In this document: in pieces, positions 1-39,391 of the stretch
How the letters are laid out: the number at the start of each line of letters is the position of its first letter
How positions within the stretch are numbered: the first letter of the stretch is position 1
Virus record (IMG/VR): IMGVR_UViG_2778261394_000008
Span: 1-39,391 of that record
Reading direction: 5' to 3' (one strand)
Source: a virus
Taxonomy: Duplodnaviria; Heunggongvirae; Uroviricota; Caudoviricetes
Length of the DNA stretch: 39,391 nt
The notes under the pieces: generated by a model
What the model was told of the DNA's origin: nothing
Databases searched by the model: none
The model's input: the letters and a program-made list of their open reading frames with translations, nothing else
Made by a program: the position numbers and the translations under genes

Positions 1-74
1 CCCGTAACGCCTCTGCCACGCGCGTAACGTGACAGGGATTAAAGGTAAACCAATTGATTTTGCAAGTTTTTATT

Positions 75-1361
75 TTACCCCGCTTTCTTATGGGGCATGC
101 ATGGGACACTTTCAGATAGTCTTCTGTTAAGAAGTTCTATTTGTTCGTGATTGTTGTCTTTCATCCATGCTCCGTAAACATTGAATACCATTTGTGCGTT
201 TGTGTGGCCCATCTGGCTTGCGATAAAACTAGGATTAGCTCCTGCGGCAAGTGACCAGCATGCATAGGTATGCCTGGATTGATACGATTTTCTGTGTCTC
301 AGACCTGCGCGTTTTAAGATACTTGTCCATGACTCCCTGATGGAGTCAACCTTATAGTGCGGTCCGGAAAACTGCCGCTGTTTTATTACCTGAGGACTAA
401 AAACAAAAGTGCATTTATGCACAGTACTTCTCCCATATTCCCTCTGCTTTACCTCTACAGAATGCTGTTTTCCAAGCATGGTCATTTCCGCTTGGCTTTT
501 AAGAGCATCAATAGCTGGTTGAACCAGATGAATCGTTCTTCCGGTACCAGCATCAGTTTTTGGTGGAGTGAATTCGCCTAGTTTTGTATAATTCCGGCGG
601 ATGGTTATAGTCCTCGCTTTAAGGTCTATATCTTCCCAGGCCAGTGATACCAGCTCCCCGTGACGAATACCCGTGTATACAGCGATAATCCACAGGTTTT
701 TTGTTTGTTGATGACGGCAAGCCTCAATAAAACGAATAAATTCGTCACGGGTGAGGGGATCTGGTTCTATCTTGGACTTTTTTAATGGTGTCAGACCGTT
801 AAATGGATTTCCTGATGTATAACCATTATCTGTTGCAAATTGAAACATTCCAGCTATGGTTGTCATATAGTAGTTTACTGTGACCACTGAGCGTCCTTTT
901 ATGGAAGAAATTTTTCCGTTAGAAAGCTTTTGATAACCGGTCAACAGATCTCTCCTTACGAAAAGCAAATCCTCTTTTGTTACAGATGAAACCAGTCTTT
1001 TTTCACCTAACATTGGCAACATGTTTTTAATTACTGACTGGTAACGGTTAAGTGCATTTGCACAAATCTCTATTTTCTTCAGTTCAAGCCATCTTTCCGA
1101 AAGTGCTTTAATGGTTATCTCTCTTTTCCCCAGACCAAAGTGTTTCAGGTTAGGGGACTCAGGGAACTGTGCTGCATAGTCGAAACTCCCCATTCTGATT
1201 GCAAAACAAACGGAAGTGCGGAGGTCACCTGCGATTTTCCGGTTTTTGGCGGTGTCAGGAACACCGAGGTTTTCTCTGACACGTTTGCCGTTATAGTAAA
1301 ACCATATGCGGAGTGATCCGCCATGATTTTCAACGCCTGTTGGGTATGATGTATTACTCAT
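75..1361 (-). CDS. int: Phage integrase, tyrosine recombinase family
   Basis: 428-aa ORF; C-terminal region has tyrosine-recombinase-like residues (RHRKSYQSRHTYACW, VFNVYGAW); GGGAGG SD 5 nt upstream of ATG; sits at the prophage left end beside an excisionase-like gene and is transcribed toward the window edge. Confidence 0.88.
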   Translation of the reverse strand: MSNTSYPTGVENHGGSLRIWFYYNGKRVRENLGVPDTAKNRKIAGDLRTSVCFAIRMGSFDYAAQFPESPNLKHFGLGKREITIKALSERWLELKKIEICANALNRYQSVIKNMLPMLGEKRLVSSVTKEDLLFVRRDLLTGYQKLSNGKISSIKGRSVVTVNYYMTTIAGMFQFATDNGYTSGNPFNGLTPLKKSKIEPDPLTRDEFIRFIEACRHQQTKNLWIIAVYTGIRHGELVSLAWEDIDLKARTITIRRNYTKLGEFTPPKTDAGTGRTIHLVQPAIDALKSQAEMTMLGKQHSVEVKQREYGRSTVHKCTFVFSPQVIKQRQFSGPHYKVDSIRESWTSILKRAGLRHRKSYQSRHTYACWSLAAGANPSFIASQMGHTNAQMVFNVYGAWMKDNNHEQIELLNRRLSESVPCMPHKKAG

Positions 1362-1394
1362 TAAACCTCCCAGACGTCCAGGAGCATTAACAGG

Positions 1395-1649
1395 TTAACC
1401 GGAACTTGCATTTTTAACACCTGGTTGTTTCTGATTTTCGATCCAGCGCATAATTTCCTCTATGTTGTATACGCATTCACTGTTGCTCTTCGGAATTCCA
1501 TCGACAGCGTAATGTCGATATTCTTTCCCCTGTAGCCATGATTTTTTCCTGGCTCGCTCAATGGTGCCTGGTTTTAGCCCTGTCGAAGCAATGAGGGTGC
1601 TTTCTGTACACCATTTACTTGGTGTTATTTGATAGATGATTGTCTGCAT
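1395..1649 (-). CDS. xis: Excisionase-like small DNA-binding protein
   Basis: 84-aa ORF immediately upstream of int on the same strand, GAGG SD 7 nt upstream; small basic protein. Assigned by position and general resemblance to DUF1233-type phage excisionases, not by alignment. Confidence 0.5.
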   Translation of the reverse strand: MQTIIYQITPSKWCTESTLIASTGLKPGTIERARKKSWLQGKEYRHYAVDGIPKSNSECVYNIEEIMRWIENQKQPGVKNASSG

Positions 1650-1656
1650 GTCAACC

Positions 1657-1803
1657 TCATAAAACTTTCAGCCCACGGCAGTGGCACCACACCTCAAACA
1701 TTCGTTTCACAACTTCACGGCAGTAGAAACCGTCAACATCTCGCGTCAGGTCATAACGATTGCCGTAACGCTGGCGTACCCATAGCTCAAACGCTTTATT
1801 CAT
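1657..1803 (-). CDS. Hypothetical small protein (48 aa)
   Basis: Not in the supplied ORF track (below its length cutoff); ATG at 1803 preceded by AAGGAAG SD; fills the gap between xis and the next gene. Translation MNKAFELWVRQRYGNRYDLTRDVDGFYCREVVKRMFEVWCHCRGLKVL. Confidence 0.3.
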   Translation of the reverse strand: MNKAFELWVRQRYGNRYDLTRDVDGFYCREVVKRMFEVWCHCRGLKVL

Positions 1804-1806
1804 TCG

Positions 1807-2049
1807 CTACTTCCTTTTCATGGCTCGTAATTTTTTCAGATGAGCTTCCTGCTCTGTTTCTGCCAGAATTTGTCGGTATTCCTGGTGATCGATCCGTTCA
1901 AACGATTCATTAAAATCGTTCATTTTTACCGATTGTGTTCGCCCATCCATTCTTCTGTACAACACGGTGTTATTTATGCAGCGAATAATTTTTACCGGGT
2001 AACCGGCACTGTCGGTATACAGTTGTCCCTGATTAATCAAAGCAAACAT
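1807..2049 (-). CDS. Hypothetical protein (80 aa)
   Basis: Internal ATG at 2049 is preceded by AGGAGA SD (6-nt spacing); the longer 121-aa track ORF (to 2172) would overlap the upstream gene. Confidence 0.45.
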   Translation of the reverse strand: MFALINQGQLYTDSAGYPVKIIRCINNTVLYRRMDGRTQSVKMNDFNESFERIDHQEYRQILAETEQEAHLKKLRAMKRK

Positions 2050-2080
2050 TTTTTCTCCTGCTCTCTGAATAGTGAGAACT

Positions 2081-2458
2081 TCAGAGCCGTATGTTTGTAG
2101 CGGGTTCAATACTGATAATTTCTGCTGAGATAAGCATCCCGGCAAGCCAGAGTTCTCCGGACAGGTCTTCATCCTGACATATCAGTTCGCCAATATTAAT
2201 GTTGGCCATGATATCTGTTCCCCCTGTGCGCTCATCCTCGACTTCTTCATAAGGCAGCGTTGCGTACAGGCTTTCAATAGCGCAACTGATAACATCCAGT
2301 CCGGTCAGATTGCCGCCGACAGTAACTTCGAATGTTTCGCGGTATTCCCATAGTCCGAAAGTTAATCGAACGGTTTGTTTTGCCATGCGTCCGCATGACG
2401 TCAGATTCGGGTCATAGTTCATTATTTGCGGTTGAGTATTCTGGGTGTTCATCTTCAT
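2081..2458 (-). CDS. Hypothetical protein (about 125 aa)
   Basis: Track ORF 2081-2527 trimmed to ATG at 2458 or 2452 (AAGGGAA upstream); no family recognised. Confidence 0.45.
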   Translation of the reverse strand: MKMNTQNTQPQIMNYDPNLTSCGRMAKQTVRLTFGLWEYRETFEVTVGGNLTGLDVISCAIESLYATLPYEEVEDERTGGTDIMANINIGELICQDEDLSGELWLAGMLISAEIISIEPATNIRL

Positions 2459-2466
2459 TTCCCTTA

Positions 2467-2485
2467 GCCCGGCGGCCTGCCGGGC
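2467..2485 (-). other. GC-rich hairpin (7-bp stem gcccggc/gccgggc, 5-nt loop) between the SPFH gene and the next gene; no U-tract
   Basis: Inverted repeat read directly from the sequence; possible attenuator or RNA processing/stability element. Confidence 0.4.
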
Positions 2486-2492
2486 ATATAAG

Positions 2493-3320
2493 TTATTTAA
2501 TCTGGATAAATGGTGTATTGGCACCACTGGTCATGTATTGCGGCAGTGTACCGTTCCACTTGTTGATGGCTTCCAGCTCCATGACGCCTGGGTTCTGGCG
2601 CAGAGCTTCACCGCGTAAACGAATAGCATCGGCTTCTGCCTGGGCTTTTGTTCGAATGGCATCAGCCTGTCCGGCAGCTTCCGCACGTAGCATGTTGGCC
2701 TCCGCTTCACGTTGCTTGACTTCCTGTTCGCGCTGCAGGGTTTTCTGGTTTGCCGTGACTTTGGCGTTAATGCTGTCGATAACGGTTGGAGGGTATTCCG
2801 GTTTACCTACATAAGAGAGGCTCATTACCTGAATGCCGATGGGTGTCATCTCTTCCTGAATGTCTTTAAGTGCGGCATCCAGTAGTTCAGACTTGCCGCC
2901 GTCGATAAATTTGTCAGTGGTCATTTTGCTGGCCAGCCGATTGAGTGCGTCGGCAATTTTCTGGCGCAGGTCAGTGTCGGTAATGTCATCCACGCCTTTG
3001 CGGTAGGTCTGAAACACCGTGGTAACTTTGGATGGATCAACTTTGTAGGCCACACCGATGTGATAGCCGATGGTTGTACCGTCACTCATCTGGAAACTGA
3101 ACGGTTCATCGTAGGTCTTCATTTGTTTGAAGGTGGGGAAGATATAAACTTCAGTATTCCAGCCAGTCCAGTAGCGACCAACACCGACCACCTCACCGAC
3201 GCCTTTGTCGTCGCCCAGTTTATTTACCTTGATGCCAACATTACCTGGTTCAACGCGATCGCAACCGACAAGGCCAATTGTCGGCAGAACAATGGCTAAA
3301 GCAAAAATAATTTTTTTCAT
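2493..3320 (-). CDS. SPFH/band-7 (stomatin/prohibitin-like) lipoprotein
   Basis: 275 aa; N-terminal signal peptide with lipobox (TIGLVGC); central domain consistent with SPFH/band-7; Ala/Gln/Glu-rich C-terminal coiled-coil region (QREAEANMLRAEAAGQADAIRTKAQAEADAIRLRGEA); start codon overlaps the stop of the upstream small membrane ORF (ATGA at 3317-3320). Confidence 0.8.
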   Translation of the reverse strand: MKKIIFALAIVLPTIGLVGCDRVEPGNVGIKVNKLGDDKGVGEVVGVGRYWTGWNTEVYIFPTFKQMKTYDEPFSFQMSDGTTIGYHIGVAYKVDPSKVTTVFQTYRKGVDDITDTDLRQKIADALNRLASKMTTDKFIDGGKSELLDAALKDIQEEMTPIGIQVMSLSYVGKPEYPPTVIDSINAKVTANQKTLQREQEVKQREAEANMLRAEAAGQADAIRTKAQAEADAIRLRGEALRQNPGVMELEAINKWNGTLPQYMTSGANTPFIQIK

Positions 3321-3505
3321 CTTTTATCCTTAGTGAAAGAAAGCCCCTTGTAAATGGCATAAATGCAGGGCGGGGTCAGAAACGCCAGTGCAAAGCCAGA
3401 AATAACTGCTATCGTATCCTTCATGGATATAAGGAACGGAACAAGTAATCCGTAAATGCATGCGATAATTGCCAGTAAAATTACTATTGTGAAATACAGT
3501 CTCAT
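3317..3505 (-). CDS. Small membrane protein (62 aa, two predicted TM helices), NfeD/YqiJ-like partner position
   Basis: Hydrophobic 62-aa ORF translationally coupled to the SPFH gene; no clear SD. Confidence 0.45.
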   Translation of the reverse strand: MRLYFTIVILLAIIACIYGLLVPFLISMKDTIAVISGFALAFLTPPCIYAIYKGLSFTKDKR

Positions 3506-3528
3506 TGGTCTGTGGTATCCCGATATTT

Positions 3529-3636
3529 TTAACCGACTGACAGCGCAATAAAGAGAATAATGATTTCTGTTAGTGTAAGCACTGTGGCAAGGATTAAAAT
3601 CAGTTTTACTCTGTTTAATTCACGGTTGCTTTTCAT
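3529..3636 (-). CDS. Possible very small membrane peptide (35 aa)
   Basis: Not in the ORF track; ATG..TAA ORF with a hydrophobic core (LILILATVLTLTEIIILFIALSV); no SD, so weak. Confidence 0.2.
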   Translation of the reverse strand: MKSNRELNRVKLILILATVLTLTEIIILFIALSVG

Positions 3637-3681
3637 ATAAACGGTTAGTAAAAAATGGAAGAATTATAGTCTTCTTAATAT

Positions 3682-4263
3682 TTAATGTGTCACTGGCGCT
3701 TCTGGCATACCATGAGTATTCATGTCGTTAATCATTTCATCCAGAAGGAGTTCAAGCCCTTCGCGCCCCATAGCAGAGAGAATGAAACCATTATCAGGAT
3801 CTGCGATGAGCATTTTTTGATAGAGAAACAGAACTCTCCCCATGCCTTCAGCTTCGCCATATTTTTCAATAAATCCCCATTCAACATGGTTTTGCAGGGC
3901 AATGCGAAGTGGCCCCGGGTATATACTTATACAACCATGCTTTCCCTTATAAATAACTGCGTGATCTGTGGTTCCGTTATCGTTAGGGATATCAATGGTG
4001 CCGTTCTTGTTTTCCTCTTCACTGATAAACTTCATCACATACAGCCAGCGCCACTGAGCAACCTTCAGATCGACTGAAAATCTTCCCAGCAATCCGGCAT
4101 CATCAGCTTCGGCAAGACATTGCATGATTCTTAAACCGTGCCAGTATGGATTATCGAATTCGCCATCATTAAGCCGCTGTACGGCCTCAATATAATCAAT
4201 GGTTTTATTACCAATTTTTATGCCATGTGGCGTTACTTCTGGTCGGAACTCTGAATGATTCAT
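3682..4263 (-). CDS. Hypothetical protein (193 aa)
   Basis: Track ORF trimmed to ATG at 4263 preceded by AAAGGAG SD (7-nt spacing); start overlaps the stop of the upstream 62-aa ORF (ATGA); no family recognised. Confidence 0.6.
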   Translation of the reverse strand: MNHSEFRPEVTPHGIKIGNKTIDYIEAVQRLNDGEFDNPYWHGLRIMQCLAEADDAGLLGRFSVDLKVAQWRWLYVMKFISEEENKNGTIDIPNDNGTTDHAVIYKGKHGCISIYPGPLRIALQNHVEWGFIEKYGEAEGMGRVLFLYQKMLIADPDNGFILSAMGREGLELLLDEMINDMNTHGMPEAPVTH

Positions 4264-4448
4264 AATGTTTGCTCCTTTGCTGGTGGAATAATCGTGTAGC
4301 CAGCTCTTTTTGCCATCCACAGAAATGTATCCATGCAACCAACGAATTCATTATCCAACAGATGTTTTGAGTAAATTACTTCACCATTTTCAATAGTTAG
4401 CAACACTCTTACTTTTTTATGTGTTATGTTCTGTTGTTTTTCTTTCAT
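4260..4448 (-). CDS. Hypothetical small protein (62 aa)
   Basis: GGGAGA SD upstream of ATG at 4448; stop overlaps the start of the 193-aa gene. Confidence 0.45.
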   Translation of the reverse strand: MKEKQQNITHKKVRVLLTIENGEVIYSKHLLDNEFVGCMDTFLWMAKRAGYTIIPPAKEQTL

Positions 4449-4644
4449 TTATTTATCTCCCATATGCTTTGCGCAAATACAGGTTGGCTATATGAAGATA
4501 AGAATCTCCATGTTGTGCAATGAGGCAGGCAGTTTTATACGATGCCTTATGTTTCAGGAAGGTCATAACATAATCTCCTGCGAATAAATGTTGCAACAAT
4601 CCCCGGCGATAAAACCGTAATAAACATTCAGGGAATATTTATTG

Positions 4645-5010
4645 TTATTGCGCTAATTCTTTTTCGGCAGCAGCTTTTGCATATTCACATGCAAAATTCA
4701 GAATTTCGCTGCCAAGTACTTTTGTTTCGTGATTACTGGACATATGTAATACCTGTGTTGCATGCAATAAATGATAAACATTTACCGCAAATGAATCAGG
4801 CTCCAGACAAATGCCTTCATAATCATCTTGTTGTGAGGTTGTTTCTGTCATTGCTCCTGAAGTGCATGCGAGCCTGTTTTTGACAATTCTCTTTCCTCTA
4901 ATCACTATATCGGCTACATCTATTGCCTTTACAACCTCCGGGAGAAGTTCCTGGTTTGTATAATCAAAGTTATCAACATGGAGAACAGTTATGTTTTCGA
5001 ACTTTTTCAT
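4645..5010 (-). CDS. Hypothetical protein (121 aa), paralogous to the N-terminal domain of the upstream HTH protein
   Basis: ATG at 5010 overlaps the stop of the upstream gene (ATGA at 5007-5010); its C-terminal ~55 aa aligns by eye with residues ~20-75 of the 153-aa protein (about 35% identity: LExDSFAxN..LL.A....H......K.LG.E...F..EYA..AA). Confidence 0.5.
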   Translation of the reverse strand: MKKFENITVLHVDNFDYTNQELLPEVVKAIDVADIVIRGKRIVKNRLACTSGAMTETTSQQDDYEGICLEPDSFAVNVYHLLHATQVLHMSSNHETKVLGSEILNFACEYAKAAAEKELAQ

Positions 5011-5468
5011 GCGCAAGTATCTCCCGCTGTTGGTTTACCGGTTAACAGCCACATCGGGTCGCAACCAAGAACATTTGCCAGCGGGATAAGCATACTGATA
5101 GTTGGTTCATACTCTCCGCTCTCCCACTGGATTATGATGTCTTCATCGAGATCGAGCAGCCTGGCGAGTTCGGCTGTTGTTAAGCCGCAGGCTTCGCGTT
5201 GGGTGCGAAGGTTAACCAGCCAGCTTTTGGGGAAGGATTGTTTTTGTTGTGCAGGAGAAGCCGCAGATAGGGCATATTCATGGATAAATTCCATTACCTC
5301 AATGCCCAGTTCCTTTGAGCGAGCACAATCCAGAAGATGGAATGTGCGTACAGCACTTAGCAAATTCGCAATATTTAATGCAAAGGAATCAAATTCTAAG
5401 CTCTTAAGCGTAACACAGTCGCAGTTGCTAAAATTGGTTGTTTCTGGAGTTGCGTTTAGTGTCTTCAT
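5007..5468 (-). CDS. Two-domain protein: N-terminal domain of unknown function plus C-terminal XRE-type helix-turn-helix
   Basis: 153 aa; C-terminal segment LRTQREACGLTTAELARLLDLDEDIIIQWESGEYEPTISMLIPLANVLGCDPMWLL matches the Cro/C1-type HTH pattern; first gene of the leftward operon, downstream of the cI terminator. Confidence 0.6.
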   Translation of the reverse strand: MKTLNATPETTNFSNCDCVTLKSLEFDSFALNIANLLSAVRTFHLLDCARSKELGIEVMEFIHEYALSAASPAQQKQSFPKSWLVNLRTQREACGLTTAELARLLDLDEDIIIQWESGEYEPTISMLIPLANVLGCDPMWLLTGKPTAGDTCA

Positions 5469-5574
5469 ATATCCGCCAACAATTTTAAATTGAACTTAAT
5501 CAAGTTATAATTGATGGTGCGATATTATGCTTTGAGAAATAGGCTGTCAAGAAAAAATTGATATCGTGTGTTTT
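5469..5574. promoter_or_regulatory. Putative leftward early promoter/operator region (OL-like)
   Basis: Two 17-bp imperfect palindromes of shared form: ATCAAGttataATTGAT (5499-5515) and GTCAAGaaaaaATTGAT (5546-5562); related CTTGAT half-site motifs recur in the cI-cro intergenic region. Confidence 0.4.
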
Positions 5575-5602
5575 AGGCAGAAAAAAACGGGCAAAGCCCG
5601 TT
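5575..5602 (-). terminator. Rho-independent terminator downstream of cI
   Basis: On the minus strand: AACGGGC-TTT-GCCCGTT followed by TTTTTTT, 11 nt after the cI stop codon. Confidence 0.7.
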
Positions 5603-5613
5603 AAAATCAAAGA

Positions 5614-6303
5614 CTAACCAAATCTGTTTATATTGAATGGTACTGATGAGATCACTTTAGACTGGATATAAAGCAGAGCTAACCCCTCTTTTTCGATGCT
5701 CCATGGTTGATAATTGGGGTTATCAGATAACACCATGATTTTGCTTCCAATTTTTTGAAGTCTTTTCACGTAGCATTCTCCATCAAAACAAAATGCATAA
5801 ATGCCATCGCCATCAAAATAAGTTACTGTCTTATCAAGAAAAAGAAGGTCGCCAGGTGAGATTGTGGGAGCCATACTGTCTCCTCTGGCGTTGCCTATTT
5901 CTATATTTTTAAATGCTCGGTTTCCAACAAGACGACGGGCATATTCAGGATCAAGTTCTATTGAGCGTACTACATCTATAAAGTCTCCGCGGACATGGGT
6001 CCCATTACCGCAACTAAATTCAACGTCAAGTACATTAAATACGACGCTATCTGTTCTTGCCTGATGTTTCTCTTGCGAAGAGAAGGTTGGTGAGGTGTCT
6101 TCACCTAAGAACCAGGATTGTGGATAACCGCTAATCTCTGATAACTGCGCAAGCTTATCGCTCCGTGGAAATGTTTTTCCTGTGGTCCAGTACTGCACTG
6201 ATTGCGCACTCACCCCCAGCTTACGGGCCAGCTGAGCCTGAGTCCATCCTTTTGCTTTCAGCATTGCGGCTATTCTATTTTCTGTGTTTTTGACGTTCTT
6301 CAT
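5614..6303 (-). CDS. cI: CI-type prophage repressor (N-terminal HTH, C-terminal S24/LexA-like peptidase domain)
   Basis: 229 aa; HTH (GWTQAQLARKLGVSAQSVQYW); C-terminal Ser/Lys dyad context (GDSMAPT ... YVKRL); divergent from a cro-like gene. Confidence 0.85.
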   Translation of the reverse strand: MKNVKNTENRIAAMLKAKGWTQAQLARKLGVSAQSVQYWTTGKTFPRSDKLAQLSEISGYPQSWFLGEDTSPTFSSQEKHQARTDSVVFNVLDVEFSCGNGTHVRGDFIDVVRSIELDPEYARRLVGNRAFKNIEIGNARGDSMAPTISPGDLLFLDKTVTYFDGDGIYAFCFDGECYVKRLQKIGSKIMVLSDNPNYQPWSIEKEGLALLYIQSKVISSVPFNINRFG

Positions 6304-6436
6304 GACCAGGTCCCGTGGGTTTCTTTACAAGGGTAAATCTTTACTTGATTTTAGTGTATTCGATCCTTTTGCAACTTGCATGTTAATTTAAACTTGATAT
6401 ATTCTTGATTCATTAAGTTTATCTTGGCGATTTGTT
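6304..6436. promoter_or_regulatory. Immunity-region intergenic with divergent promoters and operator repeats (OR/PR/PRM-like)
   Basis: 133-bp AT-rich spacer between divergent cI and cro; three CTTGAT motifs and inverted repeat TAAACTT..AAGTTTA; candidate PR -35 TTGCAT (6376-6381) and -10 TATATT (6398-6403) with 16-bp spacing. Confidence 0.55.
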
Positions 6437-6709
6437 ATGAAAGGAAATGATTACGACGAACTTCGTGCATTAATTGCGCAAAATGCCATAGCGCGAAATC
6501 TTGGTGTGACACCGCAAGCGGTGAATCAGTGGTTTTCAAAAAGCACAATTCCTGCTCGTTTCGTTTTACGGGTATGTGAGGTGGTTGCATGGAAGGTTAC
6601 GCCTCATGGCTTAAGGCCAGATCTTTACCCTCACCCTGAAGATGGAATTCCTGATTCGTTACGCAAAACATCAAATCCAAGCTTAGCGCACACGGGGGAG
6701 GGGAGGTAA
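6437..6709 (+). CDS. cro: Cro-like HTH regulator
   Basis: 90 aa; HTH segment NAIARNLGVTPQAVNQWF; divergent from cI. Confidence 0.7.
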   Translation: MKGNDYDELRALIAQNAIARNLGVTPQAVNQWFSKSTIPARFVLRVCEVVAWKVTPHGLRPDLYPHPEDGIPDSLRKTSNPSLAHTGEGR

Positions 6710-6715
6710 GGAAGT

Positions 6716-6844
6716 ATGAACGAAGAACGAATCGAATGCATTCTTGAGGCCATATCAGCCCTTACCGACGAAGAGATTCAGGAGGCAAGGACTGTTGCTG
6801 AAAAAACAGCCTTAGCTTTGGGTTTTTCGGTTAATCCTGGTTGA
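6716..6844 (+). CDS. Hypothetical small protein (42 aa)
   Basis: Not in the ORF track; ATG preceded by a strong SD (GGGAGGTAAGGAAG); 3' end overlaps the convergent 75-aa ORF by 14 nt. Confidence 0.3.
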   Translation: MNEERIECILEAISALTDEEIQEARTVAEKTALALGFSVNPG

Positions 6845-7058
6845 TGGAGTTATCCAGAACGGCAGCGATGTATTCACACATATCCTGTCCTCGCTCCCTC
6901 TGCTGTTGCGGCTGACTTTTCAGGTTTTTAATTAACTCCATTCCGGATGCTGCGAGCTTTATTCGCTCTTGGATGGGAAGGGACGACAGCAATAAACCAA
7001 GTAATGCCTCAAGGCCGTCTAGCTTGGTTTCAACGCTGAATTTAGTTGTATCAGTCAT
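6831..7058 (-). CDS. Hypothetical helical protein (75 aa), leftward gene inside the early-right region
   Basis: AAGGA SD 8 nt upstream of ATG; candidate extended -10 promoter (TGgTATACT) just upstream on the same strand. Confidence 0.45.
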   Translation of the reverse strand: MTDTTKFSVETKLDGLEALLGLLLSSLPIQERIKLAASGMELIKNLKSQPQQQRERGQDMCEYIAAVLDNSINQD

Positions 7059-7105
7059 AGGTAATTTCCTTACTGGTTGTGTGAGAACTCCAGTATACCA
7101 CCGAG
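7059..7105 (-). promoter_or_regulatory. Candidate extended -10 promoter for the 75-aa leftward gene
   Basis: Minus-strand TGGTATACT (complement of 7092-7100) about 35 nt upstream of the ATG; -35 element poor. Confidence 0.3.
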
Positions 7106-7146
7106 CCTGAAGTGGTTAAAAGACAGGCAAATTGAAGAGGCTAACC

Positions 7147-7467
7147 ATGACTCCAGAAGAATTTATCTGCAAACACATAACGGAAAAGCTGGTGGCGGAG
7201 GGCTTCCCTGAAATTGTTGCCAGGGGGGGGCATGCCGGGGACTGGATTACTACCGCCGTAGCTCGCAGGCCAGCCGCAAAGGAGCGATGTTTAATGATTG
7301 CTTGTTTCGTGCGCGGCAATGGGCACTTGGTCAGACAAATGTTACTGAGCGAAAGGAAAAGAAAAAGCCGGGCCGGATTAAGGTGGGCCAGCCCGGCCTG
7401 TCCTGACTTACCTTTGGAATCAACCTTCAAGGAGCTGTTCCATGATAAACGCCCGATTAATCACTGA
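7147..7467 (+). CDS. Hypothetical protein (106 aa) containing a G8 homopolymer tract
   Basis: ATG at 7147 with GAGG 7 nt upstream; a run of eight G at 7223-7230 lies in the coding frame; downstream part is low-complexity, so the frame is uncertain. Confidence 0.3.
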   Translation: MTPEEFICKHITEKLVAEGFPEIVARGGHAGDWITTAVARRPAAKERCLMIACFVRGNGHLVRQMLLSERKRKSRAGLRWASPACPDLPLESTFKELFHDKRPINH

Positions 7468-7542
7468 TCCTGACCGCCAACCGGAGGGCATTAATCACCA
7501 GACTGGAAAAGGCCTCAATCATCTGACTAAAGGACATTGATC

Positions 7543-7854
7543 ATGCTTAACATTAGCAGCACTCAAAAATTAGTCAACCCTTCAGATCCTGTTGGACAAA
7601 TTCCGGTCGAACAGTGGTACAGAAGAACGTACGTGGTTTCAGAGTACGCCCGCACTTATACCGAGACAATTATCGGAAAGGCCAAATGCCCCTGTTCCGC
7701 AGCTGTGAATGGTGCGATGGCAATACGTAACGCCAATCCTTCGGTTTTATCCATCCGTTTTATAAGTATTGAGCAGCTTTCTCCTGAAGAAGGAGAGGCC
7801 AGCGAGCGCGCCCTTGACGCCTGGTTTGAGAAACATCCTGAGGAGATTGAATGA
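7543..7854 (+). CDS. Hypothetical protein (103 aa)
   Basis: AAGGA SD 9 nt upstream of ATG; stop overlaps the start of the Rha-family gene (ATGA). Confidence 0.5.
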   Translation: MLNISSTQKLVNPSDPVGQIPVEQWYRRTYVVSEYARTYTETIIGKAKCPCSAAVNGAMAIRNANPSVLSIRFISIEQLSPEEGEASERALDAWFEKHPEEIE

Positions 7855-8561
7855 TGAACACCGCAATTTTTAACGACAAAGTATCCATGACCAGCGTTGA
7901 AATCGCAGAGCTGGTTGGAAGTCAACACGGCAATGTCAGAATATCAATAGAGCGTCTGGCAAAACGCGGGGTGATTCAACTTCCTGCAATGCAAAAAGTT
8001 GAGAACGAACAATCATTTAGCCAAAACAAATTCACAAACGCATATATTTTCGAAGGCGAACAAGGCAAACGCGACAGCATCATTGTCGTCGCACAACTTT
8101 GCCCGGAATTCACTGCCCGCCTGGTAGATCGTTGGCGCGAACTGGAAGAGCAGGTGCGCAAACCAATGAGCGAAATCGAAATGGTTGCCGCGATGGCTCT
8201 TGAAGCAGTTCGTCAGCAAAAACGCCTCGACAAGATGGAAGAAAAAGTTAGCCACGTTGCCGAAACTGTCGAACAAATCAAAAGAGGCACCATACGCGAT
8301 GGTTATGCAGGATACCGTCAGCTGGTGGCGAAAACAGGTATGTCAGATGCGAAATGCCGCAATCTGGTGAACGCATATCAGATCCCTACCGACACCCATG
8401 AATTTATGACGCCGGACGGATTATTGTCTCGTCGCGCGATTGTTGCAGTAGAACCCTTCATGTTTGCTTTTCATCGCATGATGAGTGAAGCAGAACCACG
8501 AGGTACTCGCTGGTATCACCCGAAAATGGGCCTGTTTCAGGCGCTGGGCTGGCAGGTGTAA
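7851..8561 (+). CDS. Rha-family phage regulatory protein
   Basis: 236 aa; N-terminal segment TSVEIAELVGSQHGNVRISIERL matches the Phage_pRha pattern. Confidence 0.7.
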   Translation: MMNTAIFNDKVSMTSVEIAELVGSQHGNVRISIERLAKRGVIQLPAMQKVENEQSFSQNKFTNAYIFEGEQGKRDSIIVVAQLCPEFTARLVDRWRELEEQVRKPMSEIEMVAAMALEAVRQQKRLDKMEEKVSHVAETVEQIKRGTIRDGYAGYRQLVAKTGMSDAKCRNLVNAYQIPTDTHEFMTPDGLLSRRAIVAVEPFMFAFHRMMSEAEPRGTRWYHPKMGLFQALGWQV

Positions 8562-8580
8562 TTATGCTCACAGGTAACAC

Positions 8581-8757
8581 ATGCAAGTACTCAATCGCTG
8601 GTTCCGCGATGGCAGAGGGCGTCGCGTCCACGTTATACGCTGGGAGTCTGAAACACAGCGGGTCATTTACCTGCGTGATGGTTATTCGCATGAATGCTTC
8701 AGTCCGTTGTGGTTGTTTCGTCGTGATTTTGTGGAGTGTGAAGCGCCGCCAGAGTGA
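8581..8757 (+). CDS. Hypothetical small protein (58 aa)
   Basis: Not in the ORF track as such (lies in the 5' part of the 507-aa track ORF's region but in another frame); weak SD. Confidence 0.3.
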   Translation: MQVLNRWFRDGRGRRVHVIRWESETQRVIYLRDGYSHECFSPLWLFRRDFVECEAPPE

Positions 8758-8775
8758 CGGCGTAATGGTGGAAAC

Positions 8776-9084
8776 TTACACGAAGCGGATCTGGAGTTTT
8801 TTTCCTGTTGCGCGGGCAAATTTTTTCAGTGTGGAAAATGATGGTCCACTGACACCTGACGCCAGATTACTTTCCATTCTGCTGATGACAGTTGCTTTGG
8901 TTCCCATACGCTCAGCGATCTCAGCCTGGGTTAAACCAGCTTCTTTACGTGCTGCCAGCATTTCATCAAGCAGCGCAAATTCGTCGGCGATGGCGTCGTA
9001 TTCTGCTTTAAAAGCTGGATCCTTCATCCATTTATCAGCCATTTCATCATGTGTAATGGTTAGCGGATTACGTTTACCAGTCAT
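8776..9084 (-). CDS. HTH-type antitoxin (HigA-like, XRE family)
   Basis: 102 aa; HTH (GLTQAEIAERMGTKATVISRME); immediately downstream of, and overlapping, a RelE/ParE-superfamily toxin gene. Confidence 0.8.
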   Translation of the reverse strand: MTGKRNPLTITHDEMADKWMKDPAFKAEYDAIADEFALLDEMLAARKEAGLTQAEIAERMGTKATVISRMESNLASGVSGPSFSTLKKFARATGKKLQIRFV

Positions 9085-9403
9085 GCTTTACCTCCTTCAT
9101 TCTGGTTTCAGCTTTTTGGCGTTCGGCTGGTGGGGTTTTCTGAGTCTTCTTGATGAAACTATGCAGCATGATGATGCGTTTTCCTGCCAGGGTGCAGTAA
9201 AAGACGCGTGCGATGCCATCACTACCTTTAATCCGAAGCTCGAAAAGCCCGTTACCGAAAGCACTGGTATGAGGTTCTCCGAGATTGCTGCCGTATACCT
9301 TCATGCGTTCAACAAGATGCTGGTATCGGGCACGCATACTCAATGGAAGCTGGTCGACCTCCAGCCTGACCTCTTCACTGTAGTATTCGATAGTGTAGTT
9401 CAT
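9074..9403 (-). CDS. RelE/ParE-superfamily toxin (HigB-like / phage Gp49-like)
   Basis: 109 aa; toxin gene precedes the antitoxin (HigBA order); overlaps the antitoxin start by 11 nt. Confidence 0.8.
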   Translation of the reverse strand: MNYTIEYYSEEVRLEVDQLPLSMRARYQHLVERMKVYGSNLGEPHTSAFGNGLFELRIKGSDGIARVFYCTLAGKRIIMLHSFIKKTQKTPPAERQKAETRMKEVKHDW

Positions 9404-9409
9404 GAGTTA

Positions 9410-9433
9410 AAACATAACAAAATGGTTATGTTT
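9410..9433. promoter_or_regulatory. Perfect palindrome AAACATAAC-N6-GTTATGTTT in the toxin 5' leader, candidate TA operator
   Basis: 9-bp arms with 6-bp spacer, 7 nt upstream of the toxin ATG; read directly from the sequence. Confidence 0.5.
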
Positions 9434-10087
9434 GCACAATATATTGATTCTGCAATTTCGGGACGTTACACTGTTCCAGCACCTTATAAAGCGGGTGCCG
9501 GGCGTGGAAACCCGAAATTCAATATAGAGCACAACCGCGCTCATGCGGTTTTTTCGTGTCATGAGCATTGCTACGCCCAAATTATGGTGGGGCGTGCAGG
9601 GCCAACTTCGGTTGGGCCGGGTTCTATGTTGACCGGTATTTCCACCCCTGTACGTCTCACCACCTATATGGTCGTGGAAAGCCTTGGTGGTGAGTTCTTT
9701 GAATTCAACATAGGGGCTGTCACCATGACTACCACCACTACCCACCCATTCCTCAAAATTGAGATTATTAACGGTAAGACCGTTATTTTCTCTTTGCATG
9801 TAGCCTGCCATTTCAAGCGCATGCACCAGAACATCGTCGACAAAATCGAGTATCTGAACTGCTCACGCGAGTTTTTTACCCGCAATTTCATACCGGGTAC
9901 TTATCACATCTATGGTGACTCCCTGCGTGGTTATTACATCACCCTTGATGGCCTGATGATGCTTCAGCTTGGGTTAAGTCTGCGCACAATGCGGTACTAC
10001 GAGAGCTGCATTGAAGCATTCCATGAAACTGAAGCCAGTCTCAGTCACACCGCTTTCCGCCGTAATCAATGGGAGGTGCGCCCATGA
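9422..10087 (+). CDS. Hypothetical protein (221 aa; start uncertain)
   Basis: 3' portion of the 507-aa track ORF that does not overlap the antisense TA genes; codon usage looks coding; stop overlaps the start of the next ORF (ATGA at 10084-10087) with GGGAGGTG SD. Confidence 0.4.
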   Translation: MVMFAQYIDSAISGRYTVPAPYKAGAGRGNPKFNIEHNRAHAVFSCHEHCYAQIMVGRAGPTSVGPGSMLTGISTPVRLTTYMVVESLGGEFFEFNIGAVTMTTTTTHPFLKIEIINGKTVIFSLHVACHFKRMHQNIVDKIEYLNCSREFFTRNFIPGTYHIYGDSLRGYYITLDGLMMLQLGLSLRTMRYYESCIEAFHETEASLSHTAFRRNQWEVRP

Positions 10088-10308
10088 TTCGCCGCGTCGT
10101 TAATTCCCTGTATCACCGATACAACCGTTGCCCCCGTGTGGGGCAGTGGTTTGCCACCAGCAACGGTCACGTTCTGCGGGTTTGTCTGGTCAGCACCGAA
10201 AACCAGAAAGTTGTGTGTGAATTACTGGGGCGTAACTACACCATTAGCTACCCACTGGCGGTGTTTCAGTCCGGAAAAATGTTTAAACGCCTGGGAGGTG
10301 CCGTGTGA
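10084..10308 (+). CDS. Hypothetical small protein (74 aa)
   Basis: Strong SD (GGGAGGTG) 5 nt upstream; translationally coupled to both flanking genes. Confidence 0.45.
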   Translation: MIRRVVNSLYHRYNRCPRVGQWFATSNGHVLRVCLVSTENQKVVCELLGRNYTISYPLAVFQSGKMFKRLGGAV

Positions 10309-11231
10309 GTAGCAAAATTCTCGGTAACGTCTGGGATGCATGTGCCGCGTATGGAGTCAAAGGTGCAAAGCTGATGATCATGGCGCGTCTGGCTGATTAT
10401 TCGAATGATGACGGGGTGTGTTATCCCGGTGTTGAAACAATATGCCGACAGCTTGGGTTGGGAGAAAGCACAGTAAGAACGGCAATTTCAGAGCTGGAGG
10501 CTGATGGCTGGCTGACGCGTCAGTCACGTCGCAAAGGTAATCGTAATACGTCCAATCTTTATCATCTGAATGCTGATCGGCTTGAACAGCTTGCCAGAAC
10601 GGAGCGGGATAAGGTCGCTGAACTGAAACAGCAACGCAGACTTTCAGTATTACGTGACCCGTCAGAATCTGAACCTTCAAAATCTGACCCGTCAGAATCT
10701 GAATGTTCAGGTGTGTTTGACCCTTCAGATTCTGGCAAAAAAACGGTTTTGACCCTTCAAAATCTGGCCCCAGATCCACAAGGTTTAAAACATGATCCGC
10801 AAGTAAATTCAAAACATGATCCGCAAGATATTGGCGCATCCGCTGACGCGTCTGCACCAGCGCGCTCAGCCCGACAGGAATATTCACCGGAATTTGAACA
10901 GGCCTGGCAGGAATATCCCAAACGTGCTGGTGGTAATTCCAAGTCGGCAGCCTTCAAAGCCTGGAAAGCCCGTCTCAGGGAGGGAATAAAACCGGAGATC
11001 ATGCTTGATGGTGTGAGACGTTATGCCGCCTGGGTACGTGCTACAGGAAATACCGGCACACAGTTCGTGAAGCAGGCTGCGACGTTCTTTGGACCCGATC
11101 GTCACTTCGAAGATTTCTGGCAACAGCCAGCCGCTCCCGGAGGTGGGCGACAGCGACAGGTCGATGTCCTGTCTGGCCTTGGTGCCATGTCTGACAAATT
11201 CGGTAAATCCAGTGACAAATTGACATTCTGA
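10305..11231 (+). CDS. Replication initiator (lambda O-like role; N-terminal winged-HTH, iterons inside the gene)
   Basis: 308 aa, GTG start overlapping the previous stop; N-terminal HTH-like region; a direct-repeat iteron array lies inside the coding sequence, as in lambda O; followed by DnaC-like and DnaB-like genes. Confidence 0.65.
   Translation: MSSKILGNVWDACAAYGVKGAKLMIMARLADYSNDDGVCYPGVETICRQLGLGESTVRTAISELEADGWLTRQSRRKGNRNTSNLYHLNADRLEQLARTERDKVAELKQQRRLSVLRDPSESEPSKSDPSESECSGVFDPSDSGKKTVLTLQNLAPDPQGLKHDPQVNSKHDPQDIGASADASAPARSARQEYSPEFEQAWQEYPKRAGGNSKSAAFKAWKARLREGIKPEIMLDGVRRYAAWVRATGNTGTQFVKQAATFFGPDRHFEDFWQQPAAPGGGRQRQVDVLSGLGAMSDKFGKSSDKLTF
10655..10827. repeat. Putative replication origin: iteron array plus downstream direct repeats
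   Basis: tgacccgtcagaatctgaa x2 (10655, 10685), tgacccttcagattctgg (10718), tgacccttcaaaatctgg (10750), spaced ~30-33 bp; then aaaacatgatccgcaag x2 (10788, 10811). Confidence 0.65.
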
Positions 11232-11241
11232 GGTGACAGCG

Positions 11242-12120
11242 ATGATGACGTTTAACCTGCGTGAACAACAAACAAGACTACAGGCGCGAATGGATGAGTT
11301 ACGGGCAGAGATTGCATTTGCTCAGAAGGGCGAAAAGCCATGGCCTTATCGTTCCTGCCTGATGCGTGAAGGTCGCGGGTATTGCGAAAAACACGGTAAA
11401 TACCATACGCATATACTGGTGTGGAGCGATCGCAATGGCGAGGACAGAGAAAAAATTTCATGCTGCCCTGACTGCTTGATCGCTGAGGCCAACGATTTGA
11501 CCATGGAGCTGTCGTCCCTCAAGGCGGAAGAGCTGACTGATAACGCCGGAATTGCCCTGCGTTTTCGGGACTGTGAGTTTGATAACTATCTGGAGGTTAA
11601 TCCTGACGCAGCCAGAAATCTTGCAGCCTGTCGCCGCTATGCGGAGAACTGGCCAGATATACTGGAGAACGGCACCAGTCTTGTTATGACTGGCAGTTGC
11701 GGTACCGGGAAAAATCATCTGGCGGTATCAATGGCAAAACACATCATCCGTAATCATCTGGCCAGCGTGGAGATCACCGACGTGATGCGCCTTACCCGTG
11801 CTGTGAAAAACTGCTGGCGGAATGACAGCGAAAAAACAGCGGATGAAGTTATTGAGCATTATGCGTCAATGGATTTGCTGATCATCGACGAAGTTGGTGT
11901 TCAGTTTGGCAGCGCGGCTGAAATGGCTATTTTGCAGGAAATTATCAATGCCCGGTACGAAAGTATCCTGCCCACCATCCTGATCAGCAACCTTTCACCG
12001 GAAGAGTTGTGGGCGTTCATCAGCCCCCGCATTGCCGACAGGATCACAGACGGGGGGCGCAACTGGTTGTCGTTCAACTGGCCCAGCTACCGTTCTCGTA
12101 TCAGAGATGTGGCTGCATGA
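11242..12120 (+). CDS. DnaC-like helicase loader / IstB-like AAA+ ATPase
   Basis: Walker A GSCGTGKNHL and Walker B LLIIDEVG; GAGGTG SD. Confidence 0.85.
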   Translation: MMTFNLREQQTRLQARMDELRAEIAFAQKGEKPWPYRSCLMREGRGYCEKHGKYHTHILVWSDRNGEDREKISCCPDCLIAEANDLTMELSSLKAEELTDNAGIALRFRDCEFDNYLEVNPDAARNLAACRRYAENWPDILENGTSLVMTGSCGTGKNHLAVSMAKHIIRNHLASVEITDVMRLTRAVKNCWRNDSEKTADEVIEHYASMDLLIIDEVGVQFGSAAEMAILQEIINARYESILPTILISNLSPEELWAFISPRIADRITDGGRNWLSFNWPSYRSRIRDVAA

Positions 12121-13508
12121 CAACACCAGTCTGGCGTAACGATGACCTGGAAGGCGCTGTCATTGGCGCGTTCTTTCTGCGTGGGGCAGATCCTGAAGTG
12201 ATGGATATTCTGGCCACACTACCTGCGGACGTTTTTTCTGTACGAGCGTATCGGGATATCTACACAGGCATCTGCAGACAGGCCCGTGTTTCAGGCGTGA
12301 TTGACCCTGTGCTGTTGTGTAATGAGATGCCGGAACTTGCCCCGGTGATTACTGATACCGGGCGCAAAACCTGGGTGAAGTCTTCACTGGAGCACTATGT
12401 TGCAGCGTTGCGGCGCAATGCCGCATTGCGCGATGCAGAAAAAACGCTGAATGAGGCGCTGCAGAAATTACGTGATGCGCATACCTGTGAAGCGGCTGAA
12501 GATGCTCTGAAGGATGCGCAGAACATGATGGCCTCATTGTCGACGGAAAAGGGCGCTATTCAGCCGGTACATATTGATGATGTGCTTCCGGAAGTGGTTG
12601 AGCGTGTTGAATGCCGGAATCAGGGACTGGAGAAATCCAGGACGTTGATGACCGGTATTGATGAACTGGACGCAAAAACAGGTGGCATGGATCCCGGCGA
12701 CCTGGTATTTATTGCGGCTCGTCCGTCAATGGGCAAAACCGAACTGGCGCTGGATATCATCGACAAGGTGACTGAGCAGGGGCATGGTGTTCTTCTGTTC
12801 ACAATGGAAATGGCGAACATCCAGATTGGTGAACGCATGGTATCTGCGGCTGGAGGAATGCCGGTATCACGCCTGAAATCTGTCACTCACTTTGAAGACG
12901 AAGATTGGGCACGTTTCTCACAAGGAGTGGGGCGGATGACCGGGCGCAATATCTGGATGGTGGACCAGGCGAACCTGACCATTGATGAGATATGCGCAAC
13001 AACGAAACATCACCTGATTAAACATCCGGAAACGGCGCTGGTGGTGGTTGATTATCTCGGGCTGATAAAAACCCGAACCACGGGGCGTCATGACCTTGCC
13101 GTGGGTGAAATCTCAAAGGGGCTTAAAGGCCTGGCAAAATCCGGTGGTTTTCCGTTGATTGCGCTGAGCCAGCTTTCCCGTGGTGTGGAGTCCAGGCCCA
13201 ATAAACGCCCTATGAACTCAGACCTGAAAAATTCCGGAGAAATAGAGGCGGATGCAGACATCATTCTGATGCTTTACAGGGATGAAGTGTACAACCCGGA
13301 TACGCAGGCCAGAGGCATTGCAGAAATCAATATCACGAAACAACGTAACGGTTCTCTGGGGACGATTTACCGGCGTTTTTATAACGGACATTTTCTGCCC
13401 GTAGACCAGGAAAGCGCACAGATTCTTTCCACCCCAATGCAGCAGCCCCAGCCGCGCAGATACAGCAATAAGCGAACCGACAGCAGTAAGATGGAGCGTT
13501 TCTTTTGA
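12117..13508 (+). CDS. DnaB-family replicative helicase
   Basis: 463 aa from ATG at 12117 (ATGA overlap with the upstream stop); Walker A ARPSMGKT, Walker B VVVDYLG; DnaB-like C-terminal RecA fold motifs. Confidence 0.9.
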   Translation: MTTPVWRNDDLEGAVIGAFFLRGADPEVMDILATLPADVFSVRAYRDIYTGICRQARVSGVIDPVLLCNEMPELAPVITDTGRKTWVKSSLEHYVAALRRNAALRDAEKTLNEALQKLRDAHTCEAAEDALKDAQNMMASLSTEKGAIQPVHIDDVLPEVVERVECRNQGLEKSRTLMTGIDELDAKTGGMDPGDLVFIAARPSMGKTELALDIIDKVTEQGHGVLLFTMEMANIQIGERMVSAAGGMPVSRLKSVTHFEDEDWARFSQGVGRMTGRNIWMVDQANLTIDEICATTKHHLIKHPETALVVVDYLGLIKTRTTGRHDLAVGEISKGLKGLAKSGGFPLIALSQLSRGVESRPNKRPMNSDLKNSGEIEADADIILMLYRDEVYNPDTQARGIAEINITKQRNGSLGTIYRRFYNGHFLPVDQESAQILSTPMQQPQPRRYSNKRTDSSKMERFF

Positions 13509-13519
13509 ACAACCAGACC

Positions 13520-13762
13520 ATGACTTTTACGCCTGAACAATTACGTAAACAGGCACAGGAAATGTTACGACAGGCGGAACAACTGGAAAAGACAGGCGTA
13601 ACAAAAGATGCCATTCGTAAGGATATGGTGCCAGCGCTCAGGGAACTGATGCAGGCGAAACACCGCGCACAAAAAGCAGTGGATGAGCTGGTGGATTGTG
13701 TGGCAGAGCTGGAAACCAAAGTTGGAAAGTTTGAAAAACTGGTGCAGGAGGTACTGCGCTGA
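13520..13762 (+). CDS. Hypothetical coiled-coil protein (80 aa)
   Basis: Charged helical ORF between the helicase gene and Q; alternative TTG start at 13505. Confidence 0.45.
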
Positions 13763-14145
13763 TGCGTGATATTCAGATGGTTCTTGAGCGTTGGGGAGCG
13801 TGGGCGGCTAATAATCATGAAGATGTGACCTGGTCGTCCGTTGCCGCCGGTTTTAAGGGATTAATTCCTTCAAAAGTAAGATCTCGTCCGCAATGCTGTG
13901 ACGATGACGCGATGATCATTTGTGGATGTATGGCCTGTCTGAAAAAGAGCAACAATGGCTTACATGATTTGCTGGTGGATTATTATGTTGGTGGGATGAC
14001 GTTTATGATGCTGGCGCGGAAGCATAATTGCTCTGATGGGTATATCGGGAAAAGGTTACAGAAAGCAGAGGGAATAATCGAAGGTATGTTAATGGCATTA
14101 GACATTTGCTTAGAGATGGATATTGATGTTACTAAGCTTAATTAA
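13762..14145 (+). CDS. Late-gene antiterminator Q (small Q family as in DLP12-type prophages, recalled similarity)
   Basis: 127 aa, Cys-rich ([15 protein letters not shown]); positioned after the replication genes and before the late region. Confidence 0.7.
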
Positions 14146-14149
14146 TACG

Positions 14150-14325
14150 ATTATTTTTTAATAAAAAATGGGGCGTAAAAACACCCCCAAGATAAAGGGT
14201 AATATATAACAGAAAGTTTAGATAGTAAGAAGCAGGGCTCTAATGCTTCTTAAAGAAGTGGCTTGAGGGAGCCACTTATATGCTGAGAAGATAAAACCTT
14301 CTCAGCATATCCTTTATTAACCAGA
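14150..14325 (-). ncRNA. Candidate IpeX-like structured RNA / terminator cluster in the porin 3' region
   Basis: Three consecutive hairpins between convergent Q and porin genes (14227-14251, 14258-14275, 14280-14308, the last with an 11-bp perfect stem); an sRNA in the nmpC 3' region is known in the DLP12 prophage. Confidence 0.3.
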
Positions 14326-15432
14326 TTAGAACTGGTATACCATACCTACAGCAACGATATCGTCAGTGTTTACACCAAGAGCTTTAGTAAAGTCATTTTT
14401 GTCAAGCAGGTTGATTTTGTAATCAACGAAGGTAGACATATTTTTGTTGAAATAATAAGTTGCGCCAACATCAACATATTTGACTAAATCCTGGTCACCA
14501 AAAATGCCAAGATCTTTACCTTTTGATTGCAGATAAGCAACAGACGGACGCAGACCGAAATCGAACTGATATTGTGCAACAGCTTCGAAGTTTTGTGCTT
14601 TATTAGCCACAAAGTAATCTGCGAATTTAGTCATATTCTGGGTTTCTGAATAGGTTGTTGCCAGATAAACGTTGTTTGCGTCGTATTTCAGACCTGCAGC
14701 CCAGACTTCTGCATTTTCGCCGGAAGCAAATACTCCTGGGAGAAGTTTACCCAATTTGACTTGAGTGTCGGTACGATCAGATTTCGCATACGTTGCACCA
14801 ATGCCGAAACCTTCGTATTCATAGGTCGCAGAGAAACCAAAACCATCGCCATTGCCTTTGGTGTAGTTATCTAAGCTACTACGATCATGATTATTCTTAC
14901 CCTGGTACTGTGCAGCAAAATTCAGACCATCAACCAGACCAAAGAAGTCGTTGTTACGATAAGTTGCAACACCAGTGGTGCGACCAGTCATGAATACATC
15001 TGTTTGGGTCCAGGTATCTCCACCGAATTCTGGCAGAACGTCAGTCCATGCACCGATATCGTATGCTACACCGTAGTTACGACCGTAATCGACGGAGCCG
15101 TAGTCACCGAATTTAAGCCCTGCAAATGCAAGACGGGTTTTATCTTTGGCTGCTCCCTGTTCTTCAGTACGGTTTCCTTTGAATTCATATTCCCACTGAC
15201 CGAAACCAGTCAGTTGATCGTTGATCTGAGTTTCGCCTTTGAAACCCAGACGAGCATAAGTTGTGTCGCCATCATTTGCATCGTTAGAGGAGAAGTAGTG
15301 CTTAGCATTAACTTTTCCGTACAGATCCAACTTGTTGCTGTCTTTATTATAAATCTCTGCTGCCTGAGCAGACATCGCCATCAGTACTGATGCAGCCACA
15401 GCAGAAATTGCCACCGTTAATTTTTTCATCAC
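14326..15432 (-). CDS. nmpC: OmpC/OmpF-family general porin (NmpC/Lc-type prophage porin)
   Basis: 368 aa; signal peptide ending [10 protein letters not shown]; porin signatures throughout and C-terminal aromatic residue (VYQF); encoded antisense to the late operon between Q and the lysis genes. Confidence 0.9.
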
Positions 15433-15938
15433 GAACCCTTTTTTTTGAACTATTTTTAAAAAATGATGTCACTGCGCGATAAATATTCATCTAATCAATG
15501 TGGTTATTTCAAGAGGCAAGTTTAATTTAGTGATTGATAATATGATCAAGATCTCATTTATGCGCGTTGGTGTAATTTGTCGATATTTTTGTGTAATGCG
15601 GAATTTAATTAATGAAATACATTATTTACTCATTTTTCATTGAAAAATAACAATGATGCATTTGGTGTAATATGTGTTATTCGCATGTTTGGTTTTGTTA
15701 TAGAGCATTAACATTTGAGTGGCGTATTTGTGGTTTACGTACGTAAAAATTCAATTATGATGTTAAGAGTGGTTGCTTCGACTCCTTCCTTAAAACCGCC
15801 GTCGGGCTGTTTTTTGTACCCGAAAAACGGCACAGGACGTTAAACGTGCTGGTGGTTACGAATACCGGTCTTTCAGCTTGCTGGCTTTTTCGACAAGAGT
15901 TATTGGTATGTCACGTTAACCGGAAAAGGGAAAAAGAC

Positions 15939-16136
15939 ATGCTAAAACAGCAGGATATGACCGAAACCGCCAGAGTGGTGTTTAATGAATTAAGCGTCAC
16001 CGAACCGGCGACCGTCGGGGAAATTGCGCAGAATACTTACCTTTCACGCGAACGCTGCCAGTTAATACTGACCCAGCTTGTTATGGCGGGTCTGGCAGAT
16101 TATCAGTTCGGTTGTTACAGACGCCTTCCTCAGTGA
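15939..16136 (+). CDS. Hypothetical small protein (65 aa), possible winged-helix fold
   Basis: Internal ATG of track ORF 15846-16136; immediately upstream of the methyltransferase gene. Confidence 0.4.
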   Translation: MLKQQDMTETARVVFNELSVTEPATVGEIAQNTYLSRERCQLILTQLVMAGLADYQFGCYRRLPQ

Positions 16137-16286
16137 AGGCTTTTTAATTTGTGGTAATGGGCGGCTGGTGGGTGTTAGCGGCACCTGCCAGCCATCTGCT
16201 CATGCGTTGGGATCACAAGCAAACCTCAGGCCCATCTGCTTTGCGCAAAAGCGGTATGAGCCTATCAGAGAAGAGCTTATTGATCT

Positions 16287-17333
16287 ATGGCTAATACTGT
16301 AAAAATATCCAGTTGTGAGTTAATCAACGCTGATTGCCTGGAATTTATCCGGACCTTACCGGAAAACTCTGTCGATCTGATAGTCACAGACCCGCCATAC
16401 TTTAAAGTGAAGCCCGAGGGCTGGGATAACCAGTGGAAGGGGGACGATGATTACCTGAAATGGCTGGCTCAGTGTCTGGCGCAGTTCTGGCGGGTACTGA
16501 AACCTGCCGGAAGTCTCTACCTGTTCTGTGGTCATCGCCTGGCATCTGATATCGAAATCATGATGCGTGAACGCTTTAATGTGCTGAACCACATTATCTG
16601 GGCGAAGCCGTCCGGACGCTGGAATGGGTGCAACAAGGAAAGCCTGCGGGCGTATTTCCCGGCAACAGAGCGCATTTTGTTTGCCGAACATTATCAGGGG
16701 CCATACCAGCCCAAAAGTGACGGTTATGCAGCAAAGGGGCGCGAGCTTAAGCAGCATGTCATGGCCCCGCTGATTTCTTACTTTCGTGATGCGCGCGAAT
16801 CACTGGGGATAACGTCAAAACAGATAGCAGAAGCCACCGGAAAGAAAAACATGGCTTCGCACTGGTTTGGTACCAGTCAGTGGCAGTTACCGAATGAGGC
16901 CGATTACAGTAAACTGCAGGCGCTGTTTGCACGTGTGGTGGCAGAAAAACACCAGCGCGGTGAACTGGAGCAGCCACACCACCAGCTGGTCAGCACATAC
17001 AGCGAACTGAACCGGCAATATGCCAGCCTGCTGGAGGAATACAAATCACTGCGGCGTTATTTTTCCGTATCGGCTGTCGTTCCTTATACGGATGTCTGGA
17101 CGCACAAGCCCGTGCAGTTTTATCCGGGTAAGCATCCCTGTGAAAAACCGGCGGATATGTTGCGTCAGATAATTACTGCCAGCAGCCGTCCAGGCGATTT
17201 GGTCGCAGATTTTTTTATGGGGTCGGGGTCGACAATAAAAGCGGCACTGTCGCTGGGATGCAGGGCGATTGGCGTGGAACTGGAAGAGGAACGTTTTAAT
17301 CAGACGGTCAGAGAAATAACGAAAGATTTTTAA
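16287..17333 (+). CDS. DNA methyltransferase, beta-class amino-MTase (N6-adenine or N4-cytosine), orphan
   Basis: 348 aa; motif IV DPPY near the N-terminus (IVTDPPYF) and motif I FxGxG near the C-terminus (FFMGSGST); no adjacent restriction endonuclease gene. Confidence 0.85.
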   Translation: MANTVKISSCELINADCLEFIRTLPENSVDLIVTDPPYFKVKPEGWDNQWKGDDDYLKWLAQCLAQFWRVLKPAGSLYLFCGHRLASDIEIMMRERFNVLNHIIWAKPSGRWNGCNKESLRAYFPATERILFAEHYQGPYQPKSDGYAAKGRELKQHVMAPLISYFRDARESLGITSKQIAEATGKKNMASHWFGTSQWQLPNEADYSKLQALFARVVAEKHQRGELEQPHHQLVSTYSELNRQYASLLEEYKSLRRYFSVSAVVPYTDVWTHKPVQFYPGKHPCEKPADMLRQIITASSRPGDLVADFFMGSGSTIKAALSLGCRAIGVELEEERFNQTVREITKDF

Positions 17334-17441
17334 TTCAGTGATGATATAAGTTGTATATTTCTGATACAGATGTATACACATATTTAAAACTGAACACCAA
17401 ATATATTTTTGATGCCCACACAATCATTGTTAGTATTTGTG

Positions 17442-17468
17442 ACGACCTAAAGGTGGTCGTTTTGTGTT
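17442..17468 (+). terminator. Hairpin with interrupted U-tract downstream of the methyltransferase
   Basis: Stem acgacc/ggtcgt, 6-nt loop, followed by tttgtgtt. Confidence 0.4.
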
Positions 17469-17890
17469 CACAGGGTGTTAATACCACCGGAAAGGTCAGT
17501 GCTGACTTCCTGGTGATCAGTTTGTTGATTCAGTAATAACCGGTCAGCAGTGTGATTCCGGAAGTCAGCATTTTATGTGTGAGGGTAATTTCTGCTACCC
17601 GCACTGGTAAACAAATGAGGCATATCGTTTCAGCACTGGCGAGTTTCGCGGAGAACAGGTTTTGCAAGCGCCTTTGTCGTTCTTCATTCTGTAATATCTG
17701 ACTGATTACAGTTTCGGTGCTGTTTTTTACATTGTTAACGTTGTGTATCATCGGATGGTTTTTATCAGAATGAGTCGCTGCCTGTTTCGGGGTCTGTGAT
17801 TCGTCAGAATTACGTTGCAGGCTGACGAATCATTCTGGTAGTAACCATACAATTAAACGCTGTCTAATTCTTATACGATGAATGCTTTGG

Positions 17891-17917
17891 GCCCGTCTCA
17901 TGACGGGCATTTTTTTA
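17891..17917 (+). terminator. Rho-independent terminator
   Basis: gcccgtc-tcat-gacgggc followed by attttttta. Confidence 0.7.
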
Positions 17918-18013
17918 TCCGTGCGCAATGCCTGTTCTGTTATGGCATTTTTCATCTTTTCCCGGTTGGCTATTATTATGGTTTATTTTTCTGTATACAG
18001 GAGAATTGAGACT

Positions 18014-18505
18014 GTGATCACATATGCAGACATTCGGGAAAAGCAGGCTGAAATTCAGGAGGCCAGACAGGAGTACATCCAGCGACTGCGGGATATGGCA
18101 AAAAGGCTGGTCAAGACCTATGAAGACTCACTGGCATTGCCGAAACCACGATGGCTGGATATTGACGGTAACTCCCATCCCTATGTTTATCTTTCTCATG
18201 ATAGTTGTTGTGAGAAACCGGAGGATTTGCAGGTAGATTTTCAGGATGGGGTTACTTTTAATTTATATACGGTTGTTGATGATGATCCCCGCCAGTCTGT
18301 AAGTGTGAATATTACAGTGAGTATTCTGTTACTTGATGGCGACAACATGACGATTTCGGTTGATGGTTATCAGGCCAGGACATTTTCGCATGTGGATACC
18401 AACGCAAAAATTAATGAAGTGTGCGAATACATTAAAGACAGCATACTTATGTCAATGAATGAAGTGACGTTTGGCAAAAAATCCCTTTCAGAAGTGAAAG
18501 GGTAA
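18014..18505 (+). CDS. Hypothetical protein (163 aa), moron-like unit
   Basis: GTG at 18014 preceded by AGGAGA SD (9-nt spacing); the longer track ORF from 17882 would include the terminator hairpin; bracketed by intrinsic terminators. Confidence 0.45.
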   Translation: MITYADIREKQAEIQEARQEYIQRLRDMAKRLVKTYEDSLALPKPRWLDIDGNSHPYVYLSHDSCCEKPEDLQVDFQDGVTFNLYTVVDDDPRQSVSVNITVSILLLDGDNMTISVDGYQARTFSHVDTNAKINEVCEYIKDSILMSMNEVTFGKKSLSEVKG

Positions 18506-18540
18506 ACCAGCTGACACTCCGCTGATTCAGAAAATTATCA

Positions 18541-18565
18541 GGCTGCGCACGTGCGTGGCCTTTTT
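18541..18565 (+). terminator. Rho-independent terminator
   Basis: Stem ggctgcgc/gtgcgtggcc with 4-nt loop, followed by ttttt. Confidence 0.5.
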
Positions 18566-18702
18566 CATATCTGCGCCACGCCCGGCGCACATCAAAAAAC
18601 CACAGAGCCTTTCAGGGGGGAGCTTACGGGATGGTCAGTGTGACTTTCTCTGTGGGCTGCTCATCCCGGGGCGAGGCTCACCCACTAAAAGGAAAAGTCA
18701 CG

Positions 18703-19128
18703 ATGTTTGGTATTTTCAAAAAGAAAACCCGTAAGGCTATTACTGAAGTGAAGAAAATGGAGAACCGCGACGCGGTGGAGGCGACCGTCTGGGGCGCGTA
18801 TTCCATTGCATACGCTGACGACACCTGTGACGCGAAAGAAATTGCGGTACTGGAGAAAACCATTGCAGCACTTCCTGCCTTTGCGCCGTTCTCCGGTGAG
18901 ATTGCCCAGATGAGCGCGAATATCCGCGCCCGTTATGAAGCATCGCCTCGTAGTGCGAATGCTCAGGCTTTGCGAGAACTGGCTGATGTGGCAGGAACCG
19001 CCGAAGCGGTTGATGTGCTGTGCCTGTGTCTGGATATTGCAGACCAGGATGGCATTGGTCCGGATGAAGAAGCACAGCTCAAGAAAATTGCGCAGGCGCT
19101 GCAGTTGCCGCTGGAGCAGTACCTGTGA
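18703..19128 (+). CDS. TerB-like (tellurite-resistance TerB family) protein
   Basis: 141 aa from ATG at 18703 (AGGAAA SD); overall pattern resembles TerB, with two acidic D..D/E segments (AYADDTCDAKE and DIADQDGIGPDEEAQ); assignment from recollection. Confidence 0.55.
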   Translation: MFGIFKKKTRKAITEVKKMENRDAVEATVWGAYSIAYADDTCDAKEIAVLEKTIAALPAFAPFSGEIAQMSANIRARYEASPRSANAQALRELADVAGTAEAVDVLCLCLDIADQDGIGPDEEAQLKKIAQALQLPLEQYL

Positions 19129-19277
19129 AAAGTGCGCGCCTTGTGCTGGCTGCCATCCTGCTGTTTCTGGTAGTGGCAGTGGATTTTACCGGACGGCTGA
19201 TGTCGGTGCTGGCTGATGGCGTGCTGGTGGCGATGGTGATGGTCGTTCTCTGGCCTTTACTGCACAAATATGAATAA
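19125..19277 (+). CDS. Small hydrophobic membrane peptide (50 aa)
   Basis: GTG start overlapping the TerB-like stop (GTGA); almost entirely hydrophobic (LVLAAILLFLVVAVDF...VLVAMVMVVLWPLL). Confidence 0.4.
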   Translation: MKSARLVLAAILLFLVVAVDFTGRLMSVLADGVLVAMVMVVLWPLLHKYE

Positions 19278-19325
19278 CACCAAACAAAAGGCATCTGCGG
19301 GTACCTTTGACAGGGTGTTTTTTAC

Positions 19326-19349
19326 GGGCCGCTGGTGGCCCTTTTTATT
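19326..19349 (+). terminator. Short GC hairpin plus U-tract immediately upstream of the holin gene
   Basis: gggcc-gctggt-ggccc followed by tttttatt. Confidence 0.4.
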
Positions 19350-19364
19350 GACAGGAGAAAAAGT

Positions 19365-19754
19365 ATGTCTGAACCCTTATCCGGTTCCGGCACGGCTGCG
19401 GCGCTCGGTGGGGCGACGGTATTCGGGCTGTTTACCGGAACGGATTTCGGGATTGTGTTTGGTGCATTCGCAGGGGCGCTGTTTGTGGCCACGATACCAC
19501 AGAAGATTTCTGTCTGGCGTGTGGCAGCGCATTTTCTGGTGTCGTTCATTGTTGGCGTGCTGGGGGCGGATGTGATGGCGTCTTACCTGGTTGAAAAACT
19601 GAATCTCCACAGCACATCTCTCGACGCGCTTTGCGCGGTACTGGTATCGGTGGTGTCGGTGAAGATTCTCTCATTCATCCACCAGCAGGATATCGCATCG
19701 CTGGTATCCGGGCTGTTCTCCCGTCTGCGGGGTGGAGGCGGTAATGTTAAGTAA
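19365..19754 (+). CDS. Holin-like membrane protein (lysis cassette gene 1)
   Basis: 129 aa from ATG at 19365 (AGGAGA SD); multiple predicted TM segments; directly upstream of the endolysin. Confidence 0.6.
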   Translation: MSEPLSGSGTAAALGGATVFGLFTGTDFGIVFGAFAGALFVATIPQKISVWRVAAHFLVSFIVGVLGADVMASYLVEKLNLHSTSLDALCAVLVSVVSVKILSFIHQQDIASLVSGLFSRLRGGGGNVK

Positions 19755-20022
19755 CCTTCCCGGATTACTGAATGTGGTGTTAAGCACGGTTATCGTGCTG
19801 ACGCTCTTTTTTTATCGTCGTGGTGAGTCGAGACATAAACCGCTGATGTCGTGGCTGGCCTGGCTGCTGATGCTGCTTTATGCCTTTGCGCCGCTTTGTT
19901 ATCTGTGTGGTCGCTTTCCACCCGGTAACTGGCTGGTCGTCCTGATTAACCTGGTGTTCTGCGTGCTGGTGATACGAGCACGCGGGAACGTATCAAAAAT
20001 CCTTGTATTACGAAGGCGCTGA
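19744..20022 (+). CDS. Second holin/antiholin-like membrane protein
   Basis: 92 aa from ATG at 19744 (GGAGG SD); hydrophobic with a basic C-terminus. Confidence 0.5.
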   Translation: MLSNLPGLLNVVLSTVIVLTLFFYRRGESRHKPLMSWLAWLLMLLYAFAPLCYLCGRFPPGNWLVVLINLVFCVLVIRARGNVSKILVLRRR

Positions 20023-20023
20023 T

Positions 20024-20569
20024 ATGAAGTCGAAAGATGAAATTTTTGACGAAATTCTGGGAAAAGAGGGCGGTTACGTCAATCACCCGGATGATAAAGG
20101 TGGTCCGACTAAATGGGGCATCACTGAAAAAGTTGCCCGTGCACACGGTTATCAGGGCGATATGCGTGACCTGACGCGTGGGCAGGCGCTGGAAATACTC
20201 GAGGCGGACTACTGGTACGGACCACGATTCGACCAGGTTGAGGACCTGTCTCCTGATATTGCCGCAGAGTTGTGCGATACGGGCGTGAACATGGGGCCAA
20301 CTGTGGCGTCCAGAATGCTTCAGCGCTGGCTGAACGTTTTCAACCTGCGCGGGAAACTCTATCCGGATATGGATGCAGATGGACGCATCGGGCCGCGTAC
20401 TCTTAATGCATTACGGGCATATCTGAAAAATCGCAGCAGGGATGGTGAACTGGTACTGGTGAAAGCCCTGAACTGTACGCAGGGCGAGCGTTATCTGGAG
20501 CTGGCAGAGAAACGCGAGGCCAATGAGTCGTTTGTCTATGGCTGGATGAAAGAGCGCGTGGTGGTTTAA
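20024..20569 (+). CDS. Endolysin, glycoside hydrolase family 108 with C-terminal peptidoglycan-binding domain
   Basis: 181 aa; N-terminal GH108 signature (EGGYVNHPDDKGGPTKWGIT). Confidence 0.85.
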   Translation: MKSKDEIFDEILGKEGGYVNHPDDKGGPTKWGITEKVARAHGYQGDMRDLTRGQALEILEADYWYGPRFDQVEDLSPDIAAELCDTGVNMGPTVASRMLQRWLNVFNLRGKLYPDMDADGRIGPRTLNALRAYLKNRSRDGELVLVKALNCTQGERYLELAEKREANESFVYGWMKERVVV

Positions 20570-20665
20570 AAACTGACACTGAAGTGCTGAACACCCTCAA
20601 CTCATGCAGGCTCTTTTCTGGGGCTACGATGAGCGAAAGTAAGGGGCATAGCATCAGATAGCAAA

Positions 20666-20700
20666 AACCCCGGCTGCGGTAACAGTCCGGGGTTTTCTGT
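20666..20700 (+). terminator. Rho-independent terminator downstream of the endolysin
   Basis: Stem aaccccgg/ccggggtt (8 bp), 13-nt loop, T-rich tail. Confidence 0.6.
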
Positions 20701-20729
20701 TTCTGGCCCTGGGTAAGGCAAAGGAGAAC

Positions 20730-20912
20730 ATGAGGAAGTATAAACTAATTCTGTTGAGGTTGACTATGAAAAACGGCCTTGAATTGAAAGCGCCTGTAAC
20801 TGATGACATCAGCAGAGCGGTGGCTTTTGCCATTAAGTGGGGGGCGGTCGGTATCGCTGTGTCTCCGATGCTGTATGGGATGGCAAAATTGATCATTGCT
20901 GTGAAATCGTAA
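20730..20912 (+). CDS. Hypothetical small protein (60 aa) with hydrophobic C-terminal half
   Basis: AAGGAG SD 5 nt upstream of ATG. Confidence 0.4.
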   Translation: MRKYKLILLRLTMKNGLELKAPVTDDISRAVAFAIKWGAVGIAVSPMLYGMAKLIIAVKS

Positions 20913-20929
20913 GTGGGGCAGGGGTAAAT

Positions 20930-21064
20930 ATGTCAGATAGCATTATAAAACTGGCGCGAATTCTCTGTGTGGTTGTTGGCCTTTCATTTTCAGCAATGTT
21001 GGTTGCCATTTTCATTTCCACCGCCTGGCGAGTATTGAGCTTATCCGGATTGATTGGTGGATAG
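20930..21064 (+). CDS. Small single-TM membrane peptide (44 aa)
   Basis: Internal ATG of track ORF 20837-21064; hydrophobic core ILCVVVGLSFSAMLVAIFISTAW. Confidence 0.35.
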   Translation: MSDSIIKLARILCVVVGLSFSAMLVAIFISTAWRVLSLSGLIGG

Positions 21065-21068
21065 TGAG

Positions 21069-21251
21069 ATGAAGCGAAAACACTGGACACACAGAATGCC
21101 GCGAACGGCGGCGAAATGGGCACTGGTAGCGATACTGGTGCCTTTTTTCCTGGTGGGATGCGTCAGCCTGGATAAGGCGCGCCAGCTTTTCGATACAGCT
21201 TCTCAGGTCTGTGAAATTGTCGACGGTGTTCGGCAGTGTATGCAGAACTGA
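21069..21251 (+). CDS. Small lipoprotein (60-aa precursor; lipobox FLVGC; three Cys in the mature part)
   Basis: Signal peptide with lipobox; ATG at 21069. Confidence 0.45.
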   Translation: MKRKHWTHRMPRTAAKWALVAILVPFFLVGCVSLDKARQLFDTASQVCEIVDGVRQCMQN

Positions 21252-21338
21252 TCGCCTGTAAGAGCAGAATATTGTTGAATCTAAATTTACTTTGAACAGT
21301 GGCCCGGATGGAAAGGGCATCTAAATAGGAGCAGAAAA

Positions 21339-21548
21339 ATGTTAACTGTAAAAGTCATGTCTCAAAATGGTGGGGAAGAGATCCATTGCGGGCGTAGCAT
21401 TGGCTATCATCCTGAGCAGCGGAGTATTGCCGTATCGGGAAAGGATGGGAAAGTCATTCTGAAAGATGGAGATATTGCTTATGTAATGAACCAAAACGCT
21501 CAAATAATATCTGTTTATCGGCCCAATAATAGTCAGAAAAACATTTGA
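21339..21548 (+). CDS. Hypothetical small protein (69 aa)
   Basis: AGGAG SD upstream of ATG. Confidence 0.5.
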   Translation: MLTVKVMSQNGGEEIHCGRSIGYHPEQRSIAVSGKDGKVILKDGDIAYVMNQNAQIISVYRPNNSQKNI

Positions 21549-21671
21549 ATTTCGCAAGGCCAAAGTTCAGTGGTGATCGTTATCAACTAATTGAAATAAC
21601 AAGCTTATGTTTGTGTAATTGGTGATATAGCATGTTAATGCTGAATATCAGCGTCAACATGGAGTTATACA

Positions 21672-21887
21672 ATGGTTTTTAAACACTATTACGTGAACAA
21701 AAATGCTCAGAGCAATGGCGATCATGAGGTGCATGCTGAGGAATGTTCATATCTTCCTGCTGTAGCTAACCGCGATTACCTTGGTTACTATAGTGATTGT
21801 TCTTCGGCGGTAACAGAGGCAAAGGCCAAAGGATATTCCCGGGTGAATGGTTGCTATTGGTGTGCCAATAAGTGCCACACGTCTTAA
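21672..21887 (+). CDS. Hypothetical Cys/His-rich small protein (71 aa)
   Basis: GGAG SD; motif GCYWCANKCH near the C-terminus; followed by a strong terminator. Confidence 0.5.
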   Translation: MVFKHYYVNKNAQSNGDHEVHAEECSYLPAVANRDYLGYYSDCSSAVTEAKAKGYSRVNGCYWCANKCHTS

Positions 21888-21909
21888 TCAATTGTCAATA
21901 AACCATAAA

Positions 21910-21929
21910 GGCCGCTCTGCGGCCTTTTT
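21910..21929 (+). terminator. Rho-independent terminator
   Basis: ggccgc-tct-gcggcc followed by ttttt, 23 nt after the stop of the 71-aa gene. Confidence 0.7.
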
Positions 21930-21949
21930 CATGTTAAAAAAGATTGCGG

Positions 21950-21988
21950 CATTACAGCAGCCCTTCACTCTAAGGGGCTGCTGTAATG
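21950..21988. other. Long perfect hairpin (13-14 bp stem attacagcagccc/gggctgctgtaat, 11-nt loop)
   Basis: Read directly from the sequence; on the minus strand it is followed by a T6 run after a 7-nt spacer. Confidence 0.5.
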
Positions 21989-21994
21989 TGAGAA

Positions 21995-22025
21995 ATAAAA
22001 AACCGGTCCAGCTACACAGAACCGG
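21995..22025 (-). terminator. Minus-strand terminator-like hairpin plus U-tract
   Basis: On the minus strand: ccggt-(13-nt loop)-accgg followed by ttttttattt. Confidence 0.4.
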
Positions 22026-22117
22026 CCGGCGAAGACCGCCAATACCACCCATGCATTGATGCAACATACTAATGACAATAGCCGCTATTGATGTAAATGC
22101 AATGTTATGCATCGACG

Positions 22118-22161
22118 AAAATAAAAAACCGGCAGGGGAAATCCATTGAAGATTTGCCGGT
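22118..22161 (-). terminator. Minus-strand rho-independent terminator
   Basis: On the minus strand: stem accggca/tgccggt with internal loop, followed by ttttttatttt. Confidence 0.5.
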
Positions 22162-22324
22162 GGCAAAAGAGGGCCATGCTTTTAACCTTAGTCGCAGAGT
22201 TACGGAGTGCAACAACGACCGTCGCCGTTATCTTGCTGAAAGGCGTTTCAATGATTTTCATCAATTTATTCATCAGCAATGGTGATAATCACTCTCATTT
22301 GTGCGGGTCCTTCCGGTGGGGTGG

Positions 22325-22500
22325 CCTGCCACGGGGCGGCAGCGGCGCGGATTTTCGCTATTTATGAAAATTTTTCGGGAAAAAGCGTGTCGGTACTTCT
22401 CGTGTATAACTCATTGTTTTTTCATCAATCACATCCGTAAAAGGTCCGACATGAAAGTGCCCGAAAAAGACGTTTTTGAGCACTTCCATGTCGGACCCTG
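22325..22500. promoter_or_regulatory. cos site (cosN plus cosB-like region) upstream of the small terminase gene
   Basis: acggggcggcagcggcgcggattttcgctatttatgaaaattttt closely matches the lambda cosN/cosB-proximal sequence as I recall it (acggggcggcgacctcgcgggttttcgctatttatgaaaatttt); an 18-bp inverted repeat lies at 22443-22460 / 22480-22497. Confidence 0.7.
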
Positions 22501-22521
22501 CATTTGATATGGAAATGTTTT

Positions 22522-23070
22522 ATGAAGGTTAATAAAAAGAAGCTCGCGGAAATTTTCAACGTGGATCCACGAACGATTGAACGCTGGCAGTCTCAGGGGC
22601 TCTCTTGTGTCTCTGGTGGTAGTAAGGGGGTTGAATCTGTATTTGATACCGCCATGGCAATTCAGTGGTATGCGCAGCGCGAAGCCGATATTGAAAACGA
22701 AAAACTCCGCAAAGAGACCGAGGATTTGCGTGCGGCTGCGGAATCAGATTTACAACCCGGCACCATTGACTATGAGCGCTACCGACTCACAAAAGCACAG
22801 GCTGATGCACAGGAACTGAAAAATGCCCGCGAAGAAGGGCTGGTACTGGAAACGGAATTGTTTACCTTCATTCTGCAACGTGTGGCACAGGAGATTTCGG
22901 GGATACTTGTACGTGTGCCGCTGACATTACAGCGTAAATATCCGGATATTTCACCGTCACACCTTGATGTGGTGAAAACTGAAATCGCAAAAGCCTCCAA
23001 CGTTGCAGCTAAAGCTGGTGAGAACGTAGGCGGGTGGATTGATGATTTCAGACGCACAGAAGGCAGCTAA
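22522..23070 (+). CDS. Nu1: Terminase small subunit (lambda Nu1-like)
   Basis: 182 aa starting [12 protein letters not shown]; recalled strong similarity to lambda gpNu1 including the N-terminal winged HTH. Confidence 0.9.
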
Positions 23071-24958
23071 TGCAGCCGGTGCGATAGCAACAGGGCTTGT
23101 ATCTCTCAATATTCCGGTACCACTGACGACAGTTCAGTGGGCTGATCAGCATTATTATCTGCCAAAAGAGTCTTCATATACTCCCGGGCAATGGGAAACA
23201 CTGCCGTTTCAGGTTGCCATCATGAACAGCATGGGGAATGACCGGATCCGCACCGTTAATCTGATTAAATCGGCGCGTGTTGGTTACACCAAAATGCTGT
23301 TGGGGGTGGAGGCTTATTTTATTGAACACAAATCCCGTAACAGCCTGCTTTTTCAGCCGACAGATTCTGCGGCAGAAGATTTTATGAAATCCCATGTCGA
23401 ACCAACGATAAGAGACGTTCCTGTATTACTGGAGCTGGCTCCGTGGTTTGGCAGAAAACATCGGGACAACACGCTTACCCTGAAACGTTTCTCCTCCGGT
23501 GTGGGATTCTGGTGTCTGGGCGGAGCTGCTGCCAAAAACTACCGTGAAAAATCTGTGGATGTGGTCTGCTATGACGAACTCTCCTCGTTTGAACCGGATG
23601 TGGAAAAAGAAGGTTCACCAACTCTGCTTGGTGATAAGCGTATCGAAGGTTCGGTATGGCCTAAATCCATACGCGGCTCAACGCCCAAAATTAAAGGTTT
23701 TTGCCAGATTGAAAAAGCCGCGAACGAATCTGCACATTTTATGCGGTTTTATGTGCCATGCCCTCATTGTGGTGAAGCCCAGTATCTGAAGTTTGGCGAT
23801 GATGCGACAACCTTTGGCCTGAAATGGGAGAAGGGCAAGCCGGAGACGGTGTATTACCTGTGTGAACATAATGGCTGCGTGATCCGTCAGTCGGAACTTG
23901 ACCATACCGACGGGCGGTGGATTTGTGACAATACCGGGATGTGGACGCGTGACGGTCTGACATTTTACAGCGCCGGTGATGAGGAAATCCCGCCACCGCG
24001 CTCAATCTCGTACCACATCTGGACGGCATACAGCCCGTTCACCACCTGGGTACAGATTGTTTATGACTGGCTTGATGCACTGAAGGATCCGAATGGCGTC
24101 AAGACGTTCATTAACACCACGCTGGGGGAGCCTTATGAAGAGGCTGTGGCAGAAAAACTGAGCTTTGAGTTGTTGCTGGAAAAAGTCTGCCACTATGATG
24201 CGCAGGTTCCCCTGCGGGTGGTTTACCTGACCGCAGGGATCGACTCACAGAAAAACCGTTATGAGATTTATGTCTGGGGCTGGGCTCCCGGCGAAGAAGC
24301 TTTTCTGATTGACAAGCAGATCATCATGGGGAGACCGGAAGATGAGGACACCCTTAAACGCGTTGATGCCGTGATCCGGAAAAAATACCGTCATGCAGAT
24401 GGCACTGAAATTTCCATTTCCCGCGTCTGCTGGGATACCGGTGGTATTGACCAGGACATTGTGTATCAGCGTTCCAGAAAACACGGCACTTTTTTTGTGC
24501 TCCCCATCAAAGGGGCATCGGTGTACGGCAAGCCGGTGATCACCATGCCAAAAAAGCGAAACCAGCGTGGGGTGTTTTTGTGTGAGGTGGGTTCCGATAC
24601 CGTCAAGGAAATGCTGTATGCGCGTTTTGCCCTGCCGGTGGTATCTGCCAGTGAAGCCGCACCGTATACCTTCCGTTTTCCGGATAACCCTGACATTTTT
24701 TCTGATGTTGAAGCTAAACAACTCGTGGCAGAAGAGCTGGTTGAAAAAGTTGTGAACGGGCGGGTGAAACTCCAGTGGGATGCCAGAAAACGGCGTAATG
24801 AAGCTCTGGACTGTCTGGTGTATGCCTATGCAGCGCTGCGCATTTCCGTTCAGCGGTGGCAACTGGATCTGGATGTACTGGCCCGCGCCAGAAGAGATGA
24901 ACAGGACGACGATGAAATGACTATTGAAGAAATCGCGGCTGCTCTGAGTGGAGGATAA
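23042..24958 (+). CDS. A: Terminase large subunit (lambda A-like)
   Basis: About 638 aa; high similarity to lambda gpA along the whole length (e.g. [36 protein letters not shown]). Confidence 0.95.
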
Positions 24959-24961
24959 GTG

Positions 24962-25171
24962 ATGATTTATACGCATGAAATGCTATGCGATGCCCGCCGG
25001 GCGTTACATGAACTGATGATCGGACGTGCTGTGGTTTCCGTCAGCAAGGACGGGCGTCAGGTTCAGTATTCGCGGGCGACAATTGGTGAACTGCGTCAGT
25101 ATATTGAAGAGCTGGAAAGTGCGCTGGGTGTATCCGGACGGCGTCGTGGTCCGGCAGGAGTGGGGCTGTGA
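24962..25171 (+). CDS. W: Head-tail joining protein W
   Basis: 69 aa; GGAGGA SD; similar to lambda gpW (ARRALHELM, RRRGPAG). Confidence 0.85.
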   Translation: MIYTHEMLCDARRALHELMIGRAVVSVSKDGRQVQYSRATIGELRQYIEELESALGVSGRRRGPAGVGL

Positions 25172-26739
25172 ACGGGGAACTGGTGGATATTCATGGGCAG
25201 CCTTTACGGCAAGGCATGGGATATTCTGGTGGTGGTTCCGGGGTCGGTGGGCAAATGGCAGAATGGCTGCCTGCACCGGAAAGTGCCGACGTGGCGCTCT
25301 TACCTTCCATTCATCTGGGTAACGCCCGCGCGGATGATCTGGTCCGTAACAACGGTATTGCATCGAATGCAGTGGAAATTCATAAGGATCATATTGTCGG
25401 GCACATGTTTCGTCTGAGTTACCGTCCCAACTGGCGCTGGCTGGGGATGTCGGAAGCAGATTCACATGCTTTTATTGAAGATGTTGAGGCGGCGTGGATG
25501 GAATACTGCGATCCGGTGTTTGGTACGATGGATGTGGAAGGGCGTCGTTCGTTTACCGAATTCATTCGTGAAGGGGTGGGGGTCCATACGTTTAACGGTG
25601 AAATTTTTGTCCAGCCCGTATGGGATGCGGAATCCACGTCATTATTCCGGACGAAATTCAAAACCATCAGCCCGAAGCGTGTCAGTACACCCGGTTATGG
25701 TACCGGCGATCGTTTTATGCGTGCCGGGGTGGAAATAAACCGACACGGAAAAGCGCTGGCCTACCATGTTCAGGATGATGACTGGCCCGGCTACGGTGTC
25801 AGTAAATGGACACGAATTACGGCAACACTGCCTTCCGGACGACCGGGAATGATCCATGTGTTTCAGCCACAGGAAGACGGGCAGACCCGCGGGGCCAACC
25901 AGTTTTATTCTGTAATGGAGCGTCTCAAGATGCTCGACACACTGCAGGCCACGCAACTGCAGTCGGCGGTGGTTCGCGCCATGTATGCCGCCACGATTGA
26001 ATCCACACTGGATTCGGAAAAAGCGTTTGAATATATCGCCGGGGTGGGAGATGGAGGTAAAAATCCCCTGAACACCATCATGAAAGGCTACGCGCGTTAT
26101 TACGCCACCAATACGGTAAAACTGGGCGGGGTCCGTATTCCGCATCTTTACCCGGGAGATTCACTGAATCTGCAGACAGCCCAGAATGCGGATAATGGTT
26201 TTTCTGAACTGGAAAAGGCGCTGTTACGTTACATTGCTGCCGGACTGGGTGTGTCGTATGAGCAGCTTTCCCGGGATTATTCACAGGTCAGTTATTCCAG
26301 TGCCAGGGCATCCGCCAATGAGTCGTGGCGGTATTTTATGGGAAAACGAAAATTTGTGGCCAGTCGCCTGGCGTCACAGATGTTTGCCTGCTGGCTGGAG
26401 GAAGCCCTTATTCGTGGTGTGATCCGTCCGCCGAAATCCCGTTTCTCATTCTGGGAGGCCCGTTCCGGGTGGTGCCGTGCCGAGTGGATTGGTGCCGGTC
26501 GTATGGCGATTGATGGTCTTAAGGAAGTGCAGGAAGCGGTGATGCGCATTGAAGGCGGCCTGAGTACATACGAGAAAGAGCTGGCCCTGATGGGGGATGA
26601 CTATCAGGAGATTTTCCGCCAGCAGCTACGGGAAACTCAGGAGCGACAGGCTGCCGGTCTTCCGCGTCCGGTCTGGATAAAGGACGCGTTTCAACAGCAG
26701 ATCCGACAGACAACGGGAGAAAAAGGCGATGCGCTGTAA
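25168..26739 (+). CDS. B: Portal protein (lambda B-like)
   Basis: 523 aa, GTG start overlapping the W stop; similarity to lambda gpB throughout. Confidence 0.93.
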   Translation: MNGELVDIHGQPLRQGMGYSGGGSGVGGQMAEWLPAPESADVALLPSIHLGNARADDLVRNNGIASNAVEIHKDHIVGHMFRLSYRPNWRWLGMSEADSHAFIEDVEAAWMEYCDPVFGTMDVEGRRSFTEFIREGVGVHTFNGEIFVQPVWDAESTSLFRTKFKTISPKRVSTPGYGTGDRFMRAGVEINRHGKALAYHVQDDDWPGYGVSKWTRITATLPSGRPGMIHVFQPQEDGQTRGANQFYSVMERLKMLDTLQATQLQSAVVRAMYAATIESTLDSEKAFEYIAGVGDGGKNPLNTIMKGYARYYATNTVKLGGVRIPHLYPGDSLNLQTAQNADNGFSELEKALLRYIAAGLGVSYEQLSRDYSQVSYSSARASANESWRYFMGKRKFVASRLASQMFACWLEEALIRGVIRPPKSRFSFWEARSGWCRAEWIGAGRMAIDGLKEVQEAVMRIEGGLSTYEKELALMGDDYQEIFRQQLRETQERQAAGLPRPVWIKDAFQQQIRQTTGEKGDAL

Positions 26740-28345
26740 TTTATCACATATTGCCGCGATGGCATTTAATGAGCCGCTTTTACTGGAACCCGCCTATGCG
26801 CGGGTTTTCTTTTGCGCACTGGGTAAGGAGATGGGGGCGGGCAGCCTTGCCGTTCCGCAGCAGGCCGTTCAGCTTGATGCCGATGGTATGCAGCTGGCGG
26901 TTACCGATTATATGACTGGTGGTCCGCGTCCGGTAAAGAGTTACCAGGTGAAAAATGGTATTGCCATTCTGCCGGTGAGCGGCACGCTGGTACATAAAAT
27001 GGGTACCCTGCGGCCATATTCCGGTATGACCGGTTATGACGGTCTGACTGCCCGTCTTAAGTCAGCGGTGAACGACCCGGATGTACGCGGCATTTTACTG
27101 GATATCGACAGTCCGGGCGGTCAGGCTGCCGGGGCGTTTGACTGTGCTGACATGATTTACCGTCTGCGGGAACAGAAGCCCGTGTGGGCGCTGTGTAATG
27201 ACATGGCCTGTTCAGCCGCCATGTTGCTGGCGGCGGCCTGTACGCGTCGGCTGGTCACGCAGACGGCAAAAATTGGTTCGATTGGTGTGATGATGGCGCA
27301 CACCAGTTACGAGAAACAACTGGCACAGGAAGGCGTGGATATCACGCTGATTTACTCCGGGCAGCACAAGGTTGACGGCAACAGTATTCAGGCGTTGCCG
27401 ACAGGTGTGCGTGCGGATTTTCAGCGCCGTATTGATGAGGCCCGCCGGATGTTTGTCGACAAGGTGGCACTTTATACGGGGCTGAGTTCAGAGGTGGTGA
27501 TGAATACCGAGGCTGCCGTTTATGACGGTCAGGCAGGCATTGATACAGGCCTGGCTGATCAACTGATTAATGCTGCAGATGCCGTTGATGTAATGGTTTC
27601 TGCTCTGAACGACTCTGTTACACAGGAGAATACGATGACAACAAAAAATCTCACCGTTGCTGAAGCGGTGTCCCAGGAAAATCAGCGCGTGATGGGGATC
27701 CTGAATTGTCAGGAGGCGAAAGGACGCGAAAAACTGGCGCAGATGCTGGCAGGTCAGCAGGGAATGTCAGTTGAGCAGGCAAAAACATTACTGGCGGCAG
27801 CACCGGTTGCCGGTACTGACAGCACAGGCGATCAGATTATGGCACTTCCGGAAGCAAAAGGGCGTGAACAACTGGCACGGACGCTGGCTGAACAGCCGGG
27901 AATGACGGTGGAGCAGGCGAAAACGTTACTGGCAGCGGCACCGGTTTCCGGTGCGGCAAGTACCGGCGAGCAGATTATGGCACTTTCGGAAGCAAAAGGG
28001 CGTGAACAACTCGCACAGGCGCTGGCTGAACAGCCGGGAATGACGGTGGAACAGGCGAAAATGCTACTGGTAGCGGCACCGGCAACCGGTACGGCAAGTA
28101 CCGGCGATCAGATTATTGCGTTGCCGGAAGCAAAAGGACGCGAACAACTGGCACAGGCGCTGGCTGAACAGCCGGGAATGACAGTGGAGCGGGCGAAAAC
28201 GCTGCTGGCAGCTGCGCCATCAGTATCGCAACCGTCACAGGTAACACTTTTTGAGCGCTTCATGGCACAGCATGCCGCCAGTGCCGTTTCCGGTGGCGGA
28301 ACTGCCGGGAACGGGGAAGAAGAACTGCTGATGAGTATGCCGTAA
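26729..28345 (+). CDS. C: Head maturation protease / minor capsid protein C (S49-like) with C-terminal scaffold region
   Basis: 538 aa; N-terminal half similar to lambda gpC (HIAAMAFNEPLLLEPAYARVFFCAL); C-terminal part contains tandem repeats. Confidence 0.9.
   Translation: MRCNLSHIAAMAFNEPLLLEPAYARVFFCALGKEMGAGSLAVPQQAVQLDADGMQLAVTDYMTGGPRPVKSYQVKNGIAILPVSGTLVHKMGTLRPYSGMTGYDGLTARLKSAVNDPDVRGILLDIDSPGGQAAGAFDCADMIYRLREQKPVWALCNDMACSAAMLLAAACTRRLVTQTAKIGSIGVMMAHTSYEKQLAQEGVDITLIYSGQHKVDGNSIQALPTGVRADFQRRIDEARRMFVDKVALYTGLSSEVVMNTEAAVYDGQAGIDTGLADQLINAADAVDVMVSALNDSVTQENTMTTKNLTVAEAVSQENQRVMGILNCQEAKGREKLAQMLAGQQGMSVEQAKTLLAAAPVAGTDSTGDQIMALPEAKGREQLARTLAEQPGMTVEQAKTLLAAAPVSGAASTGEQIMALSEAKGREQLAQALAEQPGMTVEQAKMLLVAAPATGTASTGDQIIALPEAKGREQLAQALAEQPGMTVERAKTLLAAAPSVSQPSQVTLFERFMAQHAASAVSGGGTAGNGEEELLMSMP
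27636..28345 (+). CDS. Nu3: Nested in-frame scaffold protein (Nu3-like) from an internal start within C
   Basis: Internal ATG at 27636 preceded by AGGAGA SD, in the same frame as C, as in the lambda C/Nu3 arrangement. Confidence 0.55.
27711..28230 (+). repeat. Tandem ~138-bp in-frame repeats (about 3.7 copies) within the C/Nu3 coding region
   Basis: Repeated peptide unit EAKGREQLAQALAEQPGMTVEQAKTLLAAAPxxGxxSTGDQIMAL, read directly from the sequence. Confidence 0.75.
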
Positions 28346-28385
28346 GCGGGGATCCGTGATTCAGATAAATCAGGAGACTGAGAAA

Positions 28386-28721
28386 ATGATTAAAACCACC
28401 ACAGAAAAGCGCGCGGACGGGCGCATTTTTGCCGGAAGCGATCCGGTGTATACCGCAACAGGTACCAGTGGTATCAGTGTTGCCACGCCTTCACTGACGC
28501 CACTGATGCTGGATGACGCCAGCGGAAAACTGGTGGCATGGGATGGTCAGAAAGCCGGAACGGCTGTGGGGGTGCTGGCACTGGCGCTGGCCGGGACCGA
28601 GCCCGTACTGACGTACTACAAAAGTGGTACGTTTGCCACCGAATCGCTGGTCTGGCCGGATTCGGTGGATGCGGTGAAAAAAGCCAACGCGTTTGTGGGA
28701 AGTGCCATCAGCCACGCCTGA
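28386..28721 (+). CDS. D: Head decoration protein D
   Basis: 111 aa; similar to lambda gpD (TPLMLD, KLVAWDG, YKSGTF). Confidence 0.9.
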   Translation: MIKTTTEKRADGRIFAGSDPVYTATGTSGISVATPSLTPLMLDDASGKLVAWDGQKAGTAVGVLALALAGTEPVLTYYKSGTFATESLVWPDSVDAVKKANAFVGSAISHA

Positions 28722-28743
28722 TGGTGAAGTGATTAACTGAAAA

Positions 28744-28775
28744 AACGGGTCGAGATACGGCCCGTTTGTGTTTTT
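28744..28775 (+). terminator. Hairpin plus T-rich tract between D and E (possible attenuator)
   Basis: Stem aacggg..cccgtt followed by tgtgttttt. Confidence 0.35.
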
Positions 28776-28790
28776 AAAGGAAAGTCAATT

Positions 28791-29819
28791 ATGGGGTTAT
28801 TTACCACGCGTCAGTTGCTCGGCTACACCGAGCAGAAAGTGAAATTCCGTGCGCTGTTTCTGGAGCTGTTTTTTCGTCGTACGGTCACTTTCCATACTCA
28901 GGAAGTGATGCTGGATAAAATCACCGGAAAAACACCGGTTGCGGCATATGTGTCTCCGGTTGTGTCAGGTAAGGTACTGCGCAGTCGTGGTGGTGAAACC
29001 CGCGTGTTACGCCCCGGCTATGTTAAACCAAAACACCGGCTGGATTATCAGCAGGCGGTGGAGCGTCTTCCGGGGGAAGATCCGGCCCGTCTTAATGACC
29101 CGGCCTACCGTCGCCTGCGTATTCTGACTGACAACCTGAAACAGGAAGAACAGGCGATTGTGCAGGTGGAAGAAATGCAGGCGGTCAGCGCTGTTCTGCA
29201 GGGTAAGTACACCATGAGCGGTGAACAGTTTGAGACGGTGGAAGTGGATTTTGGACGTTCTGCCGCCAATAACATTACGCAGGCAGGGGGACGCGAATGG
29301 TCAAAACAGAATGCTGACACCTTTGATCCGACGCATGATCTGGATGCGTACTGCGATTTTGCTTCCGGTACCATCAATATTGCGATTATGGACGGTACTG
29401 TCTGGCGTATGCTGAACGGTTTTAAACTGTTTCGTGAAAAACTGGATACCCGCCGTGGCTCAAAATCTGAACTGGAAACCGCGCTGAAAGATCTGGGGTC
29501 CGTGGTTTCTTTTAAAGGTTATTACGGTGATCTGGCCATCATGGTGGCGAAAACAACGTATGTTGATGAAAACGGGGATGAGCAGCGTTATCTGCCGGAA
29601 GGCACACTGATTCTTGGAAACACTCAGGTGGAGGGTGTCCGTTGTTATGGCGCAATCCAGGATAACCAGGCGCTGAGTGAAGGGATCACCTCTGCAATTC
29701 GTTATCCGAAACACTGGTTAGAGGTGGGGGACCCGGGGTGCGAATATACCATGACGCAGTCTGCGCCGTTGATGGTGTTGCCGGATCCGGACGCGTTTGT
29801 GGTGGTTCAGGTGAAATAA
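28791..29819 (+). CDS. E: Major capsid protein E
   Basis: 342 aa; strong similarity to lambda gpE. Confidence 0.95.
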   Translation: MGLFTTRQLLGYTEQKVKFRALFLELFFRRTVTFHTQEVMLDKITGKTPVAAYVSPVVSGKVLRSRGGETRVLRPGYVKPKHRLDYQQAVERLPGEDPARLNDPAYRRLRILTDNLKQEEQAIVQVEEMQAVSAVLQGKYTMSGEQFETVEVDFGRSAANNITQAGGREWSKQNADTFDPTHDLDAYCDFASGTINIAIMDGTVWRMLNGFKLFREKLDTRRGSKSELETALKDLGSVVSFKGYYGDLAIMVAKTTYVDENGDEQRYLPEGTLILGNTQVEGVRCYGAIQDNQALSEGITSAIRYPKHWLEVGDPGCEYTMTQSAPLMVLPDPDAFVVVQVK

Positions 29820-29824
29820 GGTCA

Positions 29825-29850
29825 GGCGGGATATTCCCGCCTTTTTCTTT
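29825..29850 (+). terminator. Rho-independent terminator-like hairpin after E
   Basis: ggcggga-tat-tcccgcc followed by tttttcttt. Confidence 0.55.
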
Positions 29851-29869
29851 ATCGCACAGGAGAGATGTG

Positions 29870-30250
29870 ATGACAAAAGAAGAAATAACAGCGCGTCTTC
29901 AGGAGCTGGCGGCAGTACTCGGGCGCGATGCCGATATTTCAGGCTCTAAAGCTGATCTTGAACAACGCCTGGCGGAGTGGGAAGAAGAATTAAGTGATGG
30001 TTCAGACGGCCTGTATAAGGATGATGAAGAACCACAACAAAAAAACGAAACACGATCCGAACGTGGGGAGAGTGAGAACCGAAATTCTGTGGATATGGTC
30101 ATGGTCAAAGCTGTGGTGATGTTACATGTCAATGCACTCCACGCCACACGGGATAACCCCGTGGCATTTGTACGTCCGGGAGAAGTGTTTCGTGTATCTG
30201 CCGTGGTGGCAGCCAGCATGGCAGAAAGTGGCCTCGTGAAAATGTGTTGA
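29870..30250 (+). CDS. FI: DNA packaging/head protein FI
   Basis: 126 aa from internal ATG (AGGAGAG SD); similar to lambda gpFI (MTKEEITARL, HVNALHATRDNPVAFV). Confidence 0.85.
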   Translation: MTKEEITARLQELAAVLGRDADISGSKADLEQRLAEWEEELSDGSDGLYKDDEEPQQKNETRSERGESENRNSVDMVMVKAVVMLHVNALHATRDNPVAFVRPGEVFRVSAVVAASMAESGLVKMC

Positions 30251-30263
30251 ATGTGGGGGAAAG

Positions 30264-30638
30264 GTGGCAGATTTCGATAATCCGTTTGATGCCGCCGTCG
30301 CCATGGCTGACGAGGTCATTCTTTGTCATATGGGGATTACGGCGGTAATTACGTCCGGTCAGCTTGAAGGAAAAACACTCAGGGGTGTTTTTGATGATCC
30401 TGAAAAAATTTCGTTCGTTGCCGGAGGAGTACGGTTTGAAGATTCTTCACCGTCTTTGTTTGTGAAAACAGCAGATATTACGGGACTGCGCCGTCTGGAT
30501 ACGCTGGAGGTTGGTGGGGATCTTTTTCGGGTGGATCGCATTACTCCGGACGACGGGGGATGCTGTTATATCCGCCTGCAACGGTGTGACAGTTCCCGGG
30601 GTGATATCAGTACGGGGCGATATTATGAAAGGTCTTGA
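30264..30638 (+). CDS. FII: Head-tail connector protein FII
   Basis: 124 aa, GTG start; N-terminus MADFDNPFDAA as in lambda gpFII. Confidence 0.85.
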   Translation: MADFDNPFDAAVAMADEVILCHMGITAVITSGQLEGKTLRGVFDDPEKISFVAGGVRFEDSSPSLFVKTADITGLRRLDTLEVGGDLFRVDRITPDDGGCCYIRLQRCDSSRGDISTGRYYERS

Positions 30639-31203
30639 AAACGCCATCCGTAATCTGGACATCCTTGATACCCGTATGGTGCCACAGGCCAGCGCCTGGG
30701 CAATAAATCGTGTGGCACAGAAAGCCATTTCTCAGGCTACCCGACAGGTTGCCCGCGATACCGTAGCCGGTGATAACCAGGTGAAGGGGATCCCCCTGAA
30801 ACTGGTACGTCAGCGTGTCCGGGTGTTTAAAGCCAGTCCGTCAGGAAAAATGACGGCCAGGATCCGCGTTAACCGGGGCAATCTGCCCGCCATTAAGCTG
30901 GGGGCTGCACAGGTCAGAATGACCCGGCGTGGTGGCAGGTTACATTACCGTGGCAGTGTGCTGAAAGTGGGAAAATATCTTTTCCGGAATGCCTTTGTCC
31001 AGCAACTGGCGAACGGTCGCTGGCATGTGATGCGGCGTATTGACGGCAAAAATCGTTACCCCATTGATGTGGTGAAAATTCCGCTGTCCGGTCCGCTGAC
31101 ACAGGCATTTGAGGATGCCCGTAAAAGCGTCATTGATAACGAGATGCCGAAACAGCTGGGGTATGCCCTGAAACAACAACTGAGGTCATATCTGAACCTA
31201 TGA
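30625..31203 (+). CDS. Z: Tail completion protein Z
   Basis: 192 aa from ATG at 30625 (MKGLENAIRNL); overlaps FII 3' end; similar to lambda gpZ. Confidence 0.85.
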   Translation: MKGLENAIRNLDILDTRMVPQASAWAINRVAQKAISQATRQVARDTVAGDNQVKGIPLKLVRQRVRVFKASPSGKMTARIRVNRGNLPAIKLGAAQVRMTRRGGRLHYRGSVLKVGKYLFRNAFVQQLANGRWHVMRRIDGKNRYPIDVVKIPLSGPLTQAFEDARKSVIDNEMPKQLGYALKQQLRSYLNL

Positions 31204-31601
31204 ACCGACACACACAAATTCGTCAGGCCGTATTGTCGCGCCTGAAAACGACGTGCGGGGAGAAGACCGTCCTGTTTGACGGCCTTCCTGCCTTTATTGA
31301 TGCGCAGGAGCTGCCTGCTGTGGCGGTGTGGCTGAGTGATGCACAGTACACCGGAAAAATGACGGATGAGGATGACTGGCTGGCAGTTCTGCATGTCGCC
31401 GTCTTTATCCGTGCACAGGCACCGGATTCTGATCTGGATACGTGGATGGACAACATTATTTACCCGGCACTGGAGGATATTCCGGCGCTTTACGGCCTTA
31501 TCGATACCATGATCCCACGGGGATTTAACTATCAGCGTGATAACGATATGGCAACATGGGCGATGGCGGAAATCACGTATCAAATCACATATACAAATTA
31601 A
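31200..31601 (+). CDS. U: Tail terminator protein U
   Basis: 133 aa; ATGA overlap with the Z stop; similar to lambda gpU. Confidence 0.9.
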   Translation: MNRHTQIRQAVLSRLKTTCGEKTVLFDGLPAFIDAQELPAVAVWLSDAQYTGKMTDEDDWLAVLHVAVFIRAQAPDSDLDTWMDNIIYPALEDIPALYGLIDTMIPRGFNYQRDNDMATWAMAEITYQITYTN

Positions 31602-31611
31602 GGGGTGGGAA

Positions 31612-32352
31612 ATGACGACACCGAATCCACTTGAAAAAATGAAAGGGGCGGGGACGACGTTCTGGATGTATACCGGCAAGGGCGACGCATTTGCGAATCC
31701 TTTGTCAGATACGGACTGGCTGCGCCTCGCGATGGTGAAGGATCTGCAGCCGGGGGAAATGACTGCAGATGCGGAAGATGACGATTATCTCGATGATGAA
31801 AATGCTGACTGGAAAACGACAACTCAGGGGCAAAAATCTGTTGGTGATACATCCGCGACGCTGGCCTGGCGTCCGGGTGACAGCGGACAGAAAAAACTGA
31901 TTCAGTTGTTTGATTCCGGTGAAGTTCGTGCATTCCGCATTAAATACCCTAACGGTACCGTTGATGTGTTCCGCGGCTGGCTGAGTTCGCTGGGTAAAAC
32001 CATTACGTCAAAAGATGTGATGACCCGTACGGTTAAAATCAGCGGTGTGGGGCGTCCGTATCTGGCTGAGGAGGGGACTGAAATTGTGGGGGTGACCGGG
32101 CTGACAGTAATGCCGGTTTCCGCCAGTGTCAGAGTGGGGGCAACGACGACGCTGACATTTAGCACAGTACCGGAAGATGCATCTGATAAAACGGTGAGTG
32201 TGGCGTCATCATCTCCTGATATCGCCACGGTTACGCTGAGTGGCATGGTGGCCACGGTGAAAGGTGTGAAAGCGGGCAGCACCTCGATTGTGGGGATGAC
32301 TGCGGGTGGTGCGCAGGTTGCTGTGGCCGGTATTACCGTTAATGGTGATTAA
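31612..32352 (+). CDS. V: Major tail protein V (with C-terminal Ig-like domain)
   Basis: 246 aa from ATG at 31612; similar to lambda gpV (KGAGTTFWMY, FRGWLSS). Confidence 0.95.
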   Translation: MTTPNPLEKMKGAGTTFWMYTGKGDAFANPLSDTDWLRLAMVKDLQPGEMTADAEDDDYLDDENADWKTTTQGQKSVGDTSATLAWRPGDSGQKKLIQLFDSGEVRAFRIKYPNGTVDVFRGWLSSLGKTITSKDVMTRTVKISGVGRPYLAEEGTEIVGVTGLTVMPVSASVRVGATTTLTFSTVPEDASDKTVSVASSSPDIATVTLSGMVATVKGVKAGSTSIVGMTAGGAQVAVAGITVNGD

Positions 32353-32370
32353 CCTGGCAGTCTGTTTTTT

Positions 32371-32393
32371 ACCCCGGTATGCCGGGGTTTTTT
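32371..32393 (+). terminator. Rho-independent terminator-like hairpin after V
   Basis: accccgg-tatg-ccggggt followed by tttttt. Confidence 0.55.
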
Positions 32394-32408
32394 GTTTACG
32401 GAGGGGAC

Positions 32409-32798
32409 ATGTTTCTGAAACAGGACACATTTAACTACGGTAATCAGTCTGTGGTACTGACGGAATTATCCGGACTTCAGCGGGTGGAGTATCTGGCGTT
32501 TGTCCAGAAACGGACAGCTGAGTTTGACGCCCTGGATGATGCCATGCCGGTGGCGGATCGTCAGATTGAATTTCTGCGTATGGGGATGGATATCAATGCC
32601 TGGCTGGTTTCCAGGTCAATGTGGAATACGGACCCGTCACAGGATGTGGATGCGCTGAATGAGGATGTAAAAAACACCTGGTCTTATGACGCGCTTGGCG
32701 ACGGGGGCAGTCTGGTTTTATCCCTGAGTGGTATGCCGGTCTCCACCGGTGATGTTCAGAACGGTGAACAGGTTCCCCTGACACCGGAAAAGTCCTGA
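32409..32798 (+). CDS. G: Tail assembly chaperone G
   Basis: 129 aa from ATG at 32409 (GGAGGGG SD); position and similarity to lambda gpG. Confidence 0.85.
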   Translation: MFLKQDTFNYGNQSVVLTELSGLQRVEYLAFVQKRTAEFDALDDAMPVADRQIEFLRMGMDINAWLVSRSMWNTDPSQDVDALNEDVKNTWSYDALGDGGSLVLSLSGMPVSTGDVQNGEQVPLTPEKS

Positions 32799-33121
32799 CG
32801 CGGGAGATGCAGTTTGTGATGCAGCTTGCCCGTGAGTTCCGGCGGGCAGACTGGCGGCGGATGTTATCAGAAATGTCAGCGTCAGAACTGGGCGAATGGG
32901 GGGATTTCTTCCGGAAGCAGAGTTTCGGGGATATCTGGCTGGATGCACAGATTTCCACACTGAAGTCGCTGATGGTTCAGATGGTGTCCGGTGAACGTAT
33001 TCCGGCGGATGATTTCAGTCTGGTTACGGATGACAGGGTGATCCCTGAACGCACGGATGAAGAGCTGATGCATCTGGGGGAAGGTATATCGGGAGGAATG
33101 AGATTTGGACCAGATTGCTGA
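32768..33121 (+). CDS. T: T segment of the G-T tail assembly chaperone, expected to be expressed by -1 programmed frameshift from G
   Basis: The -1 frame is open from 32768 to 33121 and overlaps the end of G; candidate slip site G GAA AAG at 32786-32792 corresponds to lambda's G GGA AAG. Confidence 0.6.
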   Translation, partial: TGSPDTGKVLTREMQFVMQLAREFRRADWRRMLSEMSASELGEWGDFFRKQSFGDIWLDAQISTLKSLMVQMVSGERIPADDFSLVTDDRVIPERTDEELMHLGEGISGGMRFGPDC

Positions 33122-36100
33122 CCTTGTCATTGATTTAAGCATTGATACCGCCGATTTTAAAGAGCAGCTTCCGCGTGTAAAAAATCTGCTGAATGGTACA
33201 GCAAGGGAGGCGGAGCGGGCCGAAGCCCGTATGAAACGGTTTGAGGAAAGTCAGAAACAGGCTGCCAGCGCGACGGTGATACAGACTCAGGCCGTGGTGA
33301 AGCATGCGCAGGGGCATGTTTCGCTGGCGGAAGATGTGGAAAGGGCGCGCCTGCGGATGGAGGCCCTGAGTCGTCAGATGCGGGAGGAGCAGGTTCAGGC
33401 GGCTGCGCTGGCTGCGGCGCAGGATAAGATGGCTGCCGCATTTTATCGTCAGATCGACAGCGTAAAACAGGCCAGTGCGGGGCTGCAGGAGTTACAGCGT
33501 ATTCAGCAGCAGATCCGACAGGCCAGAAACAGTGGCGGGATTGCTCAGCAGGATTATCTGGCCCTGATTTCTGAGGTGACAGCGAAAACCCGCGTTCTGA
33601 CACAGGCAGAGGAAACGGCCACCCGCCAGAAAACCGCATTTATTCGTCAGCTGAAAGAACAGACAAGTCGCCAGAAAATGACCACGACGGAACTGCTTCG
33701 GGCAAAGGCGGCACAACTTGGGTGCAGCAGTGCCGCGGAGGTGTACATCCGTAAAATGGAGAAAGCCGGAAACACCACACATTCGCTGGGACTGAAAAGT
33801 GCGGCAGCCCGTCGGGAGCTGGGGGTCATGATTGGTGAGCTGGCGCGAGGTAATTTCGGTGCGCTTCGTGGCTCCGGGATCACCCTGGCTAACCGTGCCG
33901 GCTGGATTGATAAATTAATGACGCCGAAAGGCCTGGCGGTGGGGGGAGTTATCGGAGGGATCACTGCTGCGGTTATTGGTCTGGGTAAAGCCTGGATGGA
34001 GGGGCAGGAAGAAGGCGAAGCCTTTAACCGGCAGCTTGAGCTCACCGGACACTATGCCGGTGTGACAGCCGGGCAGTTGTGGGCGCTCAGTAAAAATCTT
34101 TCCGGTAATGGCATCACGCAACATGCCATGGCGGGGTCACTGGCGCAGGTAGTGGGGAGCGGTGCATTTCACGGTAACGATATTGGTATGGTGGCGAAAG
34201 CTGCCGCACAGATGGAACGCTCGGTAGGGCAGTCTGTCAGTGACACCATCAGTCAGTTTAAACGGCTGAAGGATGATCCGGTCAGTGCTGCGAAGGCGCT
34301 GGATGATGAACTGCATTTTCTGACAGCCACCCAGCTTGAACAGATCCGTGTGCTCGGAGAGCAGGGGCGCACCAGTGACGCCGCCCGGATAGCCATGTCT
34401 GCACTGGCAGAGGAAACCGGTAAACGTACGTCGGATATTGATAATAACCTCAATGCGCTGGGCAGTACGCTGCAAACCTTGTCTGACTGGTGGAAGCAGT
34501 TCTGGGATGCGGCCATGAACATTGGTCGGGAAGATTCCCTTGATGCGCAGATTGCGTCGCTGCAGGAAAAAATTCAGCGGGCGAAGAAATTTCCGTGGAC
34601 TAAGGCGTCCACCACGGTGGAATACGATCAGCAACAACTGGATGCGCTGCAAGAGCGAAAACGCCAGCAGGATTTGCAGGATGCAAAAGAGCAGGCTGAG
34701 CGAAATTATCAGGAGCAGCAGAAACGCCGGAATGCTGAAAATGCCGCGCTGAACCGGATGAACGAAACGGAAGCAGCACGACATCAGCGTGAAATTGCGC
34801 GTATTAATGCCATGCAGTACGCCGATCAGGCGGTCAGGGACGCAGCGATACAGCGTGAAAATGAACGTTACGAAAAAGCCATTAAGAAAAAAACGCCTGC
34901 CACCCGTAATGATGAGGCCACCCGGTTATTACTGCAGTACAGCCAGCAACAGGCACAGGTGGAGGGACAGATTGCCGCCGCCAGACAGTCAGCTGGCATG
35001 GCTACTGAAAGGATGACAGAAGCGCATAAACAGCTTCTGGCCCTTCAGCAGCGTATCAGCGATTTGGCCGGTAAGAAACTGACAGCAGATGAAAAAAGTG
35101 TGCTGGCTCACAAGGATGAGCTGATTCAGGCACTGACGCTGCTGGATGCAAAACAGCAGGAGCTGCAGAAGCAGACGGCGCTGAATGATTTGAAGAAAAA
35201 ATCCATTCAGCTTGCCAGCCAGCTGGCGGAAGAGGAGCGGGCTCTGCGTCAGCAACATGACCTGGATATCGCCACGACAGGGATGGGGGATAAACAGCGT
35301 CAGCGATACCAGGCACAGTTCAGTCTGCAACAAAAATATCAGCAGCAGCGGGAACAGCTGGAGCGTGACAGTAAGCAGAAAGGAACATATGGCACAGATG
35401 AATACCGGAATGCTGAGCAGACGCTGACAGACAGTCTTAACCGGCAACTGAACGAAAACAGACGTTACTGGCAGGAACAGGAACTGATGCAGGCAGACTG
35501 GAAAAACGGTGCCATGCGGGCTTTTCAGAATTTTACAGAGGATGCGGATAACGCGGCGGGTACCGCTGAGCAGTTGTTTAATACCGCGTTCAGCAGCATG
35601 GGCAACGGGCTGGCGACGTTCTGCACGACAGGTAAACTGAATTTCAAATCTTTTACCTCATCCGTGCTGTCAGATATGGCAAAAATTCTGGCGCAGGCAA
35701 CCATGATGAAGGCTGTCAAAGGGATTGGCAGTGTGATGGGGTTTGATTTCGGTGATGTGAAAACCAATGCAGAAGGTGGTGTTTATCAGTCTGCTGATTT
35801 GAGTCGCTACAGTGGCACGGTGGTTAACCGTCCGACGTTTTTTGCTTTTGCAAAAGGCGCGGGGGTGATGGGTGAAGCGGGGCCTGAGGCTATCCTGCCC
35901 TTGCGCAGGGGGGCTGACGGTAAGCTGGGTGTTGTGGCAGCGACCTGTGGTTCGGGGATGGTGATGTTTGCGCCGCAGTACAACATCGAGATCAATAATG
36001 ATGGCCAGAACGGACAGATTGGGCCGGAAGCCATGCAGGCGGTTTACAACCTGGGGAAAAGGGCTGCAGCAGATTTTATGCAACAACAGTCCCGTGATGG

Positions 36101-36128
36101 CGGGCAGTTAAGCGGAGTATACCGGTGA
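33105..36128 (+). CDS. H: Tail tape measure protein H
   Basis: 1007 aa; apparent TTG start at 33105 with GGGAGG SD 8 nt upstream; N-terminus similar to lambda gpH (DLVIDLSxD); long coiled-coil regions. Confidence 0.9.
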   Translation: MDQIADLVIDLSIDTADFKEQLPRVKNLLNGTAREAERAEARMKRFEESQKQAASATVIQTQAVVKHAQGHVSLAEDVERARLRMEALSRQMREEQVQAAALAAAQDKMAAAFYRQIDSVKQASAGLQELQRIQQQIRQARNSGGIAQQDYLALISEVTAKTRVLTQAEETATRQKTAFIRQLKEQTSRQKMTTTELLRAKAAQLGCSSAAEVYIRKMEKAGNTTHSLGLKSAAARRELGVMIGELARGNFGALRGSGITLANRAGWIDKLMTPKGLAVGGVIGGITAAVIGLGKAWMEGQEEGEAFNRQLELTGHYAGVTAGQLWALSKNLSGNGITQHAMAGSLAQVVGSGAFHGNDIGMVAKAAAQMERSVGQSVSDTISQFKRLKDDPVSAAKALDDELHFLTATQLEQIRVLGEQGRTSDAARIAMSALAEETGKRTSDIDNNLNALGSTLQTLSDWWKQFWDAAMNIGREDSLDAQIASLQEKIQRAKKFPWTKASTTVEYDQQQLDALQERKRQQDLQDAKEQAERNYQEQQKRRNAENAALNRMNETEAARHQREIARINAMQYADQAVRDAAIQRENERYEKAIKKKTPATRNDEATRLLLQYSQQQAQVEGQIAAARQSAGMATERMTEAHKQLLALQQRISDLAGKKLTADEKSVLAHKDELIQALTLLDAKQQELQKQTALNDLKKKSIQLASQLAEEERALRQQHDLDIATTGMGDKQRQRYQAQFSLQQKYQQQREQLERDSKQKGTYGTDEYRNAEQTLTDSLNRQLNENRRYWQEQELMQADWKNGAMRAFQNFTEDADNAAGTAEQLFNTAFSSMGNGLATFCTTGKLNFKSFTSSVLSDMAKILAQATMMKAVKGIGSVMGFDFGDVKTNAEGGVYQSADLSRYSGTVVNRPTFFAFAKGAGVMGEAGPEAILPLRRGADGKLGVVAATCGSGMVMFAPQYNIEINNDGQNGQIGPEAMQAVYNLGKRAAADFMQQQSRDGGQLSGVYR

Positions 36129-36457
36129 TGGAGATATTTAGCTGGAAAGTCCGTCCGGATATGAAGGTGGATTCAGAGCCAAAAGTGGTGACAGTTAAAC
36201 TGGGCGATGGTTATGAACAGCGTCGTCCGGCAGGACTGAATTCTCTGTTGCCAACGTACAGTGTCACGATCCGTGTCCGTAAAGGGGAGCATCAGGCGCT
36301 GGAAGCGTTTCTGGCCCGGCACGGTGGGGTCAGGGCGTTTCAGTGGATACCGCCTTATGGCTGGACACCTGTCCGGGTGGTCTGCCGTAAATGGTCGTCC
36401 AGTGTGGGGGCGCTGTGGGTCACGGTAACCGCAAATTTTGAACAGGTCGTGGTATGA
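36128..36457 (+). CDS. M: Minor tail protein M
   Basis: 109 aa; similar to lambda gpM (FSWKVRPDM, YSVTIRV). Confidence 0.9.
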   Translation: MEIFSWKVRPDMKVDSEPKVVTVKLGDGYEQRRPAGLNSLLPTYSVTIRVRKGEHQALEAFLARHGGVRAFQWIPPYGWTPVRVVCRKWSSSVGALWVTVTANFEQVVV

Positions 36458-36466
36458 GGAGGACGG

Positions 36467-37165
36467 ATGCAGGATATCCGGCAGGAAACACTGAATGAAT
36501 GTACCCGTACGGAGCAGTCTGCCAGTCTGGTACTCTGGGAAATTGATCTGACAGAGATTGGCGGGGAGCGTTATTTTTTCAGTAATGAGCCTAACGAGAA
36601 GGGGGAGGCCGTCACCTGGCAGGGCCGGAAATATGAGGTGTATCCTGTTCAGGGAGCAGGGTTTGAAATGAAAGGCAAGGGAAGCAGCGCCCGCCCCACC
36701 CTGACGGTGTCCAATCTGTACGGGATGGTTACCGGGATGGTGGAGGATTTACAGAGTCTGGCTGGCGGAACGGTGATCCGGCGTAAGGTTTACGCCCGTT
36801 TTCTGGATGCGGTGAATTTTACCAATGGAAACAGTGAAGCCGATCCGGAACAGGAGGTGATCAGTTACTGGCGTATTGAACAGTGCAGCGATCTGACGGC
36901 GGTGACGGCAACGTTTGTTCTGGCCTCGCCAGCGGAGACAGACGGTGCGGTTTTCCCGGGACGTACCATGCTGGCCAACACCTGTACCTGGACCTATCGC
37001 GGTGATGAGTGCGGTTATCACGGTCCGGCTGTCGCGGATGAATATGACGAGCCGACGTCTGATATCACGAAGGATAAATGCAGTAAATGCCTGAGTGGCT
37101 GTAAGTCACGTCATAACGTCGGTAACTTTGGCGGTTTCCTTTCCATCAATAAACTTTCGCAGTAA
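36467..37165 (+). CDS. L: Minor tail protein L
   Basis: 232 aa; near-identical to lambda gpL as recalled (MQDIRQETLNECTR). Confidence 0.95.
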   Translation: MQDIRQETLNECTRTEQSASLVLWEIDLTEIGGERYFFSNEPNEKGEAVTWQGRKYEVYPVQGAGFEMKGKGSSARPTLTVSNLYGMVTGMVEDLQSLAGGTVIRRKVYARFLDAVNFTNGNSEADPEQEVISYWRIEQCSDLTAVTATFVLASPAETDGAVFPGRTMLANTCTWTYRGDECGYHGPAVADEYDEPTSDITKDKCSKCLSGCKSRHNVGNFGGFLSINKLSQ

Positions 37166-37169
37166 ATCC

Positions 37170-37913
37170 ATGACAGAGACTGAATCAGTGATTCTGGCGC
37201 ACGCCCGGCGATGTGCGCCAGCGGAGTCGTGCGGCTTCGTGGTGAGAACGCCGGAGGGGGAAAGGTATCTTCCCTGCGTGAATATCTCCGGTACTCCGGA
37301 GGCGTGTTTCCGGATGGTACCGGAAGACTGGCTGCGGGCACAAATACAGGGCGAGGTGGTGGCGCTGGTCCACAGCCATCCCGGTGGCTTGCCCTGGCTG
37401 AGTGAAGCTGACCGTCAGCTGCAGGTACAGAGTGATTTGCCGTGGTGGCTGGTCTGCCGGGGTGAAATTCATAAATTCCGCTGCGTGCCACATCTGACCG
37501 GAAGGCGCTTTGAGCACGGGGTGACGGACTGTTACACGCTGTTCCGGGATGCTTATCATCTGGCAGGAATTGAGATACCGGATTTTCATCGTGAGGATGA
37601 CTGGTGGCGTAACGGTCAGAATCTTTACCTGGATAACATGGCAGATACCGGCTTTTACCCGGTCACCCTGTCAGCGGCGCAGCCGGGCGATGTGTTGCTG
37701 TGCTGCTTTGGTTCATCGGTGCCGAATCATGCCGCCATTTACTGTGGTGACGGCGAGCTGCTGCACCATATTCCTGAACAACTGAGTAAACGAGAGAGGT
37801 ATACAGAAAAATGGCAGCGACGCACACACTCCCTCTGGCGGCACCGGGCATGGCACGCCTCTGCCTTTACGGGGATTTGCAACGATTTGGTCGCCGCATC
37901 GACCTTCGTGTGA
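37170..37913 (+). CDS. K: Tail assembly protein K (NlpC/P60 plus JAB/MPN domains)
   Basis: 247 aa from ATG at 37170; near-identical to lambda gpK as recalled. Confidence 0.95.
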   Translation: MTETESVILAHARRCAPAESCGFVVRTPEGERYLPCVNISGTPEACFRMVPEDWLRAQIQGEVVALVHSHPGGLPWLSEADRQLQVQSDLPWWLVCRGEIHKFRCVPHLTGRRFEHGVTDCYTLFRDAYHLAGIEIPDFHREDDWWRNGQNLYLDNMADTGFYPVTLSAAQPGDVLLCCFGSSVPNHAAIYCGDGELLHHIPEQLSKRERYTEKWQRRTHSLWRHRAWHASAFTGICNDLVAASTFV

Positions 37914-38458
37914 AAACGGGGGCTGAAGCCATCCGGGCGCTGGCCACACAACTTCCGTCGTTTCGTCAGAAACTGAGTGACGGCTGGTATCAGGTACGTA
38001 TCGCCGGGCGGGATGTCAGCGAGTCCGGGGTAACGGCACAGCTCCATGAGCCGTTACCGGACGGTGCGGTGATCCACATTGTTCCCCGGCTTGCCGGTGC
38101 AAAGCATGGCGGAATTTTTCAGACCATCCTGGGGGCTGTGGTTGTTGCGGTAGCCTGGTGGAACCCCGCGGGCTGGCTGGGTGCGGCAGCACTTACGGGG
38201 ATGTATGCCGCCGGGGCCAGTATGATCCTCGGCGGGATAGCGCAGATGCTGACACCGGCCATCAAAACGCCGTCCATGGAGTCCGCGGATAACGGCAAAC
38301 AGAACACCTTTTTTTCCTCGCTGGATAATATGATCGCCCAGGGGAATCCGTTACCGGTACTGTATGGTGAGATGCGTGTGGGGTCGCGTGTGATTTCACA
38401 GAGTATCAGTACTGCTGATGAGGGTGATGGTGGTCAGGTTGTGGTGATTGGTCGCTGA
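37811..38458 (+). CDS. I: Tail assembly protein I
   Basis: 215 aa; overlaps the 3' end of K; similar to lambda gpI. Confidence 0.9.
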   Translation: MAATHTLPLAAPGMARLCLYGDLQRFGRRIDLRVKTGAEAIRALATQLPSFRQKLSDGWYQVRIAGRDVSESGVTAQLHEPLPDGAVIHIVPRLAGAKHGGIFQTILGAVVVAVAWWNPAGWLGAAALTGMYAAGASMILGGIAQMLTPAIKTPSMESADNGKQNTFFSSLDNMIAQGNPLPVLYGEMRVGSRVISQSISTADEGDGGQVVVIGR

Positions 38459-38518
38459 TGTAAAACGTTTTATGTGAAACCGCCTGCGGGCGGTTTTGTT
38501 GTTAATGGAGCCAGATAA

Positions 38519-39391
38519 ATGAGTAAAGGTGGCAGCAAGGGGCACACTCCTCGCGAAGCGAAAGATAACCTGAAATCCACGCAGTTACTGAGCGTGATTG
38601 ATGCGATCAGTGAAGGGCCGATTGAAGGACCGGTGGACGGAATGAAAAGCGTGTTGCTGAACAGTACGCCGGTGCTGGACAGTGAAGGTAAGGCCAATTT
38701 CTCCGGGGTCACGGTGGTGTTCCGTGCCGGTGAGCAGGAGCAGACTCCGCCGGAGGGTTTTGAATCCTCCGGCTCCGAGACGGTACTGGGTACGGAAGTG
38801 AAATATGACACGCCGATCACCCGGACCATCACATCAGAAAATATCGACCGCCTGCGTTTTACGTTTGGTGTGCAGGCTCTGGTGGAAACCACGTCTCAGG
38901 GGGACCGCAATCCGTCAGAAGTGAGATTACTGGCCCAGATCCAGCGTAACGGCGCCTGGGTGACAGAAAAAGACATCACCATTAAGGGTAAAACCACCTC
39001 GCAGTATCTGGCCTCGGTGGTGGTGGATAACCTGCCGCCGCGCCCGTTCAGTATCCGGATGCGCAGGATGACGCCTGACAGCACCACAGACCAGCTGCAG
39101 AATAAAACGCTCTGGTCGTCATACACCGAAATCATCGATGTGAAACAGGGATACCCGAACACGGCACTGGTCGGCGTACAGGTGGATTCGGAGCAGTTCG
39201 GCAGCCAGCAGGTGAGCCGTAATTATCATCTTCGCGGGCGCATTCTGCAGGTGCCGTCGAACTATAACCCGCAGACGCGGCAATACAGCGGTATCTGGGA
39301 CGGAACGTTAAAACCGGCATACAGCAACAACATGGCCTGGTGTCTGTGGGATATGCTGACCCACCCGCGCTACGGCATGGGGAAACGTCTT
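38519..39391 (+). CDS. J: Tip attachment / host specificity protein J (5' part only; truncated by window end)
   Basis: Starts MSKGGSKGHTPREAKDNLKSTQLLSVIDAISEGPIEGPVDG, near-identical to the lambda gpJ N-terminus; the ORF runs off the window. Confidence 0.95.
   Translation, partial: MSKGGSKGHTPREAKDNLKSTQLLSVIDAISEGPIEGPVDGMKSVLLNSTPVLDSEGKANFSGVTVVFRAGEQEQTPPEGFESSGSETVLGTEVKYDTPITRTITSENIDRLRFTFGVQALVETTSQGDRNPSEVRLLAQIQRNGAWVTEKDITIKGKTTSQYLASVVVDNLPPRPFSIRMRRMTPDSTTDQLQNKTLWSSYTEIIDVKQGYPNTALVGVQVDSEQFGSQQVSRNYHLRGRILQVPSNYNPQTRQYSGIWDGTLKPAYSNNMAWCLWDMLTHPRYGMGKRL

Follow-up and report, generated by a model that had tools for sequence, protein, structure and literature searches.

[quoted passage not shown] The module forms a cargo of about 690 bp, with a predicted operator inside its promoter and a predicted leaderless toxin cistron. 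The toxin gene (9074..9403, minus strand, ATG start) encodes a 109-aa Gp49/Tad-type, HigB-like protein of the RelE superfamily, a predicted mRNase. It is followed by the antitoxin gene (8776..9084, minus strand, ATG start), which encodes a 102-aa XRE helix-turn-helix (HTH) protein. An earlier note on this DNA had proposed these two proteins, in HigBA order and with overlapping genes. The overlap is 11 nt (9074-9084), and Pfam, PDB, profile and fold comparisons support the identification.

Cargo slot, predicted promoter and toxin start

We aligned the locus with two relatives that lack the TA pair (L002 and L003), which delimits a mobile cargo cassette (8753..9442, without a strand of its own). 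On the left, homology to these relatives stops just 3' of the stop codon of a DUF4222 gene (8581..8757, plus strand; Pfam PF13973, E=2e-15), and this stop codon is the slot's left boundary. On the right, homology returns at 9443 (ATTGATTC). The same junction in relatives is empty or holds a ProQ/FinO gene, which directly shows the insertion that the earlier note had supposed. The cassette measures 0.69 kb in the window and 3 bp in the relative without cargo, a net gain of 687 bp. It contains the toxin, the antitoxin, the predicted operator and a predicted minimal promoter, and only 39 bp of it lie 5' of the toxin ATG. The cassette is cargo of an E. coli lambda-like prophage, with the DUF4222 gene on one side and the isrK/C4 antirepressor-control module on the other. 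From its limits and its alternatives (the ProQ/FinO gene or no insert), a cargo slot can be defined directly upstream of the isrK/C4 promoter in this lambdoid prophage group.

The cassette genes are oriented against early-right transcription, and the flanking early genes, Rha (7851-8561) and the replication genes (from 10305), are on the plus strand. This opposite orientation, also described in the earlier note, recurs in two other phage contexts: in the Shigella Stx phages (75/02 Stx) and in phage PhiR5_2 the cassette occupies other slots, again antisense to its neighbors. Among 5426 complete E. coli genomes, 19 carry the cassette. E. coli strain EC11 resembles the window at 99.9% identity around the locus; collinearity over the full window was ruled out, as the left end is an integrase in the window and potAB in EC11.

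Upstream of the toxin lies a perfect palindrome with 9-bp arms (AAACATAAC-N6-GTTATGTTT, 9410..9433, no strand), exactly as the earlier note described it. However, it ends 6 nt (9404-9409), not 7 nt, from the toxin ATG, and a transcribed leader is probably not where it lies. Its toxin-proximal arm forms a predicted extended -10 element (TGtTATGTT; 9411..9419, minus strand), read by hand and by script, with 7 nt (9404-9410) between this element and the ATG. A predicted -35 element (TTGTGC; 9434..9439, minus strand) occupies the outer edge of the cassette. The script described the window promoter as -36/17/TATGTT/7 with a TGn.

Operators and promoters were compared in a sample of 74 non-redundant homologous loci. 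TTG is enriched at -35 to -33, and in the column profile -12 is T/A, -11 is A and -7 is T. The arrangement TTG-(16-18 nt)-TAnnnT ending 5-8 nt before the ATG was found in 51/74 loci, against a mean of 0.7 and a maximum of 3 in shuffles, and TGn was found in 45 loci; about a third of the sampled loci lack the strict geometry. The -10 partly consists of the operator arm, which makes the promoter signal and the operator signal interdependent. The toxin start is ATG in 70 of the 74 loci. A consensus promoter scan of 8400-10400 called no sigma-70 site, and we attribute the missing call at the TA promoter to thresholds that reject the window's -35, which matches at 3/6 positions.

The two cistrons differ in their predicted ribosome binding sites. 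The antitoxin has a strong Shine-Dalgarno (SD) sequence (AAGGAGGT; 9090..9097, minus strand) 5 nt before its ATG and within the 3' end of the toxin gene, with a duplex dG of -13 kcal/mol with the anti-SD. Across the 74 loci, 96% of antitoxin starts but 5% of toxin starts have an SD motif in front of them (Mann-Whitney p=8e-24). As the toxin lacks an SD sequence, its mRNA is probably leaderless. We infer that the palindrome fills the spacer and the extended -10 and predict that transcription begins at the toxin AUG. In E. coli, leaderless genes are regarded as rare. The layout is not a trait of all PF05973 proteins, since N15 gp49, the namesake of the family with 45% identity, has a strong AGGAGG leader.

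An external promoter is an unlikely alternative with some points in its favor. In that case, a longer A/U-rich leader would come from outside the cassette, the toxin would be initiated independently of an SD sequence, and the palindrome would be a downstream roadblock operator. S1-dependent initiation is possible on A/U-rich leaders, the scanner called no promoter in the cassette and the -35 in the window is weak. However, the TTG recurs at a distance of 17 nt from the -10 although the upstream flanks are unrelated in three contexts: the window, a Shigella phage (TTGAAT) and Edwardsiella (TTGCGA). The excess of the promoter geometry over the shuffles also argues against it. In addition, the cassette reaches only 39 bp beyond the ATG on its upstream side, so that the portable module would otherwise be without a promoter.

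The toxin and antitoxin proteins

The toxin matched Pfam Gp49 (PF05973) with E=1.2e-25 and 89.8 bits (gathering score 23.9) over profile positions 2-90 of 90, and PF05973 was found in 120/120 toxin homologues among the matches listed. PHROG 2523 matched it from end to end. The best PDB match was Streptococcus pneumoniae HigB (6AF3; 1e-5 in a single-sequence search, 2e-9 in a profile search), and the profile search of the PDB also reached Mycobacterium tuberculosis HigB1 (2e-3). In the single-chain AF2 model (pLDDT 94), strands span residues 46-85 and a helix spans 92-108. The model has the RelE/BECR fold, in which an antiparallel sheet is flanked by helices, and the long C-terminal helix of Gp49-like members. 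Foldseek aligned it with HigB 6AF4 (TM 0.76) and ribosome-bound HigB1 7NBU (TM 0.72), with a range of 0.72-0.77 over 6AF3, 6AF4 and 7NBU, followed by RelE, YoeB and HigB2. By these sequence criteria, the toxin family is precisely Gp49/Tad (PF05973, COG4679).

Six toxin residues (E55, R57, R66, F83, K85 and K89) are invariant across 41 homologues and align to catalytic-pocket residues of the S. pneumoniae and M. tuberculosis HigB proteins. In S. pneumoniae HigB, mutation has shown a role in catalysis for R68, R73, F90 and K92 (PMC7984235), and the pocket of M. tuberculosis HigB1 includes E66, R68, R77, F93, K95 and K99 (PMC9098466). Two further residues proposed for the HigB1 pocket, K58 and N73, have no conserved equivalents in the toxin alignment.

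The antitoxin matched Pfam HTH_3 (E=1.7e-11, 44.4 bits, gathering score 23) over residues 44-98. Its match to HTH_37 (PF13744) reached 17.4 bits, under the gathering score of 27, and many antitoxin homologues have precomputed PF13744 matches. No HigA-family NCBIfam model matched it, and all NCBIfam matches were far under the cut-offs. Of the families suggested in the earlier note, PF05973 holds, PF05016 did not match at E<=0.01 and no named HigA model was matched above its cut-off. The best PDB match of the antitoxin was HigA (6AF3_B, 9e-5), from the same entry as that of the toxin.

The single-chain AF2 model of the antitoxin (pLDDT 88) has helices at 33-49, 53-60, 64-76 and 83-92, plus two extra ones at 12-31. 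We read this as N-terminal helices (12-31), an XRE helix-turn-helix (33-92) with its recognition helix at 64-76, and a C-terminal tail. With its Cro/C1-type HTH and an extra, putatively toxin-binding region, the antitoxin agrees with the layout of XRE-type (Ata/COG5606-like) antitoxins. Foldseek returned only generic XRE/HipB/C-protein folds for this model. An antitoxin homologue was found in 155 of 164 toxin-bearing loci, directly 3' of the toxin in the rows inspected. PADLOC recovered no defence system at the locus; its only match to the toxin was partial (residues 50-99, to the NsnC C-terminus) and was accompanied by generic HTH matches. Prophage-borne TA modules are common, and as a gene pair the locus is routine.

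An inactive or decaying remnant, or a non-toxic protein like HigB2 or HigB3, is an improbable reading of the pair. M. tuberculosis HigB2 and HigB3 are non-toxic (PMC9098466) and are listed in the same Pfam family (PMC11980606), the equivalents of K58 and N73 are absent, and PGAP calls shortened toxins of 76-87 aa in several genomes. However, over dS up to about 2, dN/dS is 0.03-0.06 for the toxin and 0.03-0.12 for the antitoxin. The 109-aa toxin frame is full length in all copies, and both the end-to-end PHROG match and the six invariant pocket residues also speak for a functional protein. The short calls are explained by the absent SD sequence and a stop-free antisense frame, and toxin starts are annotated at three different positions among closely related genomes. 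Judged from its sequence, the pair is an ordinary, intact member of the gp49/Tad-type HigBA-like family, for which toxicity is predicted.

The antisense frame across the cassette contains 0 stops, whereas the other frames contain 12 and 13; synonymous recoding gives P=0.011 for this. Selection of this frame for read-through or anti-polarity was considered and rejected, because stops interrupt it in two copies with the ash context and it is mostly open in copies from other contexts too. We regard the frame as a shadow ORF and as a source of wrong gene calls.

The palindrome and its divergent neighbors

With up to 3 mismatches allowed, the palindrome pattern occurs once in the window vs 0.01 expected. 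Shuffling the 2-kb region yields a perfect inverted repeat with arms of 9 bp or more and a spacer no longer than 8 in 4.4% of cases; for shuffles limited to the 60 nt before the toxin ATG, the figure is 0.35%. The arms of the Edwardsiella copy are 18/18 identical to those of the window despite a synonymous divergence of about 1.5. The operator family shares the core TA-x-C-N6-G-x'-TA, and its center lies at -16.5 to -18.5 in 49/74 loci. The x and x' positions of the arms change in compensatory fashion (A 34, T 14, G 12 and C 1 among the 74 loci).

The three antitoxin columns that co-vary most with the variable operator base are residues 64-66 (z 19-23, vs about 13-15 for the next-ranked columns), which are the first residues of the recognition helix in the AF2 model. 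They are A64, T65 and V66 in the window antitoxin, and T/Q, S and A/V in the operator class with G at the variable base. As the operator classes run along clades, phylogeny confounds this covariation. The palindrome is best read as a predicted antitoxin binding site inside a minimal promoter. The autoregulatory operator suggested by the earlier note thus gains comparative support from position, compensatory arms and recognition-helix covariation.

A role as an RNA hairpin seems very improbable. The hairpin could mask the toxin start in a TA mRNA that begins further upstream, or could form in a rightward transcript with the ATG at 9422 in its loop. The plus-strand RNA does fold into a 9-bp hairpin (-7.1 kcal/mol, or -9.0 in context), and compensatory arm changes would equally be expected of an RNA stem. 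However, many family operators are perfect palindromes with no spacer (e.g., ATAACAAATTTGTTAT), which would leave no unpaired loop if all bases pair. Instead of free pairing, the half-sites show a constant motif in which a single base varies, and this base follows the antitoxin recognition helix. Furthermore, the promoter geometry puts the palindrome upstream of the transcript start, the palindrome accompanies the toxin gene in non-phage chromosomal contexts too, and the ATG at 9422 opens a stretch without a coding signature.

This stretch bears on a further claim of the earlier note, that the palindrome overlaps the start of a divergent plus-strand ORF. In-frame ATGs do occur within the palindrome at 9422 and 9428, but the 5' half of the resulting "ash family protein" is noncoding. 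Between 9443 and 9724, dN/dS is 0.6-1.0 with a flat pattern, vs 0.07-0.17 with third-position bias at 9725..10087. Full-length Rfam matches to two small RNAs cover the former stretch, and both observations led us to reject translation of Ash from within the palindrome. The first match is an isrK-like RNA with an intrinsic terminator, outside the cassette (9479..9555, plus strand; RF01394, 61.6 bits vs a gathering score of 50); its terminator hairpin (9533-9550) and T-run were found independently of Rfam. The second is a C4-type antisense RNA (9580..9667, plus strand; RF01695, 82.4 bits vs a gathering score of 45), which is present in all relatives and forms tandem repeats in some. The 5' half of the "ash family protein" is therefore two RNA genes. 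The probable real part of this call is a 120-aa, antirepressor-like Rha-domain ORF (9725..10087, plus strand), the product of which matched Pfam Phage_pRha in its C-terminal part with 28.1-28.4 bits, under the gathering score of 29.9.

A predicted isrK promoter (9444..9472, plus strand) consists of a -35 (TTGATT, 9444-9449), a 17-nt spacer and a -10 (TACACT, 9467-9472). This geometry lies upstream of 10/10 isrK copies examined, including a second variant (TTGCGC ... TATATT), and the Rfam model begins exactly at the predicted +1. The promoter stands back to back with the predicted TA promoter, 10 bp from the palindrome, and the isrK/C4 small-RNA promoter is the true divergent neighbor of the TA pair. 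As the operator is only 10 bp from the -35 of this promoter, antitoxin occupancy might influence the antirepressor-control switch.

Predicted mechanism and comparison with known systems

From what is known of the family, the toxin would enter the ribosomal A site and cleave mRNA through E55, R57, R66, F83, K85 and K89, and the antitoxin would dimerize and neutralize it through its non-HTH parts. A ParE-like gyrase poison can practically be dismissed: the RefSeq product name is already "RelE/ParE family" and ParE chains appear far down the Foldseek list (ranks 16 and 25), but these have TM 0.36-0.40 and E>0.06, PF05016 (ParE) does not match the toxin at E<=0.01, the nearest folds are HigB, HigB1, RelE and YoeB (E 5e-7 to 3e-3), RelE-type residues are conserved, and PF05973 is listed under ribosome-dependent mRNA degradation (PMC11980606).

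The comparative data suggest that a dimer of the antitoxin, with or without the toxin, would bind the palindrome through its recognition helix (64-76). The palindrome would lie within a sigma-70 promoter (TTGTGC, 17 nt, TGtTATGTT), and as it fills the spacer and the extended -10, binding would occlude RNA polymerase. The transcript may begin at the toxin AUG or within 1-2 nt of it, which would make the toxin cistron leaderless and poorly translated. The near-perfect antitoxin SD sequence inside the toxin 3' end would then yield antitoxin in excess despite the toxin-first order. With its own minimal promoter and facing away from lytic transcription, the cassette should be expressed in the lysogen. 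There it may help the prophage, by retention or by phage exclusion, or may be purely selfish.

We tentatively suggest, as a possibility somewhat below even odds, that a wide subclade shares the same promoter-operator-AUG design, in which a leaderless toxin cistron and a strong-SD antitoxin would provide a translational solution to the toxin-first problem. Members of this subclade share 38-100% identity with the toxin and come from Gamma-, Beta- and Alphaproteobacteria, Chlorobi, Campylobacterota and others. If this holds, toxin synthesis would be tied to the capacity for leaderless (70S-type) initiation and would be stress-dependent, possibly phage-infection-dependent. The literature searched for HigB/higBA contained no description of the leaderless-toxin/strong-SD design, and "leaderless" appeared there only in mycobacterial, MazF or paaR2 contexts. 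The regulatory model concerns a large uncharacterized subclade of PF05973. The locus also exposes systematic annotation errors, both in toxin starts and in an "ash family protein" placed over two RNA genes.

The canonical HigBA systems of plasmid Rts1 and E. coli K-12 are also toxin-first. Their toxins depend on the ribosome and have the RelE fold, and their HTH antitoxins act as repressors at palindromes. Unlike the window pair, their toxins belong to PF09907 and PF05015 (PMC11980606) and their HigA to COG3093, whereas the window antitoxin matches no HigA-family NCBIfam model. M. tuberculosis HigB1 (the TAC toxin; 7NBU, 7AWK) shares the Gp49-like fold and the pocket residues, and its cleavage of mRNA in the ribosomal A site has been demonstrated directly (PMC9098466). 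However, TAC requires a SecB-like chaperone, the cassette has no third gene and HigB1 is only about 24% identical. S. pneumoniae HigBA (6AF3/6AF4) gave the best sequence and fold match of the toxin and the best sequence match of the antitoxin. Its toxin has the same long C-terminal helix, equivalents of its R68, R73, F90 and K92 are kept in the window toxin, and its HigA uses the HTH to bind palindromes within its own promoter (PMC7984235). It differs in a toxin of 141 aa with about 20% identity and in having four palindromes vs one.

Tad-Ata of the Paracoccus plasmid pAMI2, gp49-gp48 of N15 and s045-s044 of SXT combine a COG4679 toxin with a COG5606/XRE antitoxin. Like the window pair, they are toxin-first PF05973 systems with XRE HTH antitoxins on phages or mobile elements (PMC2701414). 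N15 gp49 is 45% identical to the toxin over residues 15-105 but, unlike it, lacks the first ~14 residues and has the AGGAGG leader. Lambda cI transcribed from PRM and paaR2 (of the prophage TA locus paaR2-paaA2-parE2) start at the AUG, as predicted for the window toxin, with operators inside a lambdoid prophage promoter (PMC8630535). In these cases the leaderless gene is the repressor and the starts were mapped experimentally, whereas in the window it would be the toxin, with a predicted start.

The Gp49-HTH_37 pairs of Tn3-family transposons share the toxin family, the toxin-first order and the form of a small portable cassette beside a divergent regulatory region (PMC7157771), although the window cassette is carried by a prophage. 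Whether the Tn3 pairs have their own promoter is a question left by that study (PMC7157771), and our regulatory model bears on it. From the comparative data, we argue that the subclade of the window probably carries its own promoter.

Gene pair and cargo cassette

The pair studied here is a new member of the Gp49/Tad-type HigBA-like toxin-antitoxin (TA) family, carried on a defined prophage cargo cassette. The identification is ordinary; the more interesting by-product is what would be a conserved operator-in-promoter, probably leaderless-toxin design of the subclade.

The toxin ORF (9074..9403, minus strand, 109 aa) and antitoxin ORF (8776..9084, minus strand, 102 aa) share 11 nt, and the flanking early genes run on the other strand. 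An earlier note had placed both ORFs exactly, and the overlap and orientation that it described were borne out from the sequence. It also correctly reported a perfect palindrome (AAACATAAC-N6-GTTATGTTT) at 9410-9433, although the distance to the toxin ATG is 6 nt and not 7 nt. The palindrome occurs only once in the window, where 0.01 matches would be expected when up to three mismatches are allowed. Shuffling the surrounding 2 kb produced a perfect inverted repeat of the same size and spacing in 4.4% of trials, and shuffling the 60 nt before the toxin start did so in 0.35%.

The window is an E. coli lambdoid prophage with an integrase (75-1361, minus strand), a CI-like S24 repressor (5614-6303, minus strand), O-like, DnaC-like and DnaB genes (from 10305) beside the rightward early genes, Q (13762-14145) and intact-looking head and tail genes. 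Its TA locus is 99.9% identical to that of strain EC11. We aligned it with O111, which has nothing in the slot, and with the E. coli OkiPb01695 prophage, which has a ProQ/FinO-domain gene there. Homology to both ends just past the DUF4222 stop codon and restarts at 9443 (ATTGATTC). These breakpoints give limits to the insertion proposed earlier and define a ~690-bp cargo cassette (8753-9442) that comprises the pair, the palindrome and 9 more bases. The cassette was found in 19/5426 complete E. coli genomes, chromosomal in every case, and in the Shigella Stx phages 75/02 and POCJ13; phage PhiR5_2 carries a version with 72% toxin protein identity. In these three phages it occupies different early-region slots, there too antisense to its neighbours.

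Despite the near-identity at the TA region, the left end of the window (1-7000) is not collinear with EC11 (locus L001, 1-7500). The window has the integrase, a second DUF4222-domain ORF (1807-2172, minus strand) and an SPFH/Band-7 protein (2493-3320, minus strand); EC11 instead has potAB and then a tail-fibre assembly gene. In the window (23039-36128), single long ORFs encode the terminase large subunit, portal, major capsid and tape-measure proteins; in EC11 (L168) these genes are annotated as frameshifted pseudogenes, which suggests that EC11, and not the window prophage, has assembly errors or decay. A full-length OmpC-type porin gene (14326-15432, minus strand; Pfam Porin_1, E=8e-152), also prophage cargo, lies on the strand opposite to the Q antiterminator gene and just downstream of it. 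A DNA methyltransferase is encoded at 16287-17333 (plus strand; Pfam N6_N4_Mtase, E=1e-42), and in EC11 a TerB-family gene lies further downstream of it, between the Q gene and the lysis genes.

Predicted operator and toxin promoter

From 160 loci carrying toxin homologues we kept a non-redundant set of 74 that are full-length. In 49/74 the centre of the palindrome is 16.5-18.5 nt upstream of the ATG, and the core, TA-x-C-N6-G-x'-TA, has compensatory x/x' pairs (A/T in 34 loci, T/A in 14, G/C in 12 and C/G in 1). Mutual information with x was highest for antitoxin residues 64, 65 and 66 (three alignment columns; z-scores 19-23, while the columns ranked next reach about 13-15), with which the modelled recognition helix begins. 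This covariation is supportive of a protein-operator interaction rather than decisive, because operator classes follow clades. In an Edwardsiella copy the arms are 18/18 identical at a dS of about 1.45.

Aligning the 74 loci on the ATG alone revealed TTG at -35 to -33, T/A at -12, A at -11 and T at -7. We find TTG-(16-18 nt spacer)-TAnnnT, with its end 5-8 nt from the ATG, in 51/74 loci (shuffles: mean 0.7, maximum 3), mostly at a distance of 6 or 7 nt, and 45 loci have an extended -10 TG. By toxin identity, this geometry is present in 15/15 loci at >=85%, 11/13 at 60-85%, 12/19 at 45-60% and 13/27 at 38-45%. In the window, the predicted -35 (TTGTGC, 9434-9439) is followed by a 17-nt spacer, the predicted extended -10 (TGtTATGTT, 9411-9419), 7 nt and then the toxin ATG.

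A Shine-Dalgarno (SD) motif precedes 5% of toxin starts vs 96% of antitoxin starts (mean duplex energies +0.3 and -8.8 kcal/mol, respectively; p=8e-24); the antitoxin SD in the window is AAGGAGGT (-13 kcal/mol). ATG is the start in 70/74 toxins. As the simplest reading, we infer from these sequence patterns that the toxin mRNA would be leaderless or nearly leaderless, that antitoxin binding would occlude its promoter and that translation would be biased toward the antitoxin. A longer leader from a promoter outside the cassette is possible, but it fits poorly with the conserved TTG, which is retained in three unrelated flanking contexts, and with a tight boundary that leaves only 39 bp of cassette upstream of the toxin ATG. 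The palindrome is unlikely to act as an RNA hairpin, as many family members have perfect palindromes without a spacer, the half-site is a fixed motif that tracks the protein, and the palindrome precedes the inferred start. We read the palindrome as the probable operator, inside the predicted promoter. The fixed position, compensatory arms and covariation favour the operator proposed in the earlier note; its placement in the leader probably does not hold, as the promoter geometry puts the palindrome within the predicted promoter.

Identity and conservation of the pair

The toxin matches Pfam Gp49 (PF05973) over the entire model (E=1.2e-25), the HMM check suggested earlier, and PHROG 2523 end to end. 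PF05973 is the Tad/COG4679 family, named after N15 gp49 (PMC2701414); PMC11980606 lists it among ribosome-dependent mRNases whose toxin gene comes first. We found 2069 toxin homologues. PF05973 is present in each of the best 120, most of which are 107-111 aa long, so the 109-aa start is correct and the RefSeq calls of 76-87 aa are truncated. RefSeq/GenBank calls for near-identical toxin genes vary (231, 264 or 450 nt; family norm 330 nt), as in EC11 (L001 9575-9838), three further relatives (L004 3070-3300, L005 2995-3444, L006 2993-3223) and Shigella phage 75/02 (L167 4307-4570), probably because of the missing SD and a competing antisense ORF.

The best PDB sequence match of the toxin is S. 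pneumoniae HigB (6AF3_A, 1e-5; 2e-9 with a profile), and the profile also finds M. tuberculosis HigB1 (7NBU/7AWK, 2e-3). The AlphaFold model (pLDDT 94) has TM 0.72-0.77 to structures of both. Mutation has shown the importance of R68, R73, F90 and K92 in S. pneumoniae HigB (PMC7984235) and of E66, R68, R77, K95 and K99 in HigB1, where F93 is a proposed core residue (PMC9098466). Toxin E55, R57, R66, F83, K85 and K89 align to those residues, and all six are invariant among 41 homologues; HigB1 K58 and N73 have no counterpart in the alignment. Family match, fold and residues support the TA identification.

The antitoxin matches HTH_3 (E=1.7e-11, residues 44-98), and its best PDB match is HigA of the same 6AF3 entry (9e-5). 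Its AF2 model (pLDDT 88; helices 12-20, 23-31, 33-49, 53-60, 64-76 and 83-92) has generic XRE proteins as fold neighbours. The XRE-HTH assignment made earlier stands. The protein falls below the cut-off of HTH_37 and every named HigA model, so the accurate label is 'HigA-like/Ata-like XRE antitoxin'.

Strong purifying selection acts on both genes: dN/dS is 0.03-0.12, with dS reaching about 2. The pairing is conserved, with an antitoxin homologue also present in 155/164 toxin-bearing loci. The pair may serve prophage retention or phage exclusion, or may be purely selfish; PADLOC recognised no defence system at the TA locus. The dN/dS values, like the invariance of the catalytic residues, contradict decay of the pair. 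ParE-type activity is likewise contradicted, as family, fold (RelE, YoeB and HigB2 follow HigB/HigB1 in the list, with ParE chains much lower) and residues all point elsewhere.

Neighbouring small RNAs and related systems

A RefSeq 'ash family protein' on the plus strand overlaps the toxin 5' end. Its first ATGs near the domain (9422 and 9428) lie within the palindrome, as the divergent ORF start described earlier would have it, but the stretch does not look coding. Full-length, above-threshold Rfam matches place isrK at 9479-9555 (plus strand, with terminator) and C4 antisense RNA at 9580-9667 (plus strand). The ash frame has dN/dS of 0.6-1.0 over 9443-9724, with substitutions even over codon positions, vs 0.07-0.17 with third-position bias over 9725-10084 (Rha domain). 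The Rfam matches and this contrast identify the neighbour as an isrK/C4 module followed by an antirepressor-like ORF; the genuine ORF of the ash call is probably 9725-10087, with the Rha domain. Most of the Pfam Phage_ASH match (nt 9467-9736) overlaps isrK/C4, a stretch without coding signature, and the family, at least here, may be a conceptual translation of RNA genes.

Matches to isrK and C4 occur in the window and every relative (3261/3362 in OkiPb01695, L002; 2791/2892 in O111, L003), some with tandem copies (two in L004, three in L005, two in L006). A predicted promoter with correct geometry precedes 10/10 isrK copies, and a second sequence variant has identical spacing. In the window (plus strand), the predicted -35 (TTGATT, 9444-9449), 17 nt and -10 (TACACT, 9467-9472) give a predicted +1 at 9479, where the Rfam model begins. 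The cargo slot therefore lies exactly upstream of the predicted isrK -35, and 4 bp separate the predicted TA and isrK -35 boxes, which are back to back.

The alternative cargo in OkiPb01695 (L002 2819-3211; Pfam ProQ/FinO, E=2e-13) encodes an RNA-chaperone-type protein. Its position immediately before the isrK/C4 genes suggests that the two are functionally paired. The plus-strand frame of 9422 (8489-10087) is open across DUF4222 (read in another frame) and across the whole antisense cassette (0 stops, vs 12 and 13 in the other frames; P about 0.011, synonymous recoding), creating a spurious 507-aa ORF, and is also open across the unrelated ProQ cargo. We treat it as a shadow ORF because the frame is likewise mostly open in copies from non-ash contexts.

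The isrK/C4-antirepressor-like layout resembles the PisrK-isrK-orf45-anrP organisation of Gifsy-1 (PMC4825925). The placement of a TA cassette beside a small RNA is echoed by sRNA-Xcc1 (RF02221) matches in Edwardsiella ictaluri (L007 2086-2171, minus strand), divergent from the toxin and 330 nt upstream, and in Shigella phage 75/02 (L167 6590-6673, plus strand), just upstream of the Ant antirepressor gene.

A Tn3 study leaves open whether Gp49-HTH pairs own a promoter (PMC7157771). Leaderless TA genes in the searchable literature are those of mycobacteria and the paaR2 regulator (PMC8630535), with none for the Gp49/Tad family. The SD-less promoter-at-ATG layout is not universal in PF05973: unlike the window toxin, both N15 gp49 (45% identity) and the Firmicutes-type relatives have clear SD leaders.

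Follow-up and report, generated by a model that had tools for sequence, protein, structure and literature searches.

An Lc/NmpC-type porin gene with an IpeX-variant 3′ untranslated region between Q and the candidate late promoter of an E. coli prophage

The stretch of DNA analysed here (the window, 39,391 nt) is identical to a prophage sequence of E. coli EC11. It carries an antiterminator Q gene on the plus strand, followed by a porin gene on the minus strand, a long AT-rich flank, and the start of the late region (Table 1). The Q product is 87% identical to QuuD of DLP12 and 45% identical to Q of phiP27, and it is a distant relative of Q21 in the PDB (E 7e-8). The initial annotation had placed the porin gene between Q and the lysis genes. 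It does sit between Q and the late genes, but the lysis genes lie 3.9 kb further on: about 3.9 kb of cargo (a small ORF, a DNA methylase, a 207-aa ORF, and a TerB-domain protein) precede the holin, which starts only at about 19365. This allele of the region is rare, as 20 of 5,426 complete genomes matched positions 14100-15900 at 95% or better, while about 3,400 matched at 80-90%. The prophage looks damaged, with frameshifts in the terminase, portal, capsid, and tail genes, and its integrase end is found elsewhere in the EC11 genome rather than adjacent. A second prophage is also present in that genome.

Table 1. Features of the porin locus and its flanks (window coordinates; HP, hairpin)
Feature	Position	Strand	Details
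Antiterminator Q gene, QuuD type	13762-14145	+	127 aa; Pfam PF06530, E 5.5e-52; converges on the porin unit
IpeX-like 3′ UTR	14160-14325	-	about 166 nt, porin stop codon to terminator U-run; aligned to the DLP12 quuD-nmpC spacer
Intrinsic terminator of the porin/IpeX transcript	14160-14188	-	stem-loop 14170-14188, U-run 14160-14169
Unpaired linker, proposed seed	14189-14225	-	37 nt; invariant 22-nt core
HP3	14226-14252	-	9 bp; one two-sided pair change; 98.8% of cells paired
HP2	14256-14277	-	8 bp, loop CCCUCA; sequence-conserved, identical in window-type and DLP12-type alleles
HP1	14278-14310	-	15 bp; stem sequence replaced relative to DLP12/PA-2 with pairing kept; four pairs changed on both sides
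Porin gene, Lc/NmpC allele	14326-15429	-	367 aa including a 23-aa signal peptide (15361-15429)
Shine-Dalgarno AAGGG of the porin gene	15436-15440	-	read from the sequence
Predicted porin promoter	15483-15512	-	-35 TTGAAA at 15507-15512; weak -10 around 15483-15489; inference
CRP-like site AAATGAGATCTTGATCATATT	15539-15559		centred about 72 nt upstream of the predicted start
AT-rich spacer between divergent promoters	15560-15733		GC 0.28-0.31; not alignable with DLP12
Candidate Q-dependent late promoter	15734-15761	+	-35 TTTACG 15734-15739, -10 TATGAT 15756-15761; scan 9/12
Conserved late leader (GTTAAGAGTGGTT...) and tR′-like terminator remnant	15762-15816	+	remnant at 15795-15816, weakened by a 5-nt deletion

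Read from a GTG start, the porin ORF spans 14326-15432; RefSeq instead starts at the ATG at 15429, which yields the 367-aa product, and names the gene "porin OmpC." The protein covers positions 1-337 of the 337 in the Pfam Porin_1 profile (PF00267, E 8e-152), scores 530 bits against the NCBIfam OmpC subfamily (cut-off 484), and matches solved OmpC/OmpK36 chains over the whole mature protein (E about 1e-136). The last of these matches suggests a trimeric, 16-stranded outer-membrane β-barrel. The N-terminal 23 residues are those of the signal peptide annotated for Lc in J02580, and the C-terminus is VYQF, with an aromatic last residue. At the amino acid level, the porin is 94% identical to Lc of phage PA-2 and 89% identical to the porins of ev243 and 2G7b; six viral contigs encode a protein that is 100% identical to it. 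By these matches the gene is an intact general porin gene, a member of the known phage porin type Lc/NmpC. The full-length profile match and the Lc-identical signal peptide bear out the initial annotation of a complete OmpC/OmpF-family porin with a signal peptide on the opposite strand, and its likeness to nmpC of DLP12 and lc of PA-2 extends to the placement just downstream of a QuuD-like Q.

We also aligned the 3′ flank of the gene with ipeX, and it was 80% identical over 168 nt to the ipeX region of PA-2 (E 2e-32), the sequence of which is identical to that of DLP12. The proposal that this flank occupies the position of IpeX can thus be stated more strongly, since the two regions are homologous and not merely similar in shape. 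The reported length of IpeX, as quoted in a review, is 167 nt (PMC12197685). The ipeX core came after a porin stop codon in all 80 viral contigs and all three genome hits. When one genome per species was searched, an exact 20-mer of the core occurred in only three records, all from E. coli, so this search yielded no cross-species diversity for covariation. No separate IpeX promoter was found in the last 100 nt of the porin gene, either at the scan threshold or by eye. Rfam searches of 13500-16500, at the gathering threshold and up to an E value of 10, returned only two chance snoRNA-like matches; Rfam apparently holds no IpeX model, so this null result says nothing either way. From its homology, we identify the 3′ UTR as a variant of IpeX, in a rare, intact second allele. 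With a porin that is the known lc/nmpC product and a tail that is an IpeX variant, the system is a known one.

The three stable hairpins that had been claimed at 14227-14308 were recovered at 14226-14310. On the minus strand, the 183-nt flank folded at -60.7 kcal/mol, compared with -33.5 ± 3.6 kcal/mol for 200 shuffles (z = -7.5, with none as good); the DLP12 flank gave z = -8.0. A fourth hairpin, absent from the initial annotation, is followed by AUUUUUUAUU and constitutes the intrinsic terminator. The minus-strand terminator scan reported it as GGGGTGTTTTTACGCCCC then ATTTTTTATT, and all seven of its stem pairs were kept in 18 UTR variants. Across the 39 pairs of these variants, 98.4% of the 702 pair cells held standard pairs, versus 41-48% when the partners were slid. 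Between the window allele and the common allele there were five two-sided compensatory pair changes and no broken pair, although these trace back essentially to a single split between lineages, the window type and all others, and hence to few independent events. The most conserved part of the UTR was not the stems but the unpaired linker. Together, the compensatory stems and the untouched linker of this rare allele show which parts of the poorly understood IpeX are under selection.

Within the linker, TCTGTTATATATTACCCTTTAT was invariant in 18 of 18 variants. Positions 14204-14218 are complementary to ompC -21 to -7, and positions 14192-14198 to ompC -29 to -23. MicC is a chromosomal sRNA that represses ompC, and the linker shares GUUAUAU and CCUUUAU with its 5′ end. 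We computed duplexes between the 37-nt unpaired linker and target windows spanning -60 to +30, with an ompC leader that is at least 99% identical in 5,359 of 5,426 E. coli genomes standing in for that of EC11. The duplex with ompC reached -21.9 kcal/mol for the window allele and -26.7 kcal/mol for the DLP12 allele, with MicC at -26.5 kcal/mol. The value of -21.9 was attained by none of 1,000 shuffled-linker controls, 3 of 1,000 shuffled-target controls, and 9 of 5,000 genomic background windows. The linker also contains a stretch, 14197-14205 (UAUUACCCU), complementary to the Shine-Dalgarno region of ompF, but the ompF duplex was at chance (reached by 89 of 1,000 shuffled-linker and 152 of 1,000 shuffled-target controls). 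Against the leader of the phage porin itself, the energy was -12.6 kcal/mol, which 247 of 1,000 shuffles reached. When full-length IpeX was paired with 160-nt targets, the duplexes ran from end to end, were meaningless, and did not outdo those of shuffles.

These complementarities suggest how IpeX may recognise the host ompC message, namely at the MicC site. The original IpeX study, by Castillo-Keller et al. in 2006, reportedly described no complementarity to ompC and an action on ompC that was independent of Hfq. The complementarity brings the mode of action of IpeX within reach of a straightforward mutational analysis. A fuller version of the idea is one that we put forward tentatively, as conceivable but somewhat doubtful: the linker would act as a two-part seed against ribosome-binding sites, copying that of MicC (GUUAUAU...CCUUUAU) and blocking ompC from -29 to -7, the AUUAC insert would create UAUUACCCU against ompF, and a single 3′ UTR would in this way shut off the two host porins and leave the leader of the phage porin untouched. 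An inverted copy of a porin leader may have given rise to the linker.

Upstream of the porin gene, the GC content falls to 0.28-0.31 over 15400-15800, in line with the long AT-rich 5′ flank described at the outset. That flank had been expected to hold two promoters, and our predictions support this, with a porin promoter and CRP-like site at 15483-15559 on the minus strand and a late promoter candidate on the plus strand. The predicted porin promoter lies in a stretch nearly identical to the sequence upstream of the porin start in DLP12 and PA-2; the consensus promoter scan did not list it, its -10 being too weak. The CRP-like site lies where the PA-2 record annotates a CRP site ahead of lc. 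It was the sole match in the 39 kb to AATGTGA-N6-TCACATT with at most two mismatches, where 0.32 were expected.

The late promoter candidate has the form TTTACG-16-TATGAT, and a 14-bp palindrome, TTTACGTACGTAAA, covers its -35. This block is conserved in DLP12, PA-2, phage 434 (isolate 434B), ev243, 2G7b, phiP27, and Stx2a_1447, whatever lies upstream of it, and the -10 form TATNNT and the leader are conserved in eight phage types. In the relatives, the late terminator reads CCCGC(C)-loop-(G)GCGGG followed by a T-run. At this place, the window and contigs L008-L012 carry ACCGCCGTCGGGCTGTTTTTT, whereas the sibling contigs L006 and L007 have the intact hairpin; after the 5-nt deletion, only a 3-bp stem and the T-run are left in the window. 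The scan found a second terminator at 16123-16140. We could assign neither a sigma-dependent pause element nor a Q-binding element within 15734-15816, and a literature search for late-leader and Q82/Q21 promoter sequences returned nothing usable. Locating the candidate Q-dependent late promoter of phages of the QuuD/phiP27 type behind a cargo slot of variable content should be useful for annotating Stx and related prophages.

That the slot is variable can be seen from related phages. Between a related Q and the late-leader block, phiP27 holds a GIY-YIG nuclease gene and Stx2a_1447 holds two minus-strand ORFs. The presence of other cargo at the same place supports calling the porin gene a moron, as the initial annotation did.

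Taking these observations together, we consider it highly probable that the locus forms a lysogenic-conversion cassette (moron) of the Lc/NmpC-IpeX type that is complete in itself and has been inserted into a lambdoid prophage, on the strand opposite to Q and between that gene and the late promoter. A promoter at about 15483-15559, probably CRP-assisted, would drive a minus-strand transcript that encodes the intact general porin and stops at the intrinsic terminator. The roughly 166-nt 3′ UTR of this transcript would be the IpeX variant, made up of three hairpins, the 37-nt unpaired linker, and the terminator. The IpeX RNA, either within the porin mRNA or released from it, would lower host OmpC and OmpF synthesis, and we propose that the lysogen would thereby replace the host porins with the phage porin, changing its permeability and losing OmpC and OmpF as phage receptors. 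The invariant linker would be the active part, pairing with the ompC leader across the Shine-Dalgarno sequence; it would pair less convincingly with the Shine-Dalgarno and start region of ompF, and the leader of the phage porin would offer no such complementarity. From published work on PA-2 and DLP12 we infer that the cassette is expressed in the lysogen, that the RNA accumulates, and that OmpC and OmpF are repressed, while the linker-ompC pairing mechanism is our own proposal, drawn from the sequence. Prophages that rewire the host surface in this way are textbook material, and one more copy of the cassette adds little.

Other readings of the same features deserve consideration. The hairpin cluster might be only a compound terminator or stability element between the converging Q (plus strand) and porin (minus strand) units, with no trans-acting role. 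The last hairpin is indeed a plain intrinsic terminator, and HP1 also scored as terminator-like on the plus strand, so its conservation could serve termination of the Q operon instead of IpeX; the plus-strand scan did not flag the equivalent of HP1 in DLP12, though a CTTTTT run follows it. Conserved pairing is equally to be expected of terminators or 3′ stabilisers, and no RNA family model matched. Still, we find this account very unlikely, as HP2 and HP3 lack a U-run on either strand, the most conserved element is the linker and not a stem, and its complementarity to the ompC ribosome-binding region clearly exceeds what chance would give. The homologous sequence of DLP12 and PA-2 is, moreover, reported in reviews to repress OmpC and OmpF.

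It is also unlikely, in our judgement, that the cassette is a silent relic, in which the intact porin gene would go unexpressed in the lysogen like nmpC of K-12 and confer no conversion phenotype. The frameshifted late genes and the missing adjacent integrase mean that it might be one, and a weak -10 in a region of 28-31% GC is typical of silenced DNA. K-12 nmpC, however, is silent because of an IS5 insertion, and IS5 is absent here. The ORF, the ribosome-binding site, the promoter-proximal region, and the CRP-like site are all intact, and the amino acid sequence of the porin is fully conserved in the six viral contigs. The position of the late promoter bears on the cassette as well. In the canonical lambda layout, which a preprint on Q21 describes, the late promoter lies directly downstream of Q; if that held here, late transcription would run antisense through IpeX and the porin gene, and the block at 15734-15816 would be something else. 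The lack of a recognisable pause or Q-binding element in that block and the weakness of its terminator would fit such an arrangement. We nevertheless regard it as very unlikely, given that the scan found no plus-strand promoter-like site between 14146 and 15733 and that the block combines a -35/-10 pair with a conserved leader and is followed in relatives, 30-50 nt further on, by a strong terminator. The block also stays just upstream of the late or lysis genes in phages that differ in their Q-proximal cargo.

Among the closest known counterparts of the proposed porin-IpeX cassette is lc of PA-2 (J02580), which shares with it the porin (94%), the orientation relative to Q, the promoter-proximal sequence, and the place of the CRP site. 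The ipeX region of PA-2 has the same architecture and ends in the same terminator. In contrast, the 3′ UTRs are only about 80% identical: the HP1 stem of the window has been replaced in a compensatory manner, its HP3 loop exceeds that of PA-2 by 3 nt, and in the ompC duplex a G-U pair stands in place of one G-C pair. The upstream AT-rich regions are unrelated, and the S/R lysis genes of PA-2 come immediately behind its late promoter, a place taken in the window by a phiP27-like methylase module. DLP12 of E. coli K-12 shares the QuuD type of Q (87%), the layout, and an ipeX identical to that of PA-2; its nmpC is interrupted by IS5 in K-12, whereas the porin gene of the window is intact.

Compared with the phiP27-like and Stx phages, the window has a related Q, the same late leader and terminator block, and the same small ORF and DNA methylase downstream. 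In those phages, a GIY-YIG nuclease gene or two unknown ORFs fill the slot, and tRNAs and stx follow further downstream; the window instead carries the porin cassette, with neither tRNA nor stx. Finally, the IpeX linker contains both halves of the MicC 5′ seed and is predicted to pair, at a similar energy, with the stretch of the ompC leader that MicC uses, yet the two RNAs show no overall homology. In IpeX, the halves are split by AUUAC and the predicted pairing extends further into the Shine-Dalgarno sequence, and IpeX lies inside an mRNA 3′ UTR, whereas MicC is a free-standing gene.

The porin ORF occupies 14326-15432 on the minus strand, and the RefSeq start, an ATG at 15429, gives a protein of 367 aa. 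This protein matched Pfam Porin_1 across the whole profile (E = 8e-152), exceeded the cut-off of the NCBIfam OmpC subfamily, and aligned with solved OmpC/OmpK36 structures over the full mature protein. The initial annotation had described a complete porin gene with a signal peptide, on the opposite strand and 3' of Q, resembling nmpC of the K-12 prophage DLP12 and lc of phage PA-2. The full profile match and a signal peptide identical to that annotated for Lc bear this description out, and alignment gave 94% identity to Lc, with 89% to the phage porins of ev243 and 2G7b. The differences from Lc were unevenly distributed, most of them being confined to a few short stretches. K-12 nmpC carries IS5, whereas the porin gene of the window does not. 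Few strains carry this rare allele: among 5426 complete E. coli genomes, only 20 contained a match of at least 95% to 14100-15900, while about 3400 contained a relative at 80-90%.

The window is a lambdoid prophage, and over the region tested its sequence is identical to a segment of the chromosome of E. coli EC11 (NZ_CP027255.1). Replication genes, a DnaB-like helicase, and then a small ORF lie upstream of Q, whose product shares 87% identity with QuuD of DLP12 and 45% with Q of phiP27 and is distantly related to the crystallised Q21. Past the porin, the plus strand encodes a 65-aa ORF, a DNA methylase, further cargo, holins and endolysin (from ~19365), and head and tail genes. In phiP27 and Stx2 phages, tRNA genes and stx follow the methylase gene; the window contains no tRNA, and the corresponding region (17334-19128, plus strand) instead holds a 207-aa ORF and a TerB-domain protein. 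The isrK/C4 pair (9479-9667, plus strand) is a P1/P7-type antisense immunity element within a lambdoid prophage, and it lies directly upstream of a RefSeq "ash family protein" gene. Feature coordinates are collected in the table.

Features of the prophage in window coordinates
Feature	Position	Strand	Basis or remark
RelE/ParE-type toxin and helix-turn-helix partner	8776-9337 (L001 12677-13238)	-	RefSeq annotation, prophage early region
isrK	9479-9555	+	Rfam match, 61.6 bits, above gathering score
C4 antisense RNA	9580-9667	+	Rfam match, 82.4 bits, above gathering score
Q gene, 127 aa	13762-14145	+	Pfam PF06530
Intrinsic terminator, stem-loop and U-run	14170-14188 plus U-run	-	terminator scan
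Unpaired linker, 37 nt	14189-14225	-	fold
HP3 (hairpin, 9 bp)	14226-14252	-	fold
HP2 (hairpin, 8 bp)	14256-14277	-	fold
HP1 (hairpin, 15 bp)	14278-14310	-	fold
Porin Shine-Dalgarno	15436-15440	-	stretch shared with DLP12/PA-2
Predicted porin -35, TTGAAA	15507-15512	-	weak -10 about 17-18 nt downstream
Promoter-like TTTACG-16-TATGAT	within 15727-15816	+	promoter scan
Perfect 14-bp palindrome TTTACGTACGTAAA	15734-15747	+	covers -35 of candidate late promoter
Second terminator, after small ORF	16123-16140	+	terminator scan
207-aa ORF	17882-18505	+	no Pfam match
TerB-domain protein	18631-19128	+	region after methylase

The potABCD operon of EC11 is in two pieces: potA-potB adjoin the left end of the window prophage (locus L001, EC11 4.877 Mb), and potC-potD adjoin another lambdoid prophage, at its integrase end, 1.15 Mb from the first (locus L096, EC11 3.727-3.775 Mb). 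Because the operon is split and the small terminase protein is identical between the two prophages, the arrangement points to an insertion into pot and a later, large inversion between them. Several late genes that are intact in the second prophage carry frameshifts in the window.

The AT-rich 5' flank of the porin gene had been expected to hold both the porin promoter and the late promoter, and candidates for both were located there. From the start codon to ~15525, the sequence is near-identical to DLP12 and PA-2. Upstream of lc, a CRP site is annotated in the PA-2 record; in the orthologous place the window has a CRP-like match (AAATGAGATCTTGATCATATT, 15539-15559) that fits the CRP consensus better than the site of PA-2 does, and no other such match occurs in the window. 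Its centre lies ~72 nt upstream of the predicted porin transcript start, a position that would be compatible with upstream (class I) activation. The 1980s PA-2 record lists a second "CRP site" (L086 1067-1087, equivalent to window 15770-15790), CTGTGTGACGAAGTAACCACT, which is the reverse complement of the late leader. This element falls inside the conserved leader, and the window does not preserve its TGTGA half; the element probably belongs to the leader and is not a CRP site.

Upstream of the CRP-like site, a ~170-nt stretch of 28-31% GC has no DLP12 counterpart, and homology with relatives resumes at 15727-15816. The leader following the promoter-like site (GTTAAGAGTGGTT...) is conserved in DLP12, PA-2, phage 434 (isolate 434B), ev243, 2G7b, phiP27, and Stx2a_1447; a strong hairpin and T-run follow 30-50 nt downstream in the relatives, and the -10 form TATNNT is kept even where the -35 region has diverged. 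Between Q and this block, the window carries the porin, whereas in phiP27 and Stx2a_1447 that space is taken by a gene for a GIY-YIG nuclease or by a pair of unrelated ORFs on the minus strand. Given a conserved block preceded by varying cargo, we interpret 15727-15816 as a candidate late promoter that depends on Q, together with its leader and terminator; no pause or Q-binding element could be pinpointed in it. Q and this candidate would then flank a slot that takes several alternative inserts, the porin cassette being one of them. A late promoter placed immediately behind Q is improbable, as the promoter scan showed no promoter-like site there and the conserved block sits at the start of the late genes in all relatives. 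The palindrome over the candidate -35 is conserved in DLP12-type phages, with a related CGCGTACGCAAAAA in Stx2a_1447, and might bind Q or another protein. In the window and five sibling contigs (L008-L012), loss of 5 nt from the 3' arm cripples the terminator hairpin (15795-15816, plus strand); two other siblings (L006 and L007), with porins 100% identical in amino acids to that of the window, keep a perfect CCCGCC/GGCGGG hairpin. Such weakening of the terminator might allow the first late genes to be transcribed partly without Q.

On the other side of the porin, the 180 nt from its stop to the Q stop could be aligned with the quuD-nmpC spacer of DLP12. The IpeX-like hairpin cluster proposed initially was recovered as three hairpins, and the flank aligned with the ipeX region of PA-2, which is identical in DLP12, at 80% identity over 168 nt (E = 2e-32). 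Fold energy was far under that of shuffled controls for both the window (z = -7.5) and DLP12 (z = -8.0). The ipeX sequence lay directly 3' of the porin stop in all 80 viral contigs encoding close porin relatives, as did the ipeX core in 3 of 3 genome matches. The span from stop codon to U-run, ~166 nt, is consistent with the IpeX length of 167 nt given in PMC12197685. Judged by sequence, this flank is an IpeX homologue.

We aligned 18 distinct 3' UTR variants and scored four helices, finding standard pairs in 98.4% of 702 pair cells, compared with 41-48% when partners were slid by 1-3 columns. Between the window-type and common alleles, both partners had changed in a compensatory way at five pairs, four of them in HP1 and one in HP3; there were also two wobble changes, and zero pairs were broken. 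The changes go back to essentially one lineage split and count as few independent events. This alignment provides good evidence that pairing is maintained in the IpeX helices. The linker core, TCTGTTATATATTACCCTTTAT, was invariant in all 18 variants.

Linker positions 14204-14218 (AACUUUCUGUUAUAU) are complementary to ompC -21 to -7 (AUAUAACAGAGGGUU) over 15 bp, including two G-U, and the predicted duplex covers the ompC Shine-Dalgarno sequence; 14192-14198 (CCUUUAU) is complementary to ompC -29 to -23. The duplex energy with the ompC leader was -21.9 kcal/mol for the window linker, -26.7 kcal/mol for the DLP12 linker, and -26.5 kcal/mol for the 5' end (37 nt) of MicC, a chromosomal sRNA that represses ompC. 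The window value was matched by 0/1000 shuffled linkers, 3/1000 shuffled targets, and 9/5000 background 90-nt windows, and of 5426 E. coli genomes, 5359 have an ompC leader with identity of 99% or more. The MicC 5' end (GUUAUAUGCCUUUAUUG) has the same two blocks as the IpeX linker, where they are separated by AUUAC; with AUUAC inserted, the linker gains UAUUACCCU, whose 9 nt are perfectly complementary to the ompF Shine-Dalgarno region. The whole ompF duplex (-16.9 kcal/mol) was not above chance, being reached by 89/1000 shuffled-linker controls, and the phage porin's own leader lacked comparable complementarity to the linker (-12.6 kcal/mol, reached by 247/1000 shuffles). At the start of the 3' UTR (14311-14317, minus strand), only the window allele reads AUAAAGG, a heptamer that also occurs in the ompC leader. 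The minimum-free-energy fold pairs this heptamer with the CCUUUAU seed half, a pairing that might mask the proposed seed inside the full-length mRNA.

The original IpeX paper reportedly found no complementarity to ompC. Our literature search found no earlier mention of the linker-ompC pairing; prior notice elsewhere is possible. According to reviews, IpeX represses OmpC and OmpF, is made within the porin transcript, and has an action not explained by complementarity alone. Given this last point and the reported negative result, the pairing stays a prediction, in which the invariant unpaired linker would pair with the ompC leader over its Shine-Dalgarno sequence as a possible mode of IpeX action. 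The hairpins might instead act only as terminators or stabilisers, and HP1 does score as a plus-strand terminator, but this would leave unexplained both the invariant, target-complementary linker and the published activity of the IpeX homologue. The porin cassette might also be silent, the prophage being damaged.

The sequence bears out the initial observation and supports the interpretation given to it. As a class, the cassette is ordinary; what the analysis adds of use is structural evidence for IpeX, a concrete, testable model of ompC pairing, and a position for the candidate late promoter. Compared with known systems, the sequence identifies the cassette as a new, rare, and intact allele of the Lc/NmpC-IpeX lysogenic-conversion type, set in a phiP27-like late region.

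Follow-up and report, generated by a model that had tools for sequence, protein, structure and literature searches.

Gene content of the late region

The window, that is, the whole stretch of 39,391 nucleotides analysed here, matches the chromosome of Escherichia coli EC11 (NZ_CP027255.1), a cow-dung isolate, at 100% identity and constitutes a lambdoid prophage adjoining potAB in that strain. Many structural genes of the EC11 prophage are annotated as frameshifted. The gene under study is an open reading frame of 163 codons that sits in the late region, as the original prediction had it, and more precisely between Q and the lysis genes; its GTG start codon and its AGGAGA Shine-Dalgarno sequence were likewise found as described there. 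The features of this part of the window are the following, with the strand given for those in and around the gene.

13762-14145: Q antiterminator
14326-15429, opposite strand: ompC-like porin
between the ompC-like porin and the DNA methyltransferase: 198-bp ORF
16287-17333: DNA methyltransferase
between the DNA methyltransferase and the target ORF: 680 nt without a called gene
17891-17917, plus strand: strong intrinsic terminator (stem 17891-17908, T-run 17910-17916)
17927-17952, plus strand: at the unit's left edge, a hairpin AATGCC...GGCATT running into TTTTT, which is weak and in the window falls short of significance (-7.2 kcal/mol, z -1.1)
17949-17979, plus strand: candidate sigma-70 promoter (-35 TTTTCA at 17949-17954, 16-nt spacer, -10 TATTAT at 17971-17976; 9 of 12 matches)
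17974-17979, plus strand: second, overlapping TATTAT
17978-17980, plus strand: in-frame ATG, alternative start for a putative 175-aa product, 12 codons 5′ of the GTG and lacking a Shine-Dalgarno sequence in the window
17999-18004, plus strand: Shine-Dalgarno AGGAGA, 9 nt 5′ of the GTG
18014-18505, plus strand: coding sequence of 163 aa and stop, member of phrog_5091 (GTG 18014-18016, TAA 18503-18505)
18540-18566, plus strand: predicted intrinsic terminator that closes the unit and at the same time joins it to the TerB module (stem 18540-18561, T-run 18562-18566)
18703-19128: TerB-like gene, 3′ of the target ORF
19125-19277: DUF3927/TciB-like gene
19335-20569: two holins and a GH108 endolysin
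3′ of the lysis genes: terminase, then structural genes

The slot between Q and the lysis genes is the home of stx and tRNA genes in Stx phages. In relatives of the present locus, tRNA genes lie just 5′ of the unit; there are none in the window itself, and the sole Rfam match over 17300-19300 at E ≤ 1 was a chance-level, terminator-like one. Pas sRNAs of EPEC prophages have been tied to TerB-containing regions (bioRxiv 10.64898/2026.05.13.724894; PMC8550237); one of the terminators described below might conceivably mark the 3′ end of such an sRNA.

For comparison, 33 further loci were gathered from complete E. coli genomes, IMG/VR, species-representative genomes and phage records, and a profile scan of genome contigs with a sub-alignment of the family gave three loci.

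Terminators and edges of the unit

The gene is followed by an intrinsic terminator, as had been predicted. Its hairpin (18540-18561) reads AGGCTGCGC-acgt-GCGTGGCCT, contains nine pairs and runs directly into TTTTT, with a folding energy of -16.6 kcal/mol and a z of -3.3 relative to shuffled sequences. The terminator on the 5′ side is built from GCCCGTC-tcat-GACGGGC (17891-17908) followed by ATTTTTTT, with seven pairs, six of them G-C, an energy of -16 kcal/mol and a z of -2.7 relative to shuffles. Of the 28 terminator-like sites in the 14-23 kb region, versus 9.5 ± 3.3 in shuffles, these two belong to the four strongest.

The position after the stop codon is occupied throughout the family. By a simple terminator rule, a terminator-like site lies within 100 nt 3′ of the stop in 30/30 intact related loci; the background rate for that strand of these loci is 0.12 per 100 nt. 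The hairpins at this position are of at least four unrelated sequences. Because of this comparative excess, the terminator after the gene can be regarded as more than a chance hairpin. Upstream of the gene, a terminator occurs within 200 nt in 20/30 loci. Among variants of the window-type hairpin, 97% of the cells stay paired, solely via one-sided G-U changes; true compensatory covariation in the stem was rejected, since double compensatory changes were absent from these variants and the pattern was not distinguishable from that of shuffles.

The original prediction had taken the terminator at 17891-17917 as the 5′ bracket of the gene. It is strong and it does precede the gene, but it belongs to the upstream module. 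The E. coli alleles of 77% identity are homologous to the window only from ~17944 on, and this terminator therefore falls outside the conserved unit of the gene; it closes the upstream DNA methylase/(lost) tRNA module. At the same distance from the start, -106 nt, relatives carry a different hairpin, ACCGCCACACCTGGCGGT followed by T8. At the left edge proper, a second hairpin, rich in G+C and ending in a T-run, is found in relatives; it resembles the terminator after the gene and reads GGCTCGCTACGGCGGGCC-TTTTTCAT, given as AGGCTCGCTACGGCGGGCCT/TTTTCATA at -66 for loci of the L004, L010, L011 and L018 type. In the window, this left-edge hairpin has decayed to the AATGCC...GGCATT form.

At the right edge, in sliding comparisons, identity to relatives leaps at ~18550: the gene shows 52-88%, the TerB module 86-100%. 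Homology between phage PPyecE_EH1910 and the window begins at 18561, right after a different terminator hairpin, and in locus L022 the window type of hairpin follows the gene though the next gene is a holin and TerB is absent. These two loci, the identity jump at ~18550 and the homology start at ~17944 together indicate that the gene unit has been swapped as a block with its joints at terminators, the right edge being the terminator at 18540-18566.

Candidate promoter, leader and start codon

No promoter was named in the original prediction; the candidate described here spans 17949-17976. Its TTTTCA and TATTAT elements are invariant across six E. coli loci, with a spacer that varies. Over the wider family, 15 distinct loci have, 31-37 nt 5′ of the start, a -10-like hexamer in which A2 and T6 are invariant; their mean promoter score is 7.5 versus a background of 4.0 ± 1.4. 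A distant group of loci shows an extended-10 TG, and the -35 elements are weak throughout the family. Taken alone, the candidate in the window is not above chance, with 8 promoter-like sites in the region versus 14.7 expected, and the conserved upstream motif overlaps an alternative reading as a Shine-Dalgarno sequence plus ATG. A promoter of the unit's own is at most plausible. A LexA-box reading of CTGTATACAG at 17992-18001 was rejected for its wrong spacing and its lack of conservation.

The reading frame itself shows a third-codon-position excess of substitutions. Differences in the gene body at codon positions 1/2/3 number 173/139/291 and 252/167/350 in two independent groups, and the pairwise dN/dS between divergent alleles is 0.12-0.28 for all pairs with measurable dS. 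The gene is genuine, codes for a protein and is subject to purifying selection.

The start codon requires a choice between annotations. The RefSeq (PGAP) start in EC11 is ATG 17900, which gives a protein of 201 aa; calls in other strains give 173, 183, 187, 194 and 209 aa, with four different lengths among five loci. GTG 18014 is favoured over the 201-aa start because of four features of the relatives. First, the position homologous to the GTG is Met (or GTG) in ~90 family members, and this holds for every N-terminally extended call too; proteins called longer carry an extension of 11-14 residues and still have Met at the canonical position. Second, a purine-rich block resembling a Shine-Dalgarno sequence (AAGAGGA, GGAAGGA, GAGAGA, AAGGAAG or GGAGAAAGG) is retained in all relatives at the position of 17999-18004. 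Third, the 33-36 nt 5′ of the GTG lack codon periodicity, the differences at codon positions 1/2/3 being 49/61/68 and 40/45/47 in two independent groups. Fourth, the P2-type homologue does not have the upstream in-frame ATG at all. The family N-terminus follows the consensus M-[ST]-[IV]-T-Y, the phrog_5091 profile begins right at the GTG residue, and the Xenorhabdus homologue matches that profile from its own residue 1. The analysis corrects the inconsistent RefSeq start calls, one of which, ATG 17900, falls within the hairpin of the terminator at 17891.

An in-frame ATG is nonetheless kept 11-13 codons 5′ of the start in every locus that shares the leader, at spacings of 33, 36 or 39 nt. In Xenorhabdus/Yersinia-type loci it is preceded by a good ribosome-binding sequence (AGGTGAT-N3-ATG), the counterpart of which has decayed to TTGGCT in the window. 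Because both the in-frame ATG and the AGGTGAT are kept there, relatives with this leader may produce a longer isoform or use dual starts. In the window, ATG 17978 would lie 5′ of any transcript begun at the candidate promoter.

The leader thus permits a second reading, in which the gene would be a passenger of the late operon that lacks its own promoter. What is conserved upstream would then be the ribosome-binding site and ATG of a 175-aa isoform or of dual starts, expression would come only via Q-modified read-through from pR′, and the terminators would be relics of the joints between mosaic modules. Such a reading draws on the weak promoter match, on the AGGTGAT/GAGGT sequences resembling a Shine-Dalgarno 3-7 nt 5′ of the upstream ATG in distant loci, and on the spacing from that ATG to the start, which in every case divides by three and contains no stop codon. 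It also draws on the TerB leader, which is preceded by a terminator even when other cargo is present, with identity breaking at the hairpin. Against this, the extension lacks codon periodicity in both independent groups, the canonical Met is conserved even within the "extended" calls, the P2-type homologue has no extension, and in the window the upstream Shine-Dalgarno sequence has been lost (TTGGCT) while the GTG has AGGAGA. The upstream terminator in 20/30 loci, which would silence the gene unless antitermination is at work, is compatible with a passenger gene, but the fixed -10-like hexamer with its A2 and T6 would be left without an explanation. We regard a promoterless passenger as rather unlikely, and prefer a unit with a putative promoter of its own that starts at GTG 18014.

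Distribution and mobility of the unit

The gene lies in the slot between Q/methylase and the lysis genes in the window, in loci L002-L018, L022, L028, L029, L032 and L035, and in phage CharmingMan; in L005 it is located directly 3′ of a DUF1133 antiterminator-like gene. Other phages hold it elsewhere: between the lysis genes and terminase in L023, between the tail assembly chaperone and tape measure genes of a contractile-tail phage in L026 and L030, amid baseplate or tail genes in L031 and L033, and beside the portal gene of P2-type phages in L034. In phage PPyecE_EH1910, a RelE/HTH toxin-antitoxin pair fills the slot before the same TerB leader. Across the loci compared, there was no conserved partner gene. 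The unit of gene and terminator, with its leader conserved, recurs at different late-operon positions of different phages.

Distribution among prophages had been put forward as a check in the original prediction. The ORF is intact in 30 loci and carries premature stops in 2 of ~32 (L019 and L020). The gene is present in ~27/5426 complete E. coli genomes, as the window allele in 2, the main allele in ~25 and an L023-type allele in 1, and no standard reference strain was found among these complete-genome carriers. The TerB leader occurs in at least 165. The gene has a GC content of 42.7% (GC3 43.9%), versus 51-55% (GC3 55-61%) in the MTase, TerB, holin and endolysin genes.

A moron is an extra gene with its own promoter and terminator and a deviant composition, present in some relatives and absent from others; the definition reportedly goes back to Juhala et al. 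in 2000 and to Hendrix et al. As far as the sequence comparisons go, the unit has the defining moron properties in its architecture and would be an ordinary example of an architecture already known. The moron architecture claimed in the original prediction stands as regards the terminator in 30/30 loci, the low GC content, the presence and absence among relatives and the several slots; for the promoter, what was found is a conserved -10-like hexamer with a weak promoter match.

The company of the TerB module in E. coli lambdoid loci might suggest that the gene, the TerB-like gene and the DUF3927/TciB-like gene form one functional three-gene cargo module. In every E. coli lambdoid locus seen the three lie next to one another, and they do so too in the free phage CharmingMan, whose homologue is just 30% identical. 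The association is loose in both directions, however. The gene has no TerB with it in L022, L023 and L026-L034; conversely, at least 140 E. coli genomes, like phage PPyecE_EH1910, possess TerB and its leader but lack the gene. Moreover, a terminator separates the gene from TerB in every case, and a divergent allele of the gene (dS ≥ 1) is found beside a TerB module that is 90-98% identical. One shared function for the three genes is considered improbable, and the single-gene unit remains our preferred reading.

Protein family and predicted fold

In its 163-aa form the protein has a mass of 18.7 kDa and a pI of 4.7, without a transmembrane or hydrophobic segment. It matches phrog_5091 (PHROGs v4, function unknown) with an E-value of 2.6e-42 and 145 bits, residues 1-154 aligning with profile positions 2-161 of 164; the Xenorhabdus homologue matches the same profile with an E-value of 3.4e-33. 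The clusters of phrog_5091 come from Enterobacterales phages. A word-indexed search of 5.8 billion proteins yielded no more than 19 clusters, whose members come from E. coli, Salmonella and Citrobacter, and an exhaustive profile search of 1.84 billion representatives gave 105 clusters (50% identity) at E ≤ 0.001, whose members are nearly all single-domain proteins of 155-185 aa. All database names of the members are "hypothetical protein".

Searches of curated libraries gave little. Pfam has no family for the protein and none shared among 93 relatives, and NCBIfam gave just sub-threshold TraQ matches that fall in the non-coding extension. In PADLOC-DB 2.0 there was a chance-level match only (E 0.016) and none for four distant homologues. 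Nothing useful came from searches of PDB sequences with the single protein or with a 93-member profile, and Foldseek against the viral structures of BFVD returned nothing at E < 0.1. The original statement that the protein has no recognisable family holds for Pfam and NCBIfam, the curated libraries, and has to be amended in so far as the protein is by sequence a member of the uncurated phrog_5091. This family is unannotated, so membership tells no mechanism.

The structure prediction suggested with the original prediction yielded a confident AlphaFold model from an alignment of 93 sequences, with a pLDDT of 92.7 and a pTM of 0.84. In the model, an N-terminal helix of 36 residues and a C-terminal helix lie against one face of a sheet made up of about eight antiparallel strands. 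Its structural neighbours (scores in brackets) are actin-capping protein subunits (6.8 and 6.2), Med17 (6.4), P1 DarA (6.1) and type III secretion chaperones (~5), all at a sequence identity of 6-12%. The FP (Fbxo7/PI31) dimerisation domain and the actin-capping protein (CapZ) subunit fold are listed among the closest known systems. The common theme of the neighbours, in terms of the predicted model, is a helix-on-sheet module that binds or dimerises with other proteins. There was no enzyme-like structural match, and the protein carries no catalytic signature. The residues conserved in the family are Y36, S39, L40, W47, Y57, T86 and K141, together with the motifs TV(V/I)DDxPR, in a loop at residues 86-93, and EVCxxIKD, at residues 135-142. 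An assignment as a type III secretion class I chaperone was rejected, as the alpha-beta3-alpha-beta2-alpha fold with good superposition was not found.

A different protein would result if translation began at one of the RefSeq starts, ATG 17900 (201 aa) or ATG 17942 (187 aa): its N-terminal VMAFFIFSRLAIIMVYFSV would anchor it in the membrane. The frame is open for 44 codons 5′ of the GTG, hydropathy averages 2.16 over 19 residues of the VMAFFIFSRLAIIMVYFSV segment, and PGAP and other callers often extend the gene. Apart from the inconsistency of the PGAP lengths (four in five loci), the family N-terminus M-[ST]-[IV]-T-Y and the position of ATG 17900 within the terminator hairpin, all of which speak for the shorter protein, the sequence 5′ of ~17944 is unrelated in relatives, and the upstream in-frame translations are wholly different between loci. 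A membrane-anchored long form is thus very improbable. That the gene is a decaying, non-functional ORF in a defective prophage, as might be argued from its rarity, from the many prophage structural genes annotated as frameshifted and from the premature stops in two related loci, is hardly credible in view of a dN/dS of 0.12-0.28, an intact frame in 30 loci, a family of ~105 clusters and a confidently predicted fold (pLDDT 92.7).

Comparison with known cargo genes

As characterised lambdoid morons we take lambda bor and lom, HK97 gp15, and stx in the Q-to-S slot of Stx phages. Like these, the present unit is an extra gene between conserved late genes with a putative promoter and an intrinsic terminator on its flanks, it deviates in base composition, and some relatives have it whereas from others it is missing or has been replaced; the slot between Q and the lysis genes is the one that it shares with stx. 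Unlike the characterised morons, it encodes a protein unrelated to their products, which is acidic and predicted to be cytoplasmic rather than an envelope protein or a toxin.

P2-like phages possess a cos-proximal hotspot for cargo (old, tin and others), placed between gpA and gpQ, which is described as a defence hotspot (Rousset et al. 2022, PMC9122126). In four P2-type phage records, a 28%-identical homologue of the present protein directly adjoins the portal gene gpQ, and resembles the hotspot cargo in this respect. In contrast to the defence cargo of that hotspot, its neighbours in the record examined are ParM/StbB partition genes and not recognised defence genes, and no tested family member matches PADLOC models. 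The hotspot position is a weak, circumstantial hint of a defence role.

Proposed mechanism and role

We propose that ~17944-18566 is a self-contained cargo transcription unit, or moron, composed of a weak sigma-70-type promoter, a leader of ~30 nt with a Shine-Dalgarno sequence, a GTG-initiated gene of 163 codons and an intrinsic terminator. Its place would be the slot for variable cargo that separates the Q region from the lysis genes, directly 5′ of the TerB-like and DUF3927/TciB-like pair. In the lysogen, transcription would start at the unit's own promoter and end at 18562-18566. In lambda, Q-modified RNA polymerase from pR′ reads through terminators; by analogy, such a polymerase would read through both the 17891-17917 and the 18540-18566 terminators during lytic growth. 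We infer both modes of expression, in the lysogen and by Q read-through, from the biology of lambda.

The product would act alone by binding another protein, probably as a dimer. This view is drawn from the helix-on-sheet fold and from the context, in which no partner gene is conserved. Taken jointly, the architecture of the unit, the reality of the gene and the reading of its product as a binding protein seem to us reasonably likely to be right.

Morons are where temperate phages hold genes that change the host, namely toxins, exclusion and defence functions, and the original prediction had guessed at virulence, exclusion or defence. Our best guess, offered tentatively, is a role in phage-phage or phage-host conflict, as superinfection exclusion or defence and less likely as counter-defence; it is based on the cargo usual in such slots and on the homologue in the cos-proximal region of P2-type phages. 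More specifically, and more doubtfully, phrog_5091 might be a single-protein conflict system, a binder expressed in the lysogen that would block superinfecting phages or neutralise a host or prophage defence. It is likewise conceivable, though somewhat unlikely, that the promoter-gene-terminator cassette moves as such a system among the cargo slots of lambdoid, Mu/P2-type and other Enterobacterales temperate phages, including the cos-proximal hotspot.

The architecture itself is already known, and the protein family has never been characterised; the value of the finding hinges on the eventual function of the protein. What is added is a compact, confidently folding family of ~105 clusters with no Pfam entry and no solved relative, carried by a single-gene cassette that is portable and hence readily cloned and screened by challenge with phages.

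Conserved sequences on either side of the phrog_5091 gene

In phage PPyecE_EH1910, the stretch from the terminator of the phrog_5091 gene to the start codon of TerB is better conserved than the TerB gene that it precedes.

18566-18702, leader of TerB, about 137 nt

In phage PPyecE_EH1910, which carries a RelE/HTH pair in the slot before TerB, this leader is 94-98% identical to that of the window, despite a TerB coding sequence that is only ~40-60% identical there, and in the free phage CharmingMan the leader identity is 82-86%. The predicted fold of 18566-18702 has nested helices, at -48.9 kcal/mol and z -2.1; an Rfam search of the leader returned no match. Its copies vary in length at a G-run (~18618-18623) and at a C-run. 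The TerB/TciB pair may have its promoter region here; alternatively, the stretch may act as a leader RNA with a regulatory role.

On the 5′ side of the gene, the family loci that share this leader have an in-frame ATG 11-13 codons ahead of the canonical start (17978-18013 in the window; the same place in the related loci L022-L033), and its position coincides with the end of a -10-like hexamer. In the Xenorhabdus/Yersinia-type loci this ATG is preceded by a strong ribosome-binding sequence, AGGTGAT. Between the upstream ATG and the canonical start, conservation is higher than in the protein body but codon periodicity is lacking; both dual translational starts and a conserved regulatory leader are possible readings of this stretch.

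Terminator-like hairpins around the slot

18483-18502 (-), hairpin CCCTTTCACTTCTGAAAGGG followed by ATTTTTT, within the 3′ end of the phrog_5091 gene
19326-19341 (+), terminator-like hairpin GGGCCGCTGGTGGCCC with TTTTT, immediately 5′ of the first holin start and overlapping it

The hairpin CCCTTTCACTTCTGAAAGGG resembles a terminator of antisense transcripts and shows no conservation among relatives. The Pas sRNAs of EPEC prophages adjoin holin/lysozyme operons, close to TerB genes (bioRxiv 10.64898/2026.05.13.724894; PMC8550237). GGGCCGCTGGTGGCCC or another hairpin here may be the 3′ end of a Pas-type sRNA.

Early region and structural genes

~8776-9337 (-), RelE/ParE-family toxin and HTH antitoxin, prophage early region (RefSeq annotation)
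9479-9555 (+), isrK Hfq-binding RNA (Rfam, 61.6 bits)
9580-9667 (+), C4 antisense RNA (Rfam, 82.4 bits)

Both RNA matches score above the Rfam gathering score and lie within or adjoining a region annotated as 'ash family protein', and this part of the early region looks like an antirepressor control module of the P1/P7 type.

At ~23040-38700, RefSeq flags as frameshifted the EC11 genes for terminase large subunit, portal, major capsid, gpG/T, tape measure, L, K, I and J, which reflects either a decaying prophage or homopolymer errors in the assembly. The TerB leader copies, too, differ in homopolymer length.

Cargo between Q and the phrog_5091 gene

14170-14187 (-), hairpin
14278-14310 (+), hairpin
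14326-15429 (-), ompC-like porin gene, between Q and the late genes

The porin gene is a second cargo gene, a lysogenic-conversion porin with its own terminators; late transcription from pR′ would need to traverse it in the antisense direction, given that it is encoded on the other strand.

Between the methylase and the phrog_5091 gene, E. coli strain C5 carries a tRNA-Gly (4743-4814 of its locus, L003), of which the 3′ end (CACCCGC) alone remains at ~17540-17615 of the window, and ARAGORN found zero tRNAs over the whole window. Other relatives have tRNA-Thr/Gly or Ile/Arg in the same place, where Stx phages likewise have tRNA genes.

L029, a phage contig of the Xenorhabdus type, has a further cargo gene between Q and its phrog_5091 gene; this one encodes the inclusion-body protein PixA (3156-3698; Pfam PF12306, E 1.9e-32).

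Follow-up and report, generated by a model that had tools for sequence, protein, structure and literature searches.

The tciAB gene pair of lambdoid prophages: a TerB-family protein and a hydrophobic peptide carried in a dispensable cargo cassette

Phage P1 carries three consecutive genes named tciA, tciB and tciC (annotation of Lobocka et al. 2004; NC_005856 70233-70929), the first two overlapping by stop and start codon. In P1 and P1-like plasmids tciAB lies between upl and ban, in the ban operon and away from the lysis genes lydA/lydB/lyz, and according to the P1 annotation it is transcribed from the C1-controlled ban promoters; transcripts of tciA, tciB and tciC are seen 10-20 min post infection (bioRxiv 10.64898/2025.12.28.696737). 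The genes behave as dispensable cargo: all three were non-essential in a genome-wide CRISPRi screen, in which their knock-down left plaque formation unimpaired (PMC10695390), and tciABC has been lost in about half of one P1-like phage-plasmid subgroup (PMC9603915). The literature that we searched holds no experiment on any TciA or TciB, and the names come from homology alone.

TerB domains turn up often in stress, defence and phage settings. In the terZABCDEF operons TerB is a small acidic protein, reported at the inner membrane and encoded beside a membrane protein, the multi-pass TerC; a TerC-TerB complex has been described as a central unit, according to work cited in PMC12054061. DjlA has on one chain a transmembrane helix followed by a TerB-like domain (PMC11709261), and also a J domain; the helix, a short hydrophobic element, keeps the TerB-like domain on the cytoplasmic side of the inner membrane. 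For the TerB domains of the anti-phage systems Bunzi and Shango, a role in membrane surveillance has been proposed (bioRxiv 10.1101/2022.05.11.491447).

The DNA analysed here is a stretch of 39,391 nucleotides (the window), taken from IMG/VR virus record IMGVR_UViG_2778261394_000008 and matching the E. coli EC11 chromosome (NZ_CP027255) at 100% identity, where it forms a lambdoid prophage adjoining potB. A preliminary description, made from the letters alone, had singled out in it a TerB-like protein gene coupled to the gene of a hydrophobic peptide. On the + strand an ATG at 18703, with AAAGGAAAAGTCACG before it, opens a gene (18703-19128, TGA at 19126-19128) for a cytoplasmic TerB-family protein of 141 aa, and a GTG at 19125 opens a gene (19125-19277) for a hydrophobic DUF3927 peptide of 50 aa. 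The four bases GTGA (19125-19128) are common to the 3' end of the first gene and the 5' end of the second. Within the final codons of the first gene, 8 nt before the GTG, is a Shine-Dalgarno sequence GGAG (19113-19116, + strand), and GGA(G/C/T) is kept at this position across related loci. The proposed two-ORF layout, with its GTG start and GTGA overlap, is thus borne out by reading the sequence. RefSeq also starts the first gene at 18703, and names the two products in EC11 'tellurite resistance TerB family protein' and 'DUF3927 family protein' (WP_064765589). An in-frame ATG further upstream, at 18631, was considered as the true start and rejected, the extension being unconserved in related loci.

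The pair is already known and annotated, tciA and tciB having first been named in P1. P1 tciA matches the window at 84% nucleotide identity (megablast), and its product is 87% identical over all 141 residues; P1 tciB is likewise the next, overlapping gene, followed by tciC, and its product belongs to the same DUF3927/PHROG 1470 family at ~50% amino acid identity. We regard it as nearly certain that the pair in the window is tciAB, that is, a TerB-fold protein together with a membrane peptide. The preliminary description was right about both kinds of product, and overlooked the known P1 pair and the annotation in the same genome. Gene order, start-stop overlap and dispensability are common to P1 and the window, but the overlap reads GTGA in the window and TGATG in P1, and the window has, instead of tciC, a spacer of 88 nt with a terminator after tciB. 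A tblastn search with P1 TciC matched only the P1 record itself and one P1-type locus.

TciA passes the gathering cut-off of the Pfam TerB family PF05099, with 28.6 bits against 24.4 (E 1.9e-6, in two matched stretches), PF05099 is precomputed on nearly all of its homologues, and TciA matches PHROG 632 end to end (E 2e-64). In an AF2 model built from 26 homologues (pLDDT 86.6, pTM 0.81), residues 1-12 are disordered and six helices follow, giving the all-helical TerB-like fold. The closest structural matches of this model are the TerB-like entries 2h5n and 2ou3, with modest scores that are consistent with the Pfam result; we take both entries to belong to the TerB-like structural superfamily. 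On these three lines the assignment of the first protein to TerB holds. A sequence search of the PDB with TciA gave a chance match only, and NCBIfam gave no meaningful match.

Charge is unevenly distributed along TciA. The disordered N-terminus, MFGIFKKKTRK, is basic, with 7 K/R among the first 20 residues, and the six-helix body is acidic, the remainder of the protein having 20 D/E to 9 K/R. Two acidic stretches are conserved, A-D-D-T-C-D-A-K-E (38-46), which reads D-G-T-C-D in most homologues, and A-D-Q-D-G-I-G-P-D-E-E (113-123). Anantharaman and colleagues (2012) are said to have recognized in TerB two acidic motifs of the D-G-x-x-D/E type, thought to be metal-chelating.

Judged by its sequence, TciA is a distinct TerB subfamily. 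A tblastn search of 72,556 plasmids at E 1e-3 found TciA on 680, almost all at 80-90% identity and mostly on non-mobilizable phage-plasmids of E. coli and Klebsiella, and did not reach canonical ter-operon TerB; a profile search for distant relatives, of which the best 120 of 439 matches were taken, did not widen the diversity. TciA and the TerB of terZABCDEF have the Pfam family and the all-helical fold in common, and both are small, acidic and encoded beside a membrane protein, but the Pfam score of TciA is just above the cut-off, BLAST-level similarity is lacking, and the membrane partner is the 50-aa TciB in place of a multi-pass TerC. The RefSeq product name would make the pair a genuine tellurite-resistance determinant, and TciA does sit in the TerB family. 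We hold this to be highly improbable: none of terZ, terA, terC, terD, terE and terF is annotated or found in the 39-kb window, canonical plasmid TerB is beyond the reach of the search just described, and the minimal resistance unit published is TerC-TerD with TerZ or TerA (cited in PMC12054061).

TciB passes the Pfam family DUF3927 with 58.4 bits against a cut-off of 25 and matches PHROG 1470, 'TciB-like', at E 7.7e-25, so the second product is, as had been supposed, a real and conserved hydrophobic peptide. Its GRAVY value is +1.5 and 70% of its residues are A/I/L/M/F/V/W/C; either end carries basic residues, and in mid-peptide there is a polar stretch, D-F-T-G-R. The invariant positions are R5, D20-F21-T22, D31 (usually D-G) and P44. 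The AF2 model (pLDDT 93.5) is one continuous helix of 47 residues, 2-48, with no hairpin; in the membrane the peptide may either span it a single time or turn back on itself around D-F-T-G-R. The DUF3927 family is small, comprising only 97 clusters (50% identity) at E 1e-3 among 1.84 billion representatives, nearly all of them of 40-90 aa.

To compare the locus with its relatives we used TciA to collect 17 loci, taking one genome per species, and TciB to collect 80 from viral contigs. A TciA sequence lies directly 5' of TciB in all 80 viral loci (as a truncated remnant in 9), and TciB is present in each of the 15 TciA genome loci that reach far enough downstream; the adjacency extends to six loci of a divergent branch in which TciA is only 43% identical. 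The two genes overlap in all ~100 loci, by GTGA in 86, TAATG or TGATG in 12, ATGA in one and TTGA in one. Three sequence solutions to one overlap argue that the coupling itself is selected, and since the overlap is kept in every related locus examined, translational coupling of tciB to tciA, as first proposed from the window alone, is very likely. The gene tciA has a median dN/dS of 0.055 (64 distinct DNA versions) and tciB one of 0.29 (63 distinct versions), at a median dS of ~1.1, and the tciB ORF is open and overlaps tciA in its 63 distinct versions. These values indicate that both genes are protein-coding and constrained, and the maintained ORF, together with the two Pfam matches, sets the pair apart from chance. 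In the TerB-linked loci sampled the two genes are therefore always adjacent and overlapping, and both are under purifying selection. Four apparent natural TciA-TciB fusions, considered as evidence of interaction, were set aside as frameshifted or chimeric gene calls.

As had been described, terminators flank the pair, in the form of two terminator-like hairpins; each is followed by a T run. The first, T1 (18540-18566, + strand), has a stem at 18540-18561 of 9 bp (6 G-C) with a 4-nt loop, followed by TTTTTCATATC; it closes the preceding hypothetical gene, and related loci have a terminator at the same place with a different stem sequence. The second, T2 (19326-19346, + strand), has a stem at 19326-19341 of 6 bp (5 G-C), followed by TTTTTATTGA, and ends 19 nt before the start codon of the holin gene. 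It is retained before the holin in two loci that lack tciAB (L187 and phage phiP27), which makes it part of the holin upstream region and not of the cassette. Terminator-like sites are frequent here, with 12 in the region 17300-20100 against 2.5 +/- 1.6 in shuffled sequences. The pair can fairly be described as moron-like cargo flanked by two terminators. A classical moron has by definition its own promoter, whereas a promoter scan found no sigma-70-like site between T1 and the tciA ATG. The nearest candidate is a 9/12 match at 18511-18538, overlapping T1, weak and within chance expectation; it leaves room for expression of tciAB in the lysogen.

The simplest reading, taken over from the established model of lambdoid late operons, is that tciAB is transcribed by Q-antiterminated late transcription passing through T1 and T2. 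Since the pair lacks a convincing promoter of its own and stands behind a terminator, most of its transcription would come in lytic growth, from RNA polymerase that Q has modified to pass T1.

Genes related to tciB are also found without TerB. In prophage PP2 of EPEC E2348/69 a DUF3927 ORF of 52 codons, with a TTG start and no Shine-Dalgarno sequence, follows an unrelated 247-aa gene and lies 41 nt upstream of the PasD2 sRNA, and this arrangement of 247-aa hypothetical gene, DUF3927 and PasD recurs 3122 times across 690 of the 5426 complete E. coli genomes. In prophage PP5 of the same strain, DUF3927 is reduced to a remnant of 28 codons. In the nine viral loci with a truncated tciA that gene is cut down to codons 73-141, by a deletion between copies of ATATCCGCGCC, a repeat of 11 nt shared by the leader and tciA; tciB is left whole. 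Such loci, with the TerB-less ORFs, indicate that tciB can outlive tciA, whether in a role of its own or as a relic.

These orphans bear on a second explanation of the pair, as a toxin and antidote or an abortive-infection system of the lysogen, in which TciB would be a membrane-depolarising peptide, either restrained or set off by TciA, and other phages would be excluded. A small hydrophobic peptide coupled to a soluble partner does resemble membrane-toxin pairs, and, like other prophage cargo, the cassette has flanking terminators and varies in its presence. Validated defence systems contain TerB domains, which are their proposed membrane surveyors (bioRxiv 10.1101/2022.05.11.491447), and ter operons are credited with phage inhibition and colicin resistance in work cited in PMC9603915 and PMC12054061. 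We nevertheless consider this explanation unlikely. Intact DUF3927 ORFs persist in thousands of TerB-less copies and beside truncated tciA, a state that an expressed, toxic TciB would make difficult to sustain; an own promoter was not found in the scan; and an order of putative antidote first and toxin second under strict coupling suits co-assembly better than differential control. Membership in a known defence system finds no support either: PADLOC-DB 2.0, a library that covers many such systems, had no family matching TciA or TciB at E <= 1. An exclusion or stress function, as raised in the preliminary description, is conceivable. Bunzi and Shango have the TerB domain in common with tciAB, but the cassette has no helicase, ATPase or other effector gene.

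Along the prophage, Q (window 13762-14145) is followed by an ompC-like porin gene on the opposite strand, a small hypothetical gene, a DNA methyltransferase gene, a gene for a 207-aa hypothetical protein, tciAB, the lysis genes, and the head and tail genes. Here tciAB fills the cargo slot that lambdoid phages have between Q, the regulator of late genes, and the lysis cassette, a late position that differs from the C1-controlled ban operon of P1. Phage phiP27 has the same flanks (small hypothetical gene, methyltransferase and tRNAs on one side, two holins and an endolysin on the other), but there stxA2e-stxB2e fill the tciAB slot, and the 3' part of tciB remains beside the holin. At locus L187 tciAB has been cleanly deleted, so that the leader runs straight into the end of tciB. 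Of 5426 complete E. coli genomes, 720 (~13%) have a match to the region, and in 155 the match covers 80% or more of the region. The tciAB pair is a dispensable cargo cassette that is often lost or swapped.

Downstream of tciB the first gene (19365-19754) encodes a holin of the Pfam family Phage_holin_8 (E 3.7e-22), followed by holin_3_7 and a GH108 endolysin. The preliminary description tied the pair to lysis timing. In such a scheme TciB would be antiholin-like or otherwise holin-modulating and TciA its cytoplasmic regulator, and together they would set the moment at which the adjacent holins fire. The pair lies 88 nt upstream of the holin gene in the same direction of transcription, the same adjacency is seen in most lambdoid-type loci, and TciB is a small membrane peptide of holin-like size. 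The holins, however, change while the pair stays: tciAB precedes Phage_holin_8 + holin_3_7 cassettes of 46-100% identity and also, sometimes with intervening genes, cassettes of the unrelated P21 S type (PF04971). At some loci 0.5-1.3 kb of other genes separate tciAB from the holin, in a few genomes the pair lies among early or recombination genes, and in P1 it stands far from the lysis genes. TciB has no holin or lysis family match in Pfam or PHROGs, where it finds only DUF3927 and PHROG 1470; T2 stands between pair and holin; the closely related L187 and phiP27 do without the pair; and the P1 knock-downs plaque normally (PMC10695390). We conclude that the link between tciAB and the holin is positional, and that a part in lysis timing is quite improbable.

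A factor of host takeover, which would block cell division or reprogram the host early in lytic growth, is suggested by the 'inhibition of cell division' sense of tci. PHROGs places both families (632 and 1470) in the category 'moron, auxiliary metabolic gene and host takeover'; in P1 the C1-repressed ban operon that contains the pair also has a dicF-like region and tRNAs; and a P1vir transcriptome study groups them with icd and kilA as division-control genes (bioRxiv 10.64898/2025.12.28.696737). The analogy behind that assignment is to complete ter operons and not to TerB on its own, the assignment goes back to the name only, and the lambdoid phages carry the pair in a late, not an early, transcription unit. 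We give this explanation as little credence as the one from lysis timing.

Between T1 and the tciA ATG lies a non-coding leader of 136 nt (18567-18702, + strand), which is absent from P1. Across the lambdoid-type loci it is 76-96% identical in nucleotide sequence, even where TciA is only 43% identical. In a scan of viral contigs with an 18-mer of the leader, 120 loci were found, and in 106 of the 117 with enough downstream DNA TciA follows, 104-112 nt downstream; the exceptions have the 5' half of the leader only, or a tciAB deletion. In one exception (L219) a full leader precedes the gene of a periplasmic-binding-like protein and another small hydrophobic ORF.

The RNAalifold consensus of the leader has a small hairpin, GCGCC/GGCGC, and a predicted helix in which CCUUU (18610-18614) pairs with the tciA Shine-Dalgarno sequence AAAGG (18690-18694) and GGGGGAGC (about 18617-18625) pairs with GGCUCACCC (18677-18685); as a long-range helix the consensus sets GGGGUGAGCC opposite GGCUCACCC. 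Scored on 16 diverse sequences, the structure has 97% of its cells paired. Compensatory change is found at three of its pairs, one with UA (7) and AU (5) as alternatives, and its G-U pairs fit the + strand alone. The sequences preserve a competing local helix, CCACAGAG/CUCUGUGG, just as well but without variation, and the folding of the window's own leader is not unusually stable (z = -1.7). Rfam has no family for the leader: 18480-18760 gave only chance-level matches (E >= 0.2), and the matches at gathering score in the window, C4 and isrK, lie elsewhere. These predictions are suggestive only, and on them the leader is a candidate element for translational control of the cargo slot.

Two other identities for the leader were considered and dropped. 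It is not the end of an IS110-family element, ISEc20 being merely inserted into the leader in PPompW phages. Nor is it one of the PasA, PasC or PasD sRNAs, whose published probe and seed sequences mismatch the window (bioRxiv 10.64898/2026.05.13.724894; PMC8550237); PasA and PasC, moreover, lie on the opposite strand beside a different holin type, and the G-U pairs of the leader favour the + strand.

Our preferred reading takes tciAB as a cargo cassette expressed and deployed in steps. After Q-dependent read-through of T1, pairing of the leader with the tciA ribosome-binding site would limit or gate translation. Ribosomes ending tciA would re-initiate at the overlapping GTG, so that TciB would be made in step with TciA. 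The peptide would insert in the inner membrane and, with the basic N-terminus of TciA, hold the acidic TerB domain at the cytoplasmic face. The tether is inferred from known systems, and the outcome would be a minimal two-gene version of a membrane-tethered TerB, as in TerB-TerC and DjlA; TciB would be the counterpart of the hydrophobic element of DjlA, although TciA, unlike DjlA, has neither a transmembrane segment nor a J domain. Once tethered, the module would modulate the membrane or ion state of the infected cell and thereby its tolerance of membrane-damaging agents, for example pore-forming colicins or a superinfecting phage; it would not be a dedicated holin partner. As an overall explanation, the cargo cassette with this stepwise mechanism seems to us about evenly balanced between right and wrong. 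The physiological role within it, a membrane-tethered TerB module that adjusts membrane or ion state in lytic growth, is put forward more tentatively, as a possibility on the doubtful side.

A bolder form of the proposal, which we think unlikely, makes tciAB a minimal, self-contained machine of TerB protein and membrane peptide whose synthesis is gated by a structured 5' leader RNA. If true, its deployment by temperate phages in lytic growth would maintain the energised state of the inner membrane up to programmed lysis, or serve until then as a sensor of ion or membrane damage; the leader, hitherto undescribed, would hide the ribosome-binding site and open to a signal, for example temperature, a metal ion or a small RNA; and the pair would be the simplest tractable system for the function of TerB domains.

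The cassette itself was already annotated, and what the present analysis mainly contributes is a correction of the proposed tie to lysis and a record of the conserved leader. Given the strong conservation of tciA, its spread and its place in a slot that can also hold Shiga-toxin genes, this two-gene TerB unit may serve as a convenient model for what TerB does.

The leader, by which we mean the non-coding stretch at 18567-18702 that precedes the TerB-family gene tciA, is more highly conserved than tciA downstream of it, retaining 76-96% nucleotide identity even at loci where the TciA protein is only 43% identical. Its predicted secondary structure includes a long-range helix in which the Shine-Dalgarno sequence is one of the partners, and no Rfam family was found to match it. 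At loci without tciA, the 5′ half of the leader is still kept. One viral contig found by the leader pattern (L219) has the complete leader, including the Shine-Dalgarno region, but carries different cargo downstream. Here the gene for a periplasmic-binding-like protein of 281 aa (Pfam NMT1_3) comes first, and a hydrophobic ORF of 59 codons comes next, overlapping it. A group of PPompW and Stx2a phages has ISEc20, an element of the IS110 family, inserted within the conserved leader, directly 3′ of the late regulator gene Q and three tRNA genes, as at 3501-5002 of PPompW_132418 (L223).

Within TciA (18703-19125), three cysteines, C42, C107 and C109 (in the contexts D-G-T-C-D and L-C-L-C), are invariant across the main branch of the family; the divergent 43% branch lacks the L-C-L-C pair. 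The cysteines may form a metal or redox site. Near-identical copies of the E. coli-type tciAB cassette are also filed under unlikely hosts, namely PP818812, named ‘Actinobacillus phage vB_Apl-pPE4’ (L002), and contigs of a Bacillota MAG, Pseudomonas lundensis, Acinetobacter idrijaensis and Kocuria sabuli (L005, L009, L020 and L021); these are likely to reflect contamination or mis-assigned hosts.

The second gene, tciB, encoding a DUF3927 peptide, can occur without an intact partner. At nine loci (L045-L052 and L057; e.g. L045 3780-3800) tciB is intact and tciA is recurrently shortened to codons 73-141. An 11-nt repeat, ATATCCGCGCC, has one copy in the leader and one in tciA, and the shortened gene originated by deletion between these copies. 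Orphan DUF3927 ORFs, with no TerB gene, lie directly 5′ of the PasD2 sRNA, as in E2348/69 (NC_011601, 740958-741116), where a further prophage carries a DUF3927 remnant of 28 codons (L222, 2533-2619). Among 5426 complete E. coli genomes, 690 contain this layout, at 3122 places in all.

Elsewhere in this lambdoid prophage, Rfam identifies isrK (61.6 bits) adjoining C4 antisense RNA (82.4 bits) on the + strand at 9479-9667, together an antisense immunity module of the P1/P7 type. Between Q and the late genes, in opposite orientation (14326-15432, − strand), lies an ompC-like porin gene, which resembles nmpC of prophage DLP12. Many structural genes at ∼23040-39391 (L003 24543-40901), among them those for the terminase large subunit, portal, major capsid, tape measure, tail proteins and J, are marked as frameshifted at RefSeq, reflecting either prophage decay or indel errors in assembly.

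In phage phiP27 (NC_003356, 17502-19113), precisely the slot that contains tciAB in the window (18703-19364) is filled by the Shiga toxin 2e operon. The flanks are common to both, with methyltransferase/tRNA on one side and holin on the other, and phiP27 retains the 3′ part of tciB. Therefore tciAB and stx are alternative cargo of one site.

Follow-up and report, generated by a model that had tools for sequence, protein, structure and literature searches.

In phage lambda, the gene of an outer membrane lipoprotein, Rz1, is located directly behind the endolysin gene. Mature Rz1 is a small, unstructured peptide of 40 aa with a proline-rich region and conserved periplasmic cysteine, and it is paired with an i-spanin. 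The u-spanin gp11 of phage T1 is the product of a single gene which replaces Rz/Rz1. Proteins of this type combine an N-terminal lipoprotein signal with a C-terminal transmembrane domain and approximately 100 periplasmic residues. The colicin lysis proteins (pCloDF13 BRP, ColE1 Kil) are mature lipoproteins of 27-35 residues which permeabilise the outer membrane without an inner membrane partner, and their signal peptide is functionally important in itself. To our knowledge, the only alternative to spanins demonstrated so far is the disruptin of phage phiKT. The lambda interval equivalent to the region analyzed here carries bor.

Approximately 13% of the phages of Gram-negative hosts are without a recognisable spanin (Kongari 2018, PMC6139136). 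The disruptin of phiKT, gp28, is a single small protein which replaces the spanins in outer membrane disruption (bioRxiv 10.1101/515445). Furthermore, HokW of the hokW-sokW pair aids the release of prophage Sp5 (PMC8621323).

Composition of the lysis region

The analyzed stretch of 39,391 nucleotides (here referred to as the window) represents a lambdoid E. coli prophage. Over positions 19300-22600 it was 99.8% identical to a prophage integrated beside potB in E. coli EC11. Three short ORFs, here named ORF1, ORF2 and ORF3, are bounded by a GH108 endolysin gene (end 20569) and by Nu1 (22504). They are separated by gaps of 17 nt (ORF1-ORF2) and 4 nt (ORF2-ORF3). The features of the region were:

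19335..19754, + strand: holin-like gene 1 (Phage_holin_8); Pfam PF16931, 4.8e-22; phrog_198, holin; annotated by PGAP with start 19365
19732..20022, + strand: holin-like gene 2 (Phage_holin_3_7); Pfam PF05449, 9.4e-21; phrog_217; PGAP start 19744
20003..20569, + strand: endolysin, GH108 and PG_binding_3; Pfam PF05838 and PF09374, ~1e-26; PGAP start 20024
20663..20702, no strand assigned: A5-hairpin-T-run resembling a bidirectional terminator; fold -28.3 kcal/mol, z -4.0; accompanies the ORF1 module
20730..20912, + strand: ORF1, 60 aa; phrog_1115, 6e-40; pN/pS 0.41; transmembrane domain (TMD) at residues 30-48, KD 1.64
20737..20766, - strand: sigma-70-like promoter TAGTCA-18-TATACT by consensus match; directed at the hairpin 20663..20702
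20930..21064, + strand: ORF2, 44-aa single-pass membrane peptide; phrog_4906, 1.6e-19; pN/pS 0.11; TMD at residues 11-29, KD 2.81
21069..21251, + strand: ORF3, 60-aa prolipoprotein in the spanin slot, assigned by phrog_7528 (3.8e-38), pN/pS 0.25, synteny and exclusivity with Rz/Rz1
21069-21158, + strand: predicted signal peptide of ORF3, followed by the codon of the lipid-modified Cys31 (21159-21161) and a mature peptide of 30 residues
21118..21149, + strand: terminator-like hairpin with T6 in ORF3 codons 18-27; -18.4 kcal/mol, z -3.8

Coding status of the three ORFs

A first-pass annotation of the window had proposed three ORFs between 20730 and 21251, and the same three coding sequences were called by RefSeq PGAP in the EC11 prophage, each under the name 'hypothetical protein'. 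Its description of ORF1 as a 60-aa protein with a hydrophobic C-terminal half agrees with the hydropathy and the TMD at residues 30-48, which is weakly hydrophobic. An alternative start at M13 (20766) would shorten the product to 48 aa. ORF2 was, as described, a 44-aa peptide with a single and strong TMD, and the lipobox L-V-G-C31 confirmed ORF3 as a 60-aa lipoprotein precursor. The three cysteines assigned to the mature part of ORF3 were found again (C31, C48 and C57), and the length of this part was corrected from 38 to 30 residues (C31-N60). Plausible Shine-Dalgarno sequences had been noted as well; they were present as AAGGAG, 5 nt upstream of the ORF1 ATG, and as AGGGG, 5 nt upstream of ORF2. 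The start of ORF3 only 4 nt downstream of the ORF2 stop suggests translational coupling.

Conservation as coding sequence in relatives, proposed earlier as a check, was seen as purifying selection on all three ORFs. In their own frames the pN/pS values were 0.41, 0.11 and 0.25 for ORF1, ORF2 and ORF3, respectively, while the two remaining forward frames gave 0.6-1.8. The PHROG families matched (phrog_1115, phrog_4906 and phrog_7528) are all uncharacterised, and scans of the three ORFs against Pfam, NCBIfam and PADLOC gave nothing significant. The same run ORF1-ORF2-ORF3 was also found in Cronobacter. As judged from its sequence, the cluster is beyond chance.

The ORF3 protein family

ORF3 consists of a basic n-region, a hydrophobic core of 14 residues, the lipobox and the short mature part. 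Apart from the signal peptide (residues 14-32) it has no hydrophobic segment, and no other small ORF of the 39-kb window carried a lipobox. The family is small and restricted to Enterobacterales. A homolog search yielded 145 clusters at 90% identity, with members from E. coli, Salmonella, Citrobacter, Cronobacter and Yersinia, and 23 representatives were present among 1.84 billion proteins. In total, 314 of 5426 complete E. coli genomes carried ORF3.

From the homolog search and these 23 representatives, 14 family members were aligned. The residues G30, C31, C48 and C57 were invariant, the most diverged members sharing approximately 31% identity. The mature part ranged from 28 to 41 residues, with about 30 in most members. 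The residue at position +2 was V, A, T, S, G or E and never Asp, which predicts sorting to the outer membrane. The signal peptide was unusually conserved, in the n-region (H5, H8, R9, P11 and R12) as well as in the h-region. The periplasmic cysteines available for disulfide linkage are C48 and C57, and their invariance suggests disulfide-linked oligomers or a small loop.

Mature ORF3 has a net charge of -1. The AF2 model consisted of one long helix of low confidence (pLDDT 68). The hydrophobic moment of the mature part was not significantly above that of shuffled sequences (p about 0.07-0.5), and an amphipathic helix was dropped for this reason. No Pfam or NCBIfam family was matched at E<=1 and no PHROG of spanins. 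Profile searches against the spanin, Bor, Cor, entericidin and colicin lysis families gave no match to ORF3 either, and a profile search of the PDB returned noise only, with no solved structure matched.

The hairpin in codons 18-27 lies within the signal peptide region. Comparing the window with Lelliottia, codons for the same amino acid were identical in 8 of 9 cases inside the hairpin and in 5 of 21 elsewhere in ORF3 (Fisher p=0.0016), and the sole changed codon of the hairpin falls into the loop. Together with the T6 run this element resembles an intrinsic terminator located within the signal peptide codons. Speculatively, ORF3 mRNA of full length would then be made only under late transcription antiterminated by Q.

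ORF3 as a positional alternative to Rz/Rz1

Among 80 IMG/VR loci found by ORF3, the gene was always located downstream of the series holin8-holin3_7-endolysin. The endolysin was GH108 in some loci and an M15 peptidase, unrelated to it, in the others, and the packaging modules further downstream varied (Nu1, HNH/Terminase_4 or Terminase_6). In locus L055 and in Yersinia the ATG of ORF3 overlaps the GH108 stop as ATGA, and in 24 loci ORF3 starts 21 nt past the aligned end of M15 with nothing between. Alternatively, the interval between endolysin and ORF3 contained ORF1 and ORF2, a diverged ORF1-like gene, a 93-aa ORF or a reverse-strand ORF of 90 aa. None of the catalogued ORF3 loci showed an Rz match. 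A scan of genome contigs yielded 3 loci only.

For the converse comparison, 80 loci were chosen by the holin3_7 protein alone and without reference to ORF3. Here, the slot after the endolysin held ORF3 and no Rz in 68 loci, Rz with embedded Rz1 and no ORF3 in five, both in none and neither in three, while four were too short; the IMG/VR loci include many close relatives, so independent events are fewer than these counts. In locus L144, Rz with embedded Rz1 begins 15 nt past the M15 stop, which is the slot of ORF3 in the sister cassettes. Canonical i- and o-spanins hold the position of ORF3 in the remoter cassettes of mEp390 and of a Klebsiella phage (GH108 66% identical). In Lelliottia, ORF3 follows GH108 although the holin is of a different type.

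The slot takes cargo as well. LT-II toxin genes, with neither ORF3 nor Rz, were present in the prophage records SerU-LTIIb and Rac-SA53, and an Ant (P22_AR_N) gene follows the endolysin in locus L136. One phage, GER2, was considered as a carrier of both Rz and ORF3 and was rejected, since its ORF3 copy is frameshifted and contains stop codons.

On the comparison of these loci, ORF3 is a fixed part of the lysis module and takes the position that Rz/Rz1 hold in other cassettes. The same argument of positional replacement first identified the unimolecular spanins. Given the exclusivity of both genes (68 versus 5, none with both), ORF3 is most likely an outer-membrane-disruption component.

Candidate inner membrane partners and the phiP27 entry

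Phage phiP27 was filed by Kongari et al. 2018 as a 'separated' two-component spanin with the o-spanin at 20706-20861 and the i-spanin at 20348-20542, and the pair is the shortest in the spanin catalogue with 62 periplasmic residues combined (PMC6139136). We found that the o-spanin call is a 51-aa form of the ORF3 homolog and 95% identical to ORF3. The ORF called as i-spanin has a TTG start, matched no PHROG and overlaps a 90-aa ORF of phrog_36812 in antisense orientation. It is part of an insert found in only 4-5 catalogued loci, and the window and most relatives are without this DNA. Because of its rarity, the missing PHROG match and the antisense position we do not accept it as a conserved partner of ORF3, and the published i-spanin call looks spurious.

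The only ORF of the window that combines a type-II TM with a coiled coil is 17882-18505 (207 aa). It was rejected as a hidden i-spanin, since it was present in 3 of 73 loci. None of the frames overlapping ORF3 was under selection according to pN/pS, and no conserved i-spanin candidate was found near ORF3 in the 80+80 loci or in the window. With the published i-spanin call confined to a rarely present insert, no conserved partner is left for ORF3. Read in this way, ORF3 is an o-spanin-like orphan lipoprotein without a partner. Its novelty is that of a very short orphan lipoprotein on the spanin theme, and it is partly anticipated by the phiP27 entry, whose pairing fails.

The ORF1/ORF2 module

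In total, 103 homologs of ORF1 were found in Escherichia, Salmonella and relatives, every one of them named hypothetical. Homologs of ORF2 were present in E. coli, E. albertii, Citrobacter and Cronobacter. Neither ORF matched a holin family in Pfam, and the PHROGs concerned (1115, 4493, 3246 and 4906) are uncharacterised. The pair ORF1 and ORF2 was carried by 692 of 5426 complete E. coli genomes (about 13%). In the inspected records, namely ST131, O104:H4 and the PhiR12 and PhiR5 phages, it is located between lysozyme and Rz, and most of the E. coli genome matches share the approximately 84% identity of these records. Since ORF1 and ORF2 are mostly accompanied by Rz/Rz1 elsewhere, they are not specific partners of ORF3. 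Additionally, they were missing from 25 of the 70 loci catalogued for ORF3, and in these ORF3 directly follows the endolysin. The first-pass annotation had considered all three ORFs as possible non-canonical spanins. This was sustained for ORF3, by its place in the spanin slot and its exclusivity with Rz/Rz1, and was lost for ORF1 and ORF2 with their absence from those 25 loci.

A more distant, ORF1-like gene with 36-40% identity is found singly, just upstream of Rz in GER2 and of ORF3 in phiSTEC1575-Stx2k. Proteins which join an ORF2-like N-terminus to the C-terminal half of ORF1 (P0198, P0203 and others) were examined as Rosetta-stone fusions and rejected. Their junctions vary, another gene call (P0207) reads the same DNA in a different frame, and we treat the fused proteins as probable recombination scars.

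A putative antisense RNA of ORF1

A hairpin was located upstream of every copy of ORF1 or of the ORF1-like gene examined, with differing inner-stem sequences. The A5-hairpin-T-run is missing where ORF3 abuts the endolysin. The minus-strand site at 20737..20766, within the first codons of ORF1, was the only promoter-like match near ORF1 in the window. In the homologous stretch scanned in PhiR12_3, the sole match was found at the same place. The ORF1-like gene of phiSTEC1575-Stx2k likewise carries a minus-strand site (TGGACA-18-TATACT, 10/12) as the sole match of the stretch.

An RNA from this site would be about 70 nt long, would run from about 20731 down to 20660 and would cover the SD and the ATG of ORF1. 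Its predicted fold consists of a single-stranded anti-SD 5' end and the terminator hairpin. In the Rfam scan of 20400-22600 no family exceeded its gathering score. The stretch upstream of ORF1 matched P22 sar below threshold (23.2 bits against a gathering score of 43), the loop CUGUUACCGCAG being identical. The Ant gene in the slot of L136 was considered as the source of a sar-like hairpin and was rejected, as it showed no sar match.

The hairpin of its own upstream of ORF1 and the conserved antisense promoter-like site suggest that ORF1 and ORF2 are under the control of a small, putative antisense RNA. The earlier proposal of small membrane toxins gains some support for ORF1 and ORF2 from this predicted promoter, which faces the bidirectional terminator.

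Proposed roles of the two units

We consider it rather probable that the cluster is composed of two units. These would be ORF3 as an outer membrane disruptor replacing Rz/Rz1, and ORF1 with ORF2 as a portable accessory membrane pair. Beyond coding status, family conservation, lipobox and cysteine pattern, synteny and slot exclusivity, we infer the following for localisation, expression timing and mechanism. Both units would be transcribed along with the late lysis genes. ORF3 would be processed by Sec/Lgt/LspA and, as it has no Asp at +2, would be sorted by Lol to the outer membrane. The mature product would be a probably helical peptide of about 30 residues with two conserved cysteines. It would break the outer membrane after degradation of the wall by the endolysin, without a dedicated inner membrane partner. 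With thirty residues the peptide does not extend across the periplasm, so action as a membrane-fusing bridge is not expected. Instead, it would probably destabilise the outer membrane from the inner leaflet, possibly as disulfide-linked oligomers. ORF1 and ORF2 would form an inner membrane pair which inserts between the endolysin and the following outer-membrane-disruption gene. In the lysogen, the terminator and the cis-antisense RNA would probably silence them. Their role would be an accessory one at the membrane, expressed late, for example as a lysis helper or a membrane toxin, and it is linked to lysis by their position only.

ORF3 resembles lambda Rz/Rz1 in being a gene for a predicted outer membrane lipoprotein directly after the endolysin, in the small mature peptide and in the conserved periplasmic cysteines. 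Both occupy the same slot and are mutually exclusive in sister cassettes. Unlike Rz1, ORF3 is without an i-spanin, without any sequence, PHROG or Pfam relation to it and without a proline-rich region; it is predicted to be helical and, with 30 residues, does not reach across the periplasm. With gp11 of T1 it shares the replacement of Rz/Rz1 by a single gene and the N-terminal lipoprotein signal, whereas the C-terminal transmembrane domain and the long periplasmic part of such u-spanins are both missing. By size and conserved signal peptide, the colicin lysis proteins may be its nearest functional analogues. In contrast to these, ORF3 lacks a Pfam Lysis_col match, has two extra conserved cysteines and belongs to a phage lysis cassette and not to a colicin operon. 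The disruptin is cationic and non-lipidated, whereas mature ORF3 is slightly negative and predicted to be lipid-anchored.

Alternative explanations

ORF3 could be the o-spanin of a true two-component spanin with a partner that has not been recognised, such as one of the two holin-like proteins, ORF1/ORF2 or the unprocessed ORF3 precursor. This agrees with the cataloguing of phiP27 as a separated pair, and non-canonical topologies could act as i-spanins according to Kongari et al. (PMC6139136). The unusual conservation of both n-region and h-region of the signal peptide points in the same direction. We nevertheless regard it as unlikely. The i-spanin call of phiP27, with its TTG start, missing PHROG and antisense position, is limited to 4-5 loci, ORF1/ORF2 are missing from 25 ORF3 loci, and the holin of Lelliottia is of a different type. 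Neither 17882-18505, found in 3 of 73 loci, nor any overlapping frame of ORF3, none of which is under selection, supplies a partner. A moron lipoprotein of the Bor, Cor or Llp kind, which would confer serum resistance or superinfection exclusion and be parked at the module junction with no relation to lysis, would fit the position of bor in lambda. It would also fit the LT-II toxin genes in the slot of SerU-LTIIb and Rac-SA53 and the frequency of ORF3 prophages (314 of 5426 E. coli genomes). However, the kinship to Bor or Cor considered in the first-pass annotation was not borne out, as Pfam, NCBIfam and PHROG gave no such match for any of the three ORFs, and no promoter-like site was found upstream of ORF3. 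The gene overlaps the endolysin stop or starts 21 nt past the aligned end of M15, and its internal hairpin would block transcripts that are not antiterminated. While lambda bor co-exists with Rz/Rz1, ORF3 is strictly exclusive with them, and a moron is thus quite unlikely. It appears very improbable that all three ORFs belong to a single set of non-canonical spanins, in which ORF1/ORF2 would supply the inner and ORF3 the outer membrane part. The tight, operon-like gaps of 17 nt and 4 nt and the same trio in Cronobacter speak for such a set. On the other hand, ORF1/ORF2 and ORF3 assort independently, intact Rz/Rz1 follows ORF1/ORF2 in hundreds of genomes, and the soluble parts are far below the length needed to bridge the periplasm.

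For ORF1, with ORF2, a type I toxin-antitoxin-like function can be imagined, in which a cis-antisense RNA of about 70 nt resembling P22 sar blocks translation and the toxin is released at induction to help lysis. In favor of this are the lone promoter-like site near ORF1, whose position is shared by three diverged versions and which faces a bidirectional terminator, the predicted single-stranded anti-SD 5' end and the identical loop of the sub-threshold sar match. The small hydrophobic proteins (ORF1 60 or 48 aa, ORF2 44 aa, one TMD each) would fit, and hokW-sokW of Sp5 provides a precedent (PMC8621323). As in hokW-sokW and in P22 sar-ant, a small membrane protein of a lambdoid prophage would be combined with a cis-antisense RNA over the ribosome-binding site, which is predicted here. 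We hold this reading to be doubtful, since the promoter is a consensus match only (9-10/12) inside a coding sequence, the sar score is far under the gathering score (23 versus 43), and the RNA would miss the ribosome-binding site if M13 (20766) were the true start. Furthermore, there was no match to PADLOC or to a known toxin family, and unlike hokW-sokW, ORF1/ORF2 lack a match to the Hok family and their antisense RNA is predicted only. Extending the two-unit reading, we tentatively suggest that ORF3 may represent a further class of disruptors next to two-component spanins, u-spanins and the cationic disruptin, namely a stand-alone, lipid-anchored peptide of about 30 residues which takes over from the entire Rz/Rz1 complex with no bridge across the periplasm and has the embedded terminator as a fail-safe, and that, separately, ORF1/ORF2 could be an antisense-controlled toxin module.

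Implications

With one and the same holin-endolysin cassette carrying either Rz/Rz1 or a 60-codon lipoprotein gene, these phages offer a natural experiment in the tractable host E. coli. The phages with the ORF3 cassette include Stx2e and Stx2k phages. About 700 complete E. coli genomes, ST131 and O104:H4 included, carry ORF1 and ORF2 without an annotation, and the pair may constitute a new antisense-regulated membrane-protein module. If true, our reading of ORF3 would correct the 'two-component spanin' entry of phiP27 and give a name to a gene called 'hypothetical' in hundreds of genomes. Should ORF3 disrupt the outer membrane on its own, bridging of the periplasm would not be required for this step, and ORF3 would represent a minimal lipopeptide for the permeabilisation of the outer membrane.

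Predicted regulatory elements at ORF1 and within ORF3

Two predicted RNA elements were located in or at the edge of the small genes that follow the endolysin. The first one overlaps the start of the membrane-protein gene ORF1, the second one lies in the 60-aa prolipoprotein gene ORF3.

20737-20766, minus strand: conserved promoter-like site inside the 5' end of ORF1, facing a bidirectional terminator
20660-20731, minus strand: predicted antisense RNA of ~70 nt, spanning the ORF1 ribosome-binding site
21118-21149, plus strand: terminator-like hairpin with T6, within the ORF3 signal-peptide codons

The antisense RNA over the ribosome-binding site is predicted from the combination of the minus-strand promoter-like site and the bidirectional terminator. 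The match of this stretch to the P22 sar RNA (Rfam) was sub-threshold, with an identical loop. Comparison of the window with Lelliottia showed that 8 of 9 hairpin codons of ORF3 were identical vs 5 of 21 in the rest of the gene (p=0.0016). At the sequence level, conservation of the hairpin nucleotides is thus greater than coding needs would require. The CCU UUU UUC run in this region also forms a slippery-looking heptamer (U UUU UUC).

Region between ORF3 and cos and flanking morons

Two further small genes were found in the interval between ORF3 and cos, followed by a hairpin, and a short motif was present directly behind ORF3.

~21262-21285: motif GCAGAATATT(T/G)T(T)GCTGAA(A)AATG, after the ORF3 stop
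21339-21548, plus strand: conserved ORF of 69 aa (phrog_3909)
21672-21887, plus strand: conserved ORF of 71 aa with a Cys-rich C-terminus (phrog_4298)
21907-21927: bidirectional terminator-like hairpin, 3' of both ORFs

The motif follows the last lysis gene and is common to unrelated cassettes (in locus L001 it is located after R, at ~2386-2410); it may represent a module-boundary recombination sequence.

Several morons flank the late region (coordinates via the annotation of locus L004).

~14326-15429, minus strand: OmpC-like porin gene, after Q
18631-19128 and 19125-19277: among the morons listed below

Besides the porin gene, the morons near the late region are a DNA methyltransferase, a TerB-family gene and a DUF3927 peptide. 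A RelE/ParE pair and Lom are likewise present in the prophage; tRNA genes were absent from the window.

Variation of the slot behind the endolysin

The same holin-holin-GH108 cassette occurs in LT-II enterotoxin prophages, where the toxin operon is located immediately 3' of it (SerU-LTIIb, L090 4067-5493; Rac-SA53, L178 3335-4565), and these two records lacked both ORF3 and Rz/Rz1. Some cassettes contained a P22-antirepressor-like gene (P22_AR_N) between the M15 endolysin and ORF2/Rz (L136 4877-5446), and locus L138 carried an insertion with two large ORFs of 390 and 265 aa at this position.

The phiP27 i-spanin of the 2018 spanin catalogue (Kongari et al.) corresponds to an ORF with a TTG start (L002 2670-2864, plus strand), antisense to a PHROG-family gene (2654-2926, minus strand). 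Since this ORF sits in an insert missing in most relatives, the entry probably needs revision. The phiP27 lipoprotein frame is not that of the GenBank L32 CDS, which is wrong.

ORF3 was also found with 96.7% identity in NZ_CM135829.1, an assembly labelled E. coli DH5alpha. ORF3 would not be expected in such a K-12 derivative, and the record may therefore be mislabelled.

An i-spanin-like ORF and small membrane genes upstream of the spanin

An ORF of 207 aa (window 17882-18505, plus strand), located upstream of TerB, resembles an i-spanin in architecture: a TMD at the N-terminus precedes a coiled-coil-like region. It had no match in Pfam, and of 73 related loci only 3 carried it. In L135 (5093-5230) and GER2 (L006, 2630-2782) the Rz start is overlapped by other small tail-anchored membrane ORFs, whose products end in ...IRWW. 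Lambdoid lysis cassettes thus seem to carry, as a recurrent feature that goes unannotated, small single-TMD genes directly 5' of the spanin.

Follow-up and report, generated by a model that had tools for sequence, protein, structure and literature searches.

An E. coli prophage carries four tandem, in-frame copies of a conserved scaffold module in its protease/scaffold gene, and this four-unit array is a genuine, inherited variant. The array lies in a 39,391-nucleotide stretch of DNA (IMG/VR record IMGVR_UViG_2778261394_000008; the whole stretch that was analyzed is called the window). The window as a whole resembles a complete lambdoid prophage, with an integrase, a CI-like repressor, Ant, O-like and DnaB-like replication genes, a methyltransferase, a terminase, and head and tail genes. 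The interpretation we favor, and consider probable, is that a vertically inherited, in-register duplication gave rise to a longer scaffold, and a longer protease targeting domain, with several putative binding modules.

The array is located in a 538-aa ORF (26729–28345, + strand), whose N-terminus is an S49 peptidase domain and whose C-terminus is a scaffold region. Pfam Peptidase_S49 (PF01343) matches residues 146–290 (E = 3e-33), and PHROG 53 “head maturation protease” matches the ORF with E = 6e-215. The match to NCBIfam SppA_dom (E = 2e-31) falls below the equivalog cut-off, which is normal for a phage paralog. The CSA segment, which holds the catalytic serine of lambda gpC, is retained (NDMACSAAMLL in the window protease, NDMNCSAGQLL in lambda). 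A lambda-family portal gene (25168–26739; Phage_portal_2, E = 3e-95) precedes the ORF, and genes for a D-type decoration protein (28356–28721; HDPD, E = 5e-22) and an E-type major capsid protein (28791–29819; Phage_cap_E, E = 7e-65) lie downstream. By its peptidase domain, its gene neighborhood, and its unit motif, the ORF is a lambda C/Nu3-type gene. It is the sole long ORF across the array, where the other five frames contain no ORF of at least 60 aa.

A putative nested scaffold ORF of the Nu3/gp6 type (236 aa; 27635–28345, + strand) begins within the protease gene. Its ATG (27635–27637) is preceded, 6 nt upstream, by a Shine-Dalgarno sequence, AGGAG, read from the sequence at 27624–27628 (+ strand). 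A preliminary description of this DNA had recognized the nested start and its ribosome-binding signal; both stand, and only the position needs correction, from 27636 to 27635. The distance between the two start codons (27635 − 26729 = 906 nt, or 302 codons) keeps the nested ORF in the protease frame. In alignment, the internal methionine and the annotated phage 21 gp6 start are no more than 2 residues apart, and phage 21 has an annotated ribosome-binding site at the position equivalent to the AGGAG. PHROG 8399 “head scaffolding protein” matches the C-terminal 236 aa in four stretches (E = 6e-52). The scaffold product is predicted to begin MTTKNLTVAEAVSQ, with MTTKNLTVAEAVSQENQR as its predicted N-terminal peptide. 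Because the two ORFs share a frame, all four modules would be present both in the 236-aa scaffold and in the protease's C-terminal domain. The proposal that the scaffold contains the repeats therefore agrees with the alignment to the gene 6 start.

Tandem Repeats Finder (TRF) reported a single array within 26000–30000, at 27712–28212 (+ strand), with a period of 138 bp, 3.6 copies, 85% matches, 0% indels, and a score of 666. The period corresponds to 46 codons in frame with the ORF, as the preliminary description had stated for its tandem repeats of about 138 bp and its 46-aa unit. At the protein level there are four complete cores (residues 317–359, 365–405, 411–451, and 457–497); the fourth copy is complete except for the inter-unit linker, which explains the lower TRF count. 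Core boundaries were set by the EAKGRE anchor, which places unit starts at residues 329, 375, 421, and 467, plus the conserved residues preceding it. Unit 1 (ENQRVMGILNCQEAKGREKLAQMLAGQQGMSVEQAKTLLAAAP) spans 27677–27805, unit 2 27821–27943, unit 3 27959–28081, and unit 4 28097–28219, all on the + strand, and they score 78.1, 84.9, 79.0, and 81.0 bits, respectively, against the unit HMM. The units follow the motif I-x4-E-A-x-G-R-x3-A-x2-L-A-x9-A-x3-L-x3-P over about 40 residues, and every family-invariant residue is present in each of the four copies.

The units are separated, on the same strand, by five-residue Gly/Ser/Thr-rich linkers. Linker 1 (VAGTD, 27806–27820) coincides with low pLDDT between units in an AlphaFold2 (AF2) model; linkers 2 (VSGAA, 27944–27958) and 3 (ATGTA, 28082–28096) were assigned from the sequence and the AF2 model. 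With the low-confidence unit edges included, up to about nine residues may be flexible. A single-copy C-terminal tail (SVSQPSQVTLFERFMAQH...EELLMSMP, 28220–28342, + strand) follows unit 4. Its F..FM and LLMxMP motifs are conserved among enterobacterial relatives and are not kept in the wider family.

The preliminary description had offered two possibilities, a genuine variant or an assembly artifact, and complete genomes decide for the first. We searched 5,426 complete E. coli genomes with a 1,001-bp query covering the array, and 106 of them contain the gene. The match is gapless over exactly 1,001 bp at 98.3%–99.4% identity in 18 genomes, and nearly all other matches listed extend over 988–1001 bp, which is the four-unit length, at 84%–89% identity. 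The comparison with homologous prophages that had been suggested as a check thus returned the four-unit length again in nearly all complete-genome matches listed. Five of the matches listed cover the query only partly; in four the match breaks off at query position 819, and the fifth reaches the end of its record. The complete genome of PapRG-04-4 spans 863 bp, one 138-bp unit fewer, and its translation contains three units. The capsid protein that accompanies this three-unit allele is 100% identical to that of the window, indicating that copy number is not coupled to capsid change.

A unit census was taken with the HMM on 121 loci fetched by the protease domain only, so that the sample was unbiased toward repeats. 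The phage 21 clade (protease 72%–81% identical) always has three units. The window's own clade (91%–100% identical) mostly has four, with three units in L057, L076, and L080, two in L058, L059, and L092, and five in L060. Lambda and a few distant marine relatives have one. The HMM finds four units in most close IMG/VR relatives. The internal units of the L054–L060 sublineage are identical (100% over 138 bp) and its assemblies are drafts, so counts of two to five there, in nearly identical head modules, are unreliable and may be assembly errors.

That short reads were mis-assembled, inflating a single or shorter unit, is scarcely credible for the window and is effectively refuted by the complete-genome matches and the synonymous divergence between copies. 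Database relatives do show that the array can break short-read assemblies: many of the S49 peptidases found by a protein search are “partial” genes on contigs of about 500 bp, and the matches of that search, mainly fragments of at most 409 aa, were unsuitable for copy counting. The array accounts for many of these “partial” copies, because short-read assemblies break or miscount there, and drafts of the sublineage with identical internal units yield two, three, four, or five copies. The window units, however, differ pairwise by 12%–42% across the 138-bp period and can be resolved by reads, and the divergence between them is mainly synonymous, which is impossible for a product of mis-assembly. 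The window allele is absent from all 50,697 deposited phage records, among which no isolated phage carries the four-unit allele; the best scaffold match there, in phage 21-like phages, is 61% identical. No description of the four-unit allele was found in the searchable literature.

Phage 21 genes 5 and 6 resemble the window in their arrangement, with the order portal, protease with nested scaffold, decoration protein, and capsid protein. The amino acid identity is 72% for the protease (gp5) and 85% for the capsid protein. Phage 21 records show gene 5 with a nested gene 6 that carries its own ribosome-binding site and starts at the equivalent place, and the unit motif is tandem in the scaffold region. 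The GenBank record M81255 marks these units as repeat_region features, the “Tri1 box,” “Tri box,” and “Tri3 box,” with the note “function unknown; putative.” That annotation is our evidence for the Tri boxes; a second phage 21 record is OL657228. M81255 is presumably the phage 21 head-operon sequence of Smith and Feiss (1993). The three units of phage 21, which the preliminary description did not mention, are diverged (58%–63% core identity). The window has four, and they are closer to each other (74%–88% nucleotide identity over the 138-bp period for units 1–3), with a regular 46-codon spacing and a scaffold of 236 aa, versus 200 aa for phage 21 gp6. A multi-copy scaffold unit is already on record for phage 21, and the four-unit expansion is not new in kind.

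Lambda C/Nu3 (NC_001416) shares with the window an S49 protease, an in-frame nested scaffold, and an equivalent head-gene neighborhood. C has 440 codons, with nu3 nested in frame, and its protease part is 62% identical to that of the window. As the preliminary description had stated, lambda C contains one such segment. This single conserved unit (ILNCEEAHGREEQARVLAETPGMTVKTARRILAAAP) is located about 40 aa before the C-terminus and reads ...ENSRIMGILNCEEAHGREEQARVLAETPGMTVKTARRILAAAP... in context. In lambda the unit follows a low-complexity segment of about 115 aa, which the window gene lacks. Lambda Nu3 has 201 aa and one unit, phage 21 gp6 200 aa and three units, so that nearly equal lengths go with a different make-up. 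This hints that bulk or length matters, which would fit either several binding sites or filler.

The array preserves a record of its history. Unit 1 shares 72% nucleotide identity with Tri1, and the phage 21 DNA match reaches into it, to position 27780. It is also the unit closest to that of lambda (65.8%, versus 58%–60% for the other window units). By these similarities, unit 1 is orthologous to Tri1 and to the single lambda unit, and we regard it as the ancestral copy. Units 2–4 are 61%–68% identical to each Tri box without a clear partner, a pattern consistent with later duplication and gene conversion. Their cores are closer to one another: units 2 and 3 form the youngest pair (dS = 0.115); dS is 0.45–0.54 in comparisons with unit 4 and 0.8–1.2 between unit 1 and the others. 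In related four-unit clades, which units resemble which varies by clade, and in the three-unit PapRG-04-4 allele, unit 2 is a mosaic drawn from units 2 and 3 of the window; we regard both as signs of unequal recombination and gene conversion. Units 2–4 are younger than unit 1 and partly homogenized.

All four copies are under purifying selection. The dN/dS ratio between paralogous units is 0.14–0.25, reaching 0.55 in the youngest pair, where differences are few. Changes relative to unit 1 fall mostly at third codon positions (for example, 18 of 28 and 23 of 36).

A profile of the four window units, searched against 1.84 billion representative proteins (E ≤ 1e-3), gave 426 matches. Of the 147 listed matches that the earlier search had not found, 133 contain one unit, 10 contain two (mostly fragments), and 4 contain three; a single unit is found in 56 of the 57 full-length proteins (at least 380 aa) among the matches listed. 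Across these listed matches, the final unit stops a median of 50 aa short of the C-terminus. When 45 diverse Nu3-like proteins are aligned, no block other than the unit is conserved, and its I, E-A-x-G-R, A, L-A, A, L, and P residues are invariant or nearly so. The N-terminal parts of these proteins are variable and of low complexity, and their tails are variable. Neither Pfam nor NCBIfam has a model that covers the Nu3 unit. This distribution points to a single unit as the ancestral norm and to tandem arrays as a specialty of the enterobacterial phage 21-type lineage.

The structure of the scaffold was predicted with AF2. The model of the whole 236-aa protein (15 sequences) has a mean pLDDT of 54.8 and a pTM of 0.20, with helices inside the units, low-confidence linkers, and no confident unit-unit packing. 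A model of unit 4 plus the tail, built with 45 diverse sequences, reached a pLDDT of 88–91 across the unit, which forms three short helices (model residues 6–12, 20–27, and 34–43). The tail shows a helix of moderate confidence at LFERFMAQH and a disordered end. Each unit is thus predicted to be a three-helix module of about 40 residues on flexible linkers. The poor model of the whole scaffold is in keeping with the title of Medina et al. (2011), as cited in PMC11922011, which calls lambda gpNu3 intrinsically disordered. A Foldseek search against viral models returned nothing significant, its three best matches being S49 prohead proteases, and the PDB contains no chain related by sequence to Nu3 or a relative.

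We suggest that the conserved Nu3 module was duplicated in register within the phage 21-type lineage and that unequal recombination and gene conversion between units go on reshaping the array. Each module would act as an independent protein-protein contact site for the E-type capsid protein, for the portal, or for another scaffold chain. Four modules would provide a longer scaffold with several binding sites and would extend the protease tether in the same way; several modules would also load the protease into the procapsid, with capsid geometry unchanged. For lambda, the listed partners of Nu3 are Nu3 itself, C, E, and B, the portal (PMC3224144). Since the unit is conserved across the family and the tail is not, a family-wide contact is more likely to be made through the unit. 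We put the specific proposal that the unit contacts the capsid protein or portal at slightly below an even chance. Lambda with one unit and phage 21 with three both make working heads from related capsid proteins, which indicates that the extra units are not required.

In P22, the herpesviruses, and 80alpha, a capsid-binding element lies at or near the C-terminus of the scaffold. The C-terminus here is the single-copy tail, which by analogy could bind the capsid, leaving the units to serve oligomerization or spacing. The units might accordingly be dimer or oligomer modules that pair within or between chains and build a larger scaffold core, an explanation that we consider possible and rather less likely than a capsid or portal contact. 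Nu3-Nu3 interaction and dimers have been reported for lambda (PMC3224144), and a three-helix unit of only 40 residues may need a partner surface for stability. The lack of confident unit-unit packing at a pTM of 0.20 argues against self-association, as does the fact that the wider family keeps the unit and not the tail.

Somewhat less likely again is that copy number is a neutral polymorphism, the extra units being flexible filler whose number drifts by slippage and recombination. Such drift would fit the range of one to five copies among related head modules whose capsid proteins are similar or identical, the equal lengths of lambda Nu3 and phage 21 gp6 despite one versus three units (a hint that bulk or length outweighs unit count), the disorder named in the title quoted above, and the low pLDDT of the whole scaffold. 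Constraint on individual residues is, however, not expected of filler, and the units show it: the family-invariant residues are kept in every copy, and dN/dS between paralogs remains at 0.14–0.25 despite dS of up to about 1. Four units have also been retained across lineages 11%–16% apart in nucleotide sequence. That the series from one to five modules is itself non-neutral, with four selectively maintained in the window's prophage clade, is a stronger proposal, and we think it unlikely. If it were true, module number would set the reach of the scaffold and of protease targeting, together with the number of binding sites. It would tune the capsid subunits recruited per scaffold chain, the protease packed, or assembly fidelity, and the natural series would be a ready experimental system for relating binding-site number to procapsid assembly.

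A function of the repeat as DNA or RNA, whether a regulatory site, a purposeful recombination hotspot, or extra internal starts, is very improbable. Each unit does contain in-frame ATG codons (GM, IM), and one phage 21 record has pattern-matched “CII binding sites” on the opposite strand of the protease/scaffold gene. The internal ATGs, however, lack a strong Shine-Dalgarno sequence, and comparisons of unit 1 with the other units show a conserved protein with synonymous sites close to saturation. We reject this explanation on the finding that the array contains no promoter-like sites, terminators, or Rfam match.

Other scaffold and repeat systems resemble the array by analogy only. P22 gp8 is likewise a largely flexible scaffold that contacts capsid protein and has a small helical motif; its C-terminal helix-turn-helix has a role in coat binding (PMC11922011). 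The units showed no similarity to the gp8 coat-binding domain in sequence or fold, and membership in a P22-type scaffold family was rejected. Tandem three-helix arrays of the staphylococcal protein A type are alike in architecture only; the scores were not significant, there is no homology, and the biology is unrelated.

The four-unit array overturns nothing known. Its value lies in annotation, in assembly practice, and in a copy-number series for an uncharacterized scaffold module. The array repeats the only module conserved among lambda-type scaffolds, and natural versions with one to five copies exist beside near-identical capsid proteins, the two- and five-copy counts coming from drafts. 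The module thereby offers a handle on the binding partner of Nu3 and on whether module number matters. Sequenced E. coli commonly carry the four-unit allele, which is annotated generically as an “S49 family peptidase.”

The scaffolds of lambda and phage 21 are equal in total length but different in composition. Lambda Nu3 (201 aa; positions 833–1438 of locus L001) has a single copy of the repeated unit, and its N-terminal part is long and of low complexity, whereas gp6 of phage 21 (200 aa; gene 6, positions 2386–2988 of locus L002) has three units and an N-terminal part that is almost absent. The reported unit number also varies within a single sublineage of IMG/VR relatives (loci L054–L060 and L089). 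The protease, decoration and capsid proteins are near-identical across these loci, and the internal 138-bp units of the repeat array (approximately 3985–4675 of each locus) are 100% identical, and 2, 3, 4 or 5 units are reported in what are draft assemblies. This spread reflects either real slippage or collapse and expansion of the array during assembly.

Other variants were found among the database proteins. Three phage 21-type alleles (P0044, P0045 and P0047) have lost most of their second unit through an in-frame deletion. Two distant scaffold-like proteins (P0075 and P0257) have two diverged units and, at the C-terminus, a repeat of another kind (W[DE]xxLKSRGM); the unit may therefore also have been duplicated in tandem outside the enterobacterial phages, as an independent event.

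Many database copies of the gene are “partial” proteins encoded on contigs of 470–660 bp (P0002, P0032, P0063, P0073, P0074, P0077 and others), and clusters have up to ~380 members. Short-read assemblies of E. coli appear often to break at the array. On a contig of 5.19 Mb, the four-unit gene is present in a frameshifted form (P0026, 323 aa), which is either a pseudogene or the product of a sequencing error within the array. One match from the search of complete E. coli genomes (H140, NZ_CP041417.1 305588–306169) lies in a 306-kb record labelled as a plasmid of strain STEC711 and is cut off at the very end of that record. The replicon may have been joined wrongly or not fully closed, or it may be a phage-plasmid.

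By gene content, the window (1–39391) looks like a complete lambdoid prophage. It encodes an integrase (75–1361, minus strand), a CI-like repressor (5614–6303, minus strand), Ant (7851–8561), an O-like protein (10305–11231), a DnaB-like protein (12009–13508), a DNA methyltransferase (16287–17333) and the large terminase (23039–24958), followed by the head and tail genes. The head module had no close match among deposited phages; the tail genes are ~82% identical to those of mEp460-type phages.

Two Rfam matches at gathering level, isrK (9479–9555, plus strand, 61.6 bits) and C4 antisense RNA (9580–9667, plus strand, 82.4 bits), fall inside a mechanically called ORF (8564–10087, 507 aa). This ORF is probably over-extended, because its similarity to Rha/Ant-type regulators begins only at approximately residue 285. 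The arrangement resembles a C4/antirepressor immunity module in the style of P1/P7, here within a lambdoid prophage.
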